Below are positions 1 through 64,000 of a stretch of 64,000 bases of DNA, one piece after another. Location: NCBI RefSeq assembly GCF_028641065.1, contig NC_073387.1, positions 23,374,001 to 23,438,000 of the forward strand, written 5' to 3'. Position numbers and translations under genes: made by a program. The DNA is from Leucoraja erinacea (lineage: Eukaryota). Every line of letters starts with the position of its first letter. Positions within the stretch are counted from its first letter, which is position 1. Below the pieces are notes generated by a model. It did not search any database. It saw only the letters and a program-made list of their open reading frames with translations, and had not been told where the DNA came from.

Positions 1-1532
1 AATGCAAACCGCTTCACAAACCTCTCTTGGACATCCTGGGGATGTGAAACTTGGTTTGAGTTTCCTGTTCCTCTTTCAGCAGTCAGACCTGCTGATTTGG
101 CACGGCGCTAAAATCCCATGATTGTCCACCTTCCAGCTTTGTGTGTCCATGTGTCTTTGCTTTTTCAATCCATAGCTGCCTGAACTCAGATATGTTTGGA
201 AACAGGCCCTTTGGCTCACCGACTCCACGCCGACCATCGATCACCCGTTCACACAAGTTCTATGTTATTCTACTTTCTCATCCGCTCCCTACACACCAGG
301 GGCAATTTACAGAGGGCCAATACAATATAAAACAGTACAGCACAGGAACTGTCCTCTCGGCCCACAATGTCTGTGGTGAACATTATGCCAAGATATACTG
401 ATCTCCTCTGCCTGCACTCGATCCATATCCCTCCATTCTCTACGCGCCTATCTAAAAGCCTCTTAAACGCCATGGTCATATCAAACACCACCACCCTCAG
501 TGTGAAAAACTTGTCCTGCACATCTCCTTTAAACTTTGCCCCTTTCACCTTAAAGCTAGTGTTGGACATTTCCACCCTGGGGAAAAGGTTGACTGTCTAC
601 CCTATCTAGCCATTCCAGTGAAAAGGCTTTGCTACCCAAGATCGTACATGGGTACAATCATGCCACACACAAGTACCGACAGGTAGTTTAGTTTACATTT
701 ACGGCGTGGAAACAGGTCTTTCGGTCCACCAAATGCACCGATCATAGATCACCCATTCGCACTGGTTGATTAATTGATCGATTGAAAGATACAGCACGGA
801 AACTGGCCCATCGGCCCACCAAGTCCACCTGTTCACACTAGGAAATTGTAGCACCCGAATGAATCCCACATGGTCACAGGGAGAACATGCAAACTCCACA
901 CACACACACACACACACACACACAATGTCTTTATTTGGAGAATTCAAAGGCCTCACAGCACCAGAGACCCAGGTTCGATCCTGCCCTTGGGTGCTGTCTG
1001 TGTGGAGTGTGCACGTTCTCCCTATGATCGCGTGGGTTTCCTATGGGTGCTCCGGCTTCCTCCCATATATCCCAAAGACGTGTGGAGGAAAAGGAGGAGT
1101 TCTCATTTAGAACGGAGATGAGGAAACACTTTTTCTCACAGAGAGTGGCGAGTGTGGAATTCTCTGCTTCAGAGGGCGGTGGAGGCAGGTTCTCTAGATG
1201 CTTTTAAGAGAGAGATATATAGGGATCTTAAAATAGCAGTCAGGGGATATGGGGAGAAGGCAGGAACGGGGTACTGATTGGGGATGATCAGCCATGATCA
1301 CATTGAATTGCGGTGCTGGCTCGAAGGGCCGAATGGCCTACTCCTGCACCTATTGTCTATTGTATGGGTTTATAGGTTAATTGGCCCTCTGTAAATTTCC
1401 CCGAAAGTGGGATAACATTGAACTAGTGTGAATGGGTGGTTGATGGTTGGCGTGCACTCATGTTGCATCTCTAAGCTAAATTAAACTAAACTGTGTCCAT
1501 GCTGCATCCTTAAACTAATTTAAACTGTTTCC

Positions 1533-2170
1533 TTGCAGGCAGTGAAGAAAGGTCATGGCATGTTGGCCTTCAAAACAAGAGGATTTGAGTATAGGAGCAA
1601 AGAGGTGCATCTGCAGTTGTACAGGGCCTTGGTGAGACCACACCTTGAGTATTGTGTGCAGTTTTGGTCTCCAAATTTGAGGAAGGACATTCTTGCTATT
1701 GAGGGAGTGCAGCGTAGGTTCACAAGGTTAATTCCCGGGATGGGGGGACTGTCATATGTTGAAAGAATGGAGCGACTGGGCTTGTATACACTGGAATTTA
1801 GAAGCAGGGATCTTATTGAAACATATAAGATTATTAAGTGATTGGACATGCTAGAGGCAGGAAAAATGTTCCCGATGTTGGGGGAGTCCAGAACCAGGGG
1901 CCACAGTTTAAGAATATGGGGTAGGCCACTTAGAACGGAGATGAGGAAAAGCTTTTTCACCCATAGAGTTGTGAATCTGTGAAATTCTCTGCCGATTCTT
2001 TGGATTTTTTCAAGAGTGAGTTAGATAGAGCTCTGGGAGATAGCGGTCAGGGGATATGGTGAGAAGGCAGGAATGGGGTACTGATTGGGGATGATCAGCC
2101 ATGATCACAGTGAATGGCGGTGCTGGCTCTAAGGGCCGAATGGCCTACTCCTGCACCTATTGTCTATTGC
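1533..2170 (+). mobile_element. CR1 LINE 3' fragment
   Basis: ORF LYRALVRPHLEYCVQFWSP...LEFR; CR1 3' UTR ending in cctattgtctattg. Confidence 0.9.
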
Positions 2171-2423
2171 TGTATGTCTAAACTAATTTAAGCTAAACTA
2201 AACTGCCTCCATGCTGCATCTCTAAACTAAACTAGTCAAAGGCCAGGTAATTGTATGATAGAATAGGGCTGAAGGGTAGAATGGCCTCGTAAGTACTCTT
2301 CCTATAAACGCAAGTAGTTTCTCGGTAGCTGTGGCAAGTCTGAAGGGGAACTGAGCCGTGGCCGGCAGAGCTGTGTCTGGGTTTGGTCCAGCGACACCAA
2401 AGGCATTCAGACGGAGAGAGACA

Positions 2424-2455
2424 ATTGGCTGACTGTTGATTCACCAGTTGCCGGG
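2424..2455 (-). promoter_or_regulatory. Diverged duplicate X1-X2-Y module about 8 kb upstream of the CD74 ATG
   Basis: Minus strand reads CCCGGCAACTGGTGAATCAacagtcagCCAAT; paralogous to 13211-13242. Confidence 0.5.
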
Positions 2456-2905
2456 GAGAAGTCGGAGATGAAGGCGAGTTTTTGAGGTCGTAATTAAAGA
2501 GCGAGCAGCTGCAATGTGTAAAGGCAGAGAATTAACTCTTGAGCTTGCAGCTGATCTCGTAGACACAGGGAACTGCAGAATCTTTGCAGAACATGGATAG
2601 GTGATGTTTCGGATCGGGACCCTTCTTCAGACTGATGGGGATGGGGGGAAGAAAGCAGGGAGAGGTGGGGGTGGGACAAAGCCTGGTAAGTGACAGGTGG
2701 ATACAGGTAAGGGGGTTTGATTGGCAAATGGGTGGGCAGAGATAGGAAGAAGACATCTTCCTTGGGTCTGAAGAAGGGTCCCGACCCGAAACGTTGCCTG
2801 GCCATGTTCTCCACAGATGGTGCCTCTGACCCGCCGAGTTCCTCCAGCACTTTGTGTCTTCATTTTGTAAACCAGCATTGGCAGTTCCTTGTGTCTCCAA
2901 CATTG

Positions 2906-5900
2906 GAAACATAGAAAATAGGTGCAGGAGTAGGCCATTCGGCCCTTCAAGTCAGCACCGCCATTCAATATGATCATGGCTGATCATCCAAAATCAGTAC
3001 ACCGTTCCTGCTCTTTCCCCATATCCCTTGATTCCCCCAGTCCCAAGAGCTAAATCTAACTCTTCCTTGAAAACTACAAGTTTCTTGTAAGATCCCCTCT
3101 CATCCATCTACATTCCAGCGAGTGCAAGCCCAATCGACCCATTCTTTCATCATACGTCTTTTCCGCCATCCTGGAAAATAACCTGATGAACCTATGCTGC
3201 ACTCCCTCAATAGCAATATTTTCCTTCCTCAAATTAGGAGACCAAAATTGCACACAATTTTCTCACCAGGGCCCTGTCCAACTGCAGTAGGACCTCCTTG
3301 CTCCTAAACTCAAATCGTCTCGCAATGAAGGCCATTGGCTTTCTTCACTGCCTGCTATACCTGCCTGCTTACTTTCAGTGACTGATGTACAAGCACACCC
3401 AGGTCTCGTTGCATCTCCCCTTCTCCTAATCTGACACCATTTAGATAATAATCTGCAGAACATGGATAGGTGATGTTTCGGATCCTTCTTGTCCTTGCCC
3501 CCAAAGTGGATAACCTCCCATCTACCCACATTATCCAGCATCTGCCATGCTTCTGCCCACTCACCCAACCTATAATCCAAGTCACCCTGCAACCCTGTTT
3601 AGTGCTTTAGTGTGTTTTGTGCGTTGGCTGCTGCCGCTGCTGCTGTGCAGTAATTTTTACACAGCATGTGTAGAGTCGCGTATAGGAGGGATGAACTCCT
3701 TATGTGGCGACGGACAGCTTACGGAATAAAACACCATATTCCGTCTGAACTGAAGAAGCCGTTCCGTGGTTGCCGTGCAGGTGCCAGGCTCAGGGCCAGG
3801 CTAAGGGCCTGGAGGTGGAGATACAAGCCGTTTCTGCCATCGATCCTTATGGGGAACGTCAACTCATTCCCTAACAAGTGTGAGGAGTTGGAGGTCCTTA
3901 TGAAGAACCAACGGGTCTACCGTGAATGCAGTCTCATGTATTTTACCGAGACATGGCTGATGGACATCATCCCGGATTCCTGTGTGGATCTCCTCGACTT
4001 CACTTCGGTACGAGCAGATCGAGACCCGAAGGCAAGTGGGAAGATCAAAGGTGGGGGACTTGCTCTGCTTGTGAACAATAGATGGTGTAATCCAGGTCAC
4101 ATAACTGTGAAAGATAAGATCTGTTGTCGGGATATTGAGCTCCTGGCGGTTGGACTGACACCTTATTATGTACCGAGGGAGTTCTCCCACATCGTCGCCA
4201 TTATTGTTTCCATTCCTCCTCGAGCAGAGCCTGTAGTCGCATGTGACGTCATCCAAGAGACTGTCGCGAGATTACAGACCCGACACCCGGACGTACTCAT
4301 TGCCTTATCAGGGGACTTCAATCATGTGAACATCAGCCCCCACTTGTCAGGCTTCTCACAGTATGTTGACTGTCCCACAAGGCACAATAAGACACTGGAC
4401 TTGTGCTATGTCAATGTCAAGGAGGCCTATAGTGTCTTAGCCTTTCCACCGCTTGGCAAATCAGATCACAACCTGGTTTATCCAAGGCCTTCTTACAAAC
4501 CCTGTGTACTGAGACAGCCTACAACCACCTGGTCTTTCAGAAAGTGGACACCAGAGGCCAGTGAATCACTGAGGGACTGCTTTCAATGCACAGACTGGGA
4601 CATACTGATGTAGTCACAGGAATTAAACAGCTGTATGGACATCAACAGGATGGCTGAATGCATAAAGGACTACATCAACTTCTGTATGGATGCTGTTGTG
4701 CCAGTAAGAACTGTTTGTTGCTTTCCCAATAACAAACCTTGGATCACAAGCAACATCAAGAGCCTCCTAAACGAGAAAAAGGAGGTTGGTGATCGGGAAA
4801 ACATCAAGAGGTTACAGCACCACTTGAAAAGGAGTATGAAGCAGGCAAAAGGGGACTATAAAAAGGAAGCTGGAGAAGAAACTGCAGTACAACAACATCA
4901 AAGAGGTGTGGAGAGGAATGAAGACCATCACTGGCTTCAAGGAGAAGAGAAGCCAGCCGTCAGGAGACATGGACAAGGCCAATGAGTTTAACCTGTTCTA
5001 TAACAGGTTTGATCTGGTATCCCCTCCCACCTCTACAGGTGCAGCCTCTCCCCCACCATCACCTCCACGAGGCAGCCCCCCCCAACACCACAGCTGCAGC
5101 ACCTCCTATGCGGGCATCTCCTCAACTGTTCTTCACGGGGGACAAGGTGAGAGCTGAGCTGAGGAGGCTGCGTGTGCCCTGGTAAAGCAGCTGGCCCTGA
5201 TGGTGTATGTCCCAGGCTACTAAAAGACTGTGCGGCTCAGCTGGGGGAGCCGCTCCAGACCATTTTCAACCTGAGCCTCCAGTCAGGGAGGGTACGAGGT
5301 TTGTGGAAAACATCATGTCTCGTTCCTGTTCCCAGAGCAGGGCGGCCGACCGAGATCAATGACTACAGACCGGTGGCCCTTACATCCCACATCATGAAGA
5401 CAATGGAGCGGCTACTCATTCGACTCCTGAGACCACAAGTCCAGCATGCACTAGACCCACTACAGTTTGCATACCAGGAGAACATTGGTGTGGAAGATGC
5501 AGTCCTCTACAGGCTGCACCGGATCTACTCCTTTTTGGACGAACCAGGTGGCTATGTGAGGATTATGTTCTTCAACTTCTCAAGTGCGTTCAACACCATC
5601 CAACCCCTGATTCTGAATGACAAGCTTAAGAAGATGGGGGTGGATTCCACATTTATCTCCCGGATATACAACTACCTGATGAGTCGACCACAGTTTGTCA
5701 AGCTGGGGGACTGTGTCTCTGGCACAGTGGTGTGCAATGTTGGAGCCCCACAGGGAACGGTTCTGGCCCCGTTCCCCTTCACCCTGTATACAGCAGACTT
5801 TAACTATAAGTCTGACACATGCCACTAAGACTAAAGTCCTCAGCTCAGCTCTCACCTCGTCCGCCGTAAAGTCTTAGTTGTGTTCAGGATGAGACAGTTC

Positions 5901-8033
5901 TCTTCACTCCAGGCACAAAAGGAACTGGTCAAGTTCCTGTATTCCTCCTCCTGCCCGTTCCTTACAAATGCCACTATCGCTGTATCATCTGAATATTTCT
6001 GGTTAACTTTGGCAGGTCCAAGCTCCCCCTTCAGCCGGTCAACACTGCTGGGGCTGACATTGAGGTGGTGCAGACATATAAATACCTTGGAGTGCACCTT
6101 GATAACAAACTGGACTGGTCTGTCAACTCTGACTCCCTCTACAAAAAAGGCCAGAGCAGACTCTTTTTCCTCAGAAGGCTCAAATCCTTCAATGTGTGTA
6201 GTGATATGCTGCACATGTTTTACAACACTGTGGTCGCAAGTGTTATTTTCTACGCTGTTGTCTGCTGGGGCAACAGCATTAGTGAAAAAAACAACAAGAA
6301 GCTGGTCAAATTGGTTAAACGAGCTAGCTCAGTGCTGGAGGGGAGAGTAGACTCTGGGATGGATGTGCTTGAGAGGCGTATGAGGCACAAGGTGCAGGTC
6401 ATCCTGAAAAACCCCGGGCATCCCCTCCATGTAATTCTGGAGAGTCAAAAGAGCACTCGGAACAACAACCGGCTCCTCTCCCTGCCCTGTAGAACGGAGC
6501 GGTTCAGGAGATCCTTCACCCCTGCAGCCATTAGATTTTATAATTCGGACCGCTAGGCTGTAGGGGGATGCATTTTTGCAATTTTTAATTTTTAATTGTT
6601 AATTATTGGTCTTTTTAAGTATTTATTGCTCTCAGGTAGTGTCCACAGTGTATTCTATGTATTTTCTGTCTGCGTTCGTTTTGAATCTGTGGGTTTGTTG
6701 GTTGGGGGCTTCTAGACATCTGAATTTCCCTGAGGGGATCAATAAAGTATTAAAAAAAAAAAAACCTCCTAGCATCCTCCTCGCATCTCACACTGCCACC
6801 CAGCTTTGTGTCATCCGCAAATTTAGAGATGTTACATTTAATTCCCTCGTCTAAATCGTTAATATACAATGTAAACAACTGGAGTCCCAGCACCGAGCCT
6901 TGCGGCACCCCCCTAGTCACTGCCTGCCATTCTGAAAAGGACCCATTAATTCCTACTCTTTGCTTCCTGTCTGCCAACCAGTTCTCTATCCATGTCAATA
7001 CCCTACCCCCAATACCATGTGCTCTAATTTTGCACACTAAGCTCTTGTGTGGGACCTTGCCAAACGGTTTTTGAAGGTCCATATACACCACATCCACTGG
7101 CTCTCCCTTATCCATTCTATTGGTTACATCCTCAAAAAATAGCAAAAGATTATTCAAGCAGGATATCCCCTTCATAAATCCATGCTGACTTTGACCGATC
7201 CCATCATTACTTCACAAATGCGCTGTTATAACATCTTTAATAATCGACTCCAGCATCTTCCCCACTACCGACGTAAGGCTAACTGGTCCATAATTCCCAG
7301 TTTTCTCTCTCCGTCCTTTCTTAAAAATGATCACCAATGCATCCACGATTTCTTGGGCCACCTCCTTGAGTACTCTGGGATGCAGACCATCTGGCTCTGG
7401 GGATTTATCTGCCTTCAGTCCCAACAGATTACCTAACACCATTTTGACTAATGTGGATTCCCTTCAGTTCCTCCCTCTCACTAGACCTTCAGTCCCCTAG
7501 TATTTCCAGGAGATTCTTTGTATCTTCCTTAATGAATACAGAACCAAAGTACTCGTTTAACTGTTCTGCCATTTCCATGTTTCCCATTATAAATTCACCC
7601 GTCTCTGTCTGTAAGGGATCTCCATTCGTCTTCACTAATCTTTTCCTTTTTTACATACATCTAGTGACTTTTAGTCAGTTTTTATATTCCCTGCAAGCTT
7701 TCTTTCATGCACCCCCCCCCCTCTTAATTAACCCCTTTGTCCTCCTCTGTAGAGTTCTAAATTTCTCCCAGTCCTCTGGTTTGCCGCTTCTTCTGTATTA
7801 TACATTTATATGCCTTTTCCGTGGCTTTAACACTATCCTTGACTTCCCTCGTCAGCCATGGTTGAGCCCAGTTTTGTTTTTTCGCCAGACAAGGATGTCC
7901 AATTTCTAGAGTTCGTCCATGCGGTCTTTAAATCTTCGCCATTGCATCTCCACCGTCAACCCTTTAAGTATAATTTGCCTGTCTATCCTAGCCAATTCCC
8001 ATCACGTACCTTCAAAGTCTCATTTATTCAAGT
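2906..8033 (-). mobile_element. Degenerate CR1 LINE (ORF2), split by a Rex1/Babar insertion at about 3596-6763
   Basis: RT fragments on the minus strand ([35 protein letters not shown]); gaaacatagaaa tail at 2906; the sequence resumes in register after 6763. Confidence 0.9.
3596..6763 (+). mobile_element. Near full-length Rex1/Babar-type non-LTR retrotransposon (APE + RT), disrupted
   Basis: APE motifs (GNVNS, FTETW, GDFNH, TLDLCY, SDH) in 3666-4613; RT motifs (KAAGPDG, LDPLQFAY, SSAFNTI, GAPQG) in 5172-5828; C-terminus 6065-6556; AATAAA + poly(A) at 6741-6763; stops, frameshifts and an internal inversion. Confidence 0.92.
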
Positions 8034-8813
8034 TTACACAAAAGGCTGTGAGATAAAGGAGTGAAGGAGAGAAGAAATACAAAATGTGAAGCCAGAGGAG
8101 GGAATATAGGTGGAAGGGGACCAGGAGGAGGGGAAGGGTTGTTGAAAGTTAGTTGCCTAAAATTCAAGAGAGAGTTAGATTTAGCTCTTAGGGCTAAAGG
8201 AACCAAGGGATATGGGGGAAAAGCAGAAACGAGGTACTGATTTTAGATGATCAGCCATGATCATATTGAATGGCGGTGCTGGCTCGAAGGGCTGAATGGC
8301 CTACTCCTGCACCTGTTTTTCTATGTTTCTAATTGGACATTTCACTGTTCATATCAAAAGACACAAAATGCTGGAGAAACTCAACGGGTCAGGCAGCATC
8401 TCTGGAGAAAAAGGATGGTGACATTCCAGGTCGGGACCCTTCTTCAGACTGAGAGTAGGGGGTGGGGGATTGAAGAGCTGGAGGTGAGAAAAGAGCAGGA
8501 CTAATCAGGACCGACCTCAGGCAGGATGGTGCCCTGGTTGGCCCAGTGTTGGCTAGGGAAGGTGTGATCAAAGATCATAGATATTTGGATGCAATCTCAA
8601 GAGGGAAACAATATGGAGAACTGTGGAACCGGTAATACGACCAAGATGGAGGAAGGGGGGGGGGGGAGGAGATTGTAAAAAATTAGTTAAAATTAGAGAA
8701 TTCAAAATTCATACCGCTGGGTTGTAAGCTACCCAAGTGGAATGTGAGGTGCGGTTCCTCTAATTTGCGTGTGGTGGTTGGATTGTTGAGTTAGTGCGGC
8801 CATGCAGAAGATT

Positions 8814-8851
8814 CTGATTGGCGAGCAGTGGTTGAGTCATCAGTTGCCAGG
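8814..8851 (-). promoter_or_regulatory. MHC-II-type X1-X2-Y module (RFX / CREB-AP1 / NF-Y), copy upstream of CD74
   Basis: Minus strand reads CCTGGCAACTGATG-ACTCA...CCAATCAG. X1 is 12/14 identical to HLA-DRA X1 CCTAGCAACAGATG; Y core CTGATTGG is on the + strand. Confidence 0.8.
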
Positions 8852-8948
8852 TGAAGTCCGCTCTTTAAGAATGAGTTTTGTGTCGATGACTCACAAGTTG
8901 CAATAGCTGTTTGTCTGCTTTAGTCTTTCCTTTGAGTTTGCATGTAGG

Positions 8949-9376
8949 CAGTGCTGGATTTACGTATAAGCTAAACAAGCTATAGCTTAGGGCCCCCACT
9001 TTCGAGGGGGCCCCCCGAAAAAATTGATGGGCCTCGAGGTCTAGGGGGGCCTCCAGCCAAGGCAGAACACCTACCGTTCAACTCTGGGCGGCCCCCCCTC
9101 TCTATCTCTCTCTCACCATCTCCCCCAGCTATCCGTGTCCAGGCCGCCGGGCTCCGCTCGCTCCTCATCCGCCAGCACGGCAGGCCGCCTTGCACATGCG
9201 CATAACCACGGCCAGCACATCATCGGCTGCCCTGCGCAGGTACACTGCAACGGCAACTGGTCGGTGCTGGGCACTTTCTCCCTCGCTTTGAATTGTGGGA
9301 GATTTGGCCGCCATGGCTGTTGGGGGCCTCACAAGTGGAACAGCTTAGGGCCTCTCTTCATCTAAATCCGCCACTG
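8949..9376. mobile_element. Non-autonomous hAT-like element
   Basis: Imperfect TIRs CAGTGCTGGATTT / AAATCCGCCACTG; 8-bp TSD catgtagg / gatgtagg. Confidence 0.75.
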
Positions 9377-10254
9377 GATGTAGGGTTAGGATTATTCTAT
9401 GCACAGGTACTATTGCTTTGTTTTGCACCCTTGGGGAAAAGGTTCTGACTGTCTACCCTGTCTATGCCTCTCTAGATTTTATATACGGCTATCTCGTCTT
9501 CCCTCAGCCTTCGAATTTCCAGACAGAGAAAACTATCCAAGACTGTCCAACCTCTCCTGAAGCTAATACGCCCCAATCCATGCAGCATCCTGGTGAAATT
9601 GCTGTAAATCTACCAGCCCCCCTAAATCCCTATAATCAGTCTGAACCCAATTAACCTACAAACCCGTACGTTTGTGAAATTTTGGGAGGAAACCGGGGCA
9701 TCCAGAGAAACCCACGTGGTCACAGGGTGAACGTGCAAACTCCACACACTCAGCACCCGTGGTCAGGACCAAACCCGGGTCTCTGGCACTGTGAGGCAGT
9801 GGCTCTACCCTTTGCGCCACTATTCCTCCAGCAGTTTGTGTTGTTTATTTTTGTATCTGCAGTTCCTAGTTTCTCTAGATGTGTACAAGACCTGTGTCTG
9901 TACCGTAGTTTAGTTTAGTTTGGCTTAGTTTAGTTGAGTTTATTGCCACGTTTACTGAGGTACAGCAAAAAGCTTTTTTTTTGTTGAGTGCTATCCAGTC
10001 GGCGGAAAAACTATACATGATTACACTCGAGCCGTCAACAATGTACAGATACAGGATACAGGGAATAATGTTTAGTTCTCGACCTGAAATATCACCTATT
10101 CCTTTTCCCCTGAGACGCTGCCTGACCGACCCTTGATGGTCCAAGGGTCTCCAATGGGGTAGAAGGGAGGTCAGGACTGCCCTCCAGTTGGTGAGAGGGT
10201 GGTTCAGTTGCCTGATAACACAATTAGACAAACACATTGCTGGTGCTTATATTC

Positions 10255-10325
10255 GAGGGCGGGTTTATATATGGTGAAGTACGGCAGGGACTTTCCAAGC
10301 TGCAGGAGAGCCAACTTCCTCGTTT
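10255..10325 (+). promoter_or_regulatory. CD74 proximal promoter: GC box, TATA-like, NF-kB, PU.1/Ets
   Basis: GGGCGGG 10257-10263; TATATA 10266-10271; GGGACTTTCC 10287-10296; ACTTCCTC (GAGGAAGT on minus) 10314-10321. All lie within 180 bp of the ATG. Confidence 0.7.
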
Positions 10326-10433
10326 TGGCTTTGTTGAGATTAAAACGTAGTGCCTGCCTTGCCCTGCACGCAGTCTGCACACACATCTCTCTAAGAGCTC
10401 TCCCTTCAGTCGACAGTGAAGTCCACCGTAACC

Positions 10434-10546
10434 ATGTCAGCGAACGAGCAGCAGAACTCTTTGCTGCGAGACTCTCAACAGGATATAGCCAGCAACTCGG
10501 ATGTGGAGGTGAGAGGGGCTACCCCTGCTGCAGTGCCAGTCCACAG
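10434..10546 (+). CDS. CD74: CD74 exon 1 coding part: cytoplasmic tail MSANEQQNSLLRDSQQDIASNSDVEVRGATPAAVPVH(R)
   Basis: accATG Kozak context; in-frame TAA upstream at 10392; acidic-dileucine-like EQQNSLL; donor CAG|GTAAGG; phase 2 matches exon 2. Confidence 0.88.
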
Positions 10547-13500
10547 GTAAGGTGTTAACCAAAGTCACTTTCCCATTCCCGATTCCCGATTCCCAGAGAG
10601 CAGGTCAATGATTCCCGGGTTCTGGGGCCTCACGGATGGACCGCAACTAGGGTTGCCAACTTTCTCACTCCCAAATATAGGACAAACGGTCAAAATAAGG
10701 AACAAATTCCCGACGGCAATTCGTTGACCGACCTGGCCATGGCTGGGTGAATGATGAGTTGATTGCACACACAGCCCAGCCGGTGGGTCAGCTGAGGAGT
10801 TTTGGCCTGGGCGCGCAACGTCGCGCACAAAGTCCGGCACCCCATACACTCATGGATTGACGATCGGCCATGAGAAGGAGGGGTGGTGGTGTTGGCGGTA
10901 AGCGAAGGTCCGAAGGTCGGACAGCTGGCCGGGCTGCCGACCGACCAGGCCACGGGCGGGGCTGGACGCGGCGCTCTGACCCGACAGTCCCCTCGACCCG
11001 AGTAGTAGCAGTCAAATACGGGACAAGGGCGGTCCCGTACGGGACAAACCAATTTAGCCCAATATATGGGATGTCCTAGTTAATACGGGACAGTTGGAAA
11101 ACTTAACCGCAACTGTCCAGCACACTTTAGTTTATTGTCACGGGTTCTGAGGTGCAGTGAAAAGCTGGAATCCCAGACCATCACTCAAACCAACCTCCCT
11201 TCCATTGACAGTATACAGATACACTTCACGCTGCCTCGGCAAGACCACCAGAATAATCAAGGGCCAGTCTTTAGTAGATACAAGGGAGGGGAGGGGGCGG
11301 GATTGATAGGCAGTTGGTTGGAACAAAGGCCAGAGACAAAAGCAAGTGTGACATAAAAGGATTGAAGTTGCAAATTGTGAAGCTAGAGGAAGGAATGTAG
11401 GTGAAAGAAGAGGGGGGGGGGGGGGGGGGGGGGGAAAAGAAATGGGGGTGGGGGTGTGGGGATGAAAGGGAGTGGGGTTTAATAGGAGATTATCTAAAAT
11501 TGGAGAATTCAATGTTCATACCATTGGGCGTAAGCGACCCAAGCTTAAATATAGAAACAAGTTTATTGAGTGCTGGAGGAACAGTATCTCTGTATCTCCG
11601 GAGGGAATGTACAGGCGATGTTTTGAGTCGGGACCCTACTTCACACTTCTGCTTTCAGTTCATTGATGCATGAGATGTTTTGGGTCTAATTCAGAGAGTT
11701 AAAATAGTAAACTTTCAGGGGAAAACATAAAATAGGAAGTGTGATTTGCAGTCTGACAAAGCAATCTAAATATCAGATGTAGCCGAGGAGATTAGTTTAG
11801 CTTGGCATCATGGTCGGCACAGATATGGTGGGCCGAAGGGCCTGTTCCGATGCTGTACTGTGCTGTATTAGTCACTGATCCTTCTGATTTTGATTAATTG
11901 TTTGAAGGAAATCTGTGGGCGGTCACGGTGGCACAGCAGTAGAGTTGCTGCCTTGCAGCAAAATGCAATGCCAGAAACCCGGGTTCGATCACGACTACGG
12001 GTGCCGTCTGTATGGCGTTTGTACGTTCTCCCCGTGATCGGCGTGGGTTTTCTCCAAGGTCTTCGGTTTCCTCCCACGCTCCAAAAACGTAGGTTAATTG
12101 GCTTGATAAAAATGTAAAATTGTCCAAGTTGGCGATATGCAGAGTACTGCCCTGCTGACTACAACATTCAGAAGGTTCAGAAGGTTGTGGCTGTGTCATC
12201 CTTTATGTTTTAAGATTCTGGAAGTTTGAAGTTTAGTTGCTACATGTACCAAGGTACAGTGAAAAGCTTTTGTTGCGTGCAAACCAGTCAGTAGAAAGAC
12301 TATACCTGATTACAATCAAGCCGTCTACAGTCTACAGATGAAGGGCATAACGATTATTGCAAGATAAAGTCTAGTAAAGTCTGATTAAAGATAGTCCGAC
12401 GGGCATAGATAGAGTGGATGTGGAAAGGATGTTTCCACTGGTGGGAGAGTCTCGGACCAAAGGTGATAGCCTGGTCGCTCTTTTAGAAAGGAGGTGAGGA
12501 GGAACTTCTTCATTGGCCAGAGGGTAGTTAATTTGTGGAATTGCCACATAGGGCCGTGGAGGCCAAGTCAGTAGATTTATTTAAGGCAGAGATAGACAAA
12601 TTCCTGATTAGAATGGATGTCAAGGGCTATGTGTGAAGGCAGGAAAATAGGGTTAGGAGGCAGAGATCAGCCATGATTTAGTGAGCTGGGAGGTCAGGAC
12701 TGCTCTCTGGTTGGTGTTAGTTGTGGACACAGCCCAGACCATCACACAAATAATCCTCCCTTCCATTGAATCCAAGACCACCAGCATAATCAAGGACCAG
12801 TCTCACCCTGGTCACTCAATCTTCTCCCCTCTCCCATCAGACGAGAGGTACAGAAGTGTGAAAACGCACACCTCCCGATTCAGGGACAATTCCTTCCCAG
12901 CTGTTATCGGACAACTGAATCATCCTATCAACACCCAGAGAGTGGTCCTGACTTCCCATCTACCTCATTGGAGACCCTCGGACTATCTTTAATTGGAATT
13001 TAGCTTGCTCTAAACATTATTCCCTTTATCCTGTATCTGTACACTGTGGACAGCTTGATTGACATCATATATAGTCTTTCTACCGACTGGTTAGCATGCA
13101 AGAACCTTTCACTCACTGTATGTTGGTACAAGTGACAAAGACCGAACTATCTCCAATAGGTCCACATCGCCTGCCGAGCGACACCCAAGGCATTCAGAGG
13201 GAGAGAGACAATTGGCTGACTGTTGACTCACCAGTTGCCAGGGAGAAGTCGGAGATGAGGGAGAGTTTTGAACCAGGATGTCATTAAAGAGCGAGCAGCT
13301 GCAGTGTACAAAGGCAGATAATTAATTCCAGAGCTTGCAGCTGATCTCATAGACACAGGAAACTGCAGATGCTGGAATCTTGAGCAAAACACAAAGCGCT
13401 GGAGTAACTTTCTCGGAAAGTTGCTTTCCGAGAATTATATCTACTATAAATTCAAATTCACACATGCACTGACTACACCGCCCAAACACGGACTTCCATC

Positions 13501-16500
13501 TGTATATATGTATATATGTATGTAGCGCCGCAGAATTTGTGCACCTATTCCCCCCCCCCCCCCCCCCCCCCATCTCCCTTCTGTTTTTTTTTTTTTTTTC
13601 TGTTTCTTGTTTTTTTTTTGTGCTAAATTGTATGTATGCACTGAGTACGAGCAGCTTTCAGTTTCACTGTACATGTATAGTGACAATAAATGGCATATCT
13701 ATATCTATATCTAACTCAGCAGGTCAGGCGGCATCTTTGCAGAACATGGATAGGTGATGTTTCGGGTCGGGACCCTTCTTCAGACTGATGGGGATGGGGG
13801 GAGAAAGCAGGGAGAGGTGGGGGCGAGACAAAGTCTGGCAAGTGGCAGGTGGATACAGGTAAGGGAGTTTGATTGGCAAATGGGTGGGCAGAGATAGGAA
13901 GAAGACATCTTCCTTGTGTCTGAAGAAGGGTTCCGACAGATGGTGCCTCTGACCCACCGAGTTACTCCAGCACTTTGGGTCTTCATTTTGTAACCCAGCA
14001 TCGGCAGTTCCTTGTGTCTCCAAGATTAAAAAAGGCTGCGAGATAAATGAGATGAGGAGAGAAGAAATGCAAAATGTGAAGCCAGAGGAGGGAATATAGG
14101 TGGAAGGGGACCAGGAGGAGGGATGGGTGAGGGGGAAGGTTATTGAAAGTTAGTTGCCTAAAATTCAAGAGAGAGTTAGATTTAGCTCTTGGGGATAAAG
14201 GAATCAAGGGATATGGGGAAAAAGCAGGAACAGGGTACTGATTTTAGATGAACAGCCGTGATCATATTGAATGACATGCTGGCTTGAAGGGCCGAATGGC
14301 CTACTCCTGAACTCACTTTACCTCGGTACACATGAACTAACCAACTCCATTTCTGCCGAGCCACAGGTGGTATTCAGTGAGCATGGATTAAATTAAACTG
14401 AACTGAAAGAGGTAAAACGAGGAACTCAGCAGGTCAGGCAGCATCTGTGGAAGGGAACAGACAGACAATGATTCAGATTGGGACCCTCCTTCAGACTGAT
14501 GCAGTTGGTGGGGGCGGGACAAGGCCTGGCAACTAATAGGTAGATAAAGGGGACGGGGTTTTGTTGGCTGGAAGGGACAAAGACCAAGAGGTGAAAAGGT
14601 GACAAAAGGATGTCAGATTAAGGGATATGGGGAGGGGTGAAATGTAAAGCCGGAAGGAGGAATGTGGGTGGAAGGGGGCGGAGGGGGTGGGAAGGGGGGG
14701 GGGGGGGGGATGGTGGGAGAAATGGGTGCACATCAGGGTGGAAGAGTGGCACAGCAAAGAGAGGGGGGGGGGGGGGGGGGGAGGGGTTGTTACATAAAAT
14801 TGGAGAATTCAATGTTCATGCCATTGCGTTGGAGTCATAGAATTATAGTCATGCTGCATGGAAACAGCCCCTTCGGCCCGACTTGTCCATACCTGGATAG
14901 AATGGATGCAGAGAGGATGTTTCCACTCGTGGGAGATTCTAGGACCAGGGGGCACAGCCTCAGAATAAAAGGACGTACCTTTAGAAAGGAGATGAGGAGG
15001 AATTTCTTTAGTCAGAGGGAGGTGAATCTGTGGAGTTCTGACACAGACGGCTGTGGACGCCGTCATTGGGTATTTTTAAGGTGGAGATTGACAGATTCGT
15101 GATTTAGTAACGGTTGTCAGGGGTTATGGGGAGAAGGCAGGAGAATGGGGTTGAGAGGGAAATATAGATCTGAATGGCGGAGTACACAATGGGCCGAATG
15201 GCCTAATTCTGCTCCTAGAGCTTATAAATGTATGAATTTAAGCTGACCAAGATCTCCCATCTATACCAATTATAAACCTTGAAAGATTTACATTTCCTGT
15301 TGTGGGGAATTTCCTGTTGTTGAACTGGTTTCACGCAATAAAAACACTTTTATAATTGTGAGTCTCTGGCATTCTCTCACCAAGTGGGAGTTCTTAGAAT
15401 TAGGCTGACTGCTCTTTGATAAGGGCGGGTTGTAAGTTTACTGTGGATGGATTAGAATAGATGGTGTTGTGTTTGATGGGGCCAAAGGGCCTGTTTCTGT
15501 GCTGTCACTCTCCCTATGACTAGAGTCATACAGCATGGAAACAGGTCATTCGGCCCAACTTGCCCACACCGACCACCATGCCCCATCTACACTAGTCCTA
15601 CCTGCCCACTTTTAGGACCAGAAGGCACAGTCTCAGAGTAAAAGGACGTACCTTTAGAAAGGAGACAAGGAGGAATTTCTTTAGCCAGGGGGTGGTGAAT
15701 CCGTGGCATTCATTGCTAGAGATGGTGGTGGAGGCCTGGTCATTGGGTATTTTTAAGGAGATTGATAGGTTCTTGATTAGTATGGTGTCAAAGGTTAAGA
15801 AAAGAAGGCAGGAGAATGGAATTGAAAGGAAAAAAATAGATCAGCTATGATTGAATGGCGGAGTAGGACCGAATGGCCTAATTCTGACCCTGGTCTTATA
15901 AAACACCATAGTTAAGGAAGATTCAGGCAAAATACTGGTAAATAAGGTTAGTAAAGATGAGTGGCCAGCATGGACACGGTGGGCCGAATGGCCTGTTTCT
16001 GTGCTATGTGCGTCTATGTACCATCATCCGTTATGTGTAGGAAGGTAATGCAGAGTCCGATAAAGGGTCTCGACCTGAAACGCCACCCATTCCTCTATCC
16101 AGAGACGCTGCCTGTTCTGCTGAGTTGCTTGCTGCGTTACTCCGTCACTCCAGCACTTTGTGTTCATCTTTGGTACAAACCATCATGACTTGGACACACA
16201 CCAGGTGTAAATGTTGGAGGTTCCTCCCCATCAACACCATAGGAGTCAACAAAACCAACAGTTCATCAAGAGAAGGACTGCAGCCGTTCATGAGTGCGTC
16301 TCACCACCACTTTCTTGATGCCAGTCAGGGAGTGATCTGGAAAACATGGATATGTGACACTTTGGGTTGGGACCCTTCTTCAGACTGTTGTGGCTTGGGA
16401 AGTGTGGGTGGGGGCAGGATGGGGAGGCGGGGAGAGTAGGATGGAAAACCCCCAACACAAAACCATGGCAAATCCACCTGGCCGTTTCCCCCTTGCTCAT

Positions 16501-19500
16501 TTAACTTGACATCATGCCAACACCAACACTGTGGGCCGAAGAGCCCGCTTCGGTGTTGTACTGTTCTATGTACACTGGCCTTATATTCTCTGGAATTTGG
16601 AAGGATGAGAGGGGATCTTATAGAAACATATAAAATCCAGCCATGATCACATTGTATGGCGGTGCTGGCTCGAAGGGCCGAATGGCCTACTTCTGCATCT
16701 ATTGTCTATTGTCTATTGTCTAAAATTCTTAAGGGATTGGACAGGCTAGATGCAGGAAAAATGTTCCCCATGTATGTAAGTCCAGAACCAGGGGTCACAG
16801 TTTAAGGATAAGGGGTAGGCCATTTTGGACTGAGATAAGGAACAAGTTTATCGCCCAGAGAGTTGTGAATCTGTGGAATTCTCTGCCACAGAAGGCAGTG
16901 GAGGCCAATCCACTGGATGTTTTCAAGAGAGTTAGATATCGATCTTAGGGCTAATGGAATCAAGGGATATGGGGTAAAAGCATGAACGGGGAACTGATTC
17001 TGGATGATCTGCCATGATCATATTGAAAGGCGGTGCTGGCTCGACGGGCTGAATGGCCTACTGCTGCACCTATTTTCTATGTTTAAGAAAGAACTGCAGA
17101 CGCTGGAAAAATCGAAGGTAGACAAAAATGCTGGAGGAACTCAACGGGTGAGGCAGCATCTATGAAGAGGAGGAAAAGGCGACGTTTCAGGTCGACACCC
17201 TTCTCCAGACTGGTCGAGACCCTTCTTCTATGTTTCCATGTTAATTTTTGTGTCTACCATGATCTGTAGACACTCTCCACCTCCACCAGGGGTCAGTGGT
17301 GAGACATAAATCTATTTTCTGGAAACTCATGCAACTGTGGGGGGGGGGGGGGGTGAAGAACTGGAGCCGAGGAAAGACCAGGACCAAGCAGGAACGATCA
17401 CTAATGATTTCAGGCAGGGTCGTGCCTGGTTGTCCATTGCTGGCCAGGGAAGGTGTGAGGGGAATGGACTGGGGATGTTTCGGGCCAGGACCTTCGTCAG
17501 ACTAGTGGTGTAAACTGTTGGTCCTTGCCCTCCAAGCGATGGGTTTGTCAGGATGGAAGGTTGACCATGAATCCTGTAATTCATGTCCTCCCTCCCCTCC
17601 ACTCGCACTACCTGTCTCCCCACATTAAGTCAATGGAATAAAGCATGGGTTAGGGATGCAGAATCCAAGGCATAAAGTCAGGAGAGGGGGCAGATGGTAT
17701 GAAGGAGATGGAAACAGTTGTCTTGGAAGGGCCACTAACGTCCCTCAGAGGAAGAAATCTGCCTTCCATACCCTGCCCGGGCCTACACCCACCATCGTGG
17801 GTGACGCTTAACTTCTCTAGACTGGGTCTCACGAGGAACAATTAGTGATAGTCAATAAATCCAACGATGCCAGACATCTGAACAATTTACGCTTGGACCA
17901 CCAAGGCCTACGGGGTCTCCCGGTTGCTAAGGGGTATAAATAAGGGGTAAGCCATTTAGAACGGAGACGAGGAAACACTTTTTCTTACAGAGAGTTGAGA
18001 GTCTGTGGAGGCCAGTTCTCTGGATACTTTCAAGAGACAGCTAGATAGGGCAGAGTCAGGGGATATGGGGAGAAGGCAGGAACGGGGTACTGATTGGGGA
18101 TAATCAGCCATGATCACATTGAATGGCGGTGCTGGCTTGAAGGGCCGAATGGCCTATTCCTGCAACTATTGTCTTTTATCTATTGCGGACCAATTCTTAA
18201 CTCGTCTTCCATCCATATCCCTGGATAAGGGAGTTGGGACCAGTGTAGATTGGGCATCTTGGTCGGCATGGATGAGTTGGGCTGAAGGGCCTGTTTGCGT
18301 GCTGTGTAGGATTCTGGAGAGTAGCTGAGAGACTTTGGAAGGAGGGAAATGAGAGAGAGAGAGAGAGATCCTGACATCTATTGGATTCACAGCTCATTGT
18401 TATTTGTTGTGCCATCCAGTGGATGTTTTACCAGTTCCACCAGTTTCACTTCCAGGGAATTACCCCATTACTAATAATAATTAATTGACACAGACCTTCG
18501 GAAAGTCCCTTGCAAATTACAGGGAAACTTCCTGGACAAATTCACTGCGTCGCACATCACTAATACCACCAATCATACCCAAATCCCTCCAAAAGTTGTG
18601 GACTTTATCTGGCTCTAAACATTATTCCCTTTAACTTGTATCTGTACACTGCAGATGGCTTGCTTGTAATCATGTACAGTTTTTCCACTGACTGGATAGC
18701 ATGCAACAAAAGCTTTCCACTGTACCTCGGTACACGTGACAATAAACTGAACTGAACGGCAATGGGACTAGTGTAAATGAGTGATAGTGACTGGGTGGGC
18801 TGAAGGGCCTGTTTGTATGTTGTGTCTCTCTGTGGATCAGGGGCCATACACACACCTCTCAGATGTTGTACATGGCCAGTGAACCATTGAGGTGCTCCCC
18901 CTCCTCACCATTGCCGTCTGCCTTCCAGGAGCCTGAGCTGGGGCCGAGGGCTGCTCTACGCTGGCGTATCCATCCTGGTGGCCATGCTCATCGCCGGCCA
19001 GGTGGTCGGCATCATGTTCCTGATGAAGCAACAGGACAAGATAGACGGGCTGCAGAAGACCACGAGACGTCTTGAGAGCAAGTACTCGGCGAGCCGCGGA
19101 CCATTCAGTAAGCAGAGCCGCCAGCAATGATCAACTTACAATGATCAACTGATTGGGTGGTTGATTGGGTGATTCATTGATTTATTGAGTGCTTGATTGA
19201 TTGACATTAATTGATTAATCTGTTTAATTAGATGATTGATTGATCAATTTACTGATTGATCAATTTATTGGTGACTGATTGATTCATTAATTAAATGATT
19301 CATTGGTTGATTGGGAATTACATAGAAACATAGAAAAATAAAAATTAGGTGCAGGAGTAGGCCATTCGGCCCTTCGAGCCTGCACCGCCATTCAATATGA
19401 TCATGGCTGATCATCCAACTCAGTATCCTGTACCTGCCTTCTCTCCATACCCCCTGATCCCCTTAGCCACAAGGGCCACATCTAACTCCCTCTTAAATAT

Positions 19501-22500
19501 AGCCAATGAACTGTGGCCTCAACTACCTTCTGTGGCAGAGAATTCCAGAGATTCACCACTCTCAGTGTGAAAAATGTTTTTCTCATCTCGGTCTTGAAGG
19601 ATTTCCCCCTTATCCTTAAGCTGTGACCCCTTGTCCTGGACTTCCCCAACATCGGGAACAATCTTCCTGCATCTAGCCTGTCCAACCCCTTAAGAATTTT
19701 GTAAGTTTCTATAAGATCCCCCCTCAATCTCCTAAATTCTAGCGAGTATAAACTGAGTCTATCCAGTCTTTCTTCATATGGAAGTCCTGACGTCCCAGGA
19801 ATCAGTCTGGTGAACCTTCTCTGCACTCCCTCTATGGCAATAACGTCCTTCCTCAGATTTGGAGACCATAACTGTACGCAGTACTCCAGGTGTGGTCTCA
19901 CCAAGACCCTGTCCAACTGCAGTAGAACCTCCCTGCTCCTATACTCAAATCGTTTTGCTATGAATGCTAACATACCATTCGCTTTCTTCACTGCCTGCTG
20001 CACCTGCATGCCTACCTTCAATGACTGGTGTACCATGACACCCAGGTCTCGCTGCATCTCCCCTTTTCCTAATCGACATTCCTTGATTGATTAATTGGCT
20101 GTGGATTGATTGACCGATTGATTAGTTGATTAATTTATTTGTTAATTGATTGATTGATTGCCTGATGATTGGTCCACTACTTGCTTGTTGGCACCATAAG
20201 GCAGCAGCTCTACCCGCTGCGCAACCATTGGGCTGGGGTTGTGAGGGGATTTCAAAAAAAACATTGGCCCACTCAGTTTGTTCCTCATTCTGTTTATTCG
20301 CCTGCACTGAATTTCCCCAGAACCCTCTCTGAGCTAAGTAAAATCCTCAACGCACACACACACACACTCTGAGGGGGGAGCCCCACGGTGAGCTGTTTGC
20401 TAGAATTGGGGATCCGCCTGGCTTTAGAAGTATGATTCACTTTGGTTTTCATCAGCTCAGATTAGATACACCGGTGCTGTTTATTCTGCAATAGAACATA
20501 GTACAGCATAGCACTGGAACAGGCCCTTCGGCCCACAATGTCCATGCCAAACATGATGGCAAGTCAAACTAATCTCCTCTGCCTGCACGTGATCCATATC
20601 CCGACATTCCCTACACTTCCAGGTGCCTATCTAAAAGCCTCTTAAACACCACTAGCATATCTGCCTCCACTACCCACCCCTGAAAGCGCCTTTCAGGCAC
20701 CCACCACCCTCTGTGTGTAAAAAAAAATCCTTCAAACTTTAGAATCATAAATCATACTGTAGAATCTCCTTTCAACTTTCCCCCTCTCACCTTCAAGCTG
20801 TGGCATCTAGTGTTGTACATTTCCATTCAGGGATAAAGGTTCTGACCCCATCTATGCCTCTGATAATTTTATATACTTCTATCATGTCTCTCCCAAGCAT
20901 CTTGAGGTTCCAGAGAAAACAATCCAAGTCTGTCCAACCTCTCCTTGTAGCTGAAACCCTCCAATACAGGCAGCATTCCGGTGAACAGGGAAAAGAGCGG
21001 GGGAGGGGGGGGGGGGGGGGGGGGGGGGATTGGGGGAAGGGAGAGGGGGGTGAGGGTTGTGAAGCTGCATCTACAGTTCCATGTGTCTCCATTTTTTTCT
21101 TGTATCTTTTTATCCTTCAGGACCGAAGCCAATCATGCACCTGAGACCGATGATGATGGATCTGCCCATTTCCTACATCAACCCCAATGCCGACGCACCA
21201 AAGGTGACTTCTCGCCGAGACATTATGGAATATTAACTCCCCTTCCCATTCCCACACCGACCTTTCTGCCCTGGGCCTCCTCCGTTCCCCTCATTAAGTC
21301 TTAAAGGAATAAAGCAAGGGTTCGGGATTCAGAAGCTAAGACACAAAGGCTGTGGAGGGGGCAGATGGAATGAGGTTCATGTTCATGTCCTTAAATCATA
21401 GAAACAGAATTAGGCTATTTGGCCATTCAAGTCGTGGCTTGACTTCATTCAATCATTCAATCATGGCTGATCTATCTTTGCCTCTCAATCCTATTCTCCT
21501 GTCTTCATCCCACATCTTCACAGCTTAAGGATACGGGGGAAATCCTTTAAAACCGAGATGAGGAGAACTTTTTTCACACAGAGAGTGGTGAATCTCTGGA
21601 ACTCTCTGCCACAGAGGGTAGTTGAGGCCAGTTCATTGCCTATATTTAAGAGGGAGTTAGATGTGGCCCTTGTGGCCAAGGGGATCAGAGGGTATGGAGA
21701 AAAGGCAGGTACGGGATACTGAGTTGGATGATCAGCCATGATCATATTAAATGGCGGTGCAGGCTCGAAGGGCCAAATGGCCTACTCCTGCACCTAATTT
21801 CTATGTTTCTATGTTTCTATATCCTTTGACACCCATAGTAAACAAGATCCGTCTTAAAAATATTAATCAATGGCCTTCTTAGCCGACTGTGGCAATGAAT
21901 TCCATAGATTCACCACCCTCTGGCTAAAGAAATTCATCCTCATCTCTATTTGAAAGCTACATCCTTTTATTCTGAGCGAAAACATCCTCTCCACGTCCAC
22001 TCGGTCCAGGCCTTTCACAATTTGGTGAGTTCAATGAAGGCTCCCCCCATCCTCCTAAACTCCAGCGAGTGCAGGCCCAGTGCCGACAAACGCTCATCAT
22101 ACGTTAACCCAATTATCCCCGGGATCATTGTCGTAAACCTCCCCTGGACCCTCTCCAACGCCAGCACTTCCTTCCTCAGATCTGACGCCCAAAACTAGTC
22201 ACAATAACGGAGATGGAAGCAGTTGGTCTAGGTGTAGAGATAGGTAGCATGGTCCACTCATCTGGTGTCCATGGATGGGATGGGTACCATGGATGTCCTT
22301 GGAAGGTCCACTAACATTCCTCAGAGGAGGAAATCTGCCTTAGCGACCCTGCCTGAGCCTACACCCGCCAACGCGGTTAACGTCTCTCGAGACTGGGTTC
22401 CATGGAGCTGTATTTGTCACTTGTGCAACTGCACTGTGAAATTCATTTCGCATTATTACACATGCGGGCGCCACCATGTTTTGCCGCAAAATCCAAAAGT

Positions 22501-25500
22501 CCAAAGTCCCGTCGACCCGATTGACTCAATATATCGGAGCCGTTCCCCCGAACCTGTATCCCTCTCCTCACCCCGGCCATCTTTGTGACCCTGGGGGGCC
22601 TCCTGCAGCCCACCTTGAAGGGGCTGGAGGCATTCCCCCGGTTCACCCACCCACCGCCCCTCGCTCCTCGCATCCAACGTCTCCAGTGGCTTCTTCCCGG
22701 TCACACCCATCGACAAAGCCTTCGGGCGGGCACTGTGGCCATGGCACCTCCCACAAGGTACACAATATACAAGGGCAATTAGGGGTGGGCAACAAATGCT
22801 GGCCTTTGGTGCCACATACCGACATCCGAACACTTGTGCTTGTTCCGCCAAGGCCTGCTGGAACTAAACATTTTAACTCCCATTCCCGCTCCCACACTCA
22901 TTCCTGGGCCTCCATCATTGCCCGAGTGAGGCCACATGCAAACTGTAGGAACAACAGCTCATGTTCCGCTTGGGTAGCTGACAACCCAGCAGTATGAACG
23001 TTGAATTCTCCAATTTTAAATCATACCCCCCTCTCTCTTTTGAGTGTTCCACCCCTACCCCTAGTTATTCCTACCACCATCTCCCAGCCACCCCCTCAGT
23101 CACCCCTTCCCCTACCCCGTACATTCATATCCCATCCCTGAGATTCCCATTTCACTTTTATCCCCCCCCCCCCCCCCCCCCCCCAGTTCCCTTCCACCCA
23201 CATCCCTCCCTCTGACTTTATGCTTCACTCCGCCTTTTCTCTCTTTCTCTGACTCCCCTTTGTCTCTTTTCAGCTTTTATCACTTTCTCCCACCAATCTG
23301 GCCATCACTCCCCCCCCCCCCCCAATCTGTATCCACCTCTCACTCACCAGGTTTTGTCCCACCCCCACCTCTCTCTTCCAGCTTCCCCCCCATCCGTCAG
23401 CCTGAAGAAGGGTCCCAATCGGGAAAGGTCACCTGTCCTTTCCCTCCACAAATGCTGCCTGACCCACTGAATTCCTCTTGCACTTTGTGTTTTTGGTTTA
23501 GTTAACTTTAGTTTAGTTTAGTTTATTGTCACGTGTACCGAGGTACAGTGAAAAATGTTCAGTGCAAGATAAAGTCCAGTCAAGTCTGATTAAAGATAGT
23601 CTCCAATAAGGTAGATGGTAGCTCAGGACCACTCTTTAGTTGTTGATAGGATGGTTCGGTTGCCTGACAACAGCTGGGAAGAAACTGTCCCTGAATCTGG
23701 AGGTGTGTGTTTTCACACTTCTGTACCTCTTGCCTGATGGCAGCACTGCAGGAACTGCAGGTATCTTGTGTTGCCAGACGTAACTGGACCAGTGTGTGTT
23801 GGTTGGGCGATAACGGAAATGTCACCGTCTTTATCCTTGTCTTTCCTCAGCTTCCCACACCTAAATCTACAACTTCGCCAATGACCGTGATGGAACAAGT
23901 TCATCAGCTGCTGAAGGTACCTCTCCAACCTATTACAGAACAGGTGGCACGGTGGCACAGCGGGAGAGTTGCTGCCTCCCAACTCCTGAGACCTGGGTCC
24001 GATCCTGACTACGGGAGCTGGGTGTGAATGTGTGGGGTTTGCACGTTCTTCCTGGGACTGCGTGGTTTCCTCCGGGTGCTCCTGTTTCCTCCCAAACTCA
24101 AAGACGTGCGGGTTTGGATAATCCCTCGTGTCGGATAGAAAACAGCTGATTAGTGGTCGGCATGGACTCAGTGGGTCAAATGGCCTCTTTCCACGCTGTA
24201 TCTCTAAACTGAAACTAAACTTTATCTTAAAATTATTTGGAACAAAGGGTGGAGTTTATTTAATCTTGTCACGTCTACTGAGATACAATGAAAAAAGCTG
24301 TGTACTGCATGCTATCCAGGAACTGGTGATATATGAGTACAACCATGCCACACACAAGTACAGTGGATGGTTTAGTTTCGACTCGCAGCATGGAAATGGG
24401 CCCTTCGGCCCACTGAGTCCATGCCGACCATCGATCACCCGTTCACACGTTCTTTCTTGTCCCACTTTCTCATCCACTCCCTGAACCTACAATCTGACAG
24501 GCCTTTGGGATGTGTGTGGAAACTGGAGCACTCGTGAGGCAGCAGCTCTACCCGCTGCGGCCTCCCCCCCCTGTTGCCCCCACGTTGACGGGACCTTTTG
24601 CCCGATCGTTAGGCTGATCGTTACTGCTCATTTTTTCCTCTCAGGATGGAAACCGAACAGAAGGGATTCCGGAAATGATTGGAAGCTTCTCCGACAACCT
24701 CCAGCTGCTGAAACAGAATCTGAACGAATCCGACTGGAAGGTTGGTGTTTAATTGTCCAACGTGAGAATTCCTCCAGCACTTTGCGTACGCCGCAAGACT
24801 CGAGTATCTCCAGATCCTCGTGATGAGGAGGAATTTATTTTGCCAGAGGGTGGTGAATCTGTGGAATTTATTGCCACAGATGGTGGTGGAGGCCAAGTCA
24901 TTGGGTATTTTTAAAGCGGAGATTGATAGATTCTTGATTAGTGAGGGTGTCAAAGGTTACGGGGAGAAGGCAAAAGAATGGGGTTGAAAGGGAAAGATAG
25001 ATCAGCCACAATTGAATGGTGGAGTAGACTCGATGGGCTGAATGGCCTAGTTCTGCTCCTATGATATGAACTAGTTCTGCTCCTGTGGTATGAACCTCAA
25101 TCATATCCACAAGATACAGGTAGCGGGAGCTCTATCGTTGTGTGATAGTCTTGGCTACGTCCAACACCTTAAACTGACTGGACTATCTTGGTCGGTGAGG
25201 TTGCTGTAGGTCAGGATGACAAGGAAATTGAAGAGCATGCAGTGAAGACTTTGTCCTCAGGCAGACAGAAAAGATAGATCAGCCGTGATTGAATGGTGGG
25301 GTAGACTCGATAGGCAAAATGGCCTAAATGTGCTCCTATGTCTTATGAACATGAACTATTCACTGCCAACCCCTGAAATATGAACCTGGTGACGTGTGTT
25401 TTTTTTGGTGTTTTTTAGGATTTTGAATCTTGGCTGCAGAACTGGTTCCTCTTCCAACTTGTTCAGCCTGAGAAGAAGACTGCACCAACCCAGGCACCCC

Positions 25501-28500
25501 AAGTACTGCCTCGCCATGAGATGCCATCCAGAGGTACGTGACAACCTTCTTCTCCCCATCCCAATGAGACCTTGCTCCAAGATCCTTGGCTTGCCGGCTT
25601 GAGTTACAGGGAGAGGTTGGACAGCTTTGACATTTTTTTTGTATTGGAGCCTTGGAGGATGAGGGGTGACCTTATTTAGACTTTGCACTTTAGTTTAGAC
25701 TAGGGTGGCACAGTGGCGGGACAGTAGAGTTGCTGCCCCACGGCGCCAGAGACCCAGGTTCGATCGGGTGAGGTCTGTGCGGAGTTTGTACATTCTCCCT
25801 GTGACCACGTGGGTTTTCTCCGGGTGCTCCGGGTTCCTCCCACACCCCAAGGATGTGCGGGTTTGTAGGTTAATTGGCTTTGGTAAAAATTGTAAATTGT
25901 TCCTAGTGTGTAGGATATTGCTAGTGTACGGGGGTGATTGCTGTTCGGCATTGATTCAGTGGATCGAAGGGCCTGTTTCCGCGCTGTATGTTAAAGTCCA
26001 AAGAGTGGTCTTTTTGGGATGTGCAAGATCATGAGGGGCATGTTTAAAGTGAACGCCACAGTCTTTTTCCCAAGGGAATAGGATTTTAAAGATAGACACA
26101 AAGTGCTGGAATAACTCAACGGGTCAGGCAGCATCTCTGGAGAACATGGATCGGTGATGTTTTGTGTCGGGACCCTTCTTTAGATGATCTTAAAACCAGA
26201 GGGCACAGGCTTTAAGATGAACCTCAGGGACAAATTTTCACTCAAAGGGTAGTCCATATCTGGAAGGAGCTGCCAGAGGAAGCTATTGAAGTCACGTGGT
26301 TATGCAGGGATATGGATCACGTGCAGGGAGGGAAGATTAGTTTAACTTGGTTTCATATTTGGCACAGGCATTGTGGGCCGAAGGGCCTGTCCCTGTGTTG
26401 TACTGAAGAAGGGTCTCGACCTGAAACGTTGCCAATCCATGTTCTCCAGTGGTTTACTGACCCGCTGAGTTACTCCAGCACTTTGTGTCATCCTGTGCTG
26501 CGCCACTCAATGTTCTACTAGTTATGTTATCCCACTTTTCATCTATTCATCCACTTCCTACACACCAGGGGGGATTCACAGTGGGCTAATGAACCAATTA
26601 ACCTACAAACCTGCATGGGCATGTCTTTGGGATGTGGAAGGAAACCAATGGACCCGAAGGAAAATCATGTGGTCACTGGGAGAACATACAAAGTACAAAC
26701 ACTGATGCACACATGCACGCACACTCGCACACAAGCACACACGCATACACACACTCGCGCAGATGCACACACTCGCGCACATGCACACACACACACCCGC
26801 TCGCGAAAACACACATTCACGCGCACACACACGCGCACACACAGGCACACACATGCACACGCGCGCGCACACACGCACACGCGCGCGCACACACGCATAC
26901 ACAGTACTCGAGGTCAGGATTGAACCTGGGTCTCTGGTGCTGTGAGGTAACGGCTCTACCCACATTGTCTTTGAGGGATTAGATTTCAGAGTTGATGACA
27001 ATAAGGACATATTCCCTTTATCATTGTGGACGGCTTGATAGTAATCATGTATAGTCTTTCCGCTGAACGGATGGCATGCAACAAAAAGCTTTTCACTGTA
27101 CCTAAACTAAACTAAAGTAAGGTCACATCATTATTGGAGTGGGAGGCAGTGTCAAGCAGAGCAAACGTGCAAATCGCAGTGTGTATCTTCGGATGTTATT
27201 GTGTCACAATAATGTTTTGTTAGTTGCCTTGAAGTGACCAAATGATTCTTGTCTCCACAGGGAGGAACGTCTTCTCCAGCATGGCCATGAGCCCACTGCT
27301 CAACCTTCCTATCGCAGAAAGTGCCTCCAAGCAATCCGGTCTTGCTGAAGTCGTTCCTCATAAAAGGGGTAACTATGCCGACGAGTATTTCAGAACATAG
27401 AACAGTACAACAGAGGAACGGGCCCTTCGGCCCACAATGTCCGTGCTGACCATGATGCCAAGACCAACTCTTATGTACCTGCATGTAATCCATAGCCCTC
27501 CATTCCTCACATGTCCATCCATGCACCCATCCAAAAGCCTCATAAACATTACTGTCATATCTGCCTCCTCCACCACCACCCCTGGCAGCAAGTTCCATGC
27601 ATCCCCCACCATCTGTGTAACATACCTGCCCAGCTCATCTCCTTTATAATTGGTCCCGCTCACTTTAATCATGTGCGCTCTGGATTCATACAGTATGGAA
27701 ATAAGCCCTTTGGCCCAACTCATCAAAGTCCACCAAGATGCCCCATCTAAGCTCGTCCCATTTGCCTGCGTTTGGCTCATATCCTTTTAAACTTTTCCTT
27801 TCCATTTTCACCCAGGTAAAATCAGCTCTTCCCTTATCCTCCAACGCTCCAGAGAAAACAATCCAAGTCTGTCCAGCCTCTCCCTGTAACTAATCCAGGC
27901 ATCATTCTGGTCAACCTCCTCTCCAAAAGCATCCACATCCTTCCTGTAATGGGGCGATCAGAACTGCACGCAATACTCCAAATGCACTGACCAAAGTCCT
28001 ACAGAGCTGCATTATGACTTCCTGACTCTTATACTCAAAGCCCTGACTGATGAAGGCAAGATTACTGTACGCCTTCTATACCGCTCAAAGCTATGTCCAC
28101 AACTCTCTGCAATTTCCTGCGGTCTTGGATGTTCTGGGGAGCCTCAGGCTCTGCAGGACACTGATGTGACCGCTGTTATTTTTCCTCACGCAGTTTTCCA
28201 TGCAGAGACTGAGTGTGAGAGACTGAAAAGGGTGGCGGAAATTAAGCCCGGAACATTCCAGCCAAGCTGTGACAAGGATGGGAACTATGAGCCAAAGCAA
28301 TGCTGGCCAAGCACTGGCTACTGCTGGTGTTCCTATCCCAATGGGACCAAGATTGAAGAGACCGCAACCAGGAAACAACTGGATAATTGTCAAAGTAGGC
28401 TTGAGTTTCTTCAGCTACCTGTTGTACTGAGCCATAGTCACAGTTATAGAACCATAGGCATAGAGTCATTGACCCATATAGTCATAGAGCTACAGTCAGA

Positions 28501-31500
28501 GCCATAGTGTCATAGTGATAGTCATAGTGTCATAATCATAGTGTCATAGACCCATACAGACCCATAGTCATAGAGCCATCGTTTTAGCGCCAGTCTTAGA
28601 GCCAGAGTCATGATCATGTAACGTCATAGAGTCTGAGCCAGTCATAGAGTCATAGAACCATAGTCATAGTCCCATAGAGCTATAGAATCAATCATAGTCA
28701 TACAGCATGAAAGCAGGCCCTTCGGCCCAACTTGTCCATGCTGACCACCCACTGAATCCCCTTCCAGAGACACTCTCCCCATCTCCAAAGTTGACCATCA
28801 ATTTACAGATCCAGCGTGGAAAAAAGGCACCTTTGGCCCCCTGAGTCGACACCGACCCATACACTAGCTCCATTCTACACACCAGGGACAATTTACAAAA
28901 GCCAATTAACCTACAAACCCGGACATCTTTGGACCGTGGGAGGAAACTGGCGCAACCGGAGAAAACCCACACGGTCACAGGGTGGACGTACAAACTCAGT
29001 ACAGACTGCAGTTGTGGTCAGGATCTAACCCATGTCTCTGGTGCTGCAAGGCAGCAACTCTGCTGCAGCGCCACCGTGCCCATCCCTAGTTCTTAGGGAA
29101 ATATTCCATGAAAATGTTGATGAACTTTAACGGTTCCTATTGTGGACTAGTTTTGACTGAGGTTCTAACACATTGACAGGTGACATGTTAGCCTCACTTG
29201 CGGCTTAAATGCGGCTTTCTTTCCACCTTCAGGCTACCAAAAGCCAGATGACCCAAACTTTTCCGGCTTTGGTGGTGAGTAGCAGGGATCGGCCATGGTT
29301 AACCCAAGATGTCCACTTGGCGAAAGGGAGCGACAGACGCTTGTTGCCTCTAGCTTCCCTAATCCACTAACCACGATAGTCTATCCTTCCTCGGCCATTC
29401 CTTTAGACTTTGGAGATACAGCACGGAAGCATTCCCTTCGGCCCACCGAGCCTGCGACAACCAGCGATCACCCCGTACACGAGCAGAATCCCACACACGA
29501 GGGACAATTTACAGAAGCCTAGTAACCTACTAACCTGCACGTTTTTGGAGTGTGTGAGGAAACCCACTCGATTACAGGGAGACCGTACAAACTCCGTACA
29601 GACAGCACCTGTAGTCGGGTTCGAACCGGAGTCTCTGGTGCTGTGAGGCAACAACATGACTGCTGCGCCACCGTGCCGCCCCTATTGAGGCTAATTGAAC
29701 CTAACTTTATAGTGAGTTCTTTGTCCCATTTGGCCCATTGAATCATGGCTGATCTATCCATTCTCCTGCCTCCTCCCCGTAACCTTTGACACCCTTACTG
29801 ATCAAGAACCTGACAATCTCTGCTTTAACAAAACATAGACTAGTAGAAAACATAGAACATAGACTAGTGTAGCACCTTCGACCGTGCTGGACATGATGCC
29901 AGGTTAAAGAAATGGCAGCACAGTGGTGTAATGGTAGGGCCTTTAATGCCTTATCAAAACCTATCAATCTCTGCTTTATAAATACCCAATGTCTTGACCT
30001 CCACAGCCGTCTGTGACAATGAATTCCATAATTCAATAGCAGTCGCATCGCTTTGATCATTAACCTTTGCACTAATGTCCTAAAACAGTGCGTCTACAAT
30101 TTGGAAAGAGTAAACTTCTGAGACAAGTTATAAATGGGAGATATTCAAAGCTAAACTGAAGATAGAAAATAACACAAATGGCACAGGGTGTAGAGACGCT
30201 GCCTCACAGCACCAGAGACCCGGGTTTCATCCTGATCTCCGTGTGTCTGTCTGTGTGTGTAGAGTTTGCATGTTCTCCCTGTGACCATGTGGGTTTCCTC
30301 CGGGTGCTCCGGTTTCCTCCCACATTCCGAATAGGTGCAGGTTTGCAGGTTAATTGGCCCTGTGTAAATTGGCCCCAGTGTGCAGGGGAGTGCATAAGAA
30401 GGTGGGATAACATAGAACTAGTGTGAAGGGGTGATCGATGTTTTGGCTTGGACTCGGTGGGCCGAAGGTCCTGTTTCCATGCTGTATCCCTAAACTAAAT
30501 TACACTAAACTAAATGGTGAAGAGTAGCTTTAATATTTTTCTCTGATGTTCTATGTTCCAGGATTCTAGAGATTAGTTCAAATAAAGAGAATTAACTTCA
30601 AGGAAACATAGAACCTAGAACATAAAACAGTCGAGCACAGGAACAGGCCCTTCAGCCCACAATGTCTGTGCCAAACATGATGCCAAGATAAACTAATCTC
30701 CTCTGCCTGCATGTGATGCACACCCCTCCATTCCATACATAACCATGTGCCTGTCTTTAAAAGTCCTCTTAAACGCCACAACGTATCTGCCTCGACCACC
30801 ACCGCTGGCAGCGCGTCCCATGCACTCACCACCCTCTGTGCATAAACAAAAATTGTCCCACACATCTTTGAACTTTACCCTTCTCGTCTTAAAGCAATGC
30901 CCTCTAGTCTTGGACCTTTCCACCCTGGGGAAAAGGTTCTGATTGTCTACCCTGTCTATGCTTCTCATGATATGATAAACTTCTATCCGGTCTCCCCTCA
31001 ACCTCTGACGCTGTAGAGAAAACAATCCAAGTTTGTCCAACCTCCCCTTATAATCCGAGCATCATTCTTGTGAACTGCTTCCGCACCATCCCCAAAGCCT
31101 CCACATCCTTACTGTAAATGGAGCGGCACGGTGGCGCAGCGGTAGAGTTGATGTCTTACAGTGCCAGAGACCCGGGTTCGATCCTGACTGCGGGTGCTGT
31201 CTGTACGGATTTTGTACATTCTCTCAGTGACCCGCGTGGGTTTTCTCCGGGTGTTCAGGTTTCCTCCCACACTCCAAAGACGTACAGGTTTGTAGGTTAA
31301 TTAGCTTTGGTAAAAATCGTAAATTGTTCCTAGTGTGTAGGATAGTGTATAAGGTGATCGCTGGTCGGCGCGGACTTGGTGGGCGGAAGGGCCTGTTTCC
31401 ACACAGTTTCTCTAAAACTAAACAAAACAATGCCCTATAGTCCTTGCTATTCCACTCTGGGGGCAAGGTTCTGACTTTGTACCCTATCTATGCCTCTCAC

Positions 31501-32994
31501 GAGTGTATAAACATTCTATCTGATCTTCTTGTGAATCTCCAACCCTGTAGAGAAAACAAGCCAAACTTGTTCAACTTCTCCTTATCATCCGGGCATCATT
31601 CTGATAAACCTCCTCTGCACCCTCTCAATAGCCTCCACATCCTTCCTGTAATAAGTTCATAAGTTCACATCATAGCAACAGAATTAGGCCATTTGGCCCA
31701 TCAAGGCTACTCCGCCATCCAGTCATGGTGGTCACGGTGTCGCAGTGGTAGAGTTGCTGCCTTACAGCGAACGCAGCGCTGGGGACCCGGGTTCGATCCT
31801 GACTACGGGTGCTGTCTGTACGGAGTTTGTACGTTCTCCCTGTGATCTGCATGGGTTTTCTCCGAGATCTTCGGTTTCTACCCACACTCCAAAGATGTAC
31901 AGGTTTGTAGGTTAATTGGTTTGGTAAATGTAAAAATTGTCCCTGGTGTGTGTAGGATAGTGTTAATGTGCAGGGATCGCTGGTCGGCGCGGACCTGATG
32001 GGCTGAAGGGCCTGTTTCTGCTCTGTATCTCTAAACTAAACATTCTCCTGCCTTCTCCCCATAACCTTTAACGCCCATACTAATCAAGAATCTGTCAATC
32101 TTCACCTTAAGAATACCCATAGAAGGCCTCCACCGCCATCTGTGGCAATGAATTCCACAGATTCATCACCTTCTGATGAAATAAATCCCTCCTCATCTCC
32201 TTTCCAACCGTACGTTCTTTTATTCTGAGGCTTTGGTTTCTGGCCCTAGACTCTCTCACTAGTGCAACCATCCTCTCCACATCCACTCTATCCGGGCCTT
32301 TCACTATCGGTAAGTTTCAATGAGGGTCCCTACTCATCCTTCTAAACTCCAGCGAGTACAGGCCCAGTCAAACGCAATGGAAGGCGGCAAGTAGCACTGT
32401 ATTCGATACTCTAAATGTGTCCGAACTAAAGTGCTAGGTGTTGTACTTAACAGAGGTCCCTCTTCTCGGCCCTGCCTCACCATGGACATGGAATGAAGGA
32501 ACTGCAAGCACACAAAACAGGAGCTAACATAACCATTCACTCCCTTTCCCTCGCTCCAACCACCCATAACACAGCTGATCCAACCACCCATAACACAGCT
32601 GATCTAACCACCCATAACACAGCTGATCTAACCACTGCATTCTTCATAAGTTCATCAATTCATAAGTTCTAGGAGCAGAATTAGGCCATTCGGCCCATCA
32701 AGTCTACTCTGCAATTCAGTCATGGCTGATCTATCTTTCCCTCTCAACAACATTCTCCTGCCTTCTCCTCATAACCTTTGACACCCTTACTAATCAAGAA
32801 TCTGTCAATCTCCTCCTTAAAAATCCCCAATGACTTGGTCTCCACAGCCCTGCCTTGTCTTGCAATCTCTCAGCTCCTTGCTTGATGAAACTACCCAATA
32901 TTTAAAGATAAAGGCTTTGCTGAAACAAGTTTGTTGAGATATCTCCAAAACTAACAATGTTTTTCTCTTTTTTCTTACAGCTTTTGAGGACTAA
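10434..32994 (+). CDS. CD74: CD74 / MHC class II invariant chain, spliced gene model join(10434-10546,18929-19107,21121-21203,23851-23916,24645-24740,25419-25533,27261-27368,28194-28394,29233-29274,32981-32994), 338 aa
   Basis: All introns are GT-AG with matching phases (2,1,0,0,0,1,1,1,1). Total 1017 nt, open to TAA. Domain order and motifs parallel mammalian Ii: TM 'GRGLLYAGVSILVAMLIAGQ', 'GSFSDNLQLLKQNLNESDWK-DFESWLQNWFLFQL', and a thyroglobulin-1 domain with QC and CWC motifs. Confidence 0.95.
10648..11105. mobile_element. Non-autonomous hAT-like element, CpG-rich, 100 bp into CD74 intron 1
   Basis: TIR TAGGGTTGCCAACT / AGTTGGAAAACTTA; perfect 8-bp TSD ACCGCAAC at 10640-10647 and 11106-11113. 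Confidence 0.85.
12725..13137 (+). mobile_element. Rex1/Babar-like LINE 3' fragment (high-copy; further copies at about 9905-10218, 34085-34630, 56815-57210)
   Basis: IIKDQSHPGH..FSPLPS..RYRSVKTHTSRFRD.SFP C-terminal peptide and shared 3' UTR. Confidence 0.75.
13211..13242 (-). promoter_or_regulatory. X1-X2-Y module in CD74 intron 1
   Basis: Minus strand reads CCTGGCAACTGGTGAGTCAacagtcagCCAAT. Confidence 0.7.
18441..18532. promoter_or_regulatory. Intron-1 enhancer-like cluster: EICE plus three NF-kB-like sites plus octamer-like site
   Basis: GGAAGTGAAACTG (minus, 18441-18453); GGGAATTACCCC 18455-18466; GGGACTTTCC (minus, 18500-18509); TTGCAAAT 18510-18517; GGGAAACTTCC 18522-18532. Confidence 0.65.
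18929..19107 (+). CDS. CD74: CD74 exon 2: transmembrane anchor SLSWGRGLLYAGVSILVAMLIAGQVVGIMFLMKQQDKIDGLQKTTRRLESKYSASRGPF
   Basis: Acceptor ccttccag, donor gtaagc. Strong match to human [37 protein letters not shown]. Confidence 0.97.
19321..20075 (-). mobile_element. Young 5'-truncated CR1 inserted into a (GATT)n microsatellite in CD74 intron 2
   Basis: ORF 19482-20057; (catagaaa)n tail; near-identical to 39284-40030; GATT repeats on both flanks. Confidence 0.92.
21121..21203 (+). CDS. CD74: CD74 exon 3: CLIP region (R)PKPIMHLRPMMMDLPISYINPNADAPK
   Basis: Long polypyrimidine tract + cag; donor AAG|gtgact; phase 1-0 as in mammalian exon 3; PKP plus Met-rich core with Pro. Confidence 0.93.
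22822..23495 (+). mobile_element. Penelope-like element 3' fragment (GIY-YIG C-terminus + terminal repeat)
   Basis: Decayed EHL..RQG...HFNS..HSH...EQQLMFRLG..QP..MNVEFSNF peptide, followed by a C-rich tract and the ctgaagaagggtc terminal motif. Confidence 0.75.
23851..23916 (+). CDS. CD74: CD74 exon 4: LPTPKSTTSPMTVMEQVHQLLK
   Basis: Acceptor ctttcctcag, donor AAG|gtacct; resembles human ...NMTEDHVMHLLQ; phase 0-0. Confidence 0.92.
24645..24740 (+). CDS. CD74: CD74 exon 5: trimerisation domain DGNRTEGIPEMIGSFSDNLQLLKQNLNESDWK
   Basis: 96-nt exon; matches human ...[23 protein letters not shown]; acceptor ttttttcctctcag, donor AAG|gttggt. Confidence 0.96.
25419..25533 (+). CDS. CD74: CD74 exon 6: DFESWLQNWFLFQLVQPEKKTAPTQAPQVLPRHEMPSR
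   Basis: Matches human VFESWMHHWLLFEM...KPTDAPP; acceptor ttttttag, donor GAG|gtacgt; phase 0-1. Confidence 0.95.
26705..26902. repeat. (CA/CG) alternating purine-pyrimidine microsatellite inside a SINE
   Basis: cacacacgcgcgcacac runs. Confidence 0.9.
27261..27368 (+). CDS. CD74: CD74 additional exon with CLIP-like peptide (G)RNVFSSMAMSPLLNLPIAESASKQSGLAEVVPHKR
   Basis: Acceptor ttcttgtctccacag, donor GGG|gtaact. 108 nt, phase 1-1, open in the required frame, in non-repetitive sequence. No counterpart in the mammalian exon structure. Confidence 0.8.
28194..28394 (+). CDS. CD74: CD74 thyroglobulin type-1 exon (mammalian 6b / p41 equivalent) VFHAETECERLKRVAEIKPGTFQPSCDKDGNYEPKQCWPSTGYCWCSYPNGTKIEETATRKQLDNCQ
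   Basis: Six Cys; PxCD..G.Y.P.QC...GYCWC..PNG signature; phase 1-1; alternative in-frame acceptor at 28206. Confidence 0.97.
28410..28700. repeat. Degenerate (catagt/catagag)n low-complexity repeat just after the thyroglobulin exon
   Basis: Repeated catagtcatagag words. Confidence 0.8.
29233..29274 (+). CDS. CD74: CD74 penultimate exon (S)YQKPDDPNFSGFG
   Basis: Acceptor ctttctttccaccttcag, donor G|gtgagt; resembles human LEDPSSGLG. Confidence 0.88.
31125..31425 (+). mobile_element. tRNA-derived V-SINE (HE1-like), representative copy; many more, e.g. about 11919, 25703, 29402(-), 30180, 31728, 45868, 50717
   Basis: A-box ggtggcgcagcgg; B-box gggttcgatcc; V-domain ...cgtgggttttctccggg...ggtttcctcccac; CR1-like 3' tail and (ctaaa)n. 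Confidence 0.88.
32557..32636. repeat. 24-bp tandem repeat x3
   Basis: aaccacccataacacagctgatc(c/t) repeated. Confidence 0.85.
32981..32994 (+). CDS. CD74: CD74 last exon coding part (A)FED-stop
   Basis: Branch-like ctaac at 32951, long T/C tract, cag, then a very short coding tail as in mammalian CD74, followed by AT-rich UTR-like sequence. Confidence 0.8.
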
Positions 32995-33881
32995 GGATGA
33001 AATGTCGATGGACACAGATCCTCAAGACCAGCTTTGCTCCCCAGACATACATTAATTGCAAAGATTGATTAACATTTACTTTGATTGATAATTATTGGGC
33101 TGTTGACTTGCACCCAGTACATGTATCTTCTATCCTGCTTATGATTTGTCCGTGAGGATTATTTAGCTAAAAAGTAGACAATCAAATTGCTCATAAGTTC
33201 ATAAAATCATAAGTTGTAGCAGCAGAATTAGGCCATTCGGCCCATCAAGGCTACTCCGCCATTCAATCATGGCTGATCTATCTTTCCCTCTCAACCCCAT
33301 TCTCCTGCCTTCTCCCCATAACCTTTGACACACTTACTAATCAAGAATCTGTCAATCTCCTCCTTAAAAATCCCCAATGACTTGGTCTCCACAGCCATCT
33401 GAGGCAATGAATTCCACAGATTCACCACCCTCTAACTAGATGAATTCCTCCTCATCTCCTTGCTAAAGTTACCTCCTTTAATTCTGAGTCTGTGCCCTCT
33501 GGTTCTAGAGTCTGTACATTCACCCCATCTATTCCTCCCATGATTTTATCAACCCTCTCACCTGAACACTTGGGCATTTGCTTCATAATCCAGATGGCTC
33601 TGCCTAACACTGGGAACACCACCATCAGAGATTGAAGGATTGCAGGGGTATATAAAGCCCCCCCTCACCATTACTTTGGGATTCAGTAGAGTTGGGGCTA
33701 CAGTTTATGATTATCAGCAATGCCCCTTTGCAATTAAAAGATGCATTCAAGATATAAAAATTCACCACTTTGTTTTAAGAATTGCCAAGAATTAATTTGC
33801 TGAAGAATAATATTGCTTCTAGATTATGTTAATATTTGCTCATTGATAATGGCTAACTATTGCTGGGGAATATTATGTTGC

Positions 33882-33887
33882 AATAAA
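33882..33887 (+). terminator. Candidate CD74 polyadenylation signal AATAAA (alternative ATTAAA at 33733-33738)
   Basis: AATAAA about 0.9 kb after the stop, followed by T- and GT-rich downstream sequence. Confidence 0.55.
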
Positions 33888-35524
33888 AGGTGTGGAATTT
33901 AATTTCATCTCTTTCTTTGAATTATTGTGACAATTGGGATTGGATGTTGGGGGTAAATGAAGGGTTGTTGTGTTAGGGGCCTGTCATCCAGGCTTCAGCC
34001 CATTATCGTTCAAAGCATTGGATGGAATAGATCTAAAGGTAAAGGTAGGGGTTTAGTTTACTTTAGTTTACTTTTGTTTAGTTTAGTTCAGTTCAGTTTA
34101 GTTTAGTTTATTGTCAAGTGTCCCGAGATACAGTGAAAAGCTTTTTTGTTGCGTTTTATCCAGTCAGCGAAAAGACTAATGATGATTACAATCAAGCCGT
34201 CCACAGTGTACAGATACAGGATAAAGGGAATCATGTTTAGTGCAAGATAAAGTCCAGTTAAGTCTGGTTAAAGATAGTTCAAAGGTCTCCAATGAGGTAG
34301 ATGGGAGGACAGGACCACTGTCTAGTTGGTGATGGGATGGTTCAGTTGTCTGATAACAGCTGGGAAGAAGCTGTCCCTGAATCTGGAGGTGTGTGTTTTC
34401 ACACTTCTGTACCTCTTGCCCGATAGGAGAGGGGAGAAGAGGGATTGACTGGGGTGTGACTGGTCCTTGATTATGCTGGTGGCCTTGCCGAGGCAGCGTG
34501 AAGTGTAGATGGAGTCAATGGAAGGGAGGTTGGTTTGGGTGATGGTCTGGGCTGCGTCCACAATTCTCTAAATTTTATCGGGATGCATCACAGCACGGCT
34601 TGGGAACAACTCCATCTAAGACCACAAGAAATTTTAAAGAGAAGTTGATGAAGTGCATGGGCTAGTGTTTCTGGAGAGGCAAGAGTCAGAGATTTTGGTT
34701 CAAACTCAATCATTCTCAAGCGCGGAGTGTGACGGAGACGTCACTTTCCGGTCCATGTTCTCCGGAGATGCTGACTGAGTCACTGCGTTACTCCAGCACT
34801 TTGTGTCTTTTTTGTAAACAAGCATCTGCAGTTCCTTATTCCTCCAAGATTCATACGGATATTGCCACGAGATCTTGAGTTAAAGGTGGAGAGGTGGGCA
34901 GACTGGGCACATAAGGAACTGCAGATGCTGGAATCTTGAACAAAAAGCAGAGTGCTGGAGTAACTCAACAGGTCAGGGGGCATCTCTGGAGAACATGGAT
35001 AGGTGACGTTTTGGGTCGGGACCCTTGTTCCCAGTTCCAGTCAATGTGGAAAAGGGTCCTGACCCAAAACGTCACCTATCCATATTCTGCAGAGATGCTG
35101 CCTGACCCGTTGAGATACTCCAGCACCTTTAAGACATTCACAGTTCATGAGCCATTCATTGATGGTGTTGTCTCCTGCCCCATCAAGGGGGAAGGCAATA
35201 TGATCAAAATGGACGTGAGATAAAAACGACACATCGTGTTTCTTTGTTCTCCAATAAAGAAGAACTGAATTACATTTATATAGTGCCTTTTTAAAATGTC
35301 CCAAAGAAATCTACAGCCAATAAGAAACAATACCATTATGCATCGCAAAGCTGATCAGTCATCGAGTCACAGTCGTACAGAACGGAAACAGGCCCTTCAG
35401 CCCAACTTTTCCATGGTGACCAAGATGCCCCATTTACACTACTCCTACCTGCCCACGTTTGGCCCATATTCCTCTAAACCTTTCCTATCCATGTACCTGT
35501 GCAAATGCCTTTTAAATGTTGTTA

Positions 35525-35759
35525 TGCCCCTGTCCCACTTAGGAAACCTGAACGGAAACCTCTGGAGACTTTGTGCCCCACCCAAGGTTTCCGTGCGGTT
35601 CCCAGAGGTTCCCGGAGGTTTTTGTCAGTCTCCCTACCTGCTTCCACTACCTGCAACCTCCGGCAACCACCTGCAACTTCCGGGAACCACACGGAAACCT
35701 TGGGTGGGGCACAAAGTCTCCAGAGGTTTCCGTTCAGGTTTCCTAAGTGAGACCGGGCA
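35525..35759. mobile_element. Palindromic MITE (about 235 bp)
   Basis: About 85-90 bp near-perfect terminal inverted repeats (TGCCCCTGTCCCACTTAGGAAACC... / ...GGTTTCCTAAGTGAGACCGGGCA), flanked by TTA / TAA; inserted in a CR1 3' fragment. Confidence 0.85.
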
Positions 35760-38700
35760 TAACAGTACCTGCCTCAACTACCTCCTGTGGCAGCTCGTTC
35801 CATACACCCACCACCCTCTTCACCTTAAACCTATGTCCTGTGGTTCTTGATTCCCCTACTCTGGGTTAAAGACTCTGTGCATTCACCCTATTTATCCCCC
35901 TCATGATTTTATACACCTCTATAAGATCACCACTTAGTCTCCTGCGCTCCAAGGAATAGTCATAGCCTGCTCAACCTCTCCCTATAGCTCAGGCCCTCGA
36001 GTCCTGAACTTACCAAAACTGAACCCAATGCTCCAAATGTGACCTCAATATTCCAAATACAATGCCCACCAAAATGTTACGATAGCATTATGATAGAAAA
36101 TACAAATGTGTGATGTAAAATGTGTGATCCCCTTAGCCAATATGGTCCTTGTGGCTAAGGGGATCAGGGGGTATGGAGAGAAGGCAGGTACGGGATACTG
36201 AGTTGGATGATCAGCCATGATCATATTGAATGGCGGTGCAGGCTCGAAGGGCCGAATGGCCTACTCCTGCACCTAATTTCTATGTTTCTATGTCTAAAAG
36301 CAAATTAAATGTTGGCCAGCATAGACACTCCCATCTGTATAAGAAATTTTTACTGTTGATCTGACTGGGCATTAATATAAATTTTAGTATAGAGATACAG
36401 CACAGAAACAGGCCTTCAGCCCACCGAGTCCACGCTGACCATCGATCATCCTGTATACTAATTCTATCCATACAACCATATAACCATATAACAATTACAG
36501 CACGGAAACAGGACATCTCAGCCCTACAAGTCCGTGCCGAACAACTTTTTTCCCTTAGACCCACCTGCCTGCACTCATACCATAACCCTCCATTCCCTTC
36601 TCATCCATATGCCTATCCAATTTATTTTTAAATGATACCAACGAACCAGCCTCCACCACTTCCACTGGAAGCTCATTCCACACCGCTACCACTCTCTGAG
36701 TAAAGAAGTTCCCCCTCATGTTAGCCCTAAACTTCTGTCCCTTAATTCTGAAGTCATGTCCTCTTGTTCGAATCTTCCCTATTCTCAAAGGGAAAAGCTG
36801 ATCCACATCAACTCTGTCTATCCCTCTCATCATTTTAAAGACCTCTATCAAGTCCCCCCTTAACCTTCTGCGCTCCAGAGAATAAAGACCTAACTTATTC
36901 AACCTTTCTCTGTAACTTAGTTGTTGAAACCCAGGCAACATTCTAGTAAAACTCCTCTGTACTCTCTCTATTTTGTTGACATCCTTCCTATAAATTGGGC
37001 GACCAAAATTGTTCACCATACTCCAGATTTGGTCTCACCAATGCCTTGTACAATTTTAACAGTACATCCCAGCTTCTATACTCAATGCTCTGATTTATAA
37101 AGGCTAGCATACCAAAAGCTTTCTTTACCACCCTATCTATATGAGATTCCACATTCAAGGAACTATGCACGGTTATTCCCAGATCCCTCTGGTCAACTGT
37201 ATTCTTCAAATCCCTACCATTTACCATGTACGTCCTATTTTGATTTGTCCTGCCAAGGTGTAGCACCTCACATTTATCAGCATTAAACTCCATCTGCCAT
37301 CTTTCAGCCCATTTTTCCAAATGGCCTAAATCACTCTGTAGACTTTGGAAATCCTCTTCATTATCCACAACACCCCCCTATCTTGGTATCATCTGCATAC
37401 TTACTAATCCAATTTACACACTTTCATCCAGATCATTGATGTACATGACAAACAACAAAGGACCCAACACAGATCCCTGAGGCACCCCACTAGTCACCTG
37501 CGTCCAACCCGACAAACAACCATCCACCATTACCCTCTGGCTTCTCCCATTCAGCCACTGTTGAATCCATTTTGCTACTCCTGCATTTATACCCAACAGT
37601 TGAACCTTCTTAACCAACCTTCCATGAGGAACCTTGTCAAAGGCCTTACTAAAGTCCATATAGACAACATCCACTGCTTTACCCTCGTCAATTTCCCTAG
37701 TAACCTCTTCAAAAAATTCAAGAAAATTAGTCAAACATGACCTTCCAGGCACAAATCCATGCTGACTGTTCCTAATCAGACCCTGTTTATCCAGATGCTT
37801 ATATATATTATCTCTAAGTATCTTTTCCATTAATTCAGTGCCCACCACTGAAGTCAAACTAACAGGCCTATAATTGCTAGGTTTACTCTTAGAACCCTTT
37901 TTAAACAATGGAACAACATGCGCAGTACGCCAATCCTCGGGGACTATTCCCATTTCTAATGACATTTGAAATATTTCTGTCATAGCCCCGGCTATTTCTA
38001 CACTAACTTCCCTCAATGTCCTAGGGAATATCCTGTCAGGACCTGGAGACTTATCCACTTTTATATTTTTCAAAAGTGTCAGTACTTCTTTTACTTTGAA
38101 ACTCATAGTATCCATAGCTACTCTACTAGTTTCCATTACCTCACATAATTCAATATCCTTCTCCTTGGTGAATACCGATGAAAAGAAATTGTTCAATATC
38201 TCCCCCCATCTCTTTTGGCTCTGCAGATAGCTGTCCACTCTGTCTCTCCAATGGACCAATTTTATCCCTCGTTATCCTTTTGCTATTAATATAGCTGTAG
38301 AAACCCTTTGTATTTACTTTCACCTTACTTGCCAAAGCAACCTCATGTCTTCTTTTAGCTTTTCTAATTTCTTTCTTAAGATTATTTTTACATTCCTTAT
38401 ACTCCTCAAGCACCTCATTTACTTCATGCTGCCTATAATTATTGTAGATCTCCCTCTTTTTCCGAACAAGGTGTCCAATTTCCCTTGAAAACCAGGCGTC
38501 TTTCCACTTTTTACTGTTTCCTTTCAACCTAACAGGAATATAAAGATTCTGTACTCTTAATATTTCCCCTTTAAATGTCCTCCATTTCTCTTCTACATCC
38601 TTCCCATAAAACAAAATGTCCCAGTTCACTCCTTTTAAATCATTTCGCATCTCAACAAAGTTAGCCTTTCTCCAATCAAAAATCTCAACCCTAGGTCCAG

Positions 38701-39283
38701 TTCTGACCCTCTCCATAATTATATTGAAACTAATGGTATTGTGATCACTGGACCCGAAGTGGTCCCCAACGCATACCTCCGCCACCTGTCCCATCTCATT
38801 TCCTAACAGGTCCAACACTGCCCCTCCTCTAGTAGGTACCTCTATGTATTGCTACAAAAAACTATCCTGCACACATTTTACAAACTCCAAACCATCCAGC
38901 CAATTACCGAATGTGTTTCCCAGTCTATGTGTGGAAAGTTGAAATTTCCCACAATCACTACTTTGTGCTTACTACTAATATCTGCTATCTCCTTACATAT
39001 TTGCTCTTCCAATTCTCGATCCCCATTTGGCGGTATATAATACACCCCTATAAGTGTTGCTACCCCTTTCCCACTTCTTAGTTCCACCCAAATAGCCTCC
39101 CTAGATGAGCCCTCCAATCTATCCTGCCAAAGCACTGCTGTAATATCTTCCCTGACTAGTAATGCAACACCTCCACCTCTTACCCCTCCAATTCTATCAC
39201 ACCTGAAGCAACGAAATCCTGGAATATTTAGTTTCCAATCACAGCCCTCCTGCAACCATGTTTCACTGATCACCACAACATCA

Positions 39284-42200
39284 TAGAAACATAGAAACAT
39301 AGAAACATAGAAAATAGGTGCAAGAGTAGGCTATTCGGCCCTTCGAGCCTGCACCGCCATTCAATATGATCATGGCTGATCATCCAACTCAGTATCCTGT
39401 ACCTGCCTTCTCTCCATACCCCCTGATCCCTTTAGCCACAAGGGCCACATCTAACTCCCTCTTAAATATAGCCAATGAACTGGCCTCAACTACCCTCTGT
39501 GGCAGAGAGTTCCAGAGATTCTCCACTCTCTGTGTGAAAAAAGTTCTCCTCATCTCGGTTTTAAAGGATTTCCCCTTTATCCTTAAGCTGTGACCCGTTG
39601 TCCTGGACTTCCCCAACATCGGGAACAAAATCTTCCTGCATCTAGCCTGTCCAACCCCTTAAGAATTTTGTAAGTTTCTATAAGATCCCCTCTCAATCTC
39701 CTAAATTCTAGAGAGTATAAACCAAGTCTATCCAGTCTTTCTTCATAAGACAGTCCTGATATCCCAGGAATCAGTCTGGTGTACCTCCTCTGCACTCCCT
39801 CTATGGTAATAATGTCCTTCCTCAGATTTGGAGACCAAAACTGTACGCGATACTCCAGGTGTGGTCTCACTAAGAACCTGTACAACTGCAGTAGAACCTC
39901 CCTGCTCCTATACTCAAATCCTTTTGCAATGAAAGCTAACATACCATTTGCTTTCTTTACTGCCTGCTGTACCTTCAATGACTGGTGTACCATGACACCC
40001 AGGTCTCGCTGCATCTCCCCCTTTCCCAATCGGCCACCATTTAGATAATAGTCTGCTTTCCCGTTTTTGCCACCAAAATGGATAACCTCACATTTATCCA
40101 CATTATACTGCATCTGCCAAACATTTGCCCACTCACCCAGCCTATCCAAGTCACCTTGCAGTCTCCTAGCATCCTCCTCACAGCTAACACTGCCCCGCAA
40201 ACTTGGAGATATTGCCTTCAATTCCTTCATCCAGATCATTAATATATATTGTAAATAGCTGGGGTCCCAGCACTGAGCCTTGCGGTACCCCACTAGTCAC
40301 TGCCTGCCACTGTGAAAAGGACCCGTTTACTCCTACTCTTTGCTTCCTGTTTGCCAGCCAGTTCTCTATCCACATCAATACTGAACCCCCAATGCCATGT
40401 GCTTTAAGTTTGTATACTAATCTCTTATGTGGGATATATTCCTCAGGAACTACTCCAGAATCTAAAGAGTTTTGAAAAATTATTACTAATGCATCCACTA
40501 TTTCTGGAGCTACTTCCTTAAGTACTCTGGGATGCAGCCTATCTGGCCCTGGGGATTTATCAGCCTTTAATCCATTCAATTTACCCAACACTACTTCACG
40601 GCTAACCTGGATTTCACTCATCTCCTCCAACTCCTTTGACCCGCGGTCCCCTGCTATTTCCGGCAAATTATTTATGTCTTCCTTAGTGAATACGGAACCA
40701 AAGTAGTTATTCAATTGGTCCGCCATATCCTTGTTCCCCATGATCAACTCACCTGTTTCTGACTGCAAGGGACCTACATTTGTTTTAACTAATCTCTTTC
40801 TTTTCACATATCTATAAAAACTTTTGCAGTCAGTTTTTATGTTCCCTGCCAGTTTTCTTTCATAATCTACTTTTCCTTTCCTAATTAAGCCCTTTGTCCT
40901 CCTCTGCTGGTCTCTGAATTTCTCCCAGTCCTCCGGTGTGCTGCTTTTTCTGGCTAATTTGTACGCATCATCCTTCGCTTTGATACTATCCCTGATTTCC
41001 CTTGTTATCCACGGATGTACTACCTTCCCTGATTTATTCTTTTGCCAAACTGGGATGAACAATTTTTGTAGTTCATCCATGCAGTCTTTAAATGTCTTCC
41101 ATTGCATATCCACCGTCAAATCTCTTAGAATTAATTGCCAGTCAATCTTGGCCAATTCACGTCTCATACCCTCAAAGTTACCTTTCTTTAAGTTCAGAAC
41201 CATTGTTTCTGAATTAACAATGTCACTCTCCATCCTAATGAAGAATTCAACCATATTATGGTCACTCTTGCCCAAGGGGGCACGTACAACAAGATTGCTA
41301 ACTAACCCTTCCTCATTACTCAATACCCAGTCTAAAATAGCCTGCTCTCTCGTTGGTTCCTCTACATGTTGATTTAGATAACTATCCCGCATACATTCCA
41401 CGAAATCCTCTTCCTCAGCACCCCTGCCAATTTGATTCACCCAATCTATATGTAGATTGAAGTCACCCATTATAACTGTTTTGCCTTTGCCGCACACATT
41501 TCTAATTTCCTGTTTGATACCATCTCCAACTTCACTACTACTGTTAGGTGGCCTGTACACAACACCCACCAGCGTTTTCTGCCCCTTAGTGTTTTGCGCA
41601 GCTCATACCGATTCCACATCCTCCTAACTAATGTCCTTCCTTTCCATTGCACTAATCTCCTCTCTAATCCGTAACGGTACCCCACCTCCTTTTCCTTTCA
41701 GTCTATCCCTCCTGAATATTGAATATCCCTGGATGTTCAGCTCCCAGCCTCGGTCACCCTGGAGCCATGTCTCCGTGATCCCAACTATATCATAGTCATT
41801 AATAGCTATCTGCACATTCAACTCATCCACCTTATTACGAATGCTCCTTGCATTGAGACACAAAGCCTTCAGGCTTGTTTTTACAACACTCTTACCCCTT
41901 ATACAATTATGTTGAAAAGTGTCCCTTTTTGATTTTTGCCCTGGTTTTGTCTGCCTGCCACTTTTACTTTTCACCTTGCTACCTATTGCTTCTACCCTCA
42001 TTTTACATCCCTCGGTCTCTACGCTCACACATTTAAGAAACCCTTTCCCTTTAACTCCATCATCCACTATCCCATTCGACACCCCACCCCCCTTATTCAG
42101 TTTAAAGCCACCCGTGTAGCAGTGGCAAACCTGCCTGCCAGAATGCTGGTCCCACACCTGTTAAGATGCAATCCGTCCCTTTTGTACAGTTCCCCCTTAC

Positions 42201-43017
42201 CCCAAAACAGATCCCAGTGATCTAAGAATCTAAATCCCTGCCCCGTGCACCAGTTCCTCAGCCACATGTTCAGATCCCGTATCTCCCTGATCCTGCTCTC
42301 GCCAGCACGAGGAACTGGAAGCAAACCGGAGATAACAACCCTGGAGGTCCTGTTTTTCAACATTTTTCCGAGCTCTCTAAAGTCACGCTGCATAATATTC
42401 ATCCCCTTCTGTCCGACATCGTTTGTGCCGACATGCACTACCACTTCCGGATGTTCACCTTCGCCCTTGAGGATTTTCTGCACTCTGTCCGTGACATCCT
42501 GGATCCTGGCACCGGGAAGGCAACACACCATCCTCGCATCCCGTCTGTTGCCGCAGAAACCCCTGTCCGTACCTCTCACAATGGAGTCTCCCACTACAAT
42601 GGCCTTGCCTGCCTTAGGCCTTTTTGGTTTTGGCTCAACAGCCCTATTCGCATCACAGGCCAGTCCGCCGCTCACGTCTTCTGTCCCAACAGCTTCTAAG
42701 CGGATGAACCTGTTTACAAGAGGTACACCACCCGGGGACGTTGGCATTCCATGCTTCCCTCCCTTTCTCACTGTCTCCCACCTTCTCTCTTCCAGTACCT
42801 TAGGTGTAACAATGGTACTGTAGGACTTGTCGAGGAACGACTCCGTTTCTCGTACGAACCGGAGGTCATCCACTTGCTTCTCCAGTTCCCCAACACGGCC
42901 CTTCAGGAGCTCCACCTGGATGCACTTTTCGCATTTGTAGCAGCCAGAGGCACCAGCGGTGTCCTTGACCTCCCACATACTGCAAGCATCGCACTGAATC
43001 AGCTTGCCTGACATCTC
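39284..43017 (-). mobile_element. CR1 LINE (family B) nested in family A
   Basis: ORF1 42097-43020; APE/RT ORFs 39583-42157 with internal RT deletions; (catagaaa)n tail; 'cata' duplicated at both junctions. Confidence 0.93.
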
Positions 43018-43020
43018 CAT
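42097..43020 (-). CDS. CR1 ORF1p (CxxC zinc finger, coiled coil, SGNH esterase-like domain), open
   Basis: CDAC...CEKC; VGDSIVR; PGA; HVGTND; DGLHLN. Confidence 0.88.
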   Translation of the reverse strand: MEMSGKLIQCDACSMWEVKDTAGASGCYKCEKCIQVELLKGRVGELEKQVDDLRFVRETESFLDKSYSTIVTPKVLEERRWETVRKGGKHGMPTSPGGVPLVNRFIRLEAVGTEDVSGGLACDANRAVEPKPKRPKAGKAIVVGDSIVRGTDRGFCGNRRDARMVCCLPGARIQDVTDRVQKILKGEGEHPEVVVHVGTNDVGQKGMNIMQRDFRELGKMLKNRTSRVVISGLLPVPRAGESRIREIRDLNMWLRNWCTGQGFRFLDHWDLFWGKGELYKRDGLHLNRCGTSILAGRFATATRVALN

Positions 43021-43236
43021 ACTTCCAGGTGTCTATCCAGACTCTAAGCTCATCCATCTTTCTTACAATGCTCCTAGCATTAAAATATGCACATTTAAGA
43101 AACCCCTCGCCTCTTATTCTCTCTTTATTACCTTTTTTTTCTTTCTCCTCTTGTGTCCGAGTGCTTCCCATTTCTGCTTCCTGCCTCCCATTCTGTCTAC
43201 TAGCTTTCTCTATTTGAGTCCCTCGCCCCAACCATT

Positions 43237-44175
43237 CTATTTTAAAGTCTCCCCAGTAGCCTTTGCAAATTTCCCCGCCAGGATATTGGTCCCCCTCGGG
43301 TTCAAGTGCAACCCATCCTTTCTGTTCAGGTCCCACCTTCCCCAAAAGAGGTCCCAATGATCCAGGAACTTGAATCCCTGCCCTCTGCACCAGTCTTTCA
43401 GCCAAGCATTTATCCTCCACCTCGCTCCATTCCTACTCTCACTGTCGCATGGTACAGGCAGTAATCCTGAGATTGTTACCTTTTTGGTCCTTTTCCTTAA
43501 CTCTCCTCCCAACTCCCTAAATCCTCCCTTCAGGACCTCTTCCCTTTTTTTTTTACCTATGTCATTGGTACCTATATGTACCACGACCTCGGGCTCCTCT
43601 CCCTCTGATTTCAGGACATCTTGGACGCGTTGAGACACGTCCGAGACCTTGGCACCAGGGAGGCAGACCACCATCCTGGTGTCCCGACTGCGTCCACAGA
43701 ATCGCCTATCCGACCCCCTAACAATAGAGTCCCCAATTACTAATGCCCTCTTCTTTTTGTCCCTATCTTCAGGAGCAACAGGGCCGGTCTCTGTGCTGGA
43801 GGCCAGTCCGCTCTCGCTACCCCCGGGCAGGCTGTCACCCCCATCCGTACTCAAACAGGAGTACTTATTTACAAGGTGTACCGACATTGGAGTACTCACT
43901 CGTTCCTGCCTCTGCCCCTTGCCCTTCCTTAGCGTGACCCACATGTCTCTCTCCCGTGGTTTTGGAGTGACCACCTCCCTATAACTCCCCTCTATGACCT
44001 CCTCACTCTCCCTGACCAGACAGAGGTCATCGAGATGCTGCTCCAGGATCCTAATACGGTCCCTTAGGAGCCCCATCTCGCTGCACCTGGTGCAGATGTG
44101 GACGTCTGGAGGGCCATCCGACACCATGACCTCCCACATCTGACATCCCGAACAGTACACTGCTCTGGCTGTCAT
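43237..44175 (-). CDS. CR1 ORF1p (CxxC zinc finger, coiled coil, SGNH esterase-like domain), open
   Basis: CSGC...CTRC; IGDSIVR; PGA; HIGTND; DGLHLN. Confidence 0.88.
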   Translation of the reverse strand: MTARAVYCSGCQMWEVMVSDGPPDVHICTRCSEMGLLRDRIRILEQHLDDLCLVRESEEVIEGSYREVVTPKPRERDMWVTLRKGKGQRQERVSTPMSVHLVNKYSCLSTDGGDSLPGGSESGLASSTETGPVAPEDRDKKKRALVIGDSIVRGSDRRFCGRSRDTRMVVCLPGAKVSDVSQRVQDVLKSEGEEPEVVVHIGTNDIGKKKREEVLKGGFRELGGELRKRTKKVTISGLLPVPCDSESRNGARWRINAWLKDWCRGQGFKFLDHWDLFWGRWDLNRKDGLHLNPRGTNILAGKFAKATGETLK

Positions 44176-44481
44176 TCTCCCGCCTTACCCTGGATCCGAT
44201 ACAAGTATAATACAATAGAAACTGCTGGGAGAAATCAGCAGGTATCTGACTCACAACAGCTGCTCCCTCTTGACCTTTAAACTGCACCTTAATTATATAA
44301 ACAAAAAGCACTGTACCCTTAACTCCCTGTACCCTTAACTCACTGTAACTTTAACCAGAAAGCAGAAATGCTAACCTGAGGTTGCACCCAATCAGCTGCT
44401 TCCTCTAGTCTGCTTCCACCAATCAGCGGCTTCCACCAGAACCCTCCCTATGAAGTGTGGAACGTTACAGACTTTGGTAAA

Positions 44482-44680
44482 CCCTGACCCTCCTCCACTC
44501 GCTCCAACGGTCCCGGGCCTCTGCAAAAGCAAGCCCCGCGCTCGATTTATATACTCACCGCCCTGACCCTCCTCCACTCGCTCCAACAGTCCCGGGCCTC
44601 TGTAAAAGCAAGCCCCGCACTCGATTTATATACTCACCGCCCTGACCCTCCTCCACTCGCTCCAACGATCCCGGGCCTCT
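44482..44680 (-). repeat. 79-bp tandem repeat x2.5 at the CR1 5' end
   Basis: Units begin ccctgaccctcc at 44482, 44561 and 44640. Confidence 0.9.
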
Positions 44681-45705
44681 ATCCCACACACTAAGGACAA
44701 TTTACGGACGTCAATTAACCTACAAACCTTCACGCCTTTGGAGTGTGACAGGAAATTTGAGGACCCAGAGAAAACTCACGAGGTCACAGAGAGAACGTAG
44801 AAACTCCACACAGACAGCACCTGTGGTCAGGATCGATGCTGGGTCACTAGAGTTGTGAGGCAACTGCTCTACAGCTGTGCCACTGTGCCATTCTCACATC
44901 TGGTAACATCTGACCATGAAGGCCGGTGACAGTGAGTGCGGCATTACCTCCATCGTGCCGAGGGAGTCCCGGTTTGGGCTTTACGCTGGTGTCTCTGGAC
45001 TTGAAACCATCGACCTTCAGACTCGAGAGGGGAGGGCGAGATATTTTGTTGCCTAATGAACTAAAGGTGGGATTATATGTGTCTTCAAGTGTCATGTGTT
45101 CTGATAATGCATCAATGAAAATGACAATTTCAAATTTCAATGAAAATCAATGAAAATTAATGAAGGCCGAACTATGATACCAACACCAACTCATATCTGC
45201 CGGCACTTAATCCATATCCCTCCATTCCCTGCATATCCATATGCATATCTAAAAGCCTCTTAAACACCACTATTGTATCTGCCTCCACCACCACCCCTAG
45301 TAGCGTGTTCCAGGCACCCACCACCCTCTGTGTAAAAAACTTGCCCGGCACATCTCCTTCAAACTTTGCCCCTCTCACCTTATGGCCATGTGCGGTGATA
45401 GAGTCTGCTTTATTCTGCCTCACTTTGAATGAATGAATGATGATACTTTATTGTCATATTGCAGATATGATACTTTGATGAGGATAGTGGGTGGATAAAT
45501 TATATTGTATATAAAAAAAACAAAGTGCAGGATGAACTGAGTGGGTCAGGCAGCATCAGTGGAGAAATGGACAGGTGACGTTTTGGGTCGGGACCCTTCT
45601 TTGACTGATAGAGTTGGGGGGAGAAAACTTAGCAAAGAGTAGATAGACACAAAAAGCTAGAGTAACTCAATGGGGCAGGCAGCATCTCTGGAGAGAAGGA
45701 ATGAT

Positions 45706-45734
45706 TGACGTTTCGGGTCGAGACCCTTCTTCAG
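45706..45734 (-). ncRNA. Minimal hammerhead-ribozyme-like core in a Penelope-derived repeat (representative; also 2768-2798 +, 13753-13783 -, 26403-26433 +, 60083-60113 +, 61808-61837 -)
   Basis: CTGAAGA-A-GGGT(CTCG)ACCC-GAAAC-GTC = CUGANGA / stem II / GAAA / palindromic ACGT / GUC cleavage triplet. Stem I is short or weak. Confidence 0.6.
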
Positions 45735-46674
45735 ACTGGGTCTTCAGTTTTAACCAGCATCTGCAGTTCCTGCCTACACAAGTAAGAAAAGAGGTTCCCT
45801 CCCTCTGGCTTTACATTTTATTCCTTTTTGAAACCTCTTTGCACCTTACGAAGACCAGCATTATTAGGGTGGCACAGTAGCGGAGCCAGAGACACGGGTT
45901 CGATTCTGACCTTGGGTGCTGTCTGTCTGTGTGGAGTTTGCATGTTTTCCCTGTGACCGCATGAGTTTCCTCCAGGTGCTCCGGTTTCCTCCCACACCCC
46001 AAAGACCTGCGGGTTTGTAGGTTCATAGGCCCTCTGTAAATTACCCCCAGTGTGTAGGAAATGAATGAGAAAATGGTATAACACAGAACTAGTGTTAACG
46101 GGTGATCTATTCTCTGCGCAGACTCGGTGGGCTGAAGGGCCTGTTTCCATGCAGTGTCTCTAAACTAAAGTAAACTAAACTCAACTAAACTAAACTAAAG
46201 TAAACTAAACCAAACTAAAACTGAAGGAACTACAAATACTGGTTTATAAAAACATAAAGTGCGGGTCAGGCAGCATCTCTAGGGAACATGGATAGGTGAC
46301 ATCTTGGGTTGGGACCCTTCTTCAGATTGATTGTAGTGGGGTGCAGGAGGTGCGGGGGGGGAGAGAAAGCTAGAAGAGAGGTTGGGCAGGACAAAGCTTG
46401 ACAAGTGATAGGTGGTTACAGGTGAGGGGTGGAGGGTTGTTAGGCAGATGGATGGTCAGATGCCAAAGATGGGAGGAAAACCAAAGGGTGTGAGATAGAG
46501 ACAAAGGGAATGAAATTTATGGGCTAGAGATATAGGCGGAATGGGGGTGGGGGGGGAAATGGAGCAGGATAGTTAGAGAATTGGACTAGGGGTGGGGAAC
46601 AGAAAAGAGGGGGGGGGGTGACAAAGTGGGGGGGGGGGGGGGGGGGTTACCTAAAATTGGCAAATTCAATAAGA

Positions 46675-47980
46675 AATGCACAGTTTCGGTGGTCATGGGG
46701 AATTTCAATATGTAGGTAGACTGGGGAAATCAGGTTGGTACTGAACCCTAAGAGTGGGAATTTGTAGAGTGCCTCCGAGATGGTTTCTTAGAGCAGCTTG
46801 TAGTGGAGCCAGGGAAAAGGCAATTCTTGATTTGATGTTGTGTAATGAACCACATTTGATTAGACAGCTTAAGGTAAAGGACCATCTAGGTAGTGACCAT
46901 AATATGTTCAAATTCAAGCTGCAATTTGAGAGGGATAAGATGACATCAGATGTGATGGTGTTACAGCCAAGCAAAGTGGACTACAGAGGCATGAGGGAGG
47001 AGTTGACTAAAGTTGATTGTAAAGAGATCCTAGCATGAATGATGCTGTAACAGCAATGGCAGGAATTTCTGGGAATAATTCACAGGATCTTTTCATTCCA
47101 AAGAGGAAGAAAGATTCTAACGGGAGAAAGAGCTGACCGTGGCTGACAAGGGAAGTCAAGGACGGTATAAAACTAAAAGAGAAGGCACATATAACATTGC
47201 AAAGATTAGTGGGAAGCCAGAGGATTGGGGTCTTTTAAAAAACGAAAGAAGGTAACTAAAAAAAGGCAATACGGGGAGAAAAGATGAAAGTAAGCTAGCC
47301 AATAATATATAAGAGGATAGCAAAGGTTTCTTCAGATATATAAAGAGTAAGAAAGCGGCAAGAGTGGACATTGGCCCGCTGCAAAATGATGCTGAAGAAG
47401 TGATAATGTGGAATAAAGAAATAGCAGAGTAATTGAATAGCTTGCAGTTCCCAGCTTCTATAGCATTTTGGTGTGTGGGGAGTTTGGTTCCATAGCTCTT
47501 CAGAACACTGTGGTTTGTCTTGGATTTCCTTGGAAGTTTGTGAATACTTGCCGGCTCTGGGCCTGTACTTGCTGGAGTTTAGGATGAGAGAGAATCTCAT
47601 TGAAACATACCGAATAGTGAGAGGCCTGGATAACGTGGATGTGGAGAAGATGTTTCCACTAGTGGGAGAGTCTAGGACCAGAGGGCACAGCCTCAGAATA
47701 AAAGGACGCACCTTTAGAAAGGAGGGGAGGAGGATTTTCTTCAGTCACAGGGTGGTGAATCTGTGGAATTCATTGCCATGGAAGGCTGTGGAGGCCATCA
47801 ATGGGTATTTTTAAAACTGAGATTGACAAGTTCTTGATTATTATGGGTGTCAAAGGTTACGGGGAGAAGGCAGGAGAATTGGGTTGAGAGGGAAAGATAG
47901 CTCAGCCATGATTAAATGGCGGAGTAGACTCAATGGACCAAATGGCCTAATTCTGCTCCTATGATTTTTGAACATGAGTT
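46675..47980 (+). mobile_element. Old, fragmented CR1 LINE
   Basis: AILDLMLCNE, LGSDHN and later LYLLEFR..LIETY..RTRGHSL remnants plus 3' UTR. Confidence 0.8.
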
Positions 47981-48687
47981 TCATCTTTCAGGGAATACAG
48001 ATTAATTTTGTTCTGTTGGAATGGAAGAAATGGTGCAGGTGGTAGAGCCGCTGTCTCACAACACCAGAGATCCAGGTTCGATCCTGACCTCGGTGCTGCC
48101 TGTGTGTGGAGTTTGCACATTCTTTCTGTGACCGTGTGGGTTTCGTGTGGGTGCTCCGGATTCCTCCCACATCCCTAACACATGCGAGTGTGTAGATTAA
48201 TTGGCCCTCTGTAGATTACCCCTACTATGTAGGGAGGGGATGAGAAAATGAGATAATGTTAAACTAGCTGGAATGTGTGAGTGATGGTCGGCGTGGACTC
48301 GGTGGGCCAAAGAGCCTGTCTCCAGGCTGTATCTCGACACAAAACTAAACTGAAATAATGATGGCCAACTTCCCCACACTTCTATAGACTGGCAACTTAT
48401 TCACAACTATCTGGGCATTTGGTACATGTAAAAATTGTCCCTAATGTGTGTAGTGTTAATGGACTGTTCGAACTACTTCCCTCCGGCAGACGTTACAAGG
48501 CCTTCTACGCCCGAACCTCCAGACTCAGAAACAGCTTCATTCCCAGAGCTATAGTGCCCCCCATCCCCACTGGGACTGTCTCCCTCAGATGGTCACGTTG
48601 CACAGTTTATTTATTTTTTATTTTTTTGACATCGGTTGGAAGCTGCATACTAAATCTCGTTGCACTGATGTGCAATGACAATAAAAT

Positions 48688-48688
48688 A

Positions 48689-48767
<79 letters not shown>
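48688..48767 (+). repeat. (TAT)n microsatellite, probably the tail of a LINE 3' fragment (about 48460-48690)
   Basis: Pure TTA run following AATAAA and an LLPSGRRY...RLRNSF peptide. Confidence 0.9.
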
Positions 48768-48769
<2 letters not shown>

Positions 48770-51700
48770 GACATTCAAAGAATAGGAACCACAGATTTAA
48801 TATTTTGGGCAGAATGTACAAGGAACTTGTGGGGGAAAACATTTTTGTAGAAAGGGTGGTTTATTGTGAAAGTCACTGTGTGTAGGGTAGTTACACAGCA
48901 TGGAAACAGGCCCTTCGGCCCATCTCGTCTATGCCGATCATGATGGTCCATTTATACCCCTTCGATTAAACAACAGAATGAGACGGCATGCACAGCAACT
49001 GTGCAACTGTGGAAAATCCCCATCGCACTTCCTCTTTCATTTGAACTCACAAAGAGGATCTGCATAACTTTTCATTGAGTTACAGACACAAAAACAGCAC
49101 AGAACCAGGCCCTTTTGCCCATTGAGTCGGTGCCGACCAGCGACCACCCCATACACTAGCACTATCCTACACATTATGGACAATTTACAATGTTACCAAA
49201 TCCAAATAATCTACAAACCTGCATGTCTTTGGAGTGTGGGAGGAAACTGGAGCACTTGGGGAAAACCCATGCGGTCACAGGCAGCACCCGTAGTCAGGAT
49301 CGAACCTGGGTCTCTGGCGCTGTGAGGCAACAGCTCTACCGCTGCACCACTGTGCAATCCTGTCATTCCAAACCTAGCCCTATCCCAAAAGGACACAAAG
49401 TGCTGGAGTAACTCGACGGGTCATGCAGCATCTCTGGAGAACATGGATAGGTGACGTTTCAGGCCGGGATCCTTCTTCAGACAGATTGTGGGCCATTCTT
49501 GTGCTGCAGTGTTCTATGTTCTATGTTTCTGATCAGTCAGGCCCGAACCCAAAACATCACTGATCCATGTTCTCCAGAGATGCTACCTGACCCCATGAAT
49601 TACTCCAGCATTTTGTGTCCTATTAAAAATAAATGTCCTCGGGATCTTGATTCCCCTACTCTGCGTAACCTTCAGATTCAGATTCAGATTCAGATTCAGA
49701 TTCAGAAAAAACTTTATTGTCTGTCGTAACAGAAAATCTTCTTTGACGTGGCTCAACATACAGACAGGACAATGTACTGATAAGCAGTCATACAACACAG
49801 ATTTCTGCGAGCACACACATCGATCTTAAAAGCAAATATAAAGATTAAAAACTGTAAAAATAGACAAGATAAAAATTGTGGATACGTGTAAAGTGACAAT
49901 GCGTCAGGGTTAATTTGTCCATTGTTCAAACCCGCATGTCTATGCTGACCATGATGCCAACCTCATCTGCCTGCGTATATCTCTCAATTCCCTGCATATC
50001 CACGTGCCTGTCCATAAGTCTCTTAAACACCACTATCGTATCTGCCTCCACCACCAGCCCCCTGGCAGTGCATTCCAGGCACCCACCACCCTCTGTGCCA
50101 AAAAACTAATCTCTTTTAAACTACGCCTGTCTCACCTTTCATCTATGCCCCCTAATCTTTGGGGAAAAGGTTCTGACTGTCTACCCTATCTATGACTCTC
50201 ATAATTTTATAAACCTATTAAGTCTCCCGCAGCCTCCGCCATTCCAGAGAAAATAATCCAAACCTGTCCAATCTCTCCTGAAAGCTAATGTCCTCCAATC
50301 CAGGCAGCATTCTGGTAAACCTTCTTTGCACCCTTTCCAAAGCTTCCACATCTTCCTGTAATTGGGGGGGGGGGGGGGGGGGGGGGCAGAACTACATGCA
50401 ATACCCCAAACATGACCTGACCAAAGTCCTATTGATCTGTACATTCAAGTGCAAAAGAGGAAATGGGTAAAGTCTGAGGTAAACATTCTTGTTTCCATTG
50501 TACTCGACACTTCCGCCCCTAAAGTTGTTCTTCATGAGCTTTTGGTCATGAAATTCAATGGTAAAGCAGATGTTTCCTCTCTGACTGGAATGAAGTGACC
50601 CCTTTGCCACTTTCTCTTGAAGTTCTCTTTTGTTGAGGTTTCACGTTTCCCGTTCCCGTCCTCGCTTCCCGTTTTGTGCGCTGTAGACTGATGTCACACA
50701 CCTCACGACAAACTTAGTAGAGCTGCTGCCTCACAGCGCCAGAGACCGGGGTTCGATCCTAACTACGGGTGCTGTCTGGGTGTTGTTTGTGCCTTCTCCC
50801 CGTGACTGCGTGGGCTTTCTCCGGGTGCTTCGGTTTCCTCCCACACTCCAAAGGCATGTGGGTTTGCAGAATAATTGGCTTCTGTAAAAACTGTAAATTG
50901 TCCCTAGTGTGTAGGATAGTGCTAGCATGCAGGATAATCGCTGGTTGGTGGGGACTCAGTGGGCCAAAGAGCCTGTTTCTGTTCTGTATCTCTAAAGGCT
51001 GAAGTCATAAAGGGGGCAGAGGGCAGTGTGGAGACCATTCAGTCCCTCCAGCCCATGCTATAATTCAACCAACTCGAGGTTGGTCTGCATTCTAACACCA
51101 ATTAGTCTTATATTCCTGTAGGCAACCTTTTAGCAAAGATCAACCCTTCAGGCGAAACATCCATTCTGACCAAGTTGCCCCAACTAAGCTAGTGTCATTT
51201 GCCAGCATTTGGCCCGTATCCCTCGAAACATTTCCTGTTCATGTACCTGGACTTTTCGTCCTGACCGCCCATCGGGCAACTGACCCATCCTATCACCAAC
51301 TAGAGAGCGGTCCTGACCTCATTGTAAACCTTTAAACTATCTTTAATCGGACTTTATCTTGCACTAAACATTATCTCCTTTACCCTGCATCTGTACACTG
51401 TGGACGGCTCGATTGTGATCATGTATTGTCTTTCTGCTGACTGGTCAACAAGCAACAAAAAGCTTTTCACTGTACCTTGGTACACGTGACAATAAACTAA
51501 ACTCAAACTAAACTTGAGGGTATTACCTTGTACTTTATCATCCACTCCCTACACACCAGGGGATAAATTATAGAGGGCCAATTCACCTGCAATCCTGCAC
51601 GTCTTTGCAATGTGGGAAGAAACCGGAGCACTCGGACAAAACCCACCTGGTCCCAGGGAGAACGTGAAAACTCCACACAATCAGCACCTGAGGTCAGGGT

Positions 51701-52403
51701 TGAACCCGGGTCTTTGGCGCTGTTCAGATTCAGATTCAATCTTTATTGTCATTGTGCAGTGTACTGTACAGAGACAACGAAATGCAGTTAGCATCTCCCC
51801 AGAGGAGCGAACATAGAATAATGAGCAATAAATATATATACGTACATACAGACAGCAACTCTACTGGCTGTGCCACTGTGCTGCTTAAACTAAAGTAGTA
51901 CTGAAGAGATCAATAGGAATTGGTTGGTGGGGCCTAAGGACCTGTCGCTTGAGAGGTGGCAATGGAGAAATTGATGCGTTCTAATTTAGTTTAGTTTAGT
52001 TTATTGTCACATGTACCGAGGTACGTTAAAAAGCTTCATTGTTGCATGCTATCCAGTAGCCTGAGGGTCATCTTCCCAAATTCCATGGATTTGAGAACAG
52101 ATCCGACAGATTAGGAGGCAGCAAGTGGAGCACGACAATTTAATAAAAAGGAAGACAGAAAATGAGGAAGTGCGGTCCTGTCCACGAGCAAATGGTGGAA
52201 TTCACCAACACGGAACTGGTTTCAGGGCCCTAATCGGGTTAGCGAGAGGCAACATGATAGGGAAAACATGTTCAACAAACCTATTCAAGCTTCGCCGAAC
52301 ACTTGCGCTCGGTCCATCAAGGCCCGCTGGTTATCCCGGTGCAACGAGATATCCCGTCTACCACGAACATCCCTGCCAGAGATCGTCTATTGTTGGCCTT
52401 GAT

Positions 52404-54752
52404 TTCAGATTCAGATTCAGATTCAGATTCAATTTTAATTGTCATTGTCAGTGTACAGTACAGAGACAACGAAATGCATTTAGCATCTCCCTTGAAGAGC
52501 GACATAGCAAACGATTTGAATAAAAAAATAATAAGTATCCGGGGGGGGGGGGGGTGGGTGATTGGTAGTCACCGAGGTACGTTGTTGAGTAGAGTGACAG
52601 CCGCCGGAAAGAAGCTGTTCCTCGACCTGCTGGTTCGGCAACGGAGAGACCTGTAGCGCCTCCCGGATGGTAGGAGGGTAAACAGTCCATGGTTGGGGTG
52701 AGAGCAGTCCTTGGCGATGCTGAGCGCCCTCCACAGACAGCGCTTGCTTTGGACAGACTCAATGGAGGGGAGCGTGGAACCGGTGATGCGTTGGGCAATT
52801 TTCACCACCCTCTGCAATGCCTCCCGGTCGGAGACAGAGCAGTTGCCATACCATACTGTGATGCAGTTGGTAAGGATGCTCTCGATGGTGCAGCGGTAGA
52901 AGTTCACCAGGATCTGAGGAGACAGATGGACCTTCTTCAGTCTCCTCAGGAAGAAGAGACGCTGATGAGCCTTCTTGATCAGAGTAGAGGTATTGTGGGT
53001 CCAAGAGAGGTCATCGGAGATGTTGACTCCCAGGAACCTGAAGCTAGAAACACGTTCCACCTCCGTCCCGTTAATGTGGATGGGGGTGTGTGTGCCGCCT
53101 CTGGACTTCCTGAAGTCAACAATGAGCTCCTTGGTCTTCTTGGAGTTAAGGGCCAGGTTGTTGTCAGCGCACCATGCTGCTAAGTGCTGGACCTCCTCCC
53201 TGTAGGCCAGTTCATCGTTGTTGCTGATGAGGCCAATCACCGTTGTATCATCTGCATACTTGATGATGGTGTTAGTACCATGTACAGGTGTGCAGTCATA
53301 GGTGAAGAGGGGGGGGGCTCAGCACACAGCCCTGAGGAACGCCGGTGTTCAGGGTGAGGGTTGAAGAGGTGTGCTTGTCTAACCTCACAGACTGGGGTCT
53401 GTTGTTTAGAAAGTCCAGTATCCAGTTGCAGAGGGAGGGGTCGATGCCCAGGTTACCGAGTTTGGTGATCAGTTTTGATGGAATAATGGTGTTGAATGCT
53501 GAGCTGTAATCGATGAACAGCATTCTTACATAAGTGTCTCTGTTGTTGAGGTGGGAGAGAGCGGAGTGAAGTGCCGTTGAGATGGCATCCTCCGTACTCC
53601 TGTTCTTGTGGTAGGCAAACTGATAGGGATCCCGTGTGGGGGGTAGGCAGCTTTTGAGGTGTGCCAGGACCAGCCTCTCGAAGCACTTGGTGATGATGGG
53701 GGTAAGTGCAACTGGGCGGAAGTCGTTGAGGCTTGCCGCAGTAGAGTGTTTTGGCACTGGCACGATGGAGGTGGCTTTAAGGCAAGTGGGGACAACTGCT
53801 TGGGCAAGTGACAGGTTGAAGATGTCAGTCCAGACGTCTGTCAGCTGCGCAGCACAGGCACTGAGCACGCGCCCGGGGATGCCGTCAGGGCCAGCAGCCT
53901 TACGTGCATTAGTCCTACTCAGTGCCATGTACACGTCGTAGGGGGTGAGTGTGAGGGGTTGGTGATCGGCAGGTAGCACAGCCTTGATGGCTGTCTCTAG
54001 ATTGTCCCTGTCGAAGCGGCAATAGAAGTGATTAAGCTCCTCAAGGAAGGAGGCGTCGCTGGATGTGGGGGTGATGTTGGAGGGTCTGTAGTCCGTGATG
54101 GCCTGGATGCCTTGCCACATGCGTCGGGGGTCGGAGTTGTTGTTGAAGTGCTCCTCAATCCTGAGCTTATGGCAGTGCTTGGCCTTCCTGATGCCCCTCT
54201 TCAGGTTAGCCCTGGATGAACTGTAGGCTCGAGCATCGCCTGACCTGAAAGCGGTGTCCCGTGCTTTCAGCAGTAGCCTGACCTCGCTGTTCATCCATGG
54301 CTTCTGATTCGGGTATATGGTCACCTGTTTGAGGGAGGTGACACTATTGATGGTGGAGTTTATAAAGTCCAGAACAGAGGATGTATAGGAATCAATGTCC
54401 GTGTGAGAGTCAAGGGTGGCCTGGGCTGCAAACGCCTTCCAGTCAGTGTTTCCAAAACACTGCTGAAGTGTGAAGTCCGCTTCCTCTGACCAGACTTTAA
54501 CTGTCCTTACAGTTGGTTTAACCCGTCTGATGAGTGGGGAGTACTTAGGGAGCAGGAACAATGAGACGTGATCAGACTGACCAAGGTGGGGGAGGGGGAT
54601 GGCTTTGTAAGCTTCAGCCATGTTGGTGTAGACTTTGTCCAGTGTCTTGTCTACTCTAGTGGGGAAGGATACATGTTGGTGGAATTTGGGGAGTACAGTC
54701 TTCAGGTTGGAGTGATTGAAGTCACCCGCAACAATGAAGGCTGCCTCGGGGT
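52404..54752 (-). mobile_element. 5'-truncated Rex1/Babar-type LINE with (TGAATC)n tail
   Basis: AGDFNH, TLDKVY, SDH, KAAGPDG, DPYQFAY, FIDYSSAFNTI, GVPQG; frameshift in the G-run near 53310; continues in ORF 52569-53240. Short copies with the same tail at about 49671 and 51723. Confidence 0.92.
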
Positions 54753-57700
54753 TCTGGTCTTTTCTGGTCTTTGTTCTGGTCTTTTCTTGCTTCCAGTTCT
54801 CCTCCACTACACAGTCTGAAGTAGGGTCCCGACCCGAAAAGTCACCTATCCATGTTCTCCGCTGATGATGTCCGACCCGCTGAGTTACTCCAGCACTTTG
54901 TGTTCTTTTGTGCAAACTGGCGTCTGCAGTCCCTTGTCGACATAAACTGGAGGCAAGAAAAGGCCTGAACAAATGGTTCATATATTGTCCCATTGTCAGC
55001 TTGGAAACAGTGATAACGTGAGGAATACAAGGATCCAAACAGTGGACTAGGGTGGGGAAGGGGGGGAGGATGTGAGGGAGGGGGGGGAAGGGGGGGGAGA
55101 GGTGAGGGGAGGCAATGCAGGAGTCACTTGAAATTGGGGAAATCAACGTTCACACCATTTGGTTGTAAGGTGCTCAAGCAAAATATGAGGTGCTGTTCCT
55201 CCAATTTGCGCTGGGCCTCACTCTGACAGAGGAGGAGGCCCAGGACAGAAAGGTCAGTGTGGGAATGACCTATGTGAAAGGGAGTTCTGCTTAACCTGCT
55301 GAACTACTCCAGCACAAAAGTTTCTGTCTTTCTGTGCAATAACCAGCATCTGCGGTTCCTTGTTTCTACGGCAACCAAGGCAGTTCCATGCAGCCAATAC
55401 TTTCAACGAAACACAGTCACCACCTTGAGTCGAAGTAATGTCACGCCAGTTGGCCTGTTCCACTTTTCCATGTTTTTAAAACATTTTTAAAAGCAGCAGA
55501 GCTGCTGCCTCACAGCGCCAGAGACCCAGGTTCGACCCTGACTACGTGTGCTGTCTGTATGGAGTTTGTACGTTCTCCCTGTGACCGTGTGGATTTTCTC
55601 CAGGTGCTCTGGTTTCTTCCCACTCTCCAAAGATGTGCAGGTTTGCAGGCAAGATGCAGGCCACGTTCGCTCCATGCACTCGGGCCTCTTGTTGCGGCCC
55701 CCGGTCCAGGTGAGCCCCAGGCTGCTGCAGGTTCTCCAGCGGCCCACTCCACCATCGAGGCCATGCACTACCTCCTGCAGCCAGTCTGCTTGCTGGCCCT
55801 CTGCTCCTTGTGCCTGCCATCTTGGATATCTTCGGGCCTTTATTCCAGAGTCTGCCACCATGACCGACTCCCTCCACCCTTCTCTTTGGTTCCCTGTCTT
55901 CAGGGGGTGTGCAGGGGCTATAAGGTCATAGGGTCAGAAGTGAAAGTAGTAGAATTAGGCCATTTGGCCCATCAAATCTCCTCTGTCGTTCAATCATGGC
56001 TGATCTATCTCTCCCTCCTAACCCCATTCTCCTGTCTTCTTCCCGTAACCGCTGACACCTGAAGGGCCGGGCTCGGTGGTTCCGCTGCAGGGGGGGGGGG
56101 GACCAGGCCTGTGTCGGGGTATAGCCACGCTCGCCACGGAAGTGTTTGTGGGACCGATCTCGAGCGTTGAGCTCGAGGGTCTGTCCATATTCATCCCTGG
56201 TGCTGGCAAATCTTCACCAGCAGGTGGAGCAACAGGCCCACAAAACAACTACAACTCCTCTTCCCAGACACTGTTTAAACATCGACACAAAGTGCTGGAG
56301 TAGCACACCGGGTCCAGACCCAAAATGTCATCTACACATTTTCTTCAAAGATGCTGCCTGACCCGCTGAGTTAGTCCAGCATTTGTGTCTTTTTTTGTAA
56401 ACCAGCATCTGCAGTTCCTTATTTCTACAATGAGATGCAATATGAGAGGCTAGCTTATGTTCATAAATTCTAGGAGCAGAATTAGGCCATTCAGCTACTC
56501 CGCCATTCAATCTTGGCTGATCTATATTTCCCTCTCAACTCTATTCTCCTGCCTTCTACCCATAACCCTTGACACCTGAACTAATCAATAACCTATCAAT
56601 CTCCGCTTTAAAAATACCCAAAGACTTGGCCTTCACAGCTGTCTGTGGTTGGGTACAATGGTTAGCATGGACAGGATGGGCTGAAGGGCCAGTTCTGTGC
56701 CGTCTAGCTCTATAATCCTAAGAGTGACATTTGAATTCACCTTTCTTCATAACATGAAACTGATGCTTTCTCTGACTGGCGAATGTACTCACGTCCATAG
56801 GAACCCTCTAATCATTGACTCCATCTACACCACACTGCCTCGGCAAGGCCACCAGCATCATCAATCACCGGTCTCACTCCCGCTCACTCCCTCTTCTCCC
56901 CTCTCCCATCAGGCAAGAGGTACATGAAAACACACATCTCCAGATTCAGGAACAGTTTCTTCCCAGCTGTTATCAAGCAACTGAACCATCCTATGACCAA
57001 CTGGAGAACGGTCCTGACCTCCCAGCTACCTCAATAGAGACCTTGGACCAACTTTAATCTATACTGGATTTTATCCTGCACCAAATGCTATTCCATTTAT
57101 CCTGTATCTGTACACTGTAAATGGCATGATTCTAATCATGTATAGTCAATCCGCTGACTGGATAGCATGCAACGAAAAGCTTCTCACTGTAACTCAGTAC
57201 ATGTGACAAACTATACTAAACAAAATTAATCTAAACTTGTCTTTTCGCTGACTGGATAGTACATACCAAAAATCGTTTCACTGTACCTCGGTGTGCGTGA
57301 CATAGCATCATAGAGTCATAGAGACATGCAGCATGGAAACAGGGCGTTAGGCCCACCTTGCCCACACCAACCAACATGTCCCATCTACACCGGTCCCACC
57401 TGTCTGCATTTGGCCCATATCTCTCTAAACCTGTCCTAACCATGTACCTGTCCAAATGTTTCTTAAACGTTGCGATAGTGCCTGCCACAACCACCTCCTC
57501 CAGCTGCTCATTCCATACACCCACCACCCTCTGTGTGAAAAAGCTACCCCTCAGACTCCTATAAAATCTTTTCCCCTTCATAAACCTATTCTCTGTTTCT
57601 CGATTTCCCTACTCCGGGCAGGAGACTCTGGGCATCGACCCGCTCTATTCATCTCGTGAATCTTGGACAACTCTATAAGATCACTTCTCATCATCCTGCG

Positions 57701-58458
57701 CTCCAGGAAATAATGCCCTAGCCTCTCCCCCGTGTCCTGGAAATATCCTCAATAATCTTCTCTGCACCCTTTCCAACATCTTTCCTATAACATGGTGCCC
57801 AGAACTGAACACAATACTTTAAATGCTGTTATAAATAATAAACTAAACGAAACTAGTCTTTCCGCTGACTGGATAGCACGTAACAAAAACATTTTTCACT
57901 GTACCTCGGTACACGTGACAATAAACTAAAATAAGACAAACTAGCTGTCTTCAAATGAATTGTGCATCCACTGTTCGGAGAGGGAGTCTGAGGCTCCGTC
58001 TCATTGACACTAATAATTTTTCTTCCGACTTCTTTCTGAAGTAGATGAGTCACTGATTAATTAAAAACTGTGATTATGCTTTACATTCTTACAAGCCACA
58101 AGGTTAAACCTGTGACAATGCACACACAGAAAAAAACCCTCACTGCATTACCATATAGTTGTGCAGCACTGGGATTAATAAAGGTATGAAAGATAAAAGC
58201 CTGACAGCAGATTCCATGAAGCCTCCCCCTGGAATGAATCTCACAAAATATATTTGAGAACTTAACCACATTTCCAAAAAAATAGTTTCCATGGAAACAG
58301 GCCCTTCAGCCCACCGAGTCCACGTCGACTATAGATCCACTCCCTACCCACGAGGAGGCCATTTACAGAGGGTCTCTAGAGAGACCAGCTTCGCTGAGTC
58401 TTAATCAGCTTCGACCCTCCATTAACTCTGATTAGCCATTGTAACTAACAGTTTATTA

Positions 58459-58658
58459 CAGATGCTCCCCGATTTACGATGTTTCGATTTACGATATTTC
58501 AACTTTACGATGGTGCAGATGCTGGGCAACGGCAGCGAGCAGCACATCACTTCCGGGCACGTGATTACATTACATTAAATGCGTCTTTGACTTATGATAT
58601 TTTCGATTTACGATTGGTTTATCGGAACGTAACCCCATCGTAGGTCGAGGAACAGCTG
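58459..58658. mobile_element. Tigger/pogo-like (Tc1/mariner) MITE
   Basis: TA-CAGATGCTCCCCGATTTACGATG ... CATCGTAGGTCGAGGAACAGCTG imperfect TIRs. Confidence 0.7.
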
Positions 58659-58759
58659 AATTTCATTTGTACCTATTAACTGCTCATTTTGCAATGAGCC
58701 TACAAGCCTGAAGCTCTGCGTGTAGAAACGTTGCCTCATAGTGCCAAATACAGTGGTTC

Positions 58760-59360
58760 AATGTGTTTGTTTGTGCGGTTGTGTGTGTGCGTCTACGTAT
58801 GTGCCTGTGTGTGTGTGTGTTTGTGTGCGTGTGTGTTTGTGTGTGTGTCTATGTTTACGTCTGCACGTGCGGGTGTGTATGTGTACTTGTGTGCGTGTGT
58901 GTCTATGTTTACGTCTGCACGTGCGGGTGTGTGTATGTACTGGTGTGTGTGTCCATGTTTATGTCTGCACGTGCGGGTGTGTATGTGTACTTGTGTGCGT
59001 GTGTGTGTCCATGTTTATGTCTGCACGTGCGTGTGTGTGTATGTACTGGTGTGTGTGTGTGTGTGTGTGTGTATCCATGTTTATGTCTGCACGTGCGTGT
59101 GTGTGTGTGTACTGGTGTGCGTGTGTGTATCCATGTTTATGTCTGCACGTGCGTGTGTGTGTGTGTACTGGTGTGTGTGTGTGTCCATGTTTATACCTGC
59201 ACGTGCGGGTGTGTATGTGTACCTGTGTGTGTGTGTGTGTGTGTCCATGTTTATACCTGCACGTGCGTGTGCGTGTGTGTGTGTGTCCATCTTTATACCT
59301 GCACGTGCGTATGTGTGTGTGTACTGGTGTGTGTGTGTACTGGTGTGTGTGTGTGGTAGA
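58760..59360. repeat. TG-rich compound minisatellite (about 50-65 bp units)
   Basis: Recurrent gtccatgtttatgtctgcacgtgc core separated by (TG)n. Confidence 0.9.
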
Positions 59361-59469
59361 GAAAATGGGCGGAAGGGCCTGTTTTGTTTTACTCATTGAG
59401 ATATTGTGTATGCATGTGTCTGCATGTGTCTGCCTGTGTGTGCGTGTGTTTGTCTGTGTGCATATGTTC

Positions 59470-59506
<37 letters not shown>

Positions 59507-62456
59507 TATGTGTGCATTTGTGTGGAGTTTGCACTTCTCCCTGTGACCGCGTGGGTTTTTCCCGGGTGCTTCAATTTCCTCCCACTTCTGTCAATTGCTG
59601 CCTAGTGTGAGAGTGAGGGGTAGAATCAGGGGGAGTTGGAGAATAGAATGGTATAAGAGTGAGAGAGAGAGAGAGAGCTGAACCATTCTATCCAAACAGT
59701 GAATTGTCCTGACCTCCCATCTACCTCATTGGAGACCCCCCCTATCTTTAATCGGACTTTACTGGACTTTGCACTAAACATTACCCTGTATCTATACACT
59801 GTGGACGGCTCGATTGTAATCATGTATAGTCTTTCCGTTGACTGCATAGAACGCAACATAAACTCAACTCAACACCCAATCACAGCATGAAAGTACACAA
59901 AGTGCTGGAGTAACTCCGCACCTCAGGCAGCAGCTCTGAAGTTGATCCGCTGAGTTACTCCAGCACTTTGTGTCCTTTTATGTAAACCAGCATCTGCAGT
60001 TCCTTGTTTCTACACAATCATTGCATGAGTTATGTCAACGATGTTCTCTCAATCAAGAGGCTGCACTTGGATACTGTGGTGTCTGAAGAAGGTTCTCGAC
60101 CCGAAACGTCACCCATTCCTTCTCTCCAGAGAAGCTGCCTCACCTGCTGAGTTTCTCCTGCATTTTTGCCGACCTTCGATTTTTCCAGCATCTGCAGTTC
60201 TTTCTTAAACAGTGTGTTCAGGTTGGTTGTCCCCTGCTATAGGAGGGATGCCATTAAACTGGAAAGAGTGCAGTGAAGATTTACGGGGATGTTGCCAGGA
60301 CTCGAGTGCCTGAGCTATAGGGTGAGGTTGAGCGGGCTGGTGAGTACTGCAGCGCGTACAGGCCCAGAGCCATTGAACGCTCATCAGACGTTAACCCAAT
60401 CATTCCCATGTTGAGGTAGATACAGCAACAAATCGTGAAAGACACTTGGACAGGTACATGGATAGGACAGGTTTAGAGGGATATGGGCCAAAAGTGGGCA
60501 GGTGGGACTAGTTTCATCGCTGTGTAACTATATGACTTGAGGTGACAAGCAGCAGACTCCCAGTCGGAAGAAGGGTCCTGAACCAAAACATCACCCATTC
60601 ATGTTCTCCAGAGATGCTGCCTGACCTGCTGGGTCACTCCAGCAATTTGTGCTCTGTTATGAAAAACATCATCTGCAGTTCCTTGCGTCCACGCCTCCGT
60701 TGTACTGAGGTCTGTGGTTTAGAGACACAATGTAGCAACAGGCCCTTCTGCCCACCGAACCCATGCCGTCCATCGATCACCCGTTCTCACTAGTTCTATG
60801 TTATCCCACTTCCTCATCCACTCCCTGCACACCAGGGGCAAATTAACCTATAAACCTGGACGTCTAGGGGATGTTGGAGGAAACCGGAGCACCCGGGGGA
60901 AATCCAAGCGGTCACAGGGAGAACGTGCAAACTCCACACATGCAGATAGCACCCGATGTCAGGATGGAACCCCGGTCACTGGCGCTGCGAGGCAGCAGCT
61001 CTACCTGCTGCGTCACTGTGCCGCCCTGTGAAAGCTTGGACAGAAAGAGTTAATGCTTTAATTCCCAGTAAAGACTCTGCAAACAAGTGGAGCATTGATC
61101 AGACCTGTTGCACGGGATGAATAGCCACGAGGATTCGGTGGGGAATGTGGGCACAGAACGACTTTTGATTGCGTGATTAGGCAAAACTAATATTGAAACA
61201 AAAAAAAAGCAAAATTGCTTTCAAAGTAATTCCTCAAGCCTGCAGAAAGTATTCTTAAAGACACCAAGACAGAAGGTGCACAGTTCAAAGGGAAACACAA
61301 TTCTGTCCAACTATTTCGGTCTGTTTACCAGTTGGGTAATATGTTCACCCTCTTTAGATCTGTAATGTGTTTTTAAGTCAGCAGTGTGGTTTGTTGTGTT
61401 GGTCTTAGACGAAGGTGAGAGATTTTGCCCAAAGGCAGAAAGTGATTTCCACATCAGAAACCTGCTGTTAATGAGCCTGCAATGGGGAAATAGTATCCAG
61501 AGAAGCAAGGAACTGCAGGTGCTGGAATCTCAAGCAAAACACAAAGTGCTGAAGGAACATTAGGGCGACACGGTGGTGCAGCGGTAGAGTCGCTGCCCAG
61601 AGACTCAGGTTCGATCCTGACCACGGGTCCTGTACTGTGACCACGTGGGTTTCCTCCAGGTGCTCTGGTTTCCTCCCACATCTCAAAGACCTGTGGGTTT
61701 GTGGGTTGTGTAGGAAAGAACTGCAGATGCTGGTTTAAATCGAAGGGAGACACAAAATGCTGGAGTAACTCAGCGGGGCTGGCAGCATCTCTGGAGAGAA
61801 GGAATGGGTAACGTTTCGGGTCGAGATCCTTCTTCAGACTGAAGAACAAATAAAGATAAATAAATCAGTCTAAAGAAGGGTCTCAAGCCGAAACGTCACC
61901 CATTCCTTCTCTCCAGAGATGCTGCCTGTTCCGCTGAGTTACTCCAGCATTTAGTGTTTACCCCCGGGTTTGTAGGTTAATTGGCTTCTGTACATTGTCT
62001 GTAGTGTGTAGCATATTGCTAGTGCACGACTGATCGCTGGTCGGCGTGGACTGGGTAAGTTGAAGGCTGTTTCCACGCTGTATCTCTAAACTATAATAAT
62101 TACAGAGGGATCTTGTTCAGCTGGATAACACCATCCTCTCACCAACTAGAGAGCAGCCCTAACCACCCGTCAACCTCATTGGAGACGCTTGAACTCTACT
62201 GGAATTTATCTTGCACTAAATAGTATTCCTATTTCCTGTATCTATACACTGTTGATGGCTTGATTGTAATTATGTATAGTCTTTTCGTTAATTGAATAGC
62301 ATGCAACAAATGCGTTTTACTGTACCTTGGTACACGTGACAATAATAAACTGAACTACACTAAGTGGGCCGACGAATGGCAAATGGCGTTTAATTCAACA
62401 GAGTGGAAGGTGTTTGGAATGAACTACCAGTGGAGATAGTTGAGGCAGGTACTGCA

Positions 62457-63487
62457 ATTAGCAAAGTTACAAAATGTTGAGATTTTATAAACCAAGTCTG
62501 CAATTTATCCCATCAGATAAAGCAAAAAAAGAAGTTGAATTTGACACCTAATTCACTTTCATATCGTCAGTATTAAAAACGTTACGGCCATTTTCATACT
62601 CGGAAATTAGCATCTTGTTCCCTATTGCTTTTCCATTGACTTAACTCAAAAGCTGTGATCCAGGACAGTCAAAAGCCCATAACATTCTTAAAAATTAAGA
62701 GAACTGAATGAAATTTTCAGTTATTATAAATTGAAGCATTCTGAAATAAATATGAAACAATCTTACATGGATGACTTGAAATTAAAGCATATAATTAGTT
62801 AGTTACCTAATTGTAGCAAAATTATAAAATTCAATTACTAGATCATCTATCTATTTCTTAAGAAAAGGTTAACATTTTTAAATAGCCTAAGTGTCCAAAA
62901 AACATTCACACAAGAATTCACAATTTAACATGATTTTTAAATCTCATTGTCATGAATTTATAGGCCAATTGGAAGGAATTTAATTAGTGTTTAATTCCGG
63001 TAAATTAATGGCCATTTAAATCATCTTGCGAGTGGGATTTTGTGGAACACAATAGTTTGGAACGTTGCGATTGCGGTGATTTTAAACCCCATATCGGCAG
63101 GAAAAACACTGCCGGTTCATATATTTACATAATCGCATTTTTGCCAATGAAATTTTGCTTAAAGTAATCCTAAGAAGCAAGTTTATATGTAAAATAAGCG
63201 ACTTACCTTATGTTTTGTCCCGTACGTGAGATCCGACCCATTGCTGGCGTTGACAGCGTTAGAAGTAGATTTTTATTTTATTCCAGGGATTAAATTGTCC
63301 AGCGTTTTTTAAAAAAAATCTTCCCCAAACGGCAGTCGGAACGATTTTTCAGCATCAGGTAGTAGCCCGAGAAAATATATCTGGACAGGCAGGAGAAAAC
63401 GGCATTTTAATCCCGCCCCCCCCCTCAAAGGCACCAAAGTCGCGCACACGGCCAAAGACAGAAGGTAAGTTTTGTAACATACCTACT
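62457..63487. mobile_element. Putative non-autonomous DNA transposon (about 1 kb, AT-rich) inserted in a CR1 3' fragment
   Basis: CR1 text 'gttgaggcaggtact' resumes as 'actataataatgtttaagaaa'; inverted GTTACAAAA / TTTTGTAAC words near both ends. Confidence 0.5.
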
Positions 63488-64000
63488 ATAATAATGTTTA
63501 AGAAATATTTAGACAGGTACCTGGATAGGACAGGTTTAGAGGAATATGCGCCAAATGCCGGCAGGTGGGACTAGTGTAGTTTGGTCATGTTGGTTGGCAT
63601 GGGCATGTTGGGTCGAAGGGCCTGTTCCCGTTCTGTATGAATATCTATCTATCCCTCTCTCTGTCTACTGTTAGTATCAAAGTCACCACAGTTACTCGTC
63701 CTCAGAATTTATTTTAGACTCCGAGTTCCTTCAGAGGTTTTGATGTGGAGATTTCATTTAAAAAAAATCCAGAACTACTAAATTAATTACTGCAGGTGAT
63801 GAAATACTCGGAGCTAAATATGTTTACAATTTTTTTGTGAAGTAACTCCGTCACAGACATTAAACAGGATTACCAAATAGAACGCTGCACAGCTGCACAG
63901 AAATATTTGGCTTGAAAAAGAAATGGTTTCTGGATGGCCTTTAAGCCACAAAAATCAGATTAGTTATGTGGATAACAAATAAATGTGGGCATGTGTACAA

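Follow-up and report, generated by a model that had tools for sequence, protein, structure and literature searches.

The window analysed here, a 64,000-nucleotide stretch of the 2.19-Gb genome of the skate Leucoraja erinacea (G000:C11:23374001-23438000), carries the CD74 gene. Four of the seven exon translations scanned match the Pfam domains MHC2-interact, MHCassoc_trimer (two exons) and Thyroglobulin_1, the thyroglobulin (Tg) exon is 96% identical to that of Amblyraja radiata CD74, and the exons of the A. radiata protein align one after another between 10434 and 28396. Upstream on this strand is RPS14, with its end ~9.4 kb short of the window start. The initial annotation described three reverse-oriented MHC class II-type modules bracketing CD74 exon 1. 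Their ATTGG, X2 and X1 motifs, coordinates, minus-strand placement and spacers of 8, 11 and 8 bp were all confirmed, and they do flank exon 1; the ranges given for them hold for the boxes, with the GAAGTC that they were meant to include falling just beyond (2458, 8853 and 13245). The count of three did not stand, since two further modules, Ma and Mb, lie upstream of the window, and two of the three proved to be one duplicated element. The modules and the features around them are as follows.

G000:C11:23367462-23367520, minus strand: module Ma, ~6.5 kb upstream of the window start (scan of the 50 kb upstream)
G000:C11:23372664-23372723, minus strand: module Mb, ~1.3 kb upstream of the window start (classical-geometry search)
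2424..2482, minus strand: module M1, with Y ATTGG 2424-2428 (reversed), X2 TGATTCA 2437-2443, X1 2444-2455, S-position element 2476-2482
8814..8879, minus strand: module M2, with Y CTGATTGG (CCAATCAG) 8814-8821 (reversed), X2 TGAGTCA 8833-8839, X1 8840-8851, S-position element 8873-8879
8949..9376, no strand assigned: MITE-like insertion between M2 and the promoter, with 14-bp terminal inverted repeats and a flanking direct repeat (repeat search; in 3 of 4 runs the depth at 9004 is multi-copy)
10257..10346, plus strand: predicted core promoter, with GC box 10257, TATA-like 10266 and 10338, NF-kB 10287, Ets 10314 (motif scan; putative function)
10434..10546, plus strand: CD74 coding exon 1 (protein mapping)
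13211..13269, minus strand: module M3, in CD74 intron 1, with Y ATTGG 13211-13215, X2 TGACTCA 13224-13230, X1 13231-13242, S-position element 13263-13269
18927..29275, plus strand: CD74 exons 2-9, covering TM, CLIP, trimerisation, linker and thyroglobulin domain (protein mapping and Pfam; exon 9 read from sequence)

In all five modules the X1 (RFX) box fits CCYRGYAAC without mismatch and X2, TGANTCA, stands directly 3' of it. The Y box is more variable. M1, M2 and M3 have a perfect CCAAT, Ma and Mb a GCAAT or TCAAT; the box is reversed in Ma and in M1-M3, Mb has an additional ATTGG at spacer 11, and the box is separated from X2 by 6 bp in Ma, 4 or 8 in Mb, 8 in M1, 11 in M2 and 8 in M3. The common layout reads AAAC(A/T)C, 19-21 bp, X1, X2, 4-11 bp and a reversed CCAAT-like box, and all five modules are oriented against transcription, 1.6-17 kb upstream of the ATG or, in the case of M3, 2.8 kb downstream of it. 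M2 is the best match overall. Beside it, at about 8887-8900, lie a second X2 and half an X1. The core of Mb is a 66-bp island between SINEs, one of which was inserted at the Y end with a target-site duplication.

S-Y modules typically lie less than 200 bp from the transcription start (PMC2278383), whereas the closest module end here is ~1.6 kb from the ATG, or ~0.4 kb when repeats are left out. Most of this gap is taken up by the MITE-like insertion and other repeats: 804 of its bases are uncovered, and subtracting the 382 that belong to the MITE leaves ~0.4 kb of DNA outside repeats. Distal S-Y enhancers are a known exception to the promoter-proximal position. The motif scan found no X1-X2 module in the CD74 core promoter, and a GTTGCC at 10207, considered as a promoter-proximal X box, was rejected as lying at the edge of repeat-covered DNA with no X2. 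A search for RNA data sets containing 8600-10700 listed none. A divergent minus-strand gene as the target of the modules was likewise rejected: Pfam searches with 137 repeat-filtered ORFs of at least 55 aa from the 50 kb upstream returned RPS14 exons and mobile-element domains only, a search that would miss short exons.

The initial annotation saw no convincing S box. This is correct for the classical S motif, which served as the comparison and is absent, and it overlooked a fixed AAAC(A/T)C element 25-27 bp 5' of X1 that occurs in 5/5 CD74 modules versus 0/25 other inspected matches. The upstream 7-mer has six identical columns in four independent modules, against a maximum of four in 1500 random sets, and with Mb dropped it still does better than 1499 of 1500 random three-sequence sets; the element of Mb itself is open to doubt, as the tail of a neighbouring SINE might be the source of its A-run. 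A search for AAACWC-N17-22-X1-X2 returned 10 matches in 2.19 Gb (control, 0), namely the five CD74 modules and five TAP-type MHC modules whose near-identity makes them one independent confirmation. An exact search did not match the element in class IIA-upstream or class I modules. The factors that bind the S/W box have not yet been identified (PMC4374748). The AAAC(A/T)C element may be of help in identifying them.

How exceptional is such a cluster? A geometry pattern made from M1-M3 has three matches in 2.19 Gb, all of them here, and none for its reversed control; as it was built post hoc from the three sites, it measures their rarity and not their independence. The Y-agnostic X1-X2 core pattern, CCYRGYAACNRNTGANKCA, occurs 43 times in the genome and its reversed control 4 times; the 43 divide into 5 at CD74, 9 on small MHC-type scaffolds, 1 on C570 and 28 scattered. 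The five at CD74 fall within 20 kb on one strand, where 0.0003 would be expected at the scattered rate. Ma and Mb, found out of sample with fixed patterns, have P ~1e-6, and the cluster as a whole P ~1e-16. A PWM trained on the nine MHC-scaffold modules ranks the five CD74 modules as the top five scores in 124 kb, a ranking that is partly circular because the training modules were found with related patterns.

The same genome allows a direct comparison with modules at MHC genes. Exons of class I, of TAP-family ABC genes and of class IIA all lie on scaffold C1416, and C1159 and C1256 carry class I. In nine modules tabulated from scaffolds of this type, ATTGG stands 18 bp after X2 in seven, ATTGC at 18 in one and ATTGG at 21 in one, so that classical geometry is present in this skate. 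The description of the CD74 CCAAT as inverted relative to the classical arrangement is borne out against these modules: at CD74 the box is reversed and 4-11 bp from X2, with neither the fixed 18-bp spacing nor the classical orientation. A CAAT at spacer 4-12 occurs in 5/5 CD74 modules versus 1/25 other inspected matches, and an aligned test of the downstream (Y-position) sequence of the CD74 modules was not significant (observed 2; 243/250 random sets as good). The Y box of the mammalian promoter-proximal Ii module is perhaps atypical too. M2 and the modules upstream of class IIA have almost the same extended X box. The TAP-type modules have an AACCT-type S motif at -21, where the CD74 modules have none. 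C570 carries a reversed-Y X1-X2 array, and no MHC gene was found there. A leader exon behind the class IIA-upstream modules was not found, and a search for MHC class IIB in this genome gave no match. Modules have been multiplied locally at the MHC, with two at class I, two before the TAP-like gene and four upstream of class IIA.

A similar local multiplication has taken place at CD74. Self-alignment pairs 2390-2579 with 13177-13369 (88%), 2580-2904 with 13733-14027, and 8040-8312 with 14030-14312, and delimits the following segments.

2390..2904, plus strand: left part of the duplicated block, with module, unique flank and SINE pieces (self-alignment)
2905..8039, no strand assigned: ~5.1 kb of retroelement-derived DNA splitting the upstream copy (self-alignment picks up again at 8040; depth typical of repeats; element types judged from the sequence)
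8040..8312, plus strand: right part of the duplicated block, a SINE (self-alignment)
13177..14312, plus strand: intronic copy of the duplicated block, ending within the SINE (self-alignment)

As read from these alignments, a block of ~1.1 kb was duplicated together with its SINEs, and the 5.1 kb of repeats afterwards came to interrupt the upstream copy. M1 and M3 are copies of this one block, which disposes of the notion of three independent modules. In the upstream copy unique DNA continues on the left and the last SINE is complete, while the intronic copy ends inside that SINE; this points to M1 as the parent, and M3 is probably the derived copy. The two blocks differ at 7.7%, and the accompanying SINE DNA is ~92% identical. 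The module shows no excess conservation over its flanks between M1 and M3 (4/59, 6.8%, versus 54/698, 7.7%; Fisher p=0.52), in a comparison that the low divergence leaves with little power, and X1-X2 contains just two differences, both at degenerate positions (2440 and 2453). The idea that Ma, Mb, M1 and M2 are older paralogues was also considered and rejected, as 27 comparisons of their flanks gave no convincing similarity (2/27 at p ~0.03). With M1/M3 counted as one, then, the modules represent four lineages (Ma, Mb, M1/M3 and M2), either old or independent.

Contigs from four other organisms (B, C, D and E) were compared with the window. M1 with its unique flank is covered at a single-copy depth of 28-44 in 4/4 of them, the M2 positions at a depth of 22-104, likewise single-copy, in 4/4, and M3 in at least two of the four (B and E). 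The M1/M3 duplication would accordingly predate at least some of the splits; its age is probably of the same order as the divergence of these organisms and far younger than the root of the jawed vertebrates. Among the listed contigs, M2 has 2 differences in 220 positions in organism B and 12 in 237 in organism D. One of the two differences in organism B, at 8873, changes the last base of the S-position element, which argues against strict constraint on that element.

In terms of known systems, the CD74 modules resemble the MHC class II S-X-X2-Y module (W/SXY; RFX, CREB, NF-Y, CIITA) in having X1 with an abutting X2, a CCAAT-like box beyond X2, and a pyrimidine-rich stretch 5' of X1 followed by a fixed element further 5', all at an antigen-presentation gene. 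They differ from it in the reversed Y box at 4-11 rather than 18 bp from X2, in lacking the classical S motif, and in facing against transcription from their distal positions. The human CD74 CIITA site, by contrast, has the classical XY length of 48 bp (PMC4381081 Table 1). With the NLRC5-type SXY modules of class I, B2m and Tap1/Psmb9 (PMC4374748) they have the X1-X2 core in common, and with the TAP-type modules of this genome the AAAC(A/T)C, but the classical Y and the AACCT-type S motif at -21 of that type are both missing at CD74. Judged on sequence, the cluster is real and locus-specific and is a variant of the known SXY module with a reversed, closer Y; its designation as MHC-type, with X1 and X2 in all five, was sound. 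A literature search that took in few subscription papers turned up no account of regulatory modules at CD74 in chondrichthyans.

The trans factors on which such modules would depend, as the initial annotation supposed, have genes in this genome: CIITA at C20:29938670 (401 aa of the NACHT exon align with Rhinoraja CIITA at 90% identity), RFXAP on C6, and RFX5_N matches on C33 and C347 that are RFX5-like, representing either RFX5 or a paralogue. We consider it rather probable that the five co-oriented modules of four lineages act as RFX-anchored, CIITA-recruiting enhancers of CD74, enlarged in number by local duplication. In this scheme, RFX would bind X1, a CREB/AP-1 factor X2 and NF-Y the reversed Y box, with a further factor perhaps reading the S-position element, and CIITA would be recruited to drive CD74, so that the invariant chain would be induced together with MHC class II. 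M2 would probably be the old promoter-proximal module, displaced to -1.6 kb by insertions, and the set would have expanded by local duplication with M3 as the most recent copy. The spacer of 8 bp would put the Y box exactly 10 bp closer than the classical 18, perhaps keeping its helical face. In favour of CD74 as the target, Pfam detected no second candidate gene besides RPS14 in 50 kb, and the CIITA-bound enhancers of mouse Cd74 (PMC2883540) also speak for the proposal; the variable position of Y, the imperfect Y boxes of Ma and Mb and the lack of excess conservation of the M1/M3 module count against the proposal. In mammals the order, orientation and spacing of S-Y modules are strictly conserved (PMC1802633, PMC2278383), and in human B cells XY boxes with off-spacing often recruit CIITA without gene regulation (PMC4381081); function of the CD74 modules is therefore not assured. 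With this reservation, CIITA control of skate CD74 through the modules is likely. The cluster is sequence evidence that the switch by which RFX and CIITA tie the invariant chain to MHC class II can be recognised in a cartilaginous fish, and it offers five candidate enhancers at skate CD74.

Of the competing readings, the one that survives best assigns a function to M2 alone, or to M2 together with Ma, and treats M3, and perhaps M1 and Mb too, as neutral passengers of duplications and insertions. We regard it as possible, though clearly less probable than enhancer activity across the set, with which it is compatible as far as M2 is concerned. The absence of excess conservation in M1/M3 and the SINE at the Y end of Mb would fit such a scenario, but the differences between M1 and M3 in X1-X2 are confined to degenerate positions, the Mb core persists as an island between SINEs, and the power of the conservation test was small.

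A bolder extension of the preferred reading, which we put forward tentatively, is that the CD74 modules of cartilaginous fish represent a second, functional enhanceosome geometry, with a flipped NF-Y one helical turn closer to RFX and the AAAC(A/T)C shared with TAP-type modules; it could be an ancestral W/S code from before the CIITA and NLRC5 specificities split. In any case, the reversed, closer Y is a naturally occurring departure from a geometry regarded as rigid. Should the second-geometry reading be true, it would be a natural variant for probing the 'fixed geometry' rule, and the AAAC(A/T)C element a bait for the S-box factor.

The strong form of the claim made in the initial annotation, that multi-enhancer CIITA control of Ii is as old as the jawed vertebrates, with the upstream and intron-1 layout inherited from their ancestor and homologous to the mouse and human CD74 enhancers, appears to us unlikely. 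In mouse Cd74 an MHC-II-like enhancer does lie upstream, and two intronic enhancers are bound by CIITA (PMC2883540); the upstream and intron-1 enhancers of mouse and human CD74 go back to Zhu and Jones 1990, Moore 1998 and Krawczyk 2004 (as cited in PMC2883540 and PMC1802633). The skate gene likewise has several MHC-II-like modules, upstream and within intron 1, and in both skate and mouse (PMC2883540) TATA-like, GC-box and NF-kB motifs mark the core promoter, with an MHC-II-like element further upstream that is an enhancer in the mouse and a candidate one in the skate. The four lineages share nothing convincing outside the motifs, which would make several of the modules old. RPS14 precedes CD74 in mammals, and the order here is the same. 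Bracketing of exon 1 is nevertheless no proof of great age, because the one module that turned up in the intron, M3, is a young duplicate, and neither pattern nor PWM scans found a further strong X1-X2 site in the remainder of intron 1. M3 thus lacks the continuous descent at the intron-1 position expected of an orthologue of the mammalian intronic enhancers and, as a young duplicate, is presumably not one. Extra modules arise readily by local duplication, as the clusters at class I, the TAP-like gene and class IIA illustrate, so the shared layout of several enhancers is weak evidence of homology with mammals.

Less probable still is that the RFX and bZIP sites do without the enhanceosome that CIITA classically forms: they might act via NLRC5 or by RFX/AP-1 alone, or might recruit CIITA to no effect. 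The non-classical orientation and spacing of Y, the presence of the S-position element in TAP-type modules and not, by exact search, in class IIA-upstream or class I modules, and the array on C570 with no MHC gene found would all suit such a role; the S box in mouse decides between NLRC5 and CIITA use (PMC4374748), and RFX5/NF-Y pairing is widespread outside the MHC (PMC4889920). On the other side, mammalian CD74 is among the targets of CIITA (PMC4381081, PMC2278383), the extended X box of M2 closely matches those upstream of class IIA, and the AACCT-type S motif of TAP-type modules is absent at its -21 position.

Lastly, an origin of the modules as chance matches or fragments of a dispersed repeat, to which we give practically no credence, is refuted. 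A dispersed repeat that reads as a transposase end, presumably Tc1-like, does contain an X1-X2 look-alike (9/30 inspected genome matches), one copy of which lies ~8.3 kb upstream of the window, but the CD74 modules do not align with it, and neither the cluster probability nor the ten AAACWC + X1-X2 matches against none in the control are compatible with chance. The possibility of a high-copy repeat, named at the outset as fatal to the modules, fails on copy number: the M1/M3 block has at least two genome matches and M2 at least one, and the modules have a sequencing depth of 20-100 in the other organisms, where repeats reach 1e5-1e7.

On the MHC-type scaffold C1416 of this skate genome (G000), four classical X1-X2-Y modules lie as tandem duplicates at G000:C1416:455146-469593. 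They precede the class IIA alpha-1 exon by 42-56 kb, and in the last of the four the X2 is decayed; near-identical copies of these modules occur on a second scaffold, C1112. Paired classical modules also precede a TAP-like gene on C1416, at distances of 3.3 and 8.3 kb, and two modules spaced 100 bp apart are found upstream of a class I alpha-1 exon there:

G000:C1416:192676 and 197692, pair upstream of the TAP-like gene
G000:C1416:229567 and 229668, pair preceding the class I alpha-1 exon

Beside the CD74 module at window 8814-8879 (minus strand), a second X2 site together with half an X1 occupies window 8887-8900, directly 5', on the X strand, of the S-position element of that module.

A tandem array of about eight units of about 60 bp each was observed on contig C570 (G000:C570:29000-29450, equivalent to 9000-9450 of the extracted stretch L128), in every unit an RFX-type X box is joined by a CRE half-site and, ~18 bp beyond, by a reversed CCAATCAG. 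The array lies in GC-rich DNA, and a scan of 13 nearby ORFs identified no host gene.

An X1-X2 look-alike is carried by a Tc1-like transposase end, which accounts for nine of the 30 genome matches inspected (stretches L044, L045, L046, L050, L054, L061, L062, L066 and L069), with a further copy in L018 near 1650. New RFX sites may arise from this transposase end.

Within the window, a retroelement-like insertion of 3.2 kb (3595-6762), low in copy number and ending in an A-rich tail, sits nested in another repeat; in each of the four runs, depth over the insertion climbs as its 3' end is approached.

Genome-wide, the 81 NACHT-domain matches, mostly on small scaffolds, represent a large NLR expansion. 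Two NACHT exons 85 kb apart on C17 (G000:C17:5002619 and 5087381) are identical across the 135 aa compared, reflecting either a recent duplication or an assembly duplication.

What the first reader, a model, noticed from the sequence alone, without database searches (positions are those of the whole stretch)
27261..27368. CD74 carries an extra cassette exon encoding a second CLIP-like peptide after the trimerisation domain
Seen: a clean 108-nt phase 1-1 exon between exon 6 and the thyroglobulin exon, translating GRNVFSSMAMSPLLNLPIAES... It aligns with this gene's own exon-3 CLIP (IMHLRPMMMDLPIS vs SMAMSPLL-NLPIA) and with human CLIP (SKMRMATPLLMQALP). Known: mammalian CD74 has one CLIP, N-terminal to the trimer domain, and no exon at this position. 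Cartilaginous fish are generally reported to lack the DM peptide editor. Inference: an invariant chain with two groove-binding peptides, one optional by splicing and flanked by basic residues (PSR-GR, HKR) that could be cleavage sites. It could serve different class II lineages, bind a second class II dimer, or help displace CLIP without DM. I cannot say whether it is already described; I recall CLIP duplication being reported in some teleosts.
Basis: partly seen in the sequence, partly recalled or inferred. Interest (0 to 1): 0.9.

Follow-up and report, generated by a model that had tools for sequence, protein, structure and literature searches.

The report
Skate CD74 exon copied from CLIP
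The extra 108-base exon in this skate's invariant-chain (CD74) gene is real, always spliced in and shared by sharks and rays, and in sharks and stingrays it is a recognisable old copy of the exon for CLIP, the peptide that plugs the MHC class II groove; whether it binds class II is untested.

Summary
The exon at 27261-27368 is real. RNA from the same species joins exon 6 to it. It then joins either the thyroglobulin (Tg) exon or the last exon.

It is not a cassette exon on present evidence:
- Transcript contigs run unbranched through it.
- All 16 transcript-derived proteins of this species hold it.
- All 10 RefSeq isoforms of three carpet sharks keep it. Only the Tg exon and a 15-residue tail exon alternate.

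It occurs in every elasmobranch CD74 recovered, including the nurse shark cDNA protein in UniProt. It is absent from teleost and tetrapod CD74. So the exon is already public.

The likeness to CLIP is not significant in this skate alone (p=0.18). In sharks and stingrays it is strong, in register and reciprocal:
- Shuffle tests give p down to 0.0002.
- No column-permuted profile out of 2000 reached the observed score.
- The CLIP region is the exon model's best match outside the exon itself.
- Both exons start in intron phase 1.

My reading is an ancient internal duplicate of the CLIP exon, encoding a disordered Met/Pro-rich motif. Its core is conserved, but it is decaying in skates. Groove binding is inference only. 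I found no paper that reports the CLIP likeness, but the two key papers were not readable here.

The parts
27261..27368 (+). Exon 7 of CD74, the finding. It is 108 nt, phase 1-1, and encodes G-RNVFSSMAMSPLLNLPIAESASKQSGLAEVVPHKR-(G/A). The acceptor AG is at 27259-60 and the donor GT at 27369-70. Two nonsynonymous polymorphisms are seen in RNA: 27285 C>T (A>V) and 27319 A>C (E>D).
   Evidence: joints, loose ends, depth, variants; transcript-derived proteins; orthologues.
21121..21203 (+). Exon 3, the CLIP exon. It is 83 nt, starts in phase 1 and ends in phase 0, and encodes (R)PKPIMHLRPMMMDLPISYINPNADAPK. I propose it as the parent or paralogue of exon 7.
   Evidence: likeness statistics.
25419..25533 (+). 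Exon 6: the end of the trimerisation domain plus a Pro-rich linker. It ends in phase 1 and joins exon 7.
   Evidence: The loose-end consensus before exon 7 equals its last bases.
28194..28394 (+). Exon 8, the thyroglobulin type-1 domain. It is 201 nt, phase 1-1, and is the exon that is actually alternative.
   Evidence: (6 reads join exon 7 to it; 15 reads bypass it to the last exon).
32981..32994 (+). Start of the last exon: four codons and the stop. The genome reads (A/T)FED*; RNA alleles read FDA* and FEA*.
10434..10546 (+). Coding part of exon 1, from the ATG at 10434. It ends in phase 2.
18929..19107 (+). Exon 2: the transmembrane segment and stalk. It ends in phase 1, which sets the phase-1 start of the CLIP exon.
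23851..23916 (+). Exon 4: linker and start of the trimerisation domain, phase 0-0.
24645..24740 (+). Exon 5: trimerisation domain, phase 0-0.

Best explanation
27261-27368 is a constitutive coding exon (exon 7) of elasmobranch CD74. It is an ancient internal duplicate of the CLIP exon (exon 3), placed after the trimerisation domain and a Pro-rich linker and before the alternatively spliced thyroglobulin exon.

It encodes a disordered Met/Pro-rich linear motif. The consensus is GRKI(F/Y)SS(M/I)(A/V)MxPM(M/L)..LP, followed by a variable tail.

Shown here:
- The exon is spliced in.
- It is conserved from sharks to skates.
- Bony vertebrates lack it.
- It has a significant, in-register, reciprocal likeness to the chondrichthyan CLIP exon.
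- Its core is more conserved than the surrounding linker.

Inferred, not shown:
- The motif keeps some CLIP-like ability to lie in or beside the class II groove. It may serve as a second, weaker or 'spare' groove occupant for each invariant-chain subunit, in animals that have no DM editor.
- In skates, including this window's species, the motif is drifting and may be losing that role.
For: Splicing:
- Joints, loose ends and unbranched 816-847-nt contigs end at 27368.
- Depth on the exon exceeds depth on the Tg exon: 12.5 against 6.1, 57 against 20, and about 30 against about 12.
- 16 transcript-derived proteins of the same species all hold the exon.
- 10 of 10 RefSeq isoforms in three orectolobiform sharks keep it.

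Distribution:
- It is present in 16 of the 17 elasmobranch CD74 clusters recovered, including nurse shark Ii. The exception is one ab initio model, P0166.
- It is absent in 3 teleosts, 1 mammal, 1 bird, 1 turtle, 1 gecko and tuatara. It has no counterpart in human Ii from PDB 8vrw.

CLIP likeness:
- Smith-Waterman against composition-preserving shuffles gives p of 0.0002-0.0006 in Hemitrygon, Mobula, two Scyliorhinus species and Heterodontus. It gives 0.001-0.01 in Carcharodon, Heptranchias, Pristis and Chiloscyllium. The alignments run over up to 24 residues, including the PKA.E.PK end of exon 3.
- The profile-profile score is 27.3 against 13.1 +/- 2.6 for permuted columns, with 0 of 2000 reaching it. 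The CLIP region is the best-matching part of the whole CD74 alignment.
- The exon HMM's best hit outside the exon itself is the CLIP region in each chondrichthyan CD74 (in nearly all at 1-10.6 bits; about 0 or below in Heterodontus, Narcine and Rhincodon), while unrelated proteins and tetrapod or teleost CLIPs score below 0 bits.
- The CLIP HMM hits the exon at E=8.8e-5 in S. canicula.
- Both exons begin in phase 1 with an R/K-rich start.
- The orectolobiform exon is inferred to be 84 nt, against 83 nt for this skate's exon 3.

Constraint and structure:
- The exon core has 56% mean pairwise identity. The linker has 42%, the exon tail 20% and CLIP 70%.
- AlphaFold2 gives coil with pLDDT below 50 for both the CLIP and exon-7 regions.
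Against: - No binding evidence of any kind.
- In the CLIP-aligned register, the position matching the CLIP I/M five residues before the conserved Pro is an invariant Ser.
- In skates, Narcine and the squalomorph P0164 the likeness is not significant (p 0.15-0.94).
- The skate exon evolves fast: 25/36 identical against 207/218 for the upstream part, compared with Amblyraja.
- There is no within-species co-variation of CLIP and the exon (p=0.21).
- The species are related, so the many significant tests are not independent.
- Exon 3 ends in phase 0 and exon 7 in phase 1, so a simple exon copy needs a later shift of the donor site.
- No nucleotide data from other species could be obtained.
Confidence: 0.6

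Rival explanations
1. The exon is a conserved spacer or processing linker, not a CLIP relative. In this reading it is simply the long flexible linker before the thyroglobulin domain. Its Met/Pro-rich core resembles CLIP by convergence, for instance because both are sites for the same endosomal proteases, or by chance. Its job would be reach, or proteolytic release of the C-terminal part.
For: - The region is predicted disordered.
- The tail of the exon and the preceding Pro-rich stretch are poorly conserved.
- The likeness is absent in skates, Narcine and P0164.
- The exon ends in a different phase from exon 3.
- From my memory of the abstract of Criscitiello et al. 2012 (paper not held), the region was described only as an extended linker.
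Against: - Composition-preserving and column-permutation controls reject a purely compositional likeness.
- The likeness is to the chondrichthyan version of the CLIP exon over its whole length, not to generic CLIP features. A shared origin explains that more simply than convergence.
- The core is better conserved than a spacer needs to be.
Confidence: 0.25
2. One reading: an optional cassette exon gives some CD74 isoforms a second groove-binding peptide, regulated by splicing.
For: - The exon is phase 1-1, so skipping it would keep the reading frame.
- One ab initio model (P0166, Chiloscyllium punctatum) lacks it.
Against: - No skipped form appears in contigs, in 16 transcript-derived proteins or in 10 RefSeq isoforms.
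- Contigs run unbranched from upstream exons to the exon's end and branch only after it.
- The exon is present both with and without the Tg exon.
Confidence: 0.05
3. A chance open stretch with splice-like borders, or an exonised repeat, with no coding role.
For: It sits between two interspersed repeats.
Against: It is spliced in RNA, unique within the window, and orthologous in sharks, rays and skates.
Confidence: 0.01

Closest known systems
CLIP region of vertebrate CD74 / invariant chain (exon 3; Pfam PF09307 region)
   Same: Both are Met/Pro-rich linear motifs in a disordered part of the same protein. In sharks the alignment reads hxh(R/K)PMMxDxPxA...PK. Both exons start in phase 1.
   Different: The new exon lies C-terminal to the trimerisation domain rather than N-terminal. 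It has an invariant SS where CLIP has P(I/M). No groove occupancy is shown, and it has no counterpart in bony vertebrates.
Nurse shark Ii (Criscitiello et al. 2012, Dev Comp Immunol 36:521; protein P0192 in UniProt)
   Same: It is the same exon: P0192 reads ...ERKIFSSVAMKSMMVSLPEPAKAPVSK... at this position. From my memory of the abstract, cartilaginous fish Ii was said to have 'an extended linker preceding the thyroglobulin-like domain'.
   Different: As far as I recall, no likeness to CLIP was claimed. I could not read the paper, so this is unverified.
CLIP duplication in CD74a of ostariophysan teleosts (Dijkstra & Yamaguchi 2019, Immunogenetics 71:233; from memory, paper not held)
   Same: An invariant chain with two CLIP-like segments in a DM-less vertebrate.
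   Different: There the copies are, as I recall, adjacent within the CLIP region, before the trimerisation domain, in one teleost clade. Here the copy is a separate exon after the trimerisation domain, in elasmobranchs.
p41/p33 alternative splicing of the thyroglobulin type-1 exon of CD74
   Same: This skate also makes forms with and without the Tg exon. Both the Tg exon and exon 7 are phase 1-1.
   Different: The Tg exon is the optional one. Exon 7 is kept in both forms.

Membership tests
CD74 / MHC class II invariant chain gene | Type II membrane protein with a CLIP-bearing N-terminal region (PF09307), a trimerisation domain (PF08831) and an optional thyroglobulin type-1 domain (PF00086) | tested here: met
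   The window's exons match skate CD74 proteins at 97-100% identity. The orthologues carry PF09307, PF08831 and PF00086. Human Ii (8vrw, 1iie, 1icf) is the top solved match.
[quoted passage not shown] | Sequence relationship to the CLIP segment of the invariant chain | tested here: met
   Met for the exon family in sharks and stingrays. For this skate alone it is inconclusive (p=0.18).
[quoted passage not shown] | Occupies the peptide groove of class II alpha-beta dimers | not testable with these tools
   No elasmobranch class II sequence could be obtained by reference, so no complex was modelled. No binding data exist here.
[quoted passage not shown] | Survives stepwise endosomal proteolysis as a class II-bound fragment | not testable with these tools
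   Needs biochemistry or immunopeptidomics.
Cassette (alternatively included) exon | Both inclusion and skipping isoforms are made | tested here: not met
   Only inclusion was seen. The exon 6 donor was outside the laid stretch, so rare skipping is not excluded.
Ostariophysan-type CLIP duplication | Second CLIP copy adjacent to the first, N-terminal to the trimerisation domain (definition from memory) | tested here: not met
   The copy is a separate exon about 90 residues downstream, after the trimerisation domain.

The most novel reading that the evidence does not exclude
Exon 7 is a working second groove-binding segment. Each elasmobranch invariant chain would then carry two class II plugs, one on each side of the trimerisation domain. 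The second would broaden allele coverage, recruit extra class II dimers, or displace CLIP in cis after C-terminal trimming. That would be a DM-independent route to peptide exchange, about 380 million years old or older, and now being lost in skates.
Probability: 0.25. Interest if true: 0.85.

Novelty: new variant of a known kind. Interest (0 to 1): 0.6.

Why it matters
How class II molecules shed CLIP and load peptides in vertebrates without DM (cartilaginous and ray-finned fishes) is an open question, stated in PMC8010645 and PMC4219347. A conserved, CLIP-derived second motif in the invariant chain of one such group gives a concrete candidate. It can be tested with peptides, deletion mutants and ligand elution.

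It also shows that the 'extended linker' of shark Ii has a recognisable origin: an internal exon duplication. Even if it proves to be only a linker, two points are useful for annotation. The exon is constitutive, and the Tg exon is the optional one.

Tried and rejected
- **Within-species co-evolution or gene conversion between CLIP and exon 7:** no signal (p=0.21).
- **'One CLIP per class II lineage':** the timing and the domain that differs both argue against it.
- **Holocephalan evidence:** P0164 looked like a candidate chimaera, but it groups with Heptranchias. No chimaera CD74 was recovered. A region-restricted search of the exon found only two candidates and says nothing.
- **Thyroglobulin-exon search of the representative library:** swamped by multi-Tg proteins, but it yielded P0070.
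- **ESM Atlas look-up of the exon region:** no usable hit.
- **Literature:** Criscitiello 2012 and Dijkstra & Yamaguchi 2019 are not held. Nine searches found no paper that mentions a second CLIP in cartilaginous fish.
- **The look-up of encoding contigs:** So there are no orthologous DNA sequences, no dN/dS and no check of exon borders in other species.
- I re-ran it with alignment column numbers instead.
- **Spliced protein model:** the window's exons were never joined into one. They were searched and aligned exon by exon, by reference.
- **Complex prediction:** not attempted, because no class II sequence was available by reference.
- **Exon 6 and the reads:** exon 6 was left out of the laid stretch to avoid the 200-nt CA-rich array at 26707-26904.

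Full report
**What is in the sequence.** Positions 27261-27368 are an open 108-nt stretch in phase 1-1. An AG precedes it at 27259-60 and a GT follows at 27369-70. It reads (G)RNVFSSMAMSPLLNLPIAESASKQSGLAEVVPHKR. It lies in a + strand CD74 gene. I mapped the gene exon by exon with a same-species transcript protein and by reading the borders:
- Exon 1 starts at the ATG at 10434 and ends at 10546.
- Exon 2 is 18929-19107.
- Exon 3 (CLIP) is 21121-21203.
- Exon 4 is 23851-23916.
- Exon 5 is 24645-24740.
- Exon 6 is 25419-25533.
- The exon in question is 27261-27368.
- The thyroglobulin exon is 28194-28394.
- The last exon starts at 32981 and encodes four residues and the stop.

The exon is unique in the window and sits between two interspersed repeats. 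All searches used single exons by reference, or database proteins.

**Is it expressed, and is it optional?** I laid two sets of Logan contigs and two raw oligo-dT RNA-seq runs of the same species on 26990-28470.
- The joint 27368>28194 (GT..AG) stands in both contig sets and in 6 raw reads.
- The letters hanging off the left border are the end of exon 6, in both contig sets and in 20 reads.
- In 15 reads the letters hanging off the right border are the start of the last exon, the same letters that follow the Tg exon.

So the exon joins exon 6 on one side, and either the Tg exon or the last exon on the other. The Tg exon is the alternative one.

Contigs of 847 and 816 nt run unbranched from upstream exons to 27368 and break only there. 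Depth on the exon is two to three times that on the Tg exon. The 16 transcript-derived proteins of this species in the protein collection (257 aa; one divergent 262-aa member) all hold the exon. In three orectolobiform sharks, all ten RefSeq isoforms keep it, while the Tg exon and a 15-residue tail exon vary. One ab initio model (P0166) lacks it.

I left exon 6 out of the laid stretch to avoid a CA-rich array. Rare skipping is therefore not excluded, but 'cassette exon' is not supported.

**Distribution.** A search with the Tg exon found a skate CD74 (P0070) that holds the exon. Searches from it found 18 chondrichthyan CD74 clusters (one of them the window species' own transcripts) from these lineages:
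- Batoids: Rajiformes, Myliobatiformes, Torpediniformes and Rhinopristiformes.
- Sharks: Lamniformes, Carcharhiniformes, Orectolobiformes, Heterodontiformes, Hexanchiformes and one unnamed squalomorph.
- The set includes the nurse shark Ii protein in UniProt.

All but P0166 have the exon. Three teleosts, a pika, a turtle, a bird, a gecko and tuatara lack it. Human Ii in PDB 8vrw has nothing opposite it.

The unnamed P0164 groups with Heptranchias, not outside the elasmobranchs. I therefore have no chimaera. The exon dates at least to the shark-ray ancestor. The window's species is a skate close to Amblyraja radiata (207/218 identical upstream of the exon).

**Is it CLIP-like?** In this skate alone, no. 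The best local alignment of the exon to its own CLIP exon scores 21, against 17.6 +/- 3.7 for shuffles (p=0.18). The two other skates, Narcine and P0164 are likewise not significant.

In sharks and stingrays the picture changes.
- S. canicula reads MRPMMVDMPVA-ADAKAKSPK against IRPMMMDLPIAYIDPKMEHPK.
- Hemitrygon reads MAMKPMLQVLPLSVDQPKASEMPK against MHMRPMIMDLPMSYIDPKA-EAPK.
- Composition-preserving shuffles give p of 0.0002-0.0006 in five species and 0.001-0.01 in four more.
- A profile-profile alignment of the two alignment blocks scores 27.3, against 13.1 +/- 2.6 after permuting columns. None of 2000 permutations reached it. Scanning the whole CD74 alignment, the CLIP block is the best match.
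- An HMM of the exon finds the CLIP region as its best hit outside the exon itself in each chondrichthyan CD74, in nearly all at 1 to 10.6 bits (about 0 or below in Heterodontus, Narcine and Rhincodon), always in the same register. About 150 unrelated proteins, and the CLIP regions of tetrapods and teleosts, score below zero.
- The reverse search, with the CLIP HMM, hits the exon at E=8.8e-5 in S. canicula.

Two conclusions follow. The likeness is to the chondrichthyan CLIP exon over most of its length, not to a generic CLIP pattern.

Both exons start in phase 1 with an R/K-rich beginning. In orectolobiforms, comparison of isoforms implies an exon of 84 nt, against 83 nt for this skate's exon 3. 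I read this as an old internal duplication of the CLIP exon whose donor site later shifted.

There is no sign that the two copies co-vary within species (p=0.21). The likeness is therefore inherited rather than refreshed.

**Constraint.** Mean pairwise identities across 15 species:

| Region | Identity |
|---|---|
| CLIP exon | 0.70 |
| Trimerisation domain | 0.64 |
| Tg domain | 0.63 |
| Exon-7 core (first 18 columns) | 0.56 |
| Pro-rich linker before the exon | 0.42 |
| Exon-7 tail | 0.20 |

The core is under more constraint than a spacer would need.

In skates the exon changes much faster than the rest of the protein: 25/36 against 207/218, and 18/36 against 188/218. Both polymorphisms seen in the exon in RNA are nonsynonymous (A/V at 27285, E/D at 27319).

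AlphaFold2 with the 15-sequence alignment gives coil at pLDDT below 50 for both the CLIP region and exon 7. The model is poor overall, so this shows only that no fold is predicted.

**How it most likely works.**
- *Shown:* a constitutive, conserved, disordered, CLIP-derived motif sits on the far side of the trimerisation domain, tethered by a Pro-rich linker of about 22 residues.
- *Inferred:* it retains some ability to lie in or beside the class II groove, as a spare or second plug. Flexible methionines and a central proline are what make CLIP promiscuous, and the exon keeps them.
- *Against this:* the invariant SS where CLIP has a hydrophobic residue, the decay in skates, and the complete lack of binding data.
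- *The 'one CLIP per lineage' idea:* it fits poorly. The two shark class II lineages arose after the shark-ray split and differ mainly in the Ig-like domain (PMC8010645), whereas the exon is older.
- *Main rival:* a conserved linker or protease-processing module whose likeness to CLIP is convergent.

**Known or new.** The exon is already public, in nurse shark Ii and in RefSeq models. From my memory of the abstract, Criscitiello et al. 2012 described an extended linker before the Tg-like domain in cartilaginous fish. Also from memory, Dijkstra & Yamaguchi 2019 reported a duplicated CLIP region in ostariophysan CD74a. Neither paper could be read here. Nine literature searches found nothing on a second CLIP in cartilaginous fish. 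I therefore class the CLIP origin of this exon as a new variant of a known kind, with real uncertainty about whether it has been noted before.

**Limits.**
So there is no orthologous DNA, no dN/dS and no direct check of exon borders elsewhere.
- No class II sequence was available by reference, so no complex was modelled.
- The earlier notes of this scan near the gene concern promoter and enhancer elements and did not bear on this finding.

Noticed in passing
window 32981-32994: The C-terminus after the Tg domain or exon 7 is only four residues in skates. It is polymorphic: the genome reads FED*, RNA alleles read FDA* and FEA*. Many sharks instead have an extra, alternatively spliced 15-residue tail exon with an SGL motif like the mammalian tail.
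   Followed up: partly
window 27285 and 27319: There are two nonsynonymous polymorphisms in exon 7 (A/V, E/D). All four combinations occur among transcript-derived proteins. No synonymous variant was listed in the exon.
   Followed up: partly
window 27022-27103 and 27392-27677: Interspersed repeats with many copies in the window flank the exon closely. They attract RNA reads from other loci, with depth up to 237 in contigs.
   Followed up: no
window 26707-26904: An imperfect CA/CG-rich microsatellite array of about 200 nt lies in the intron before the exon.
   Followed up: no
P0158 (Narcine bancroftii) and P0199 (Coregonus): The Narcine model lacks about 22 residues at the start of the trimerisation domain. 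The 538-aa Coregonus 'unnamed protein product' fuses leucine-rich repeats to CD74. Both look like gene-model errors.
   Followed up: no
window 52572-53318 (-) and 6753-7463 (-): Long open frames with reverse-transcriptase-like sequence lie downstream of CD74 and in its first intron. They look like LINE remnants.
   Followed up: no
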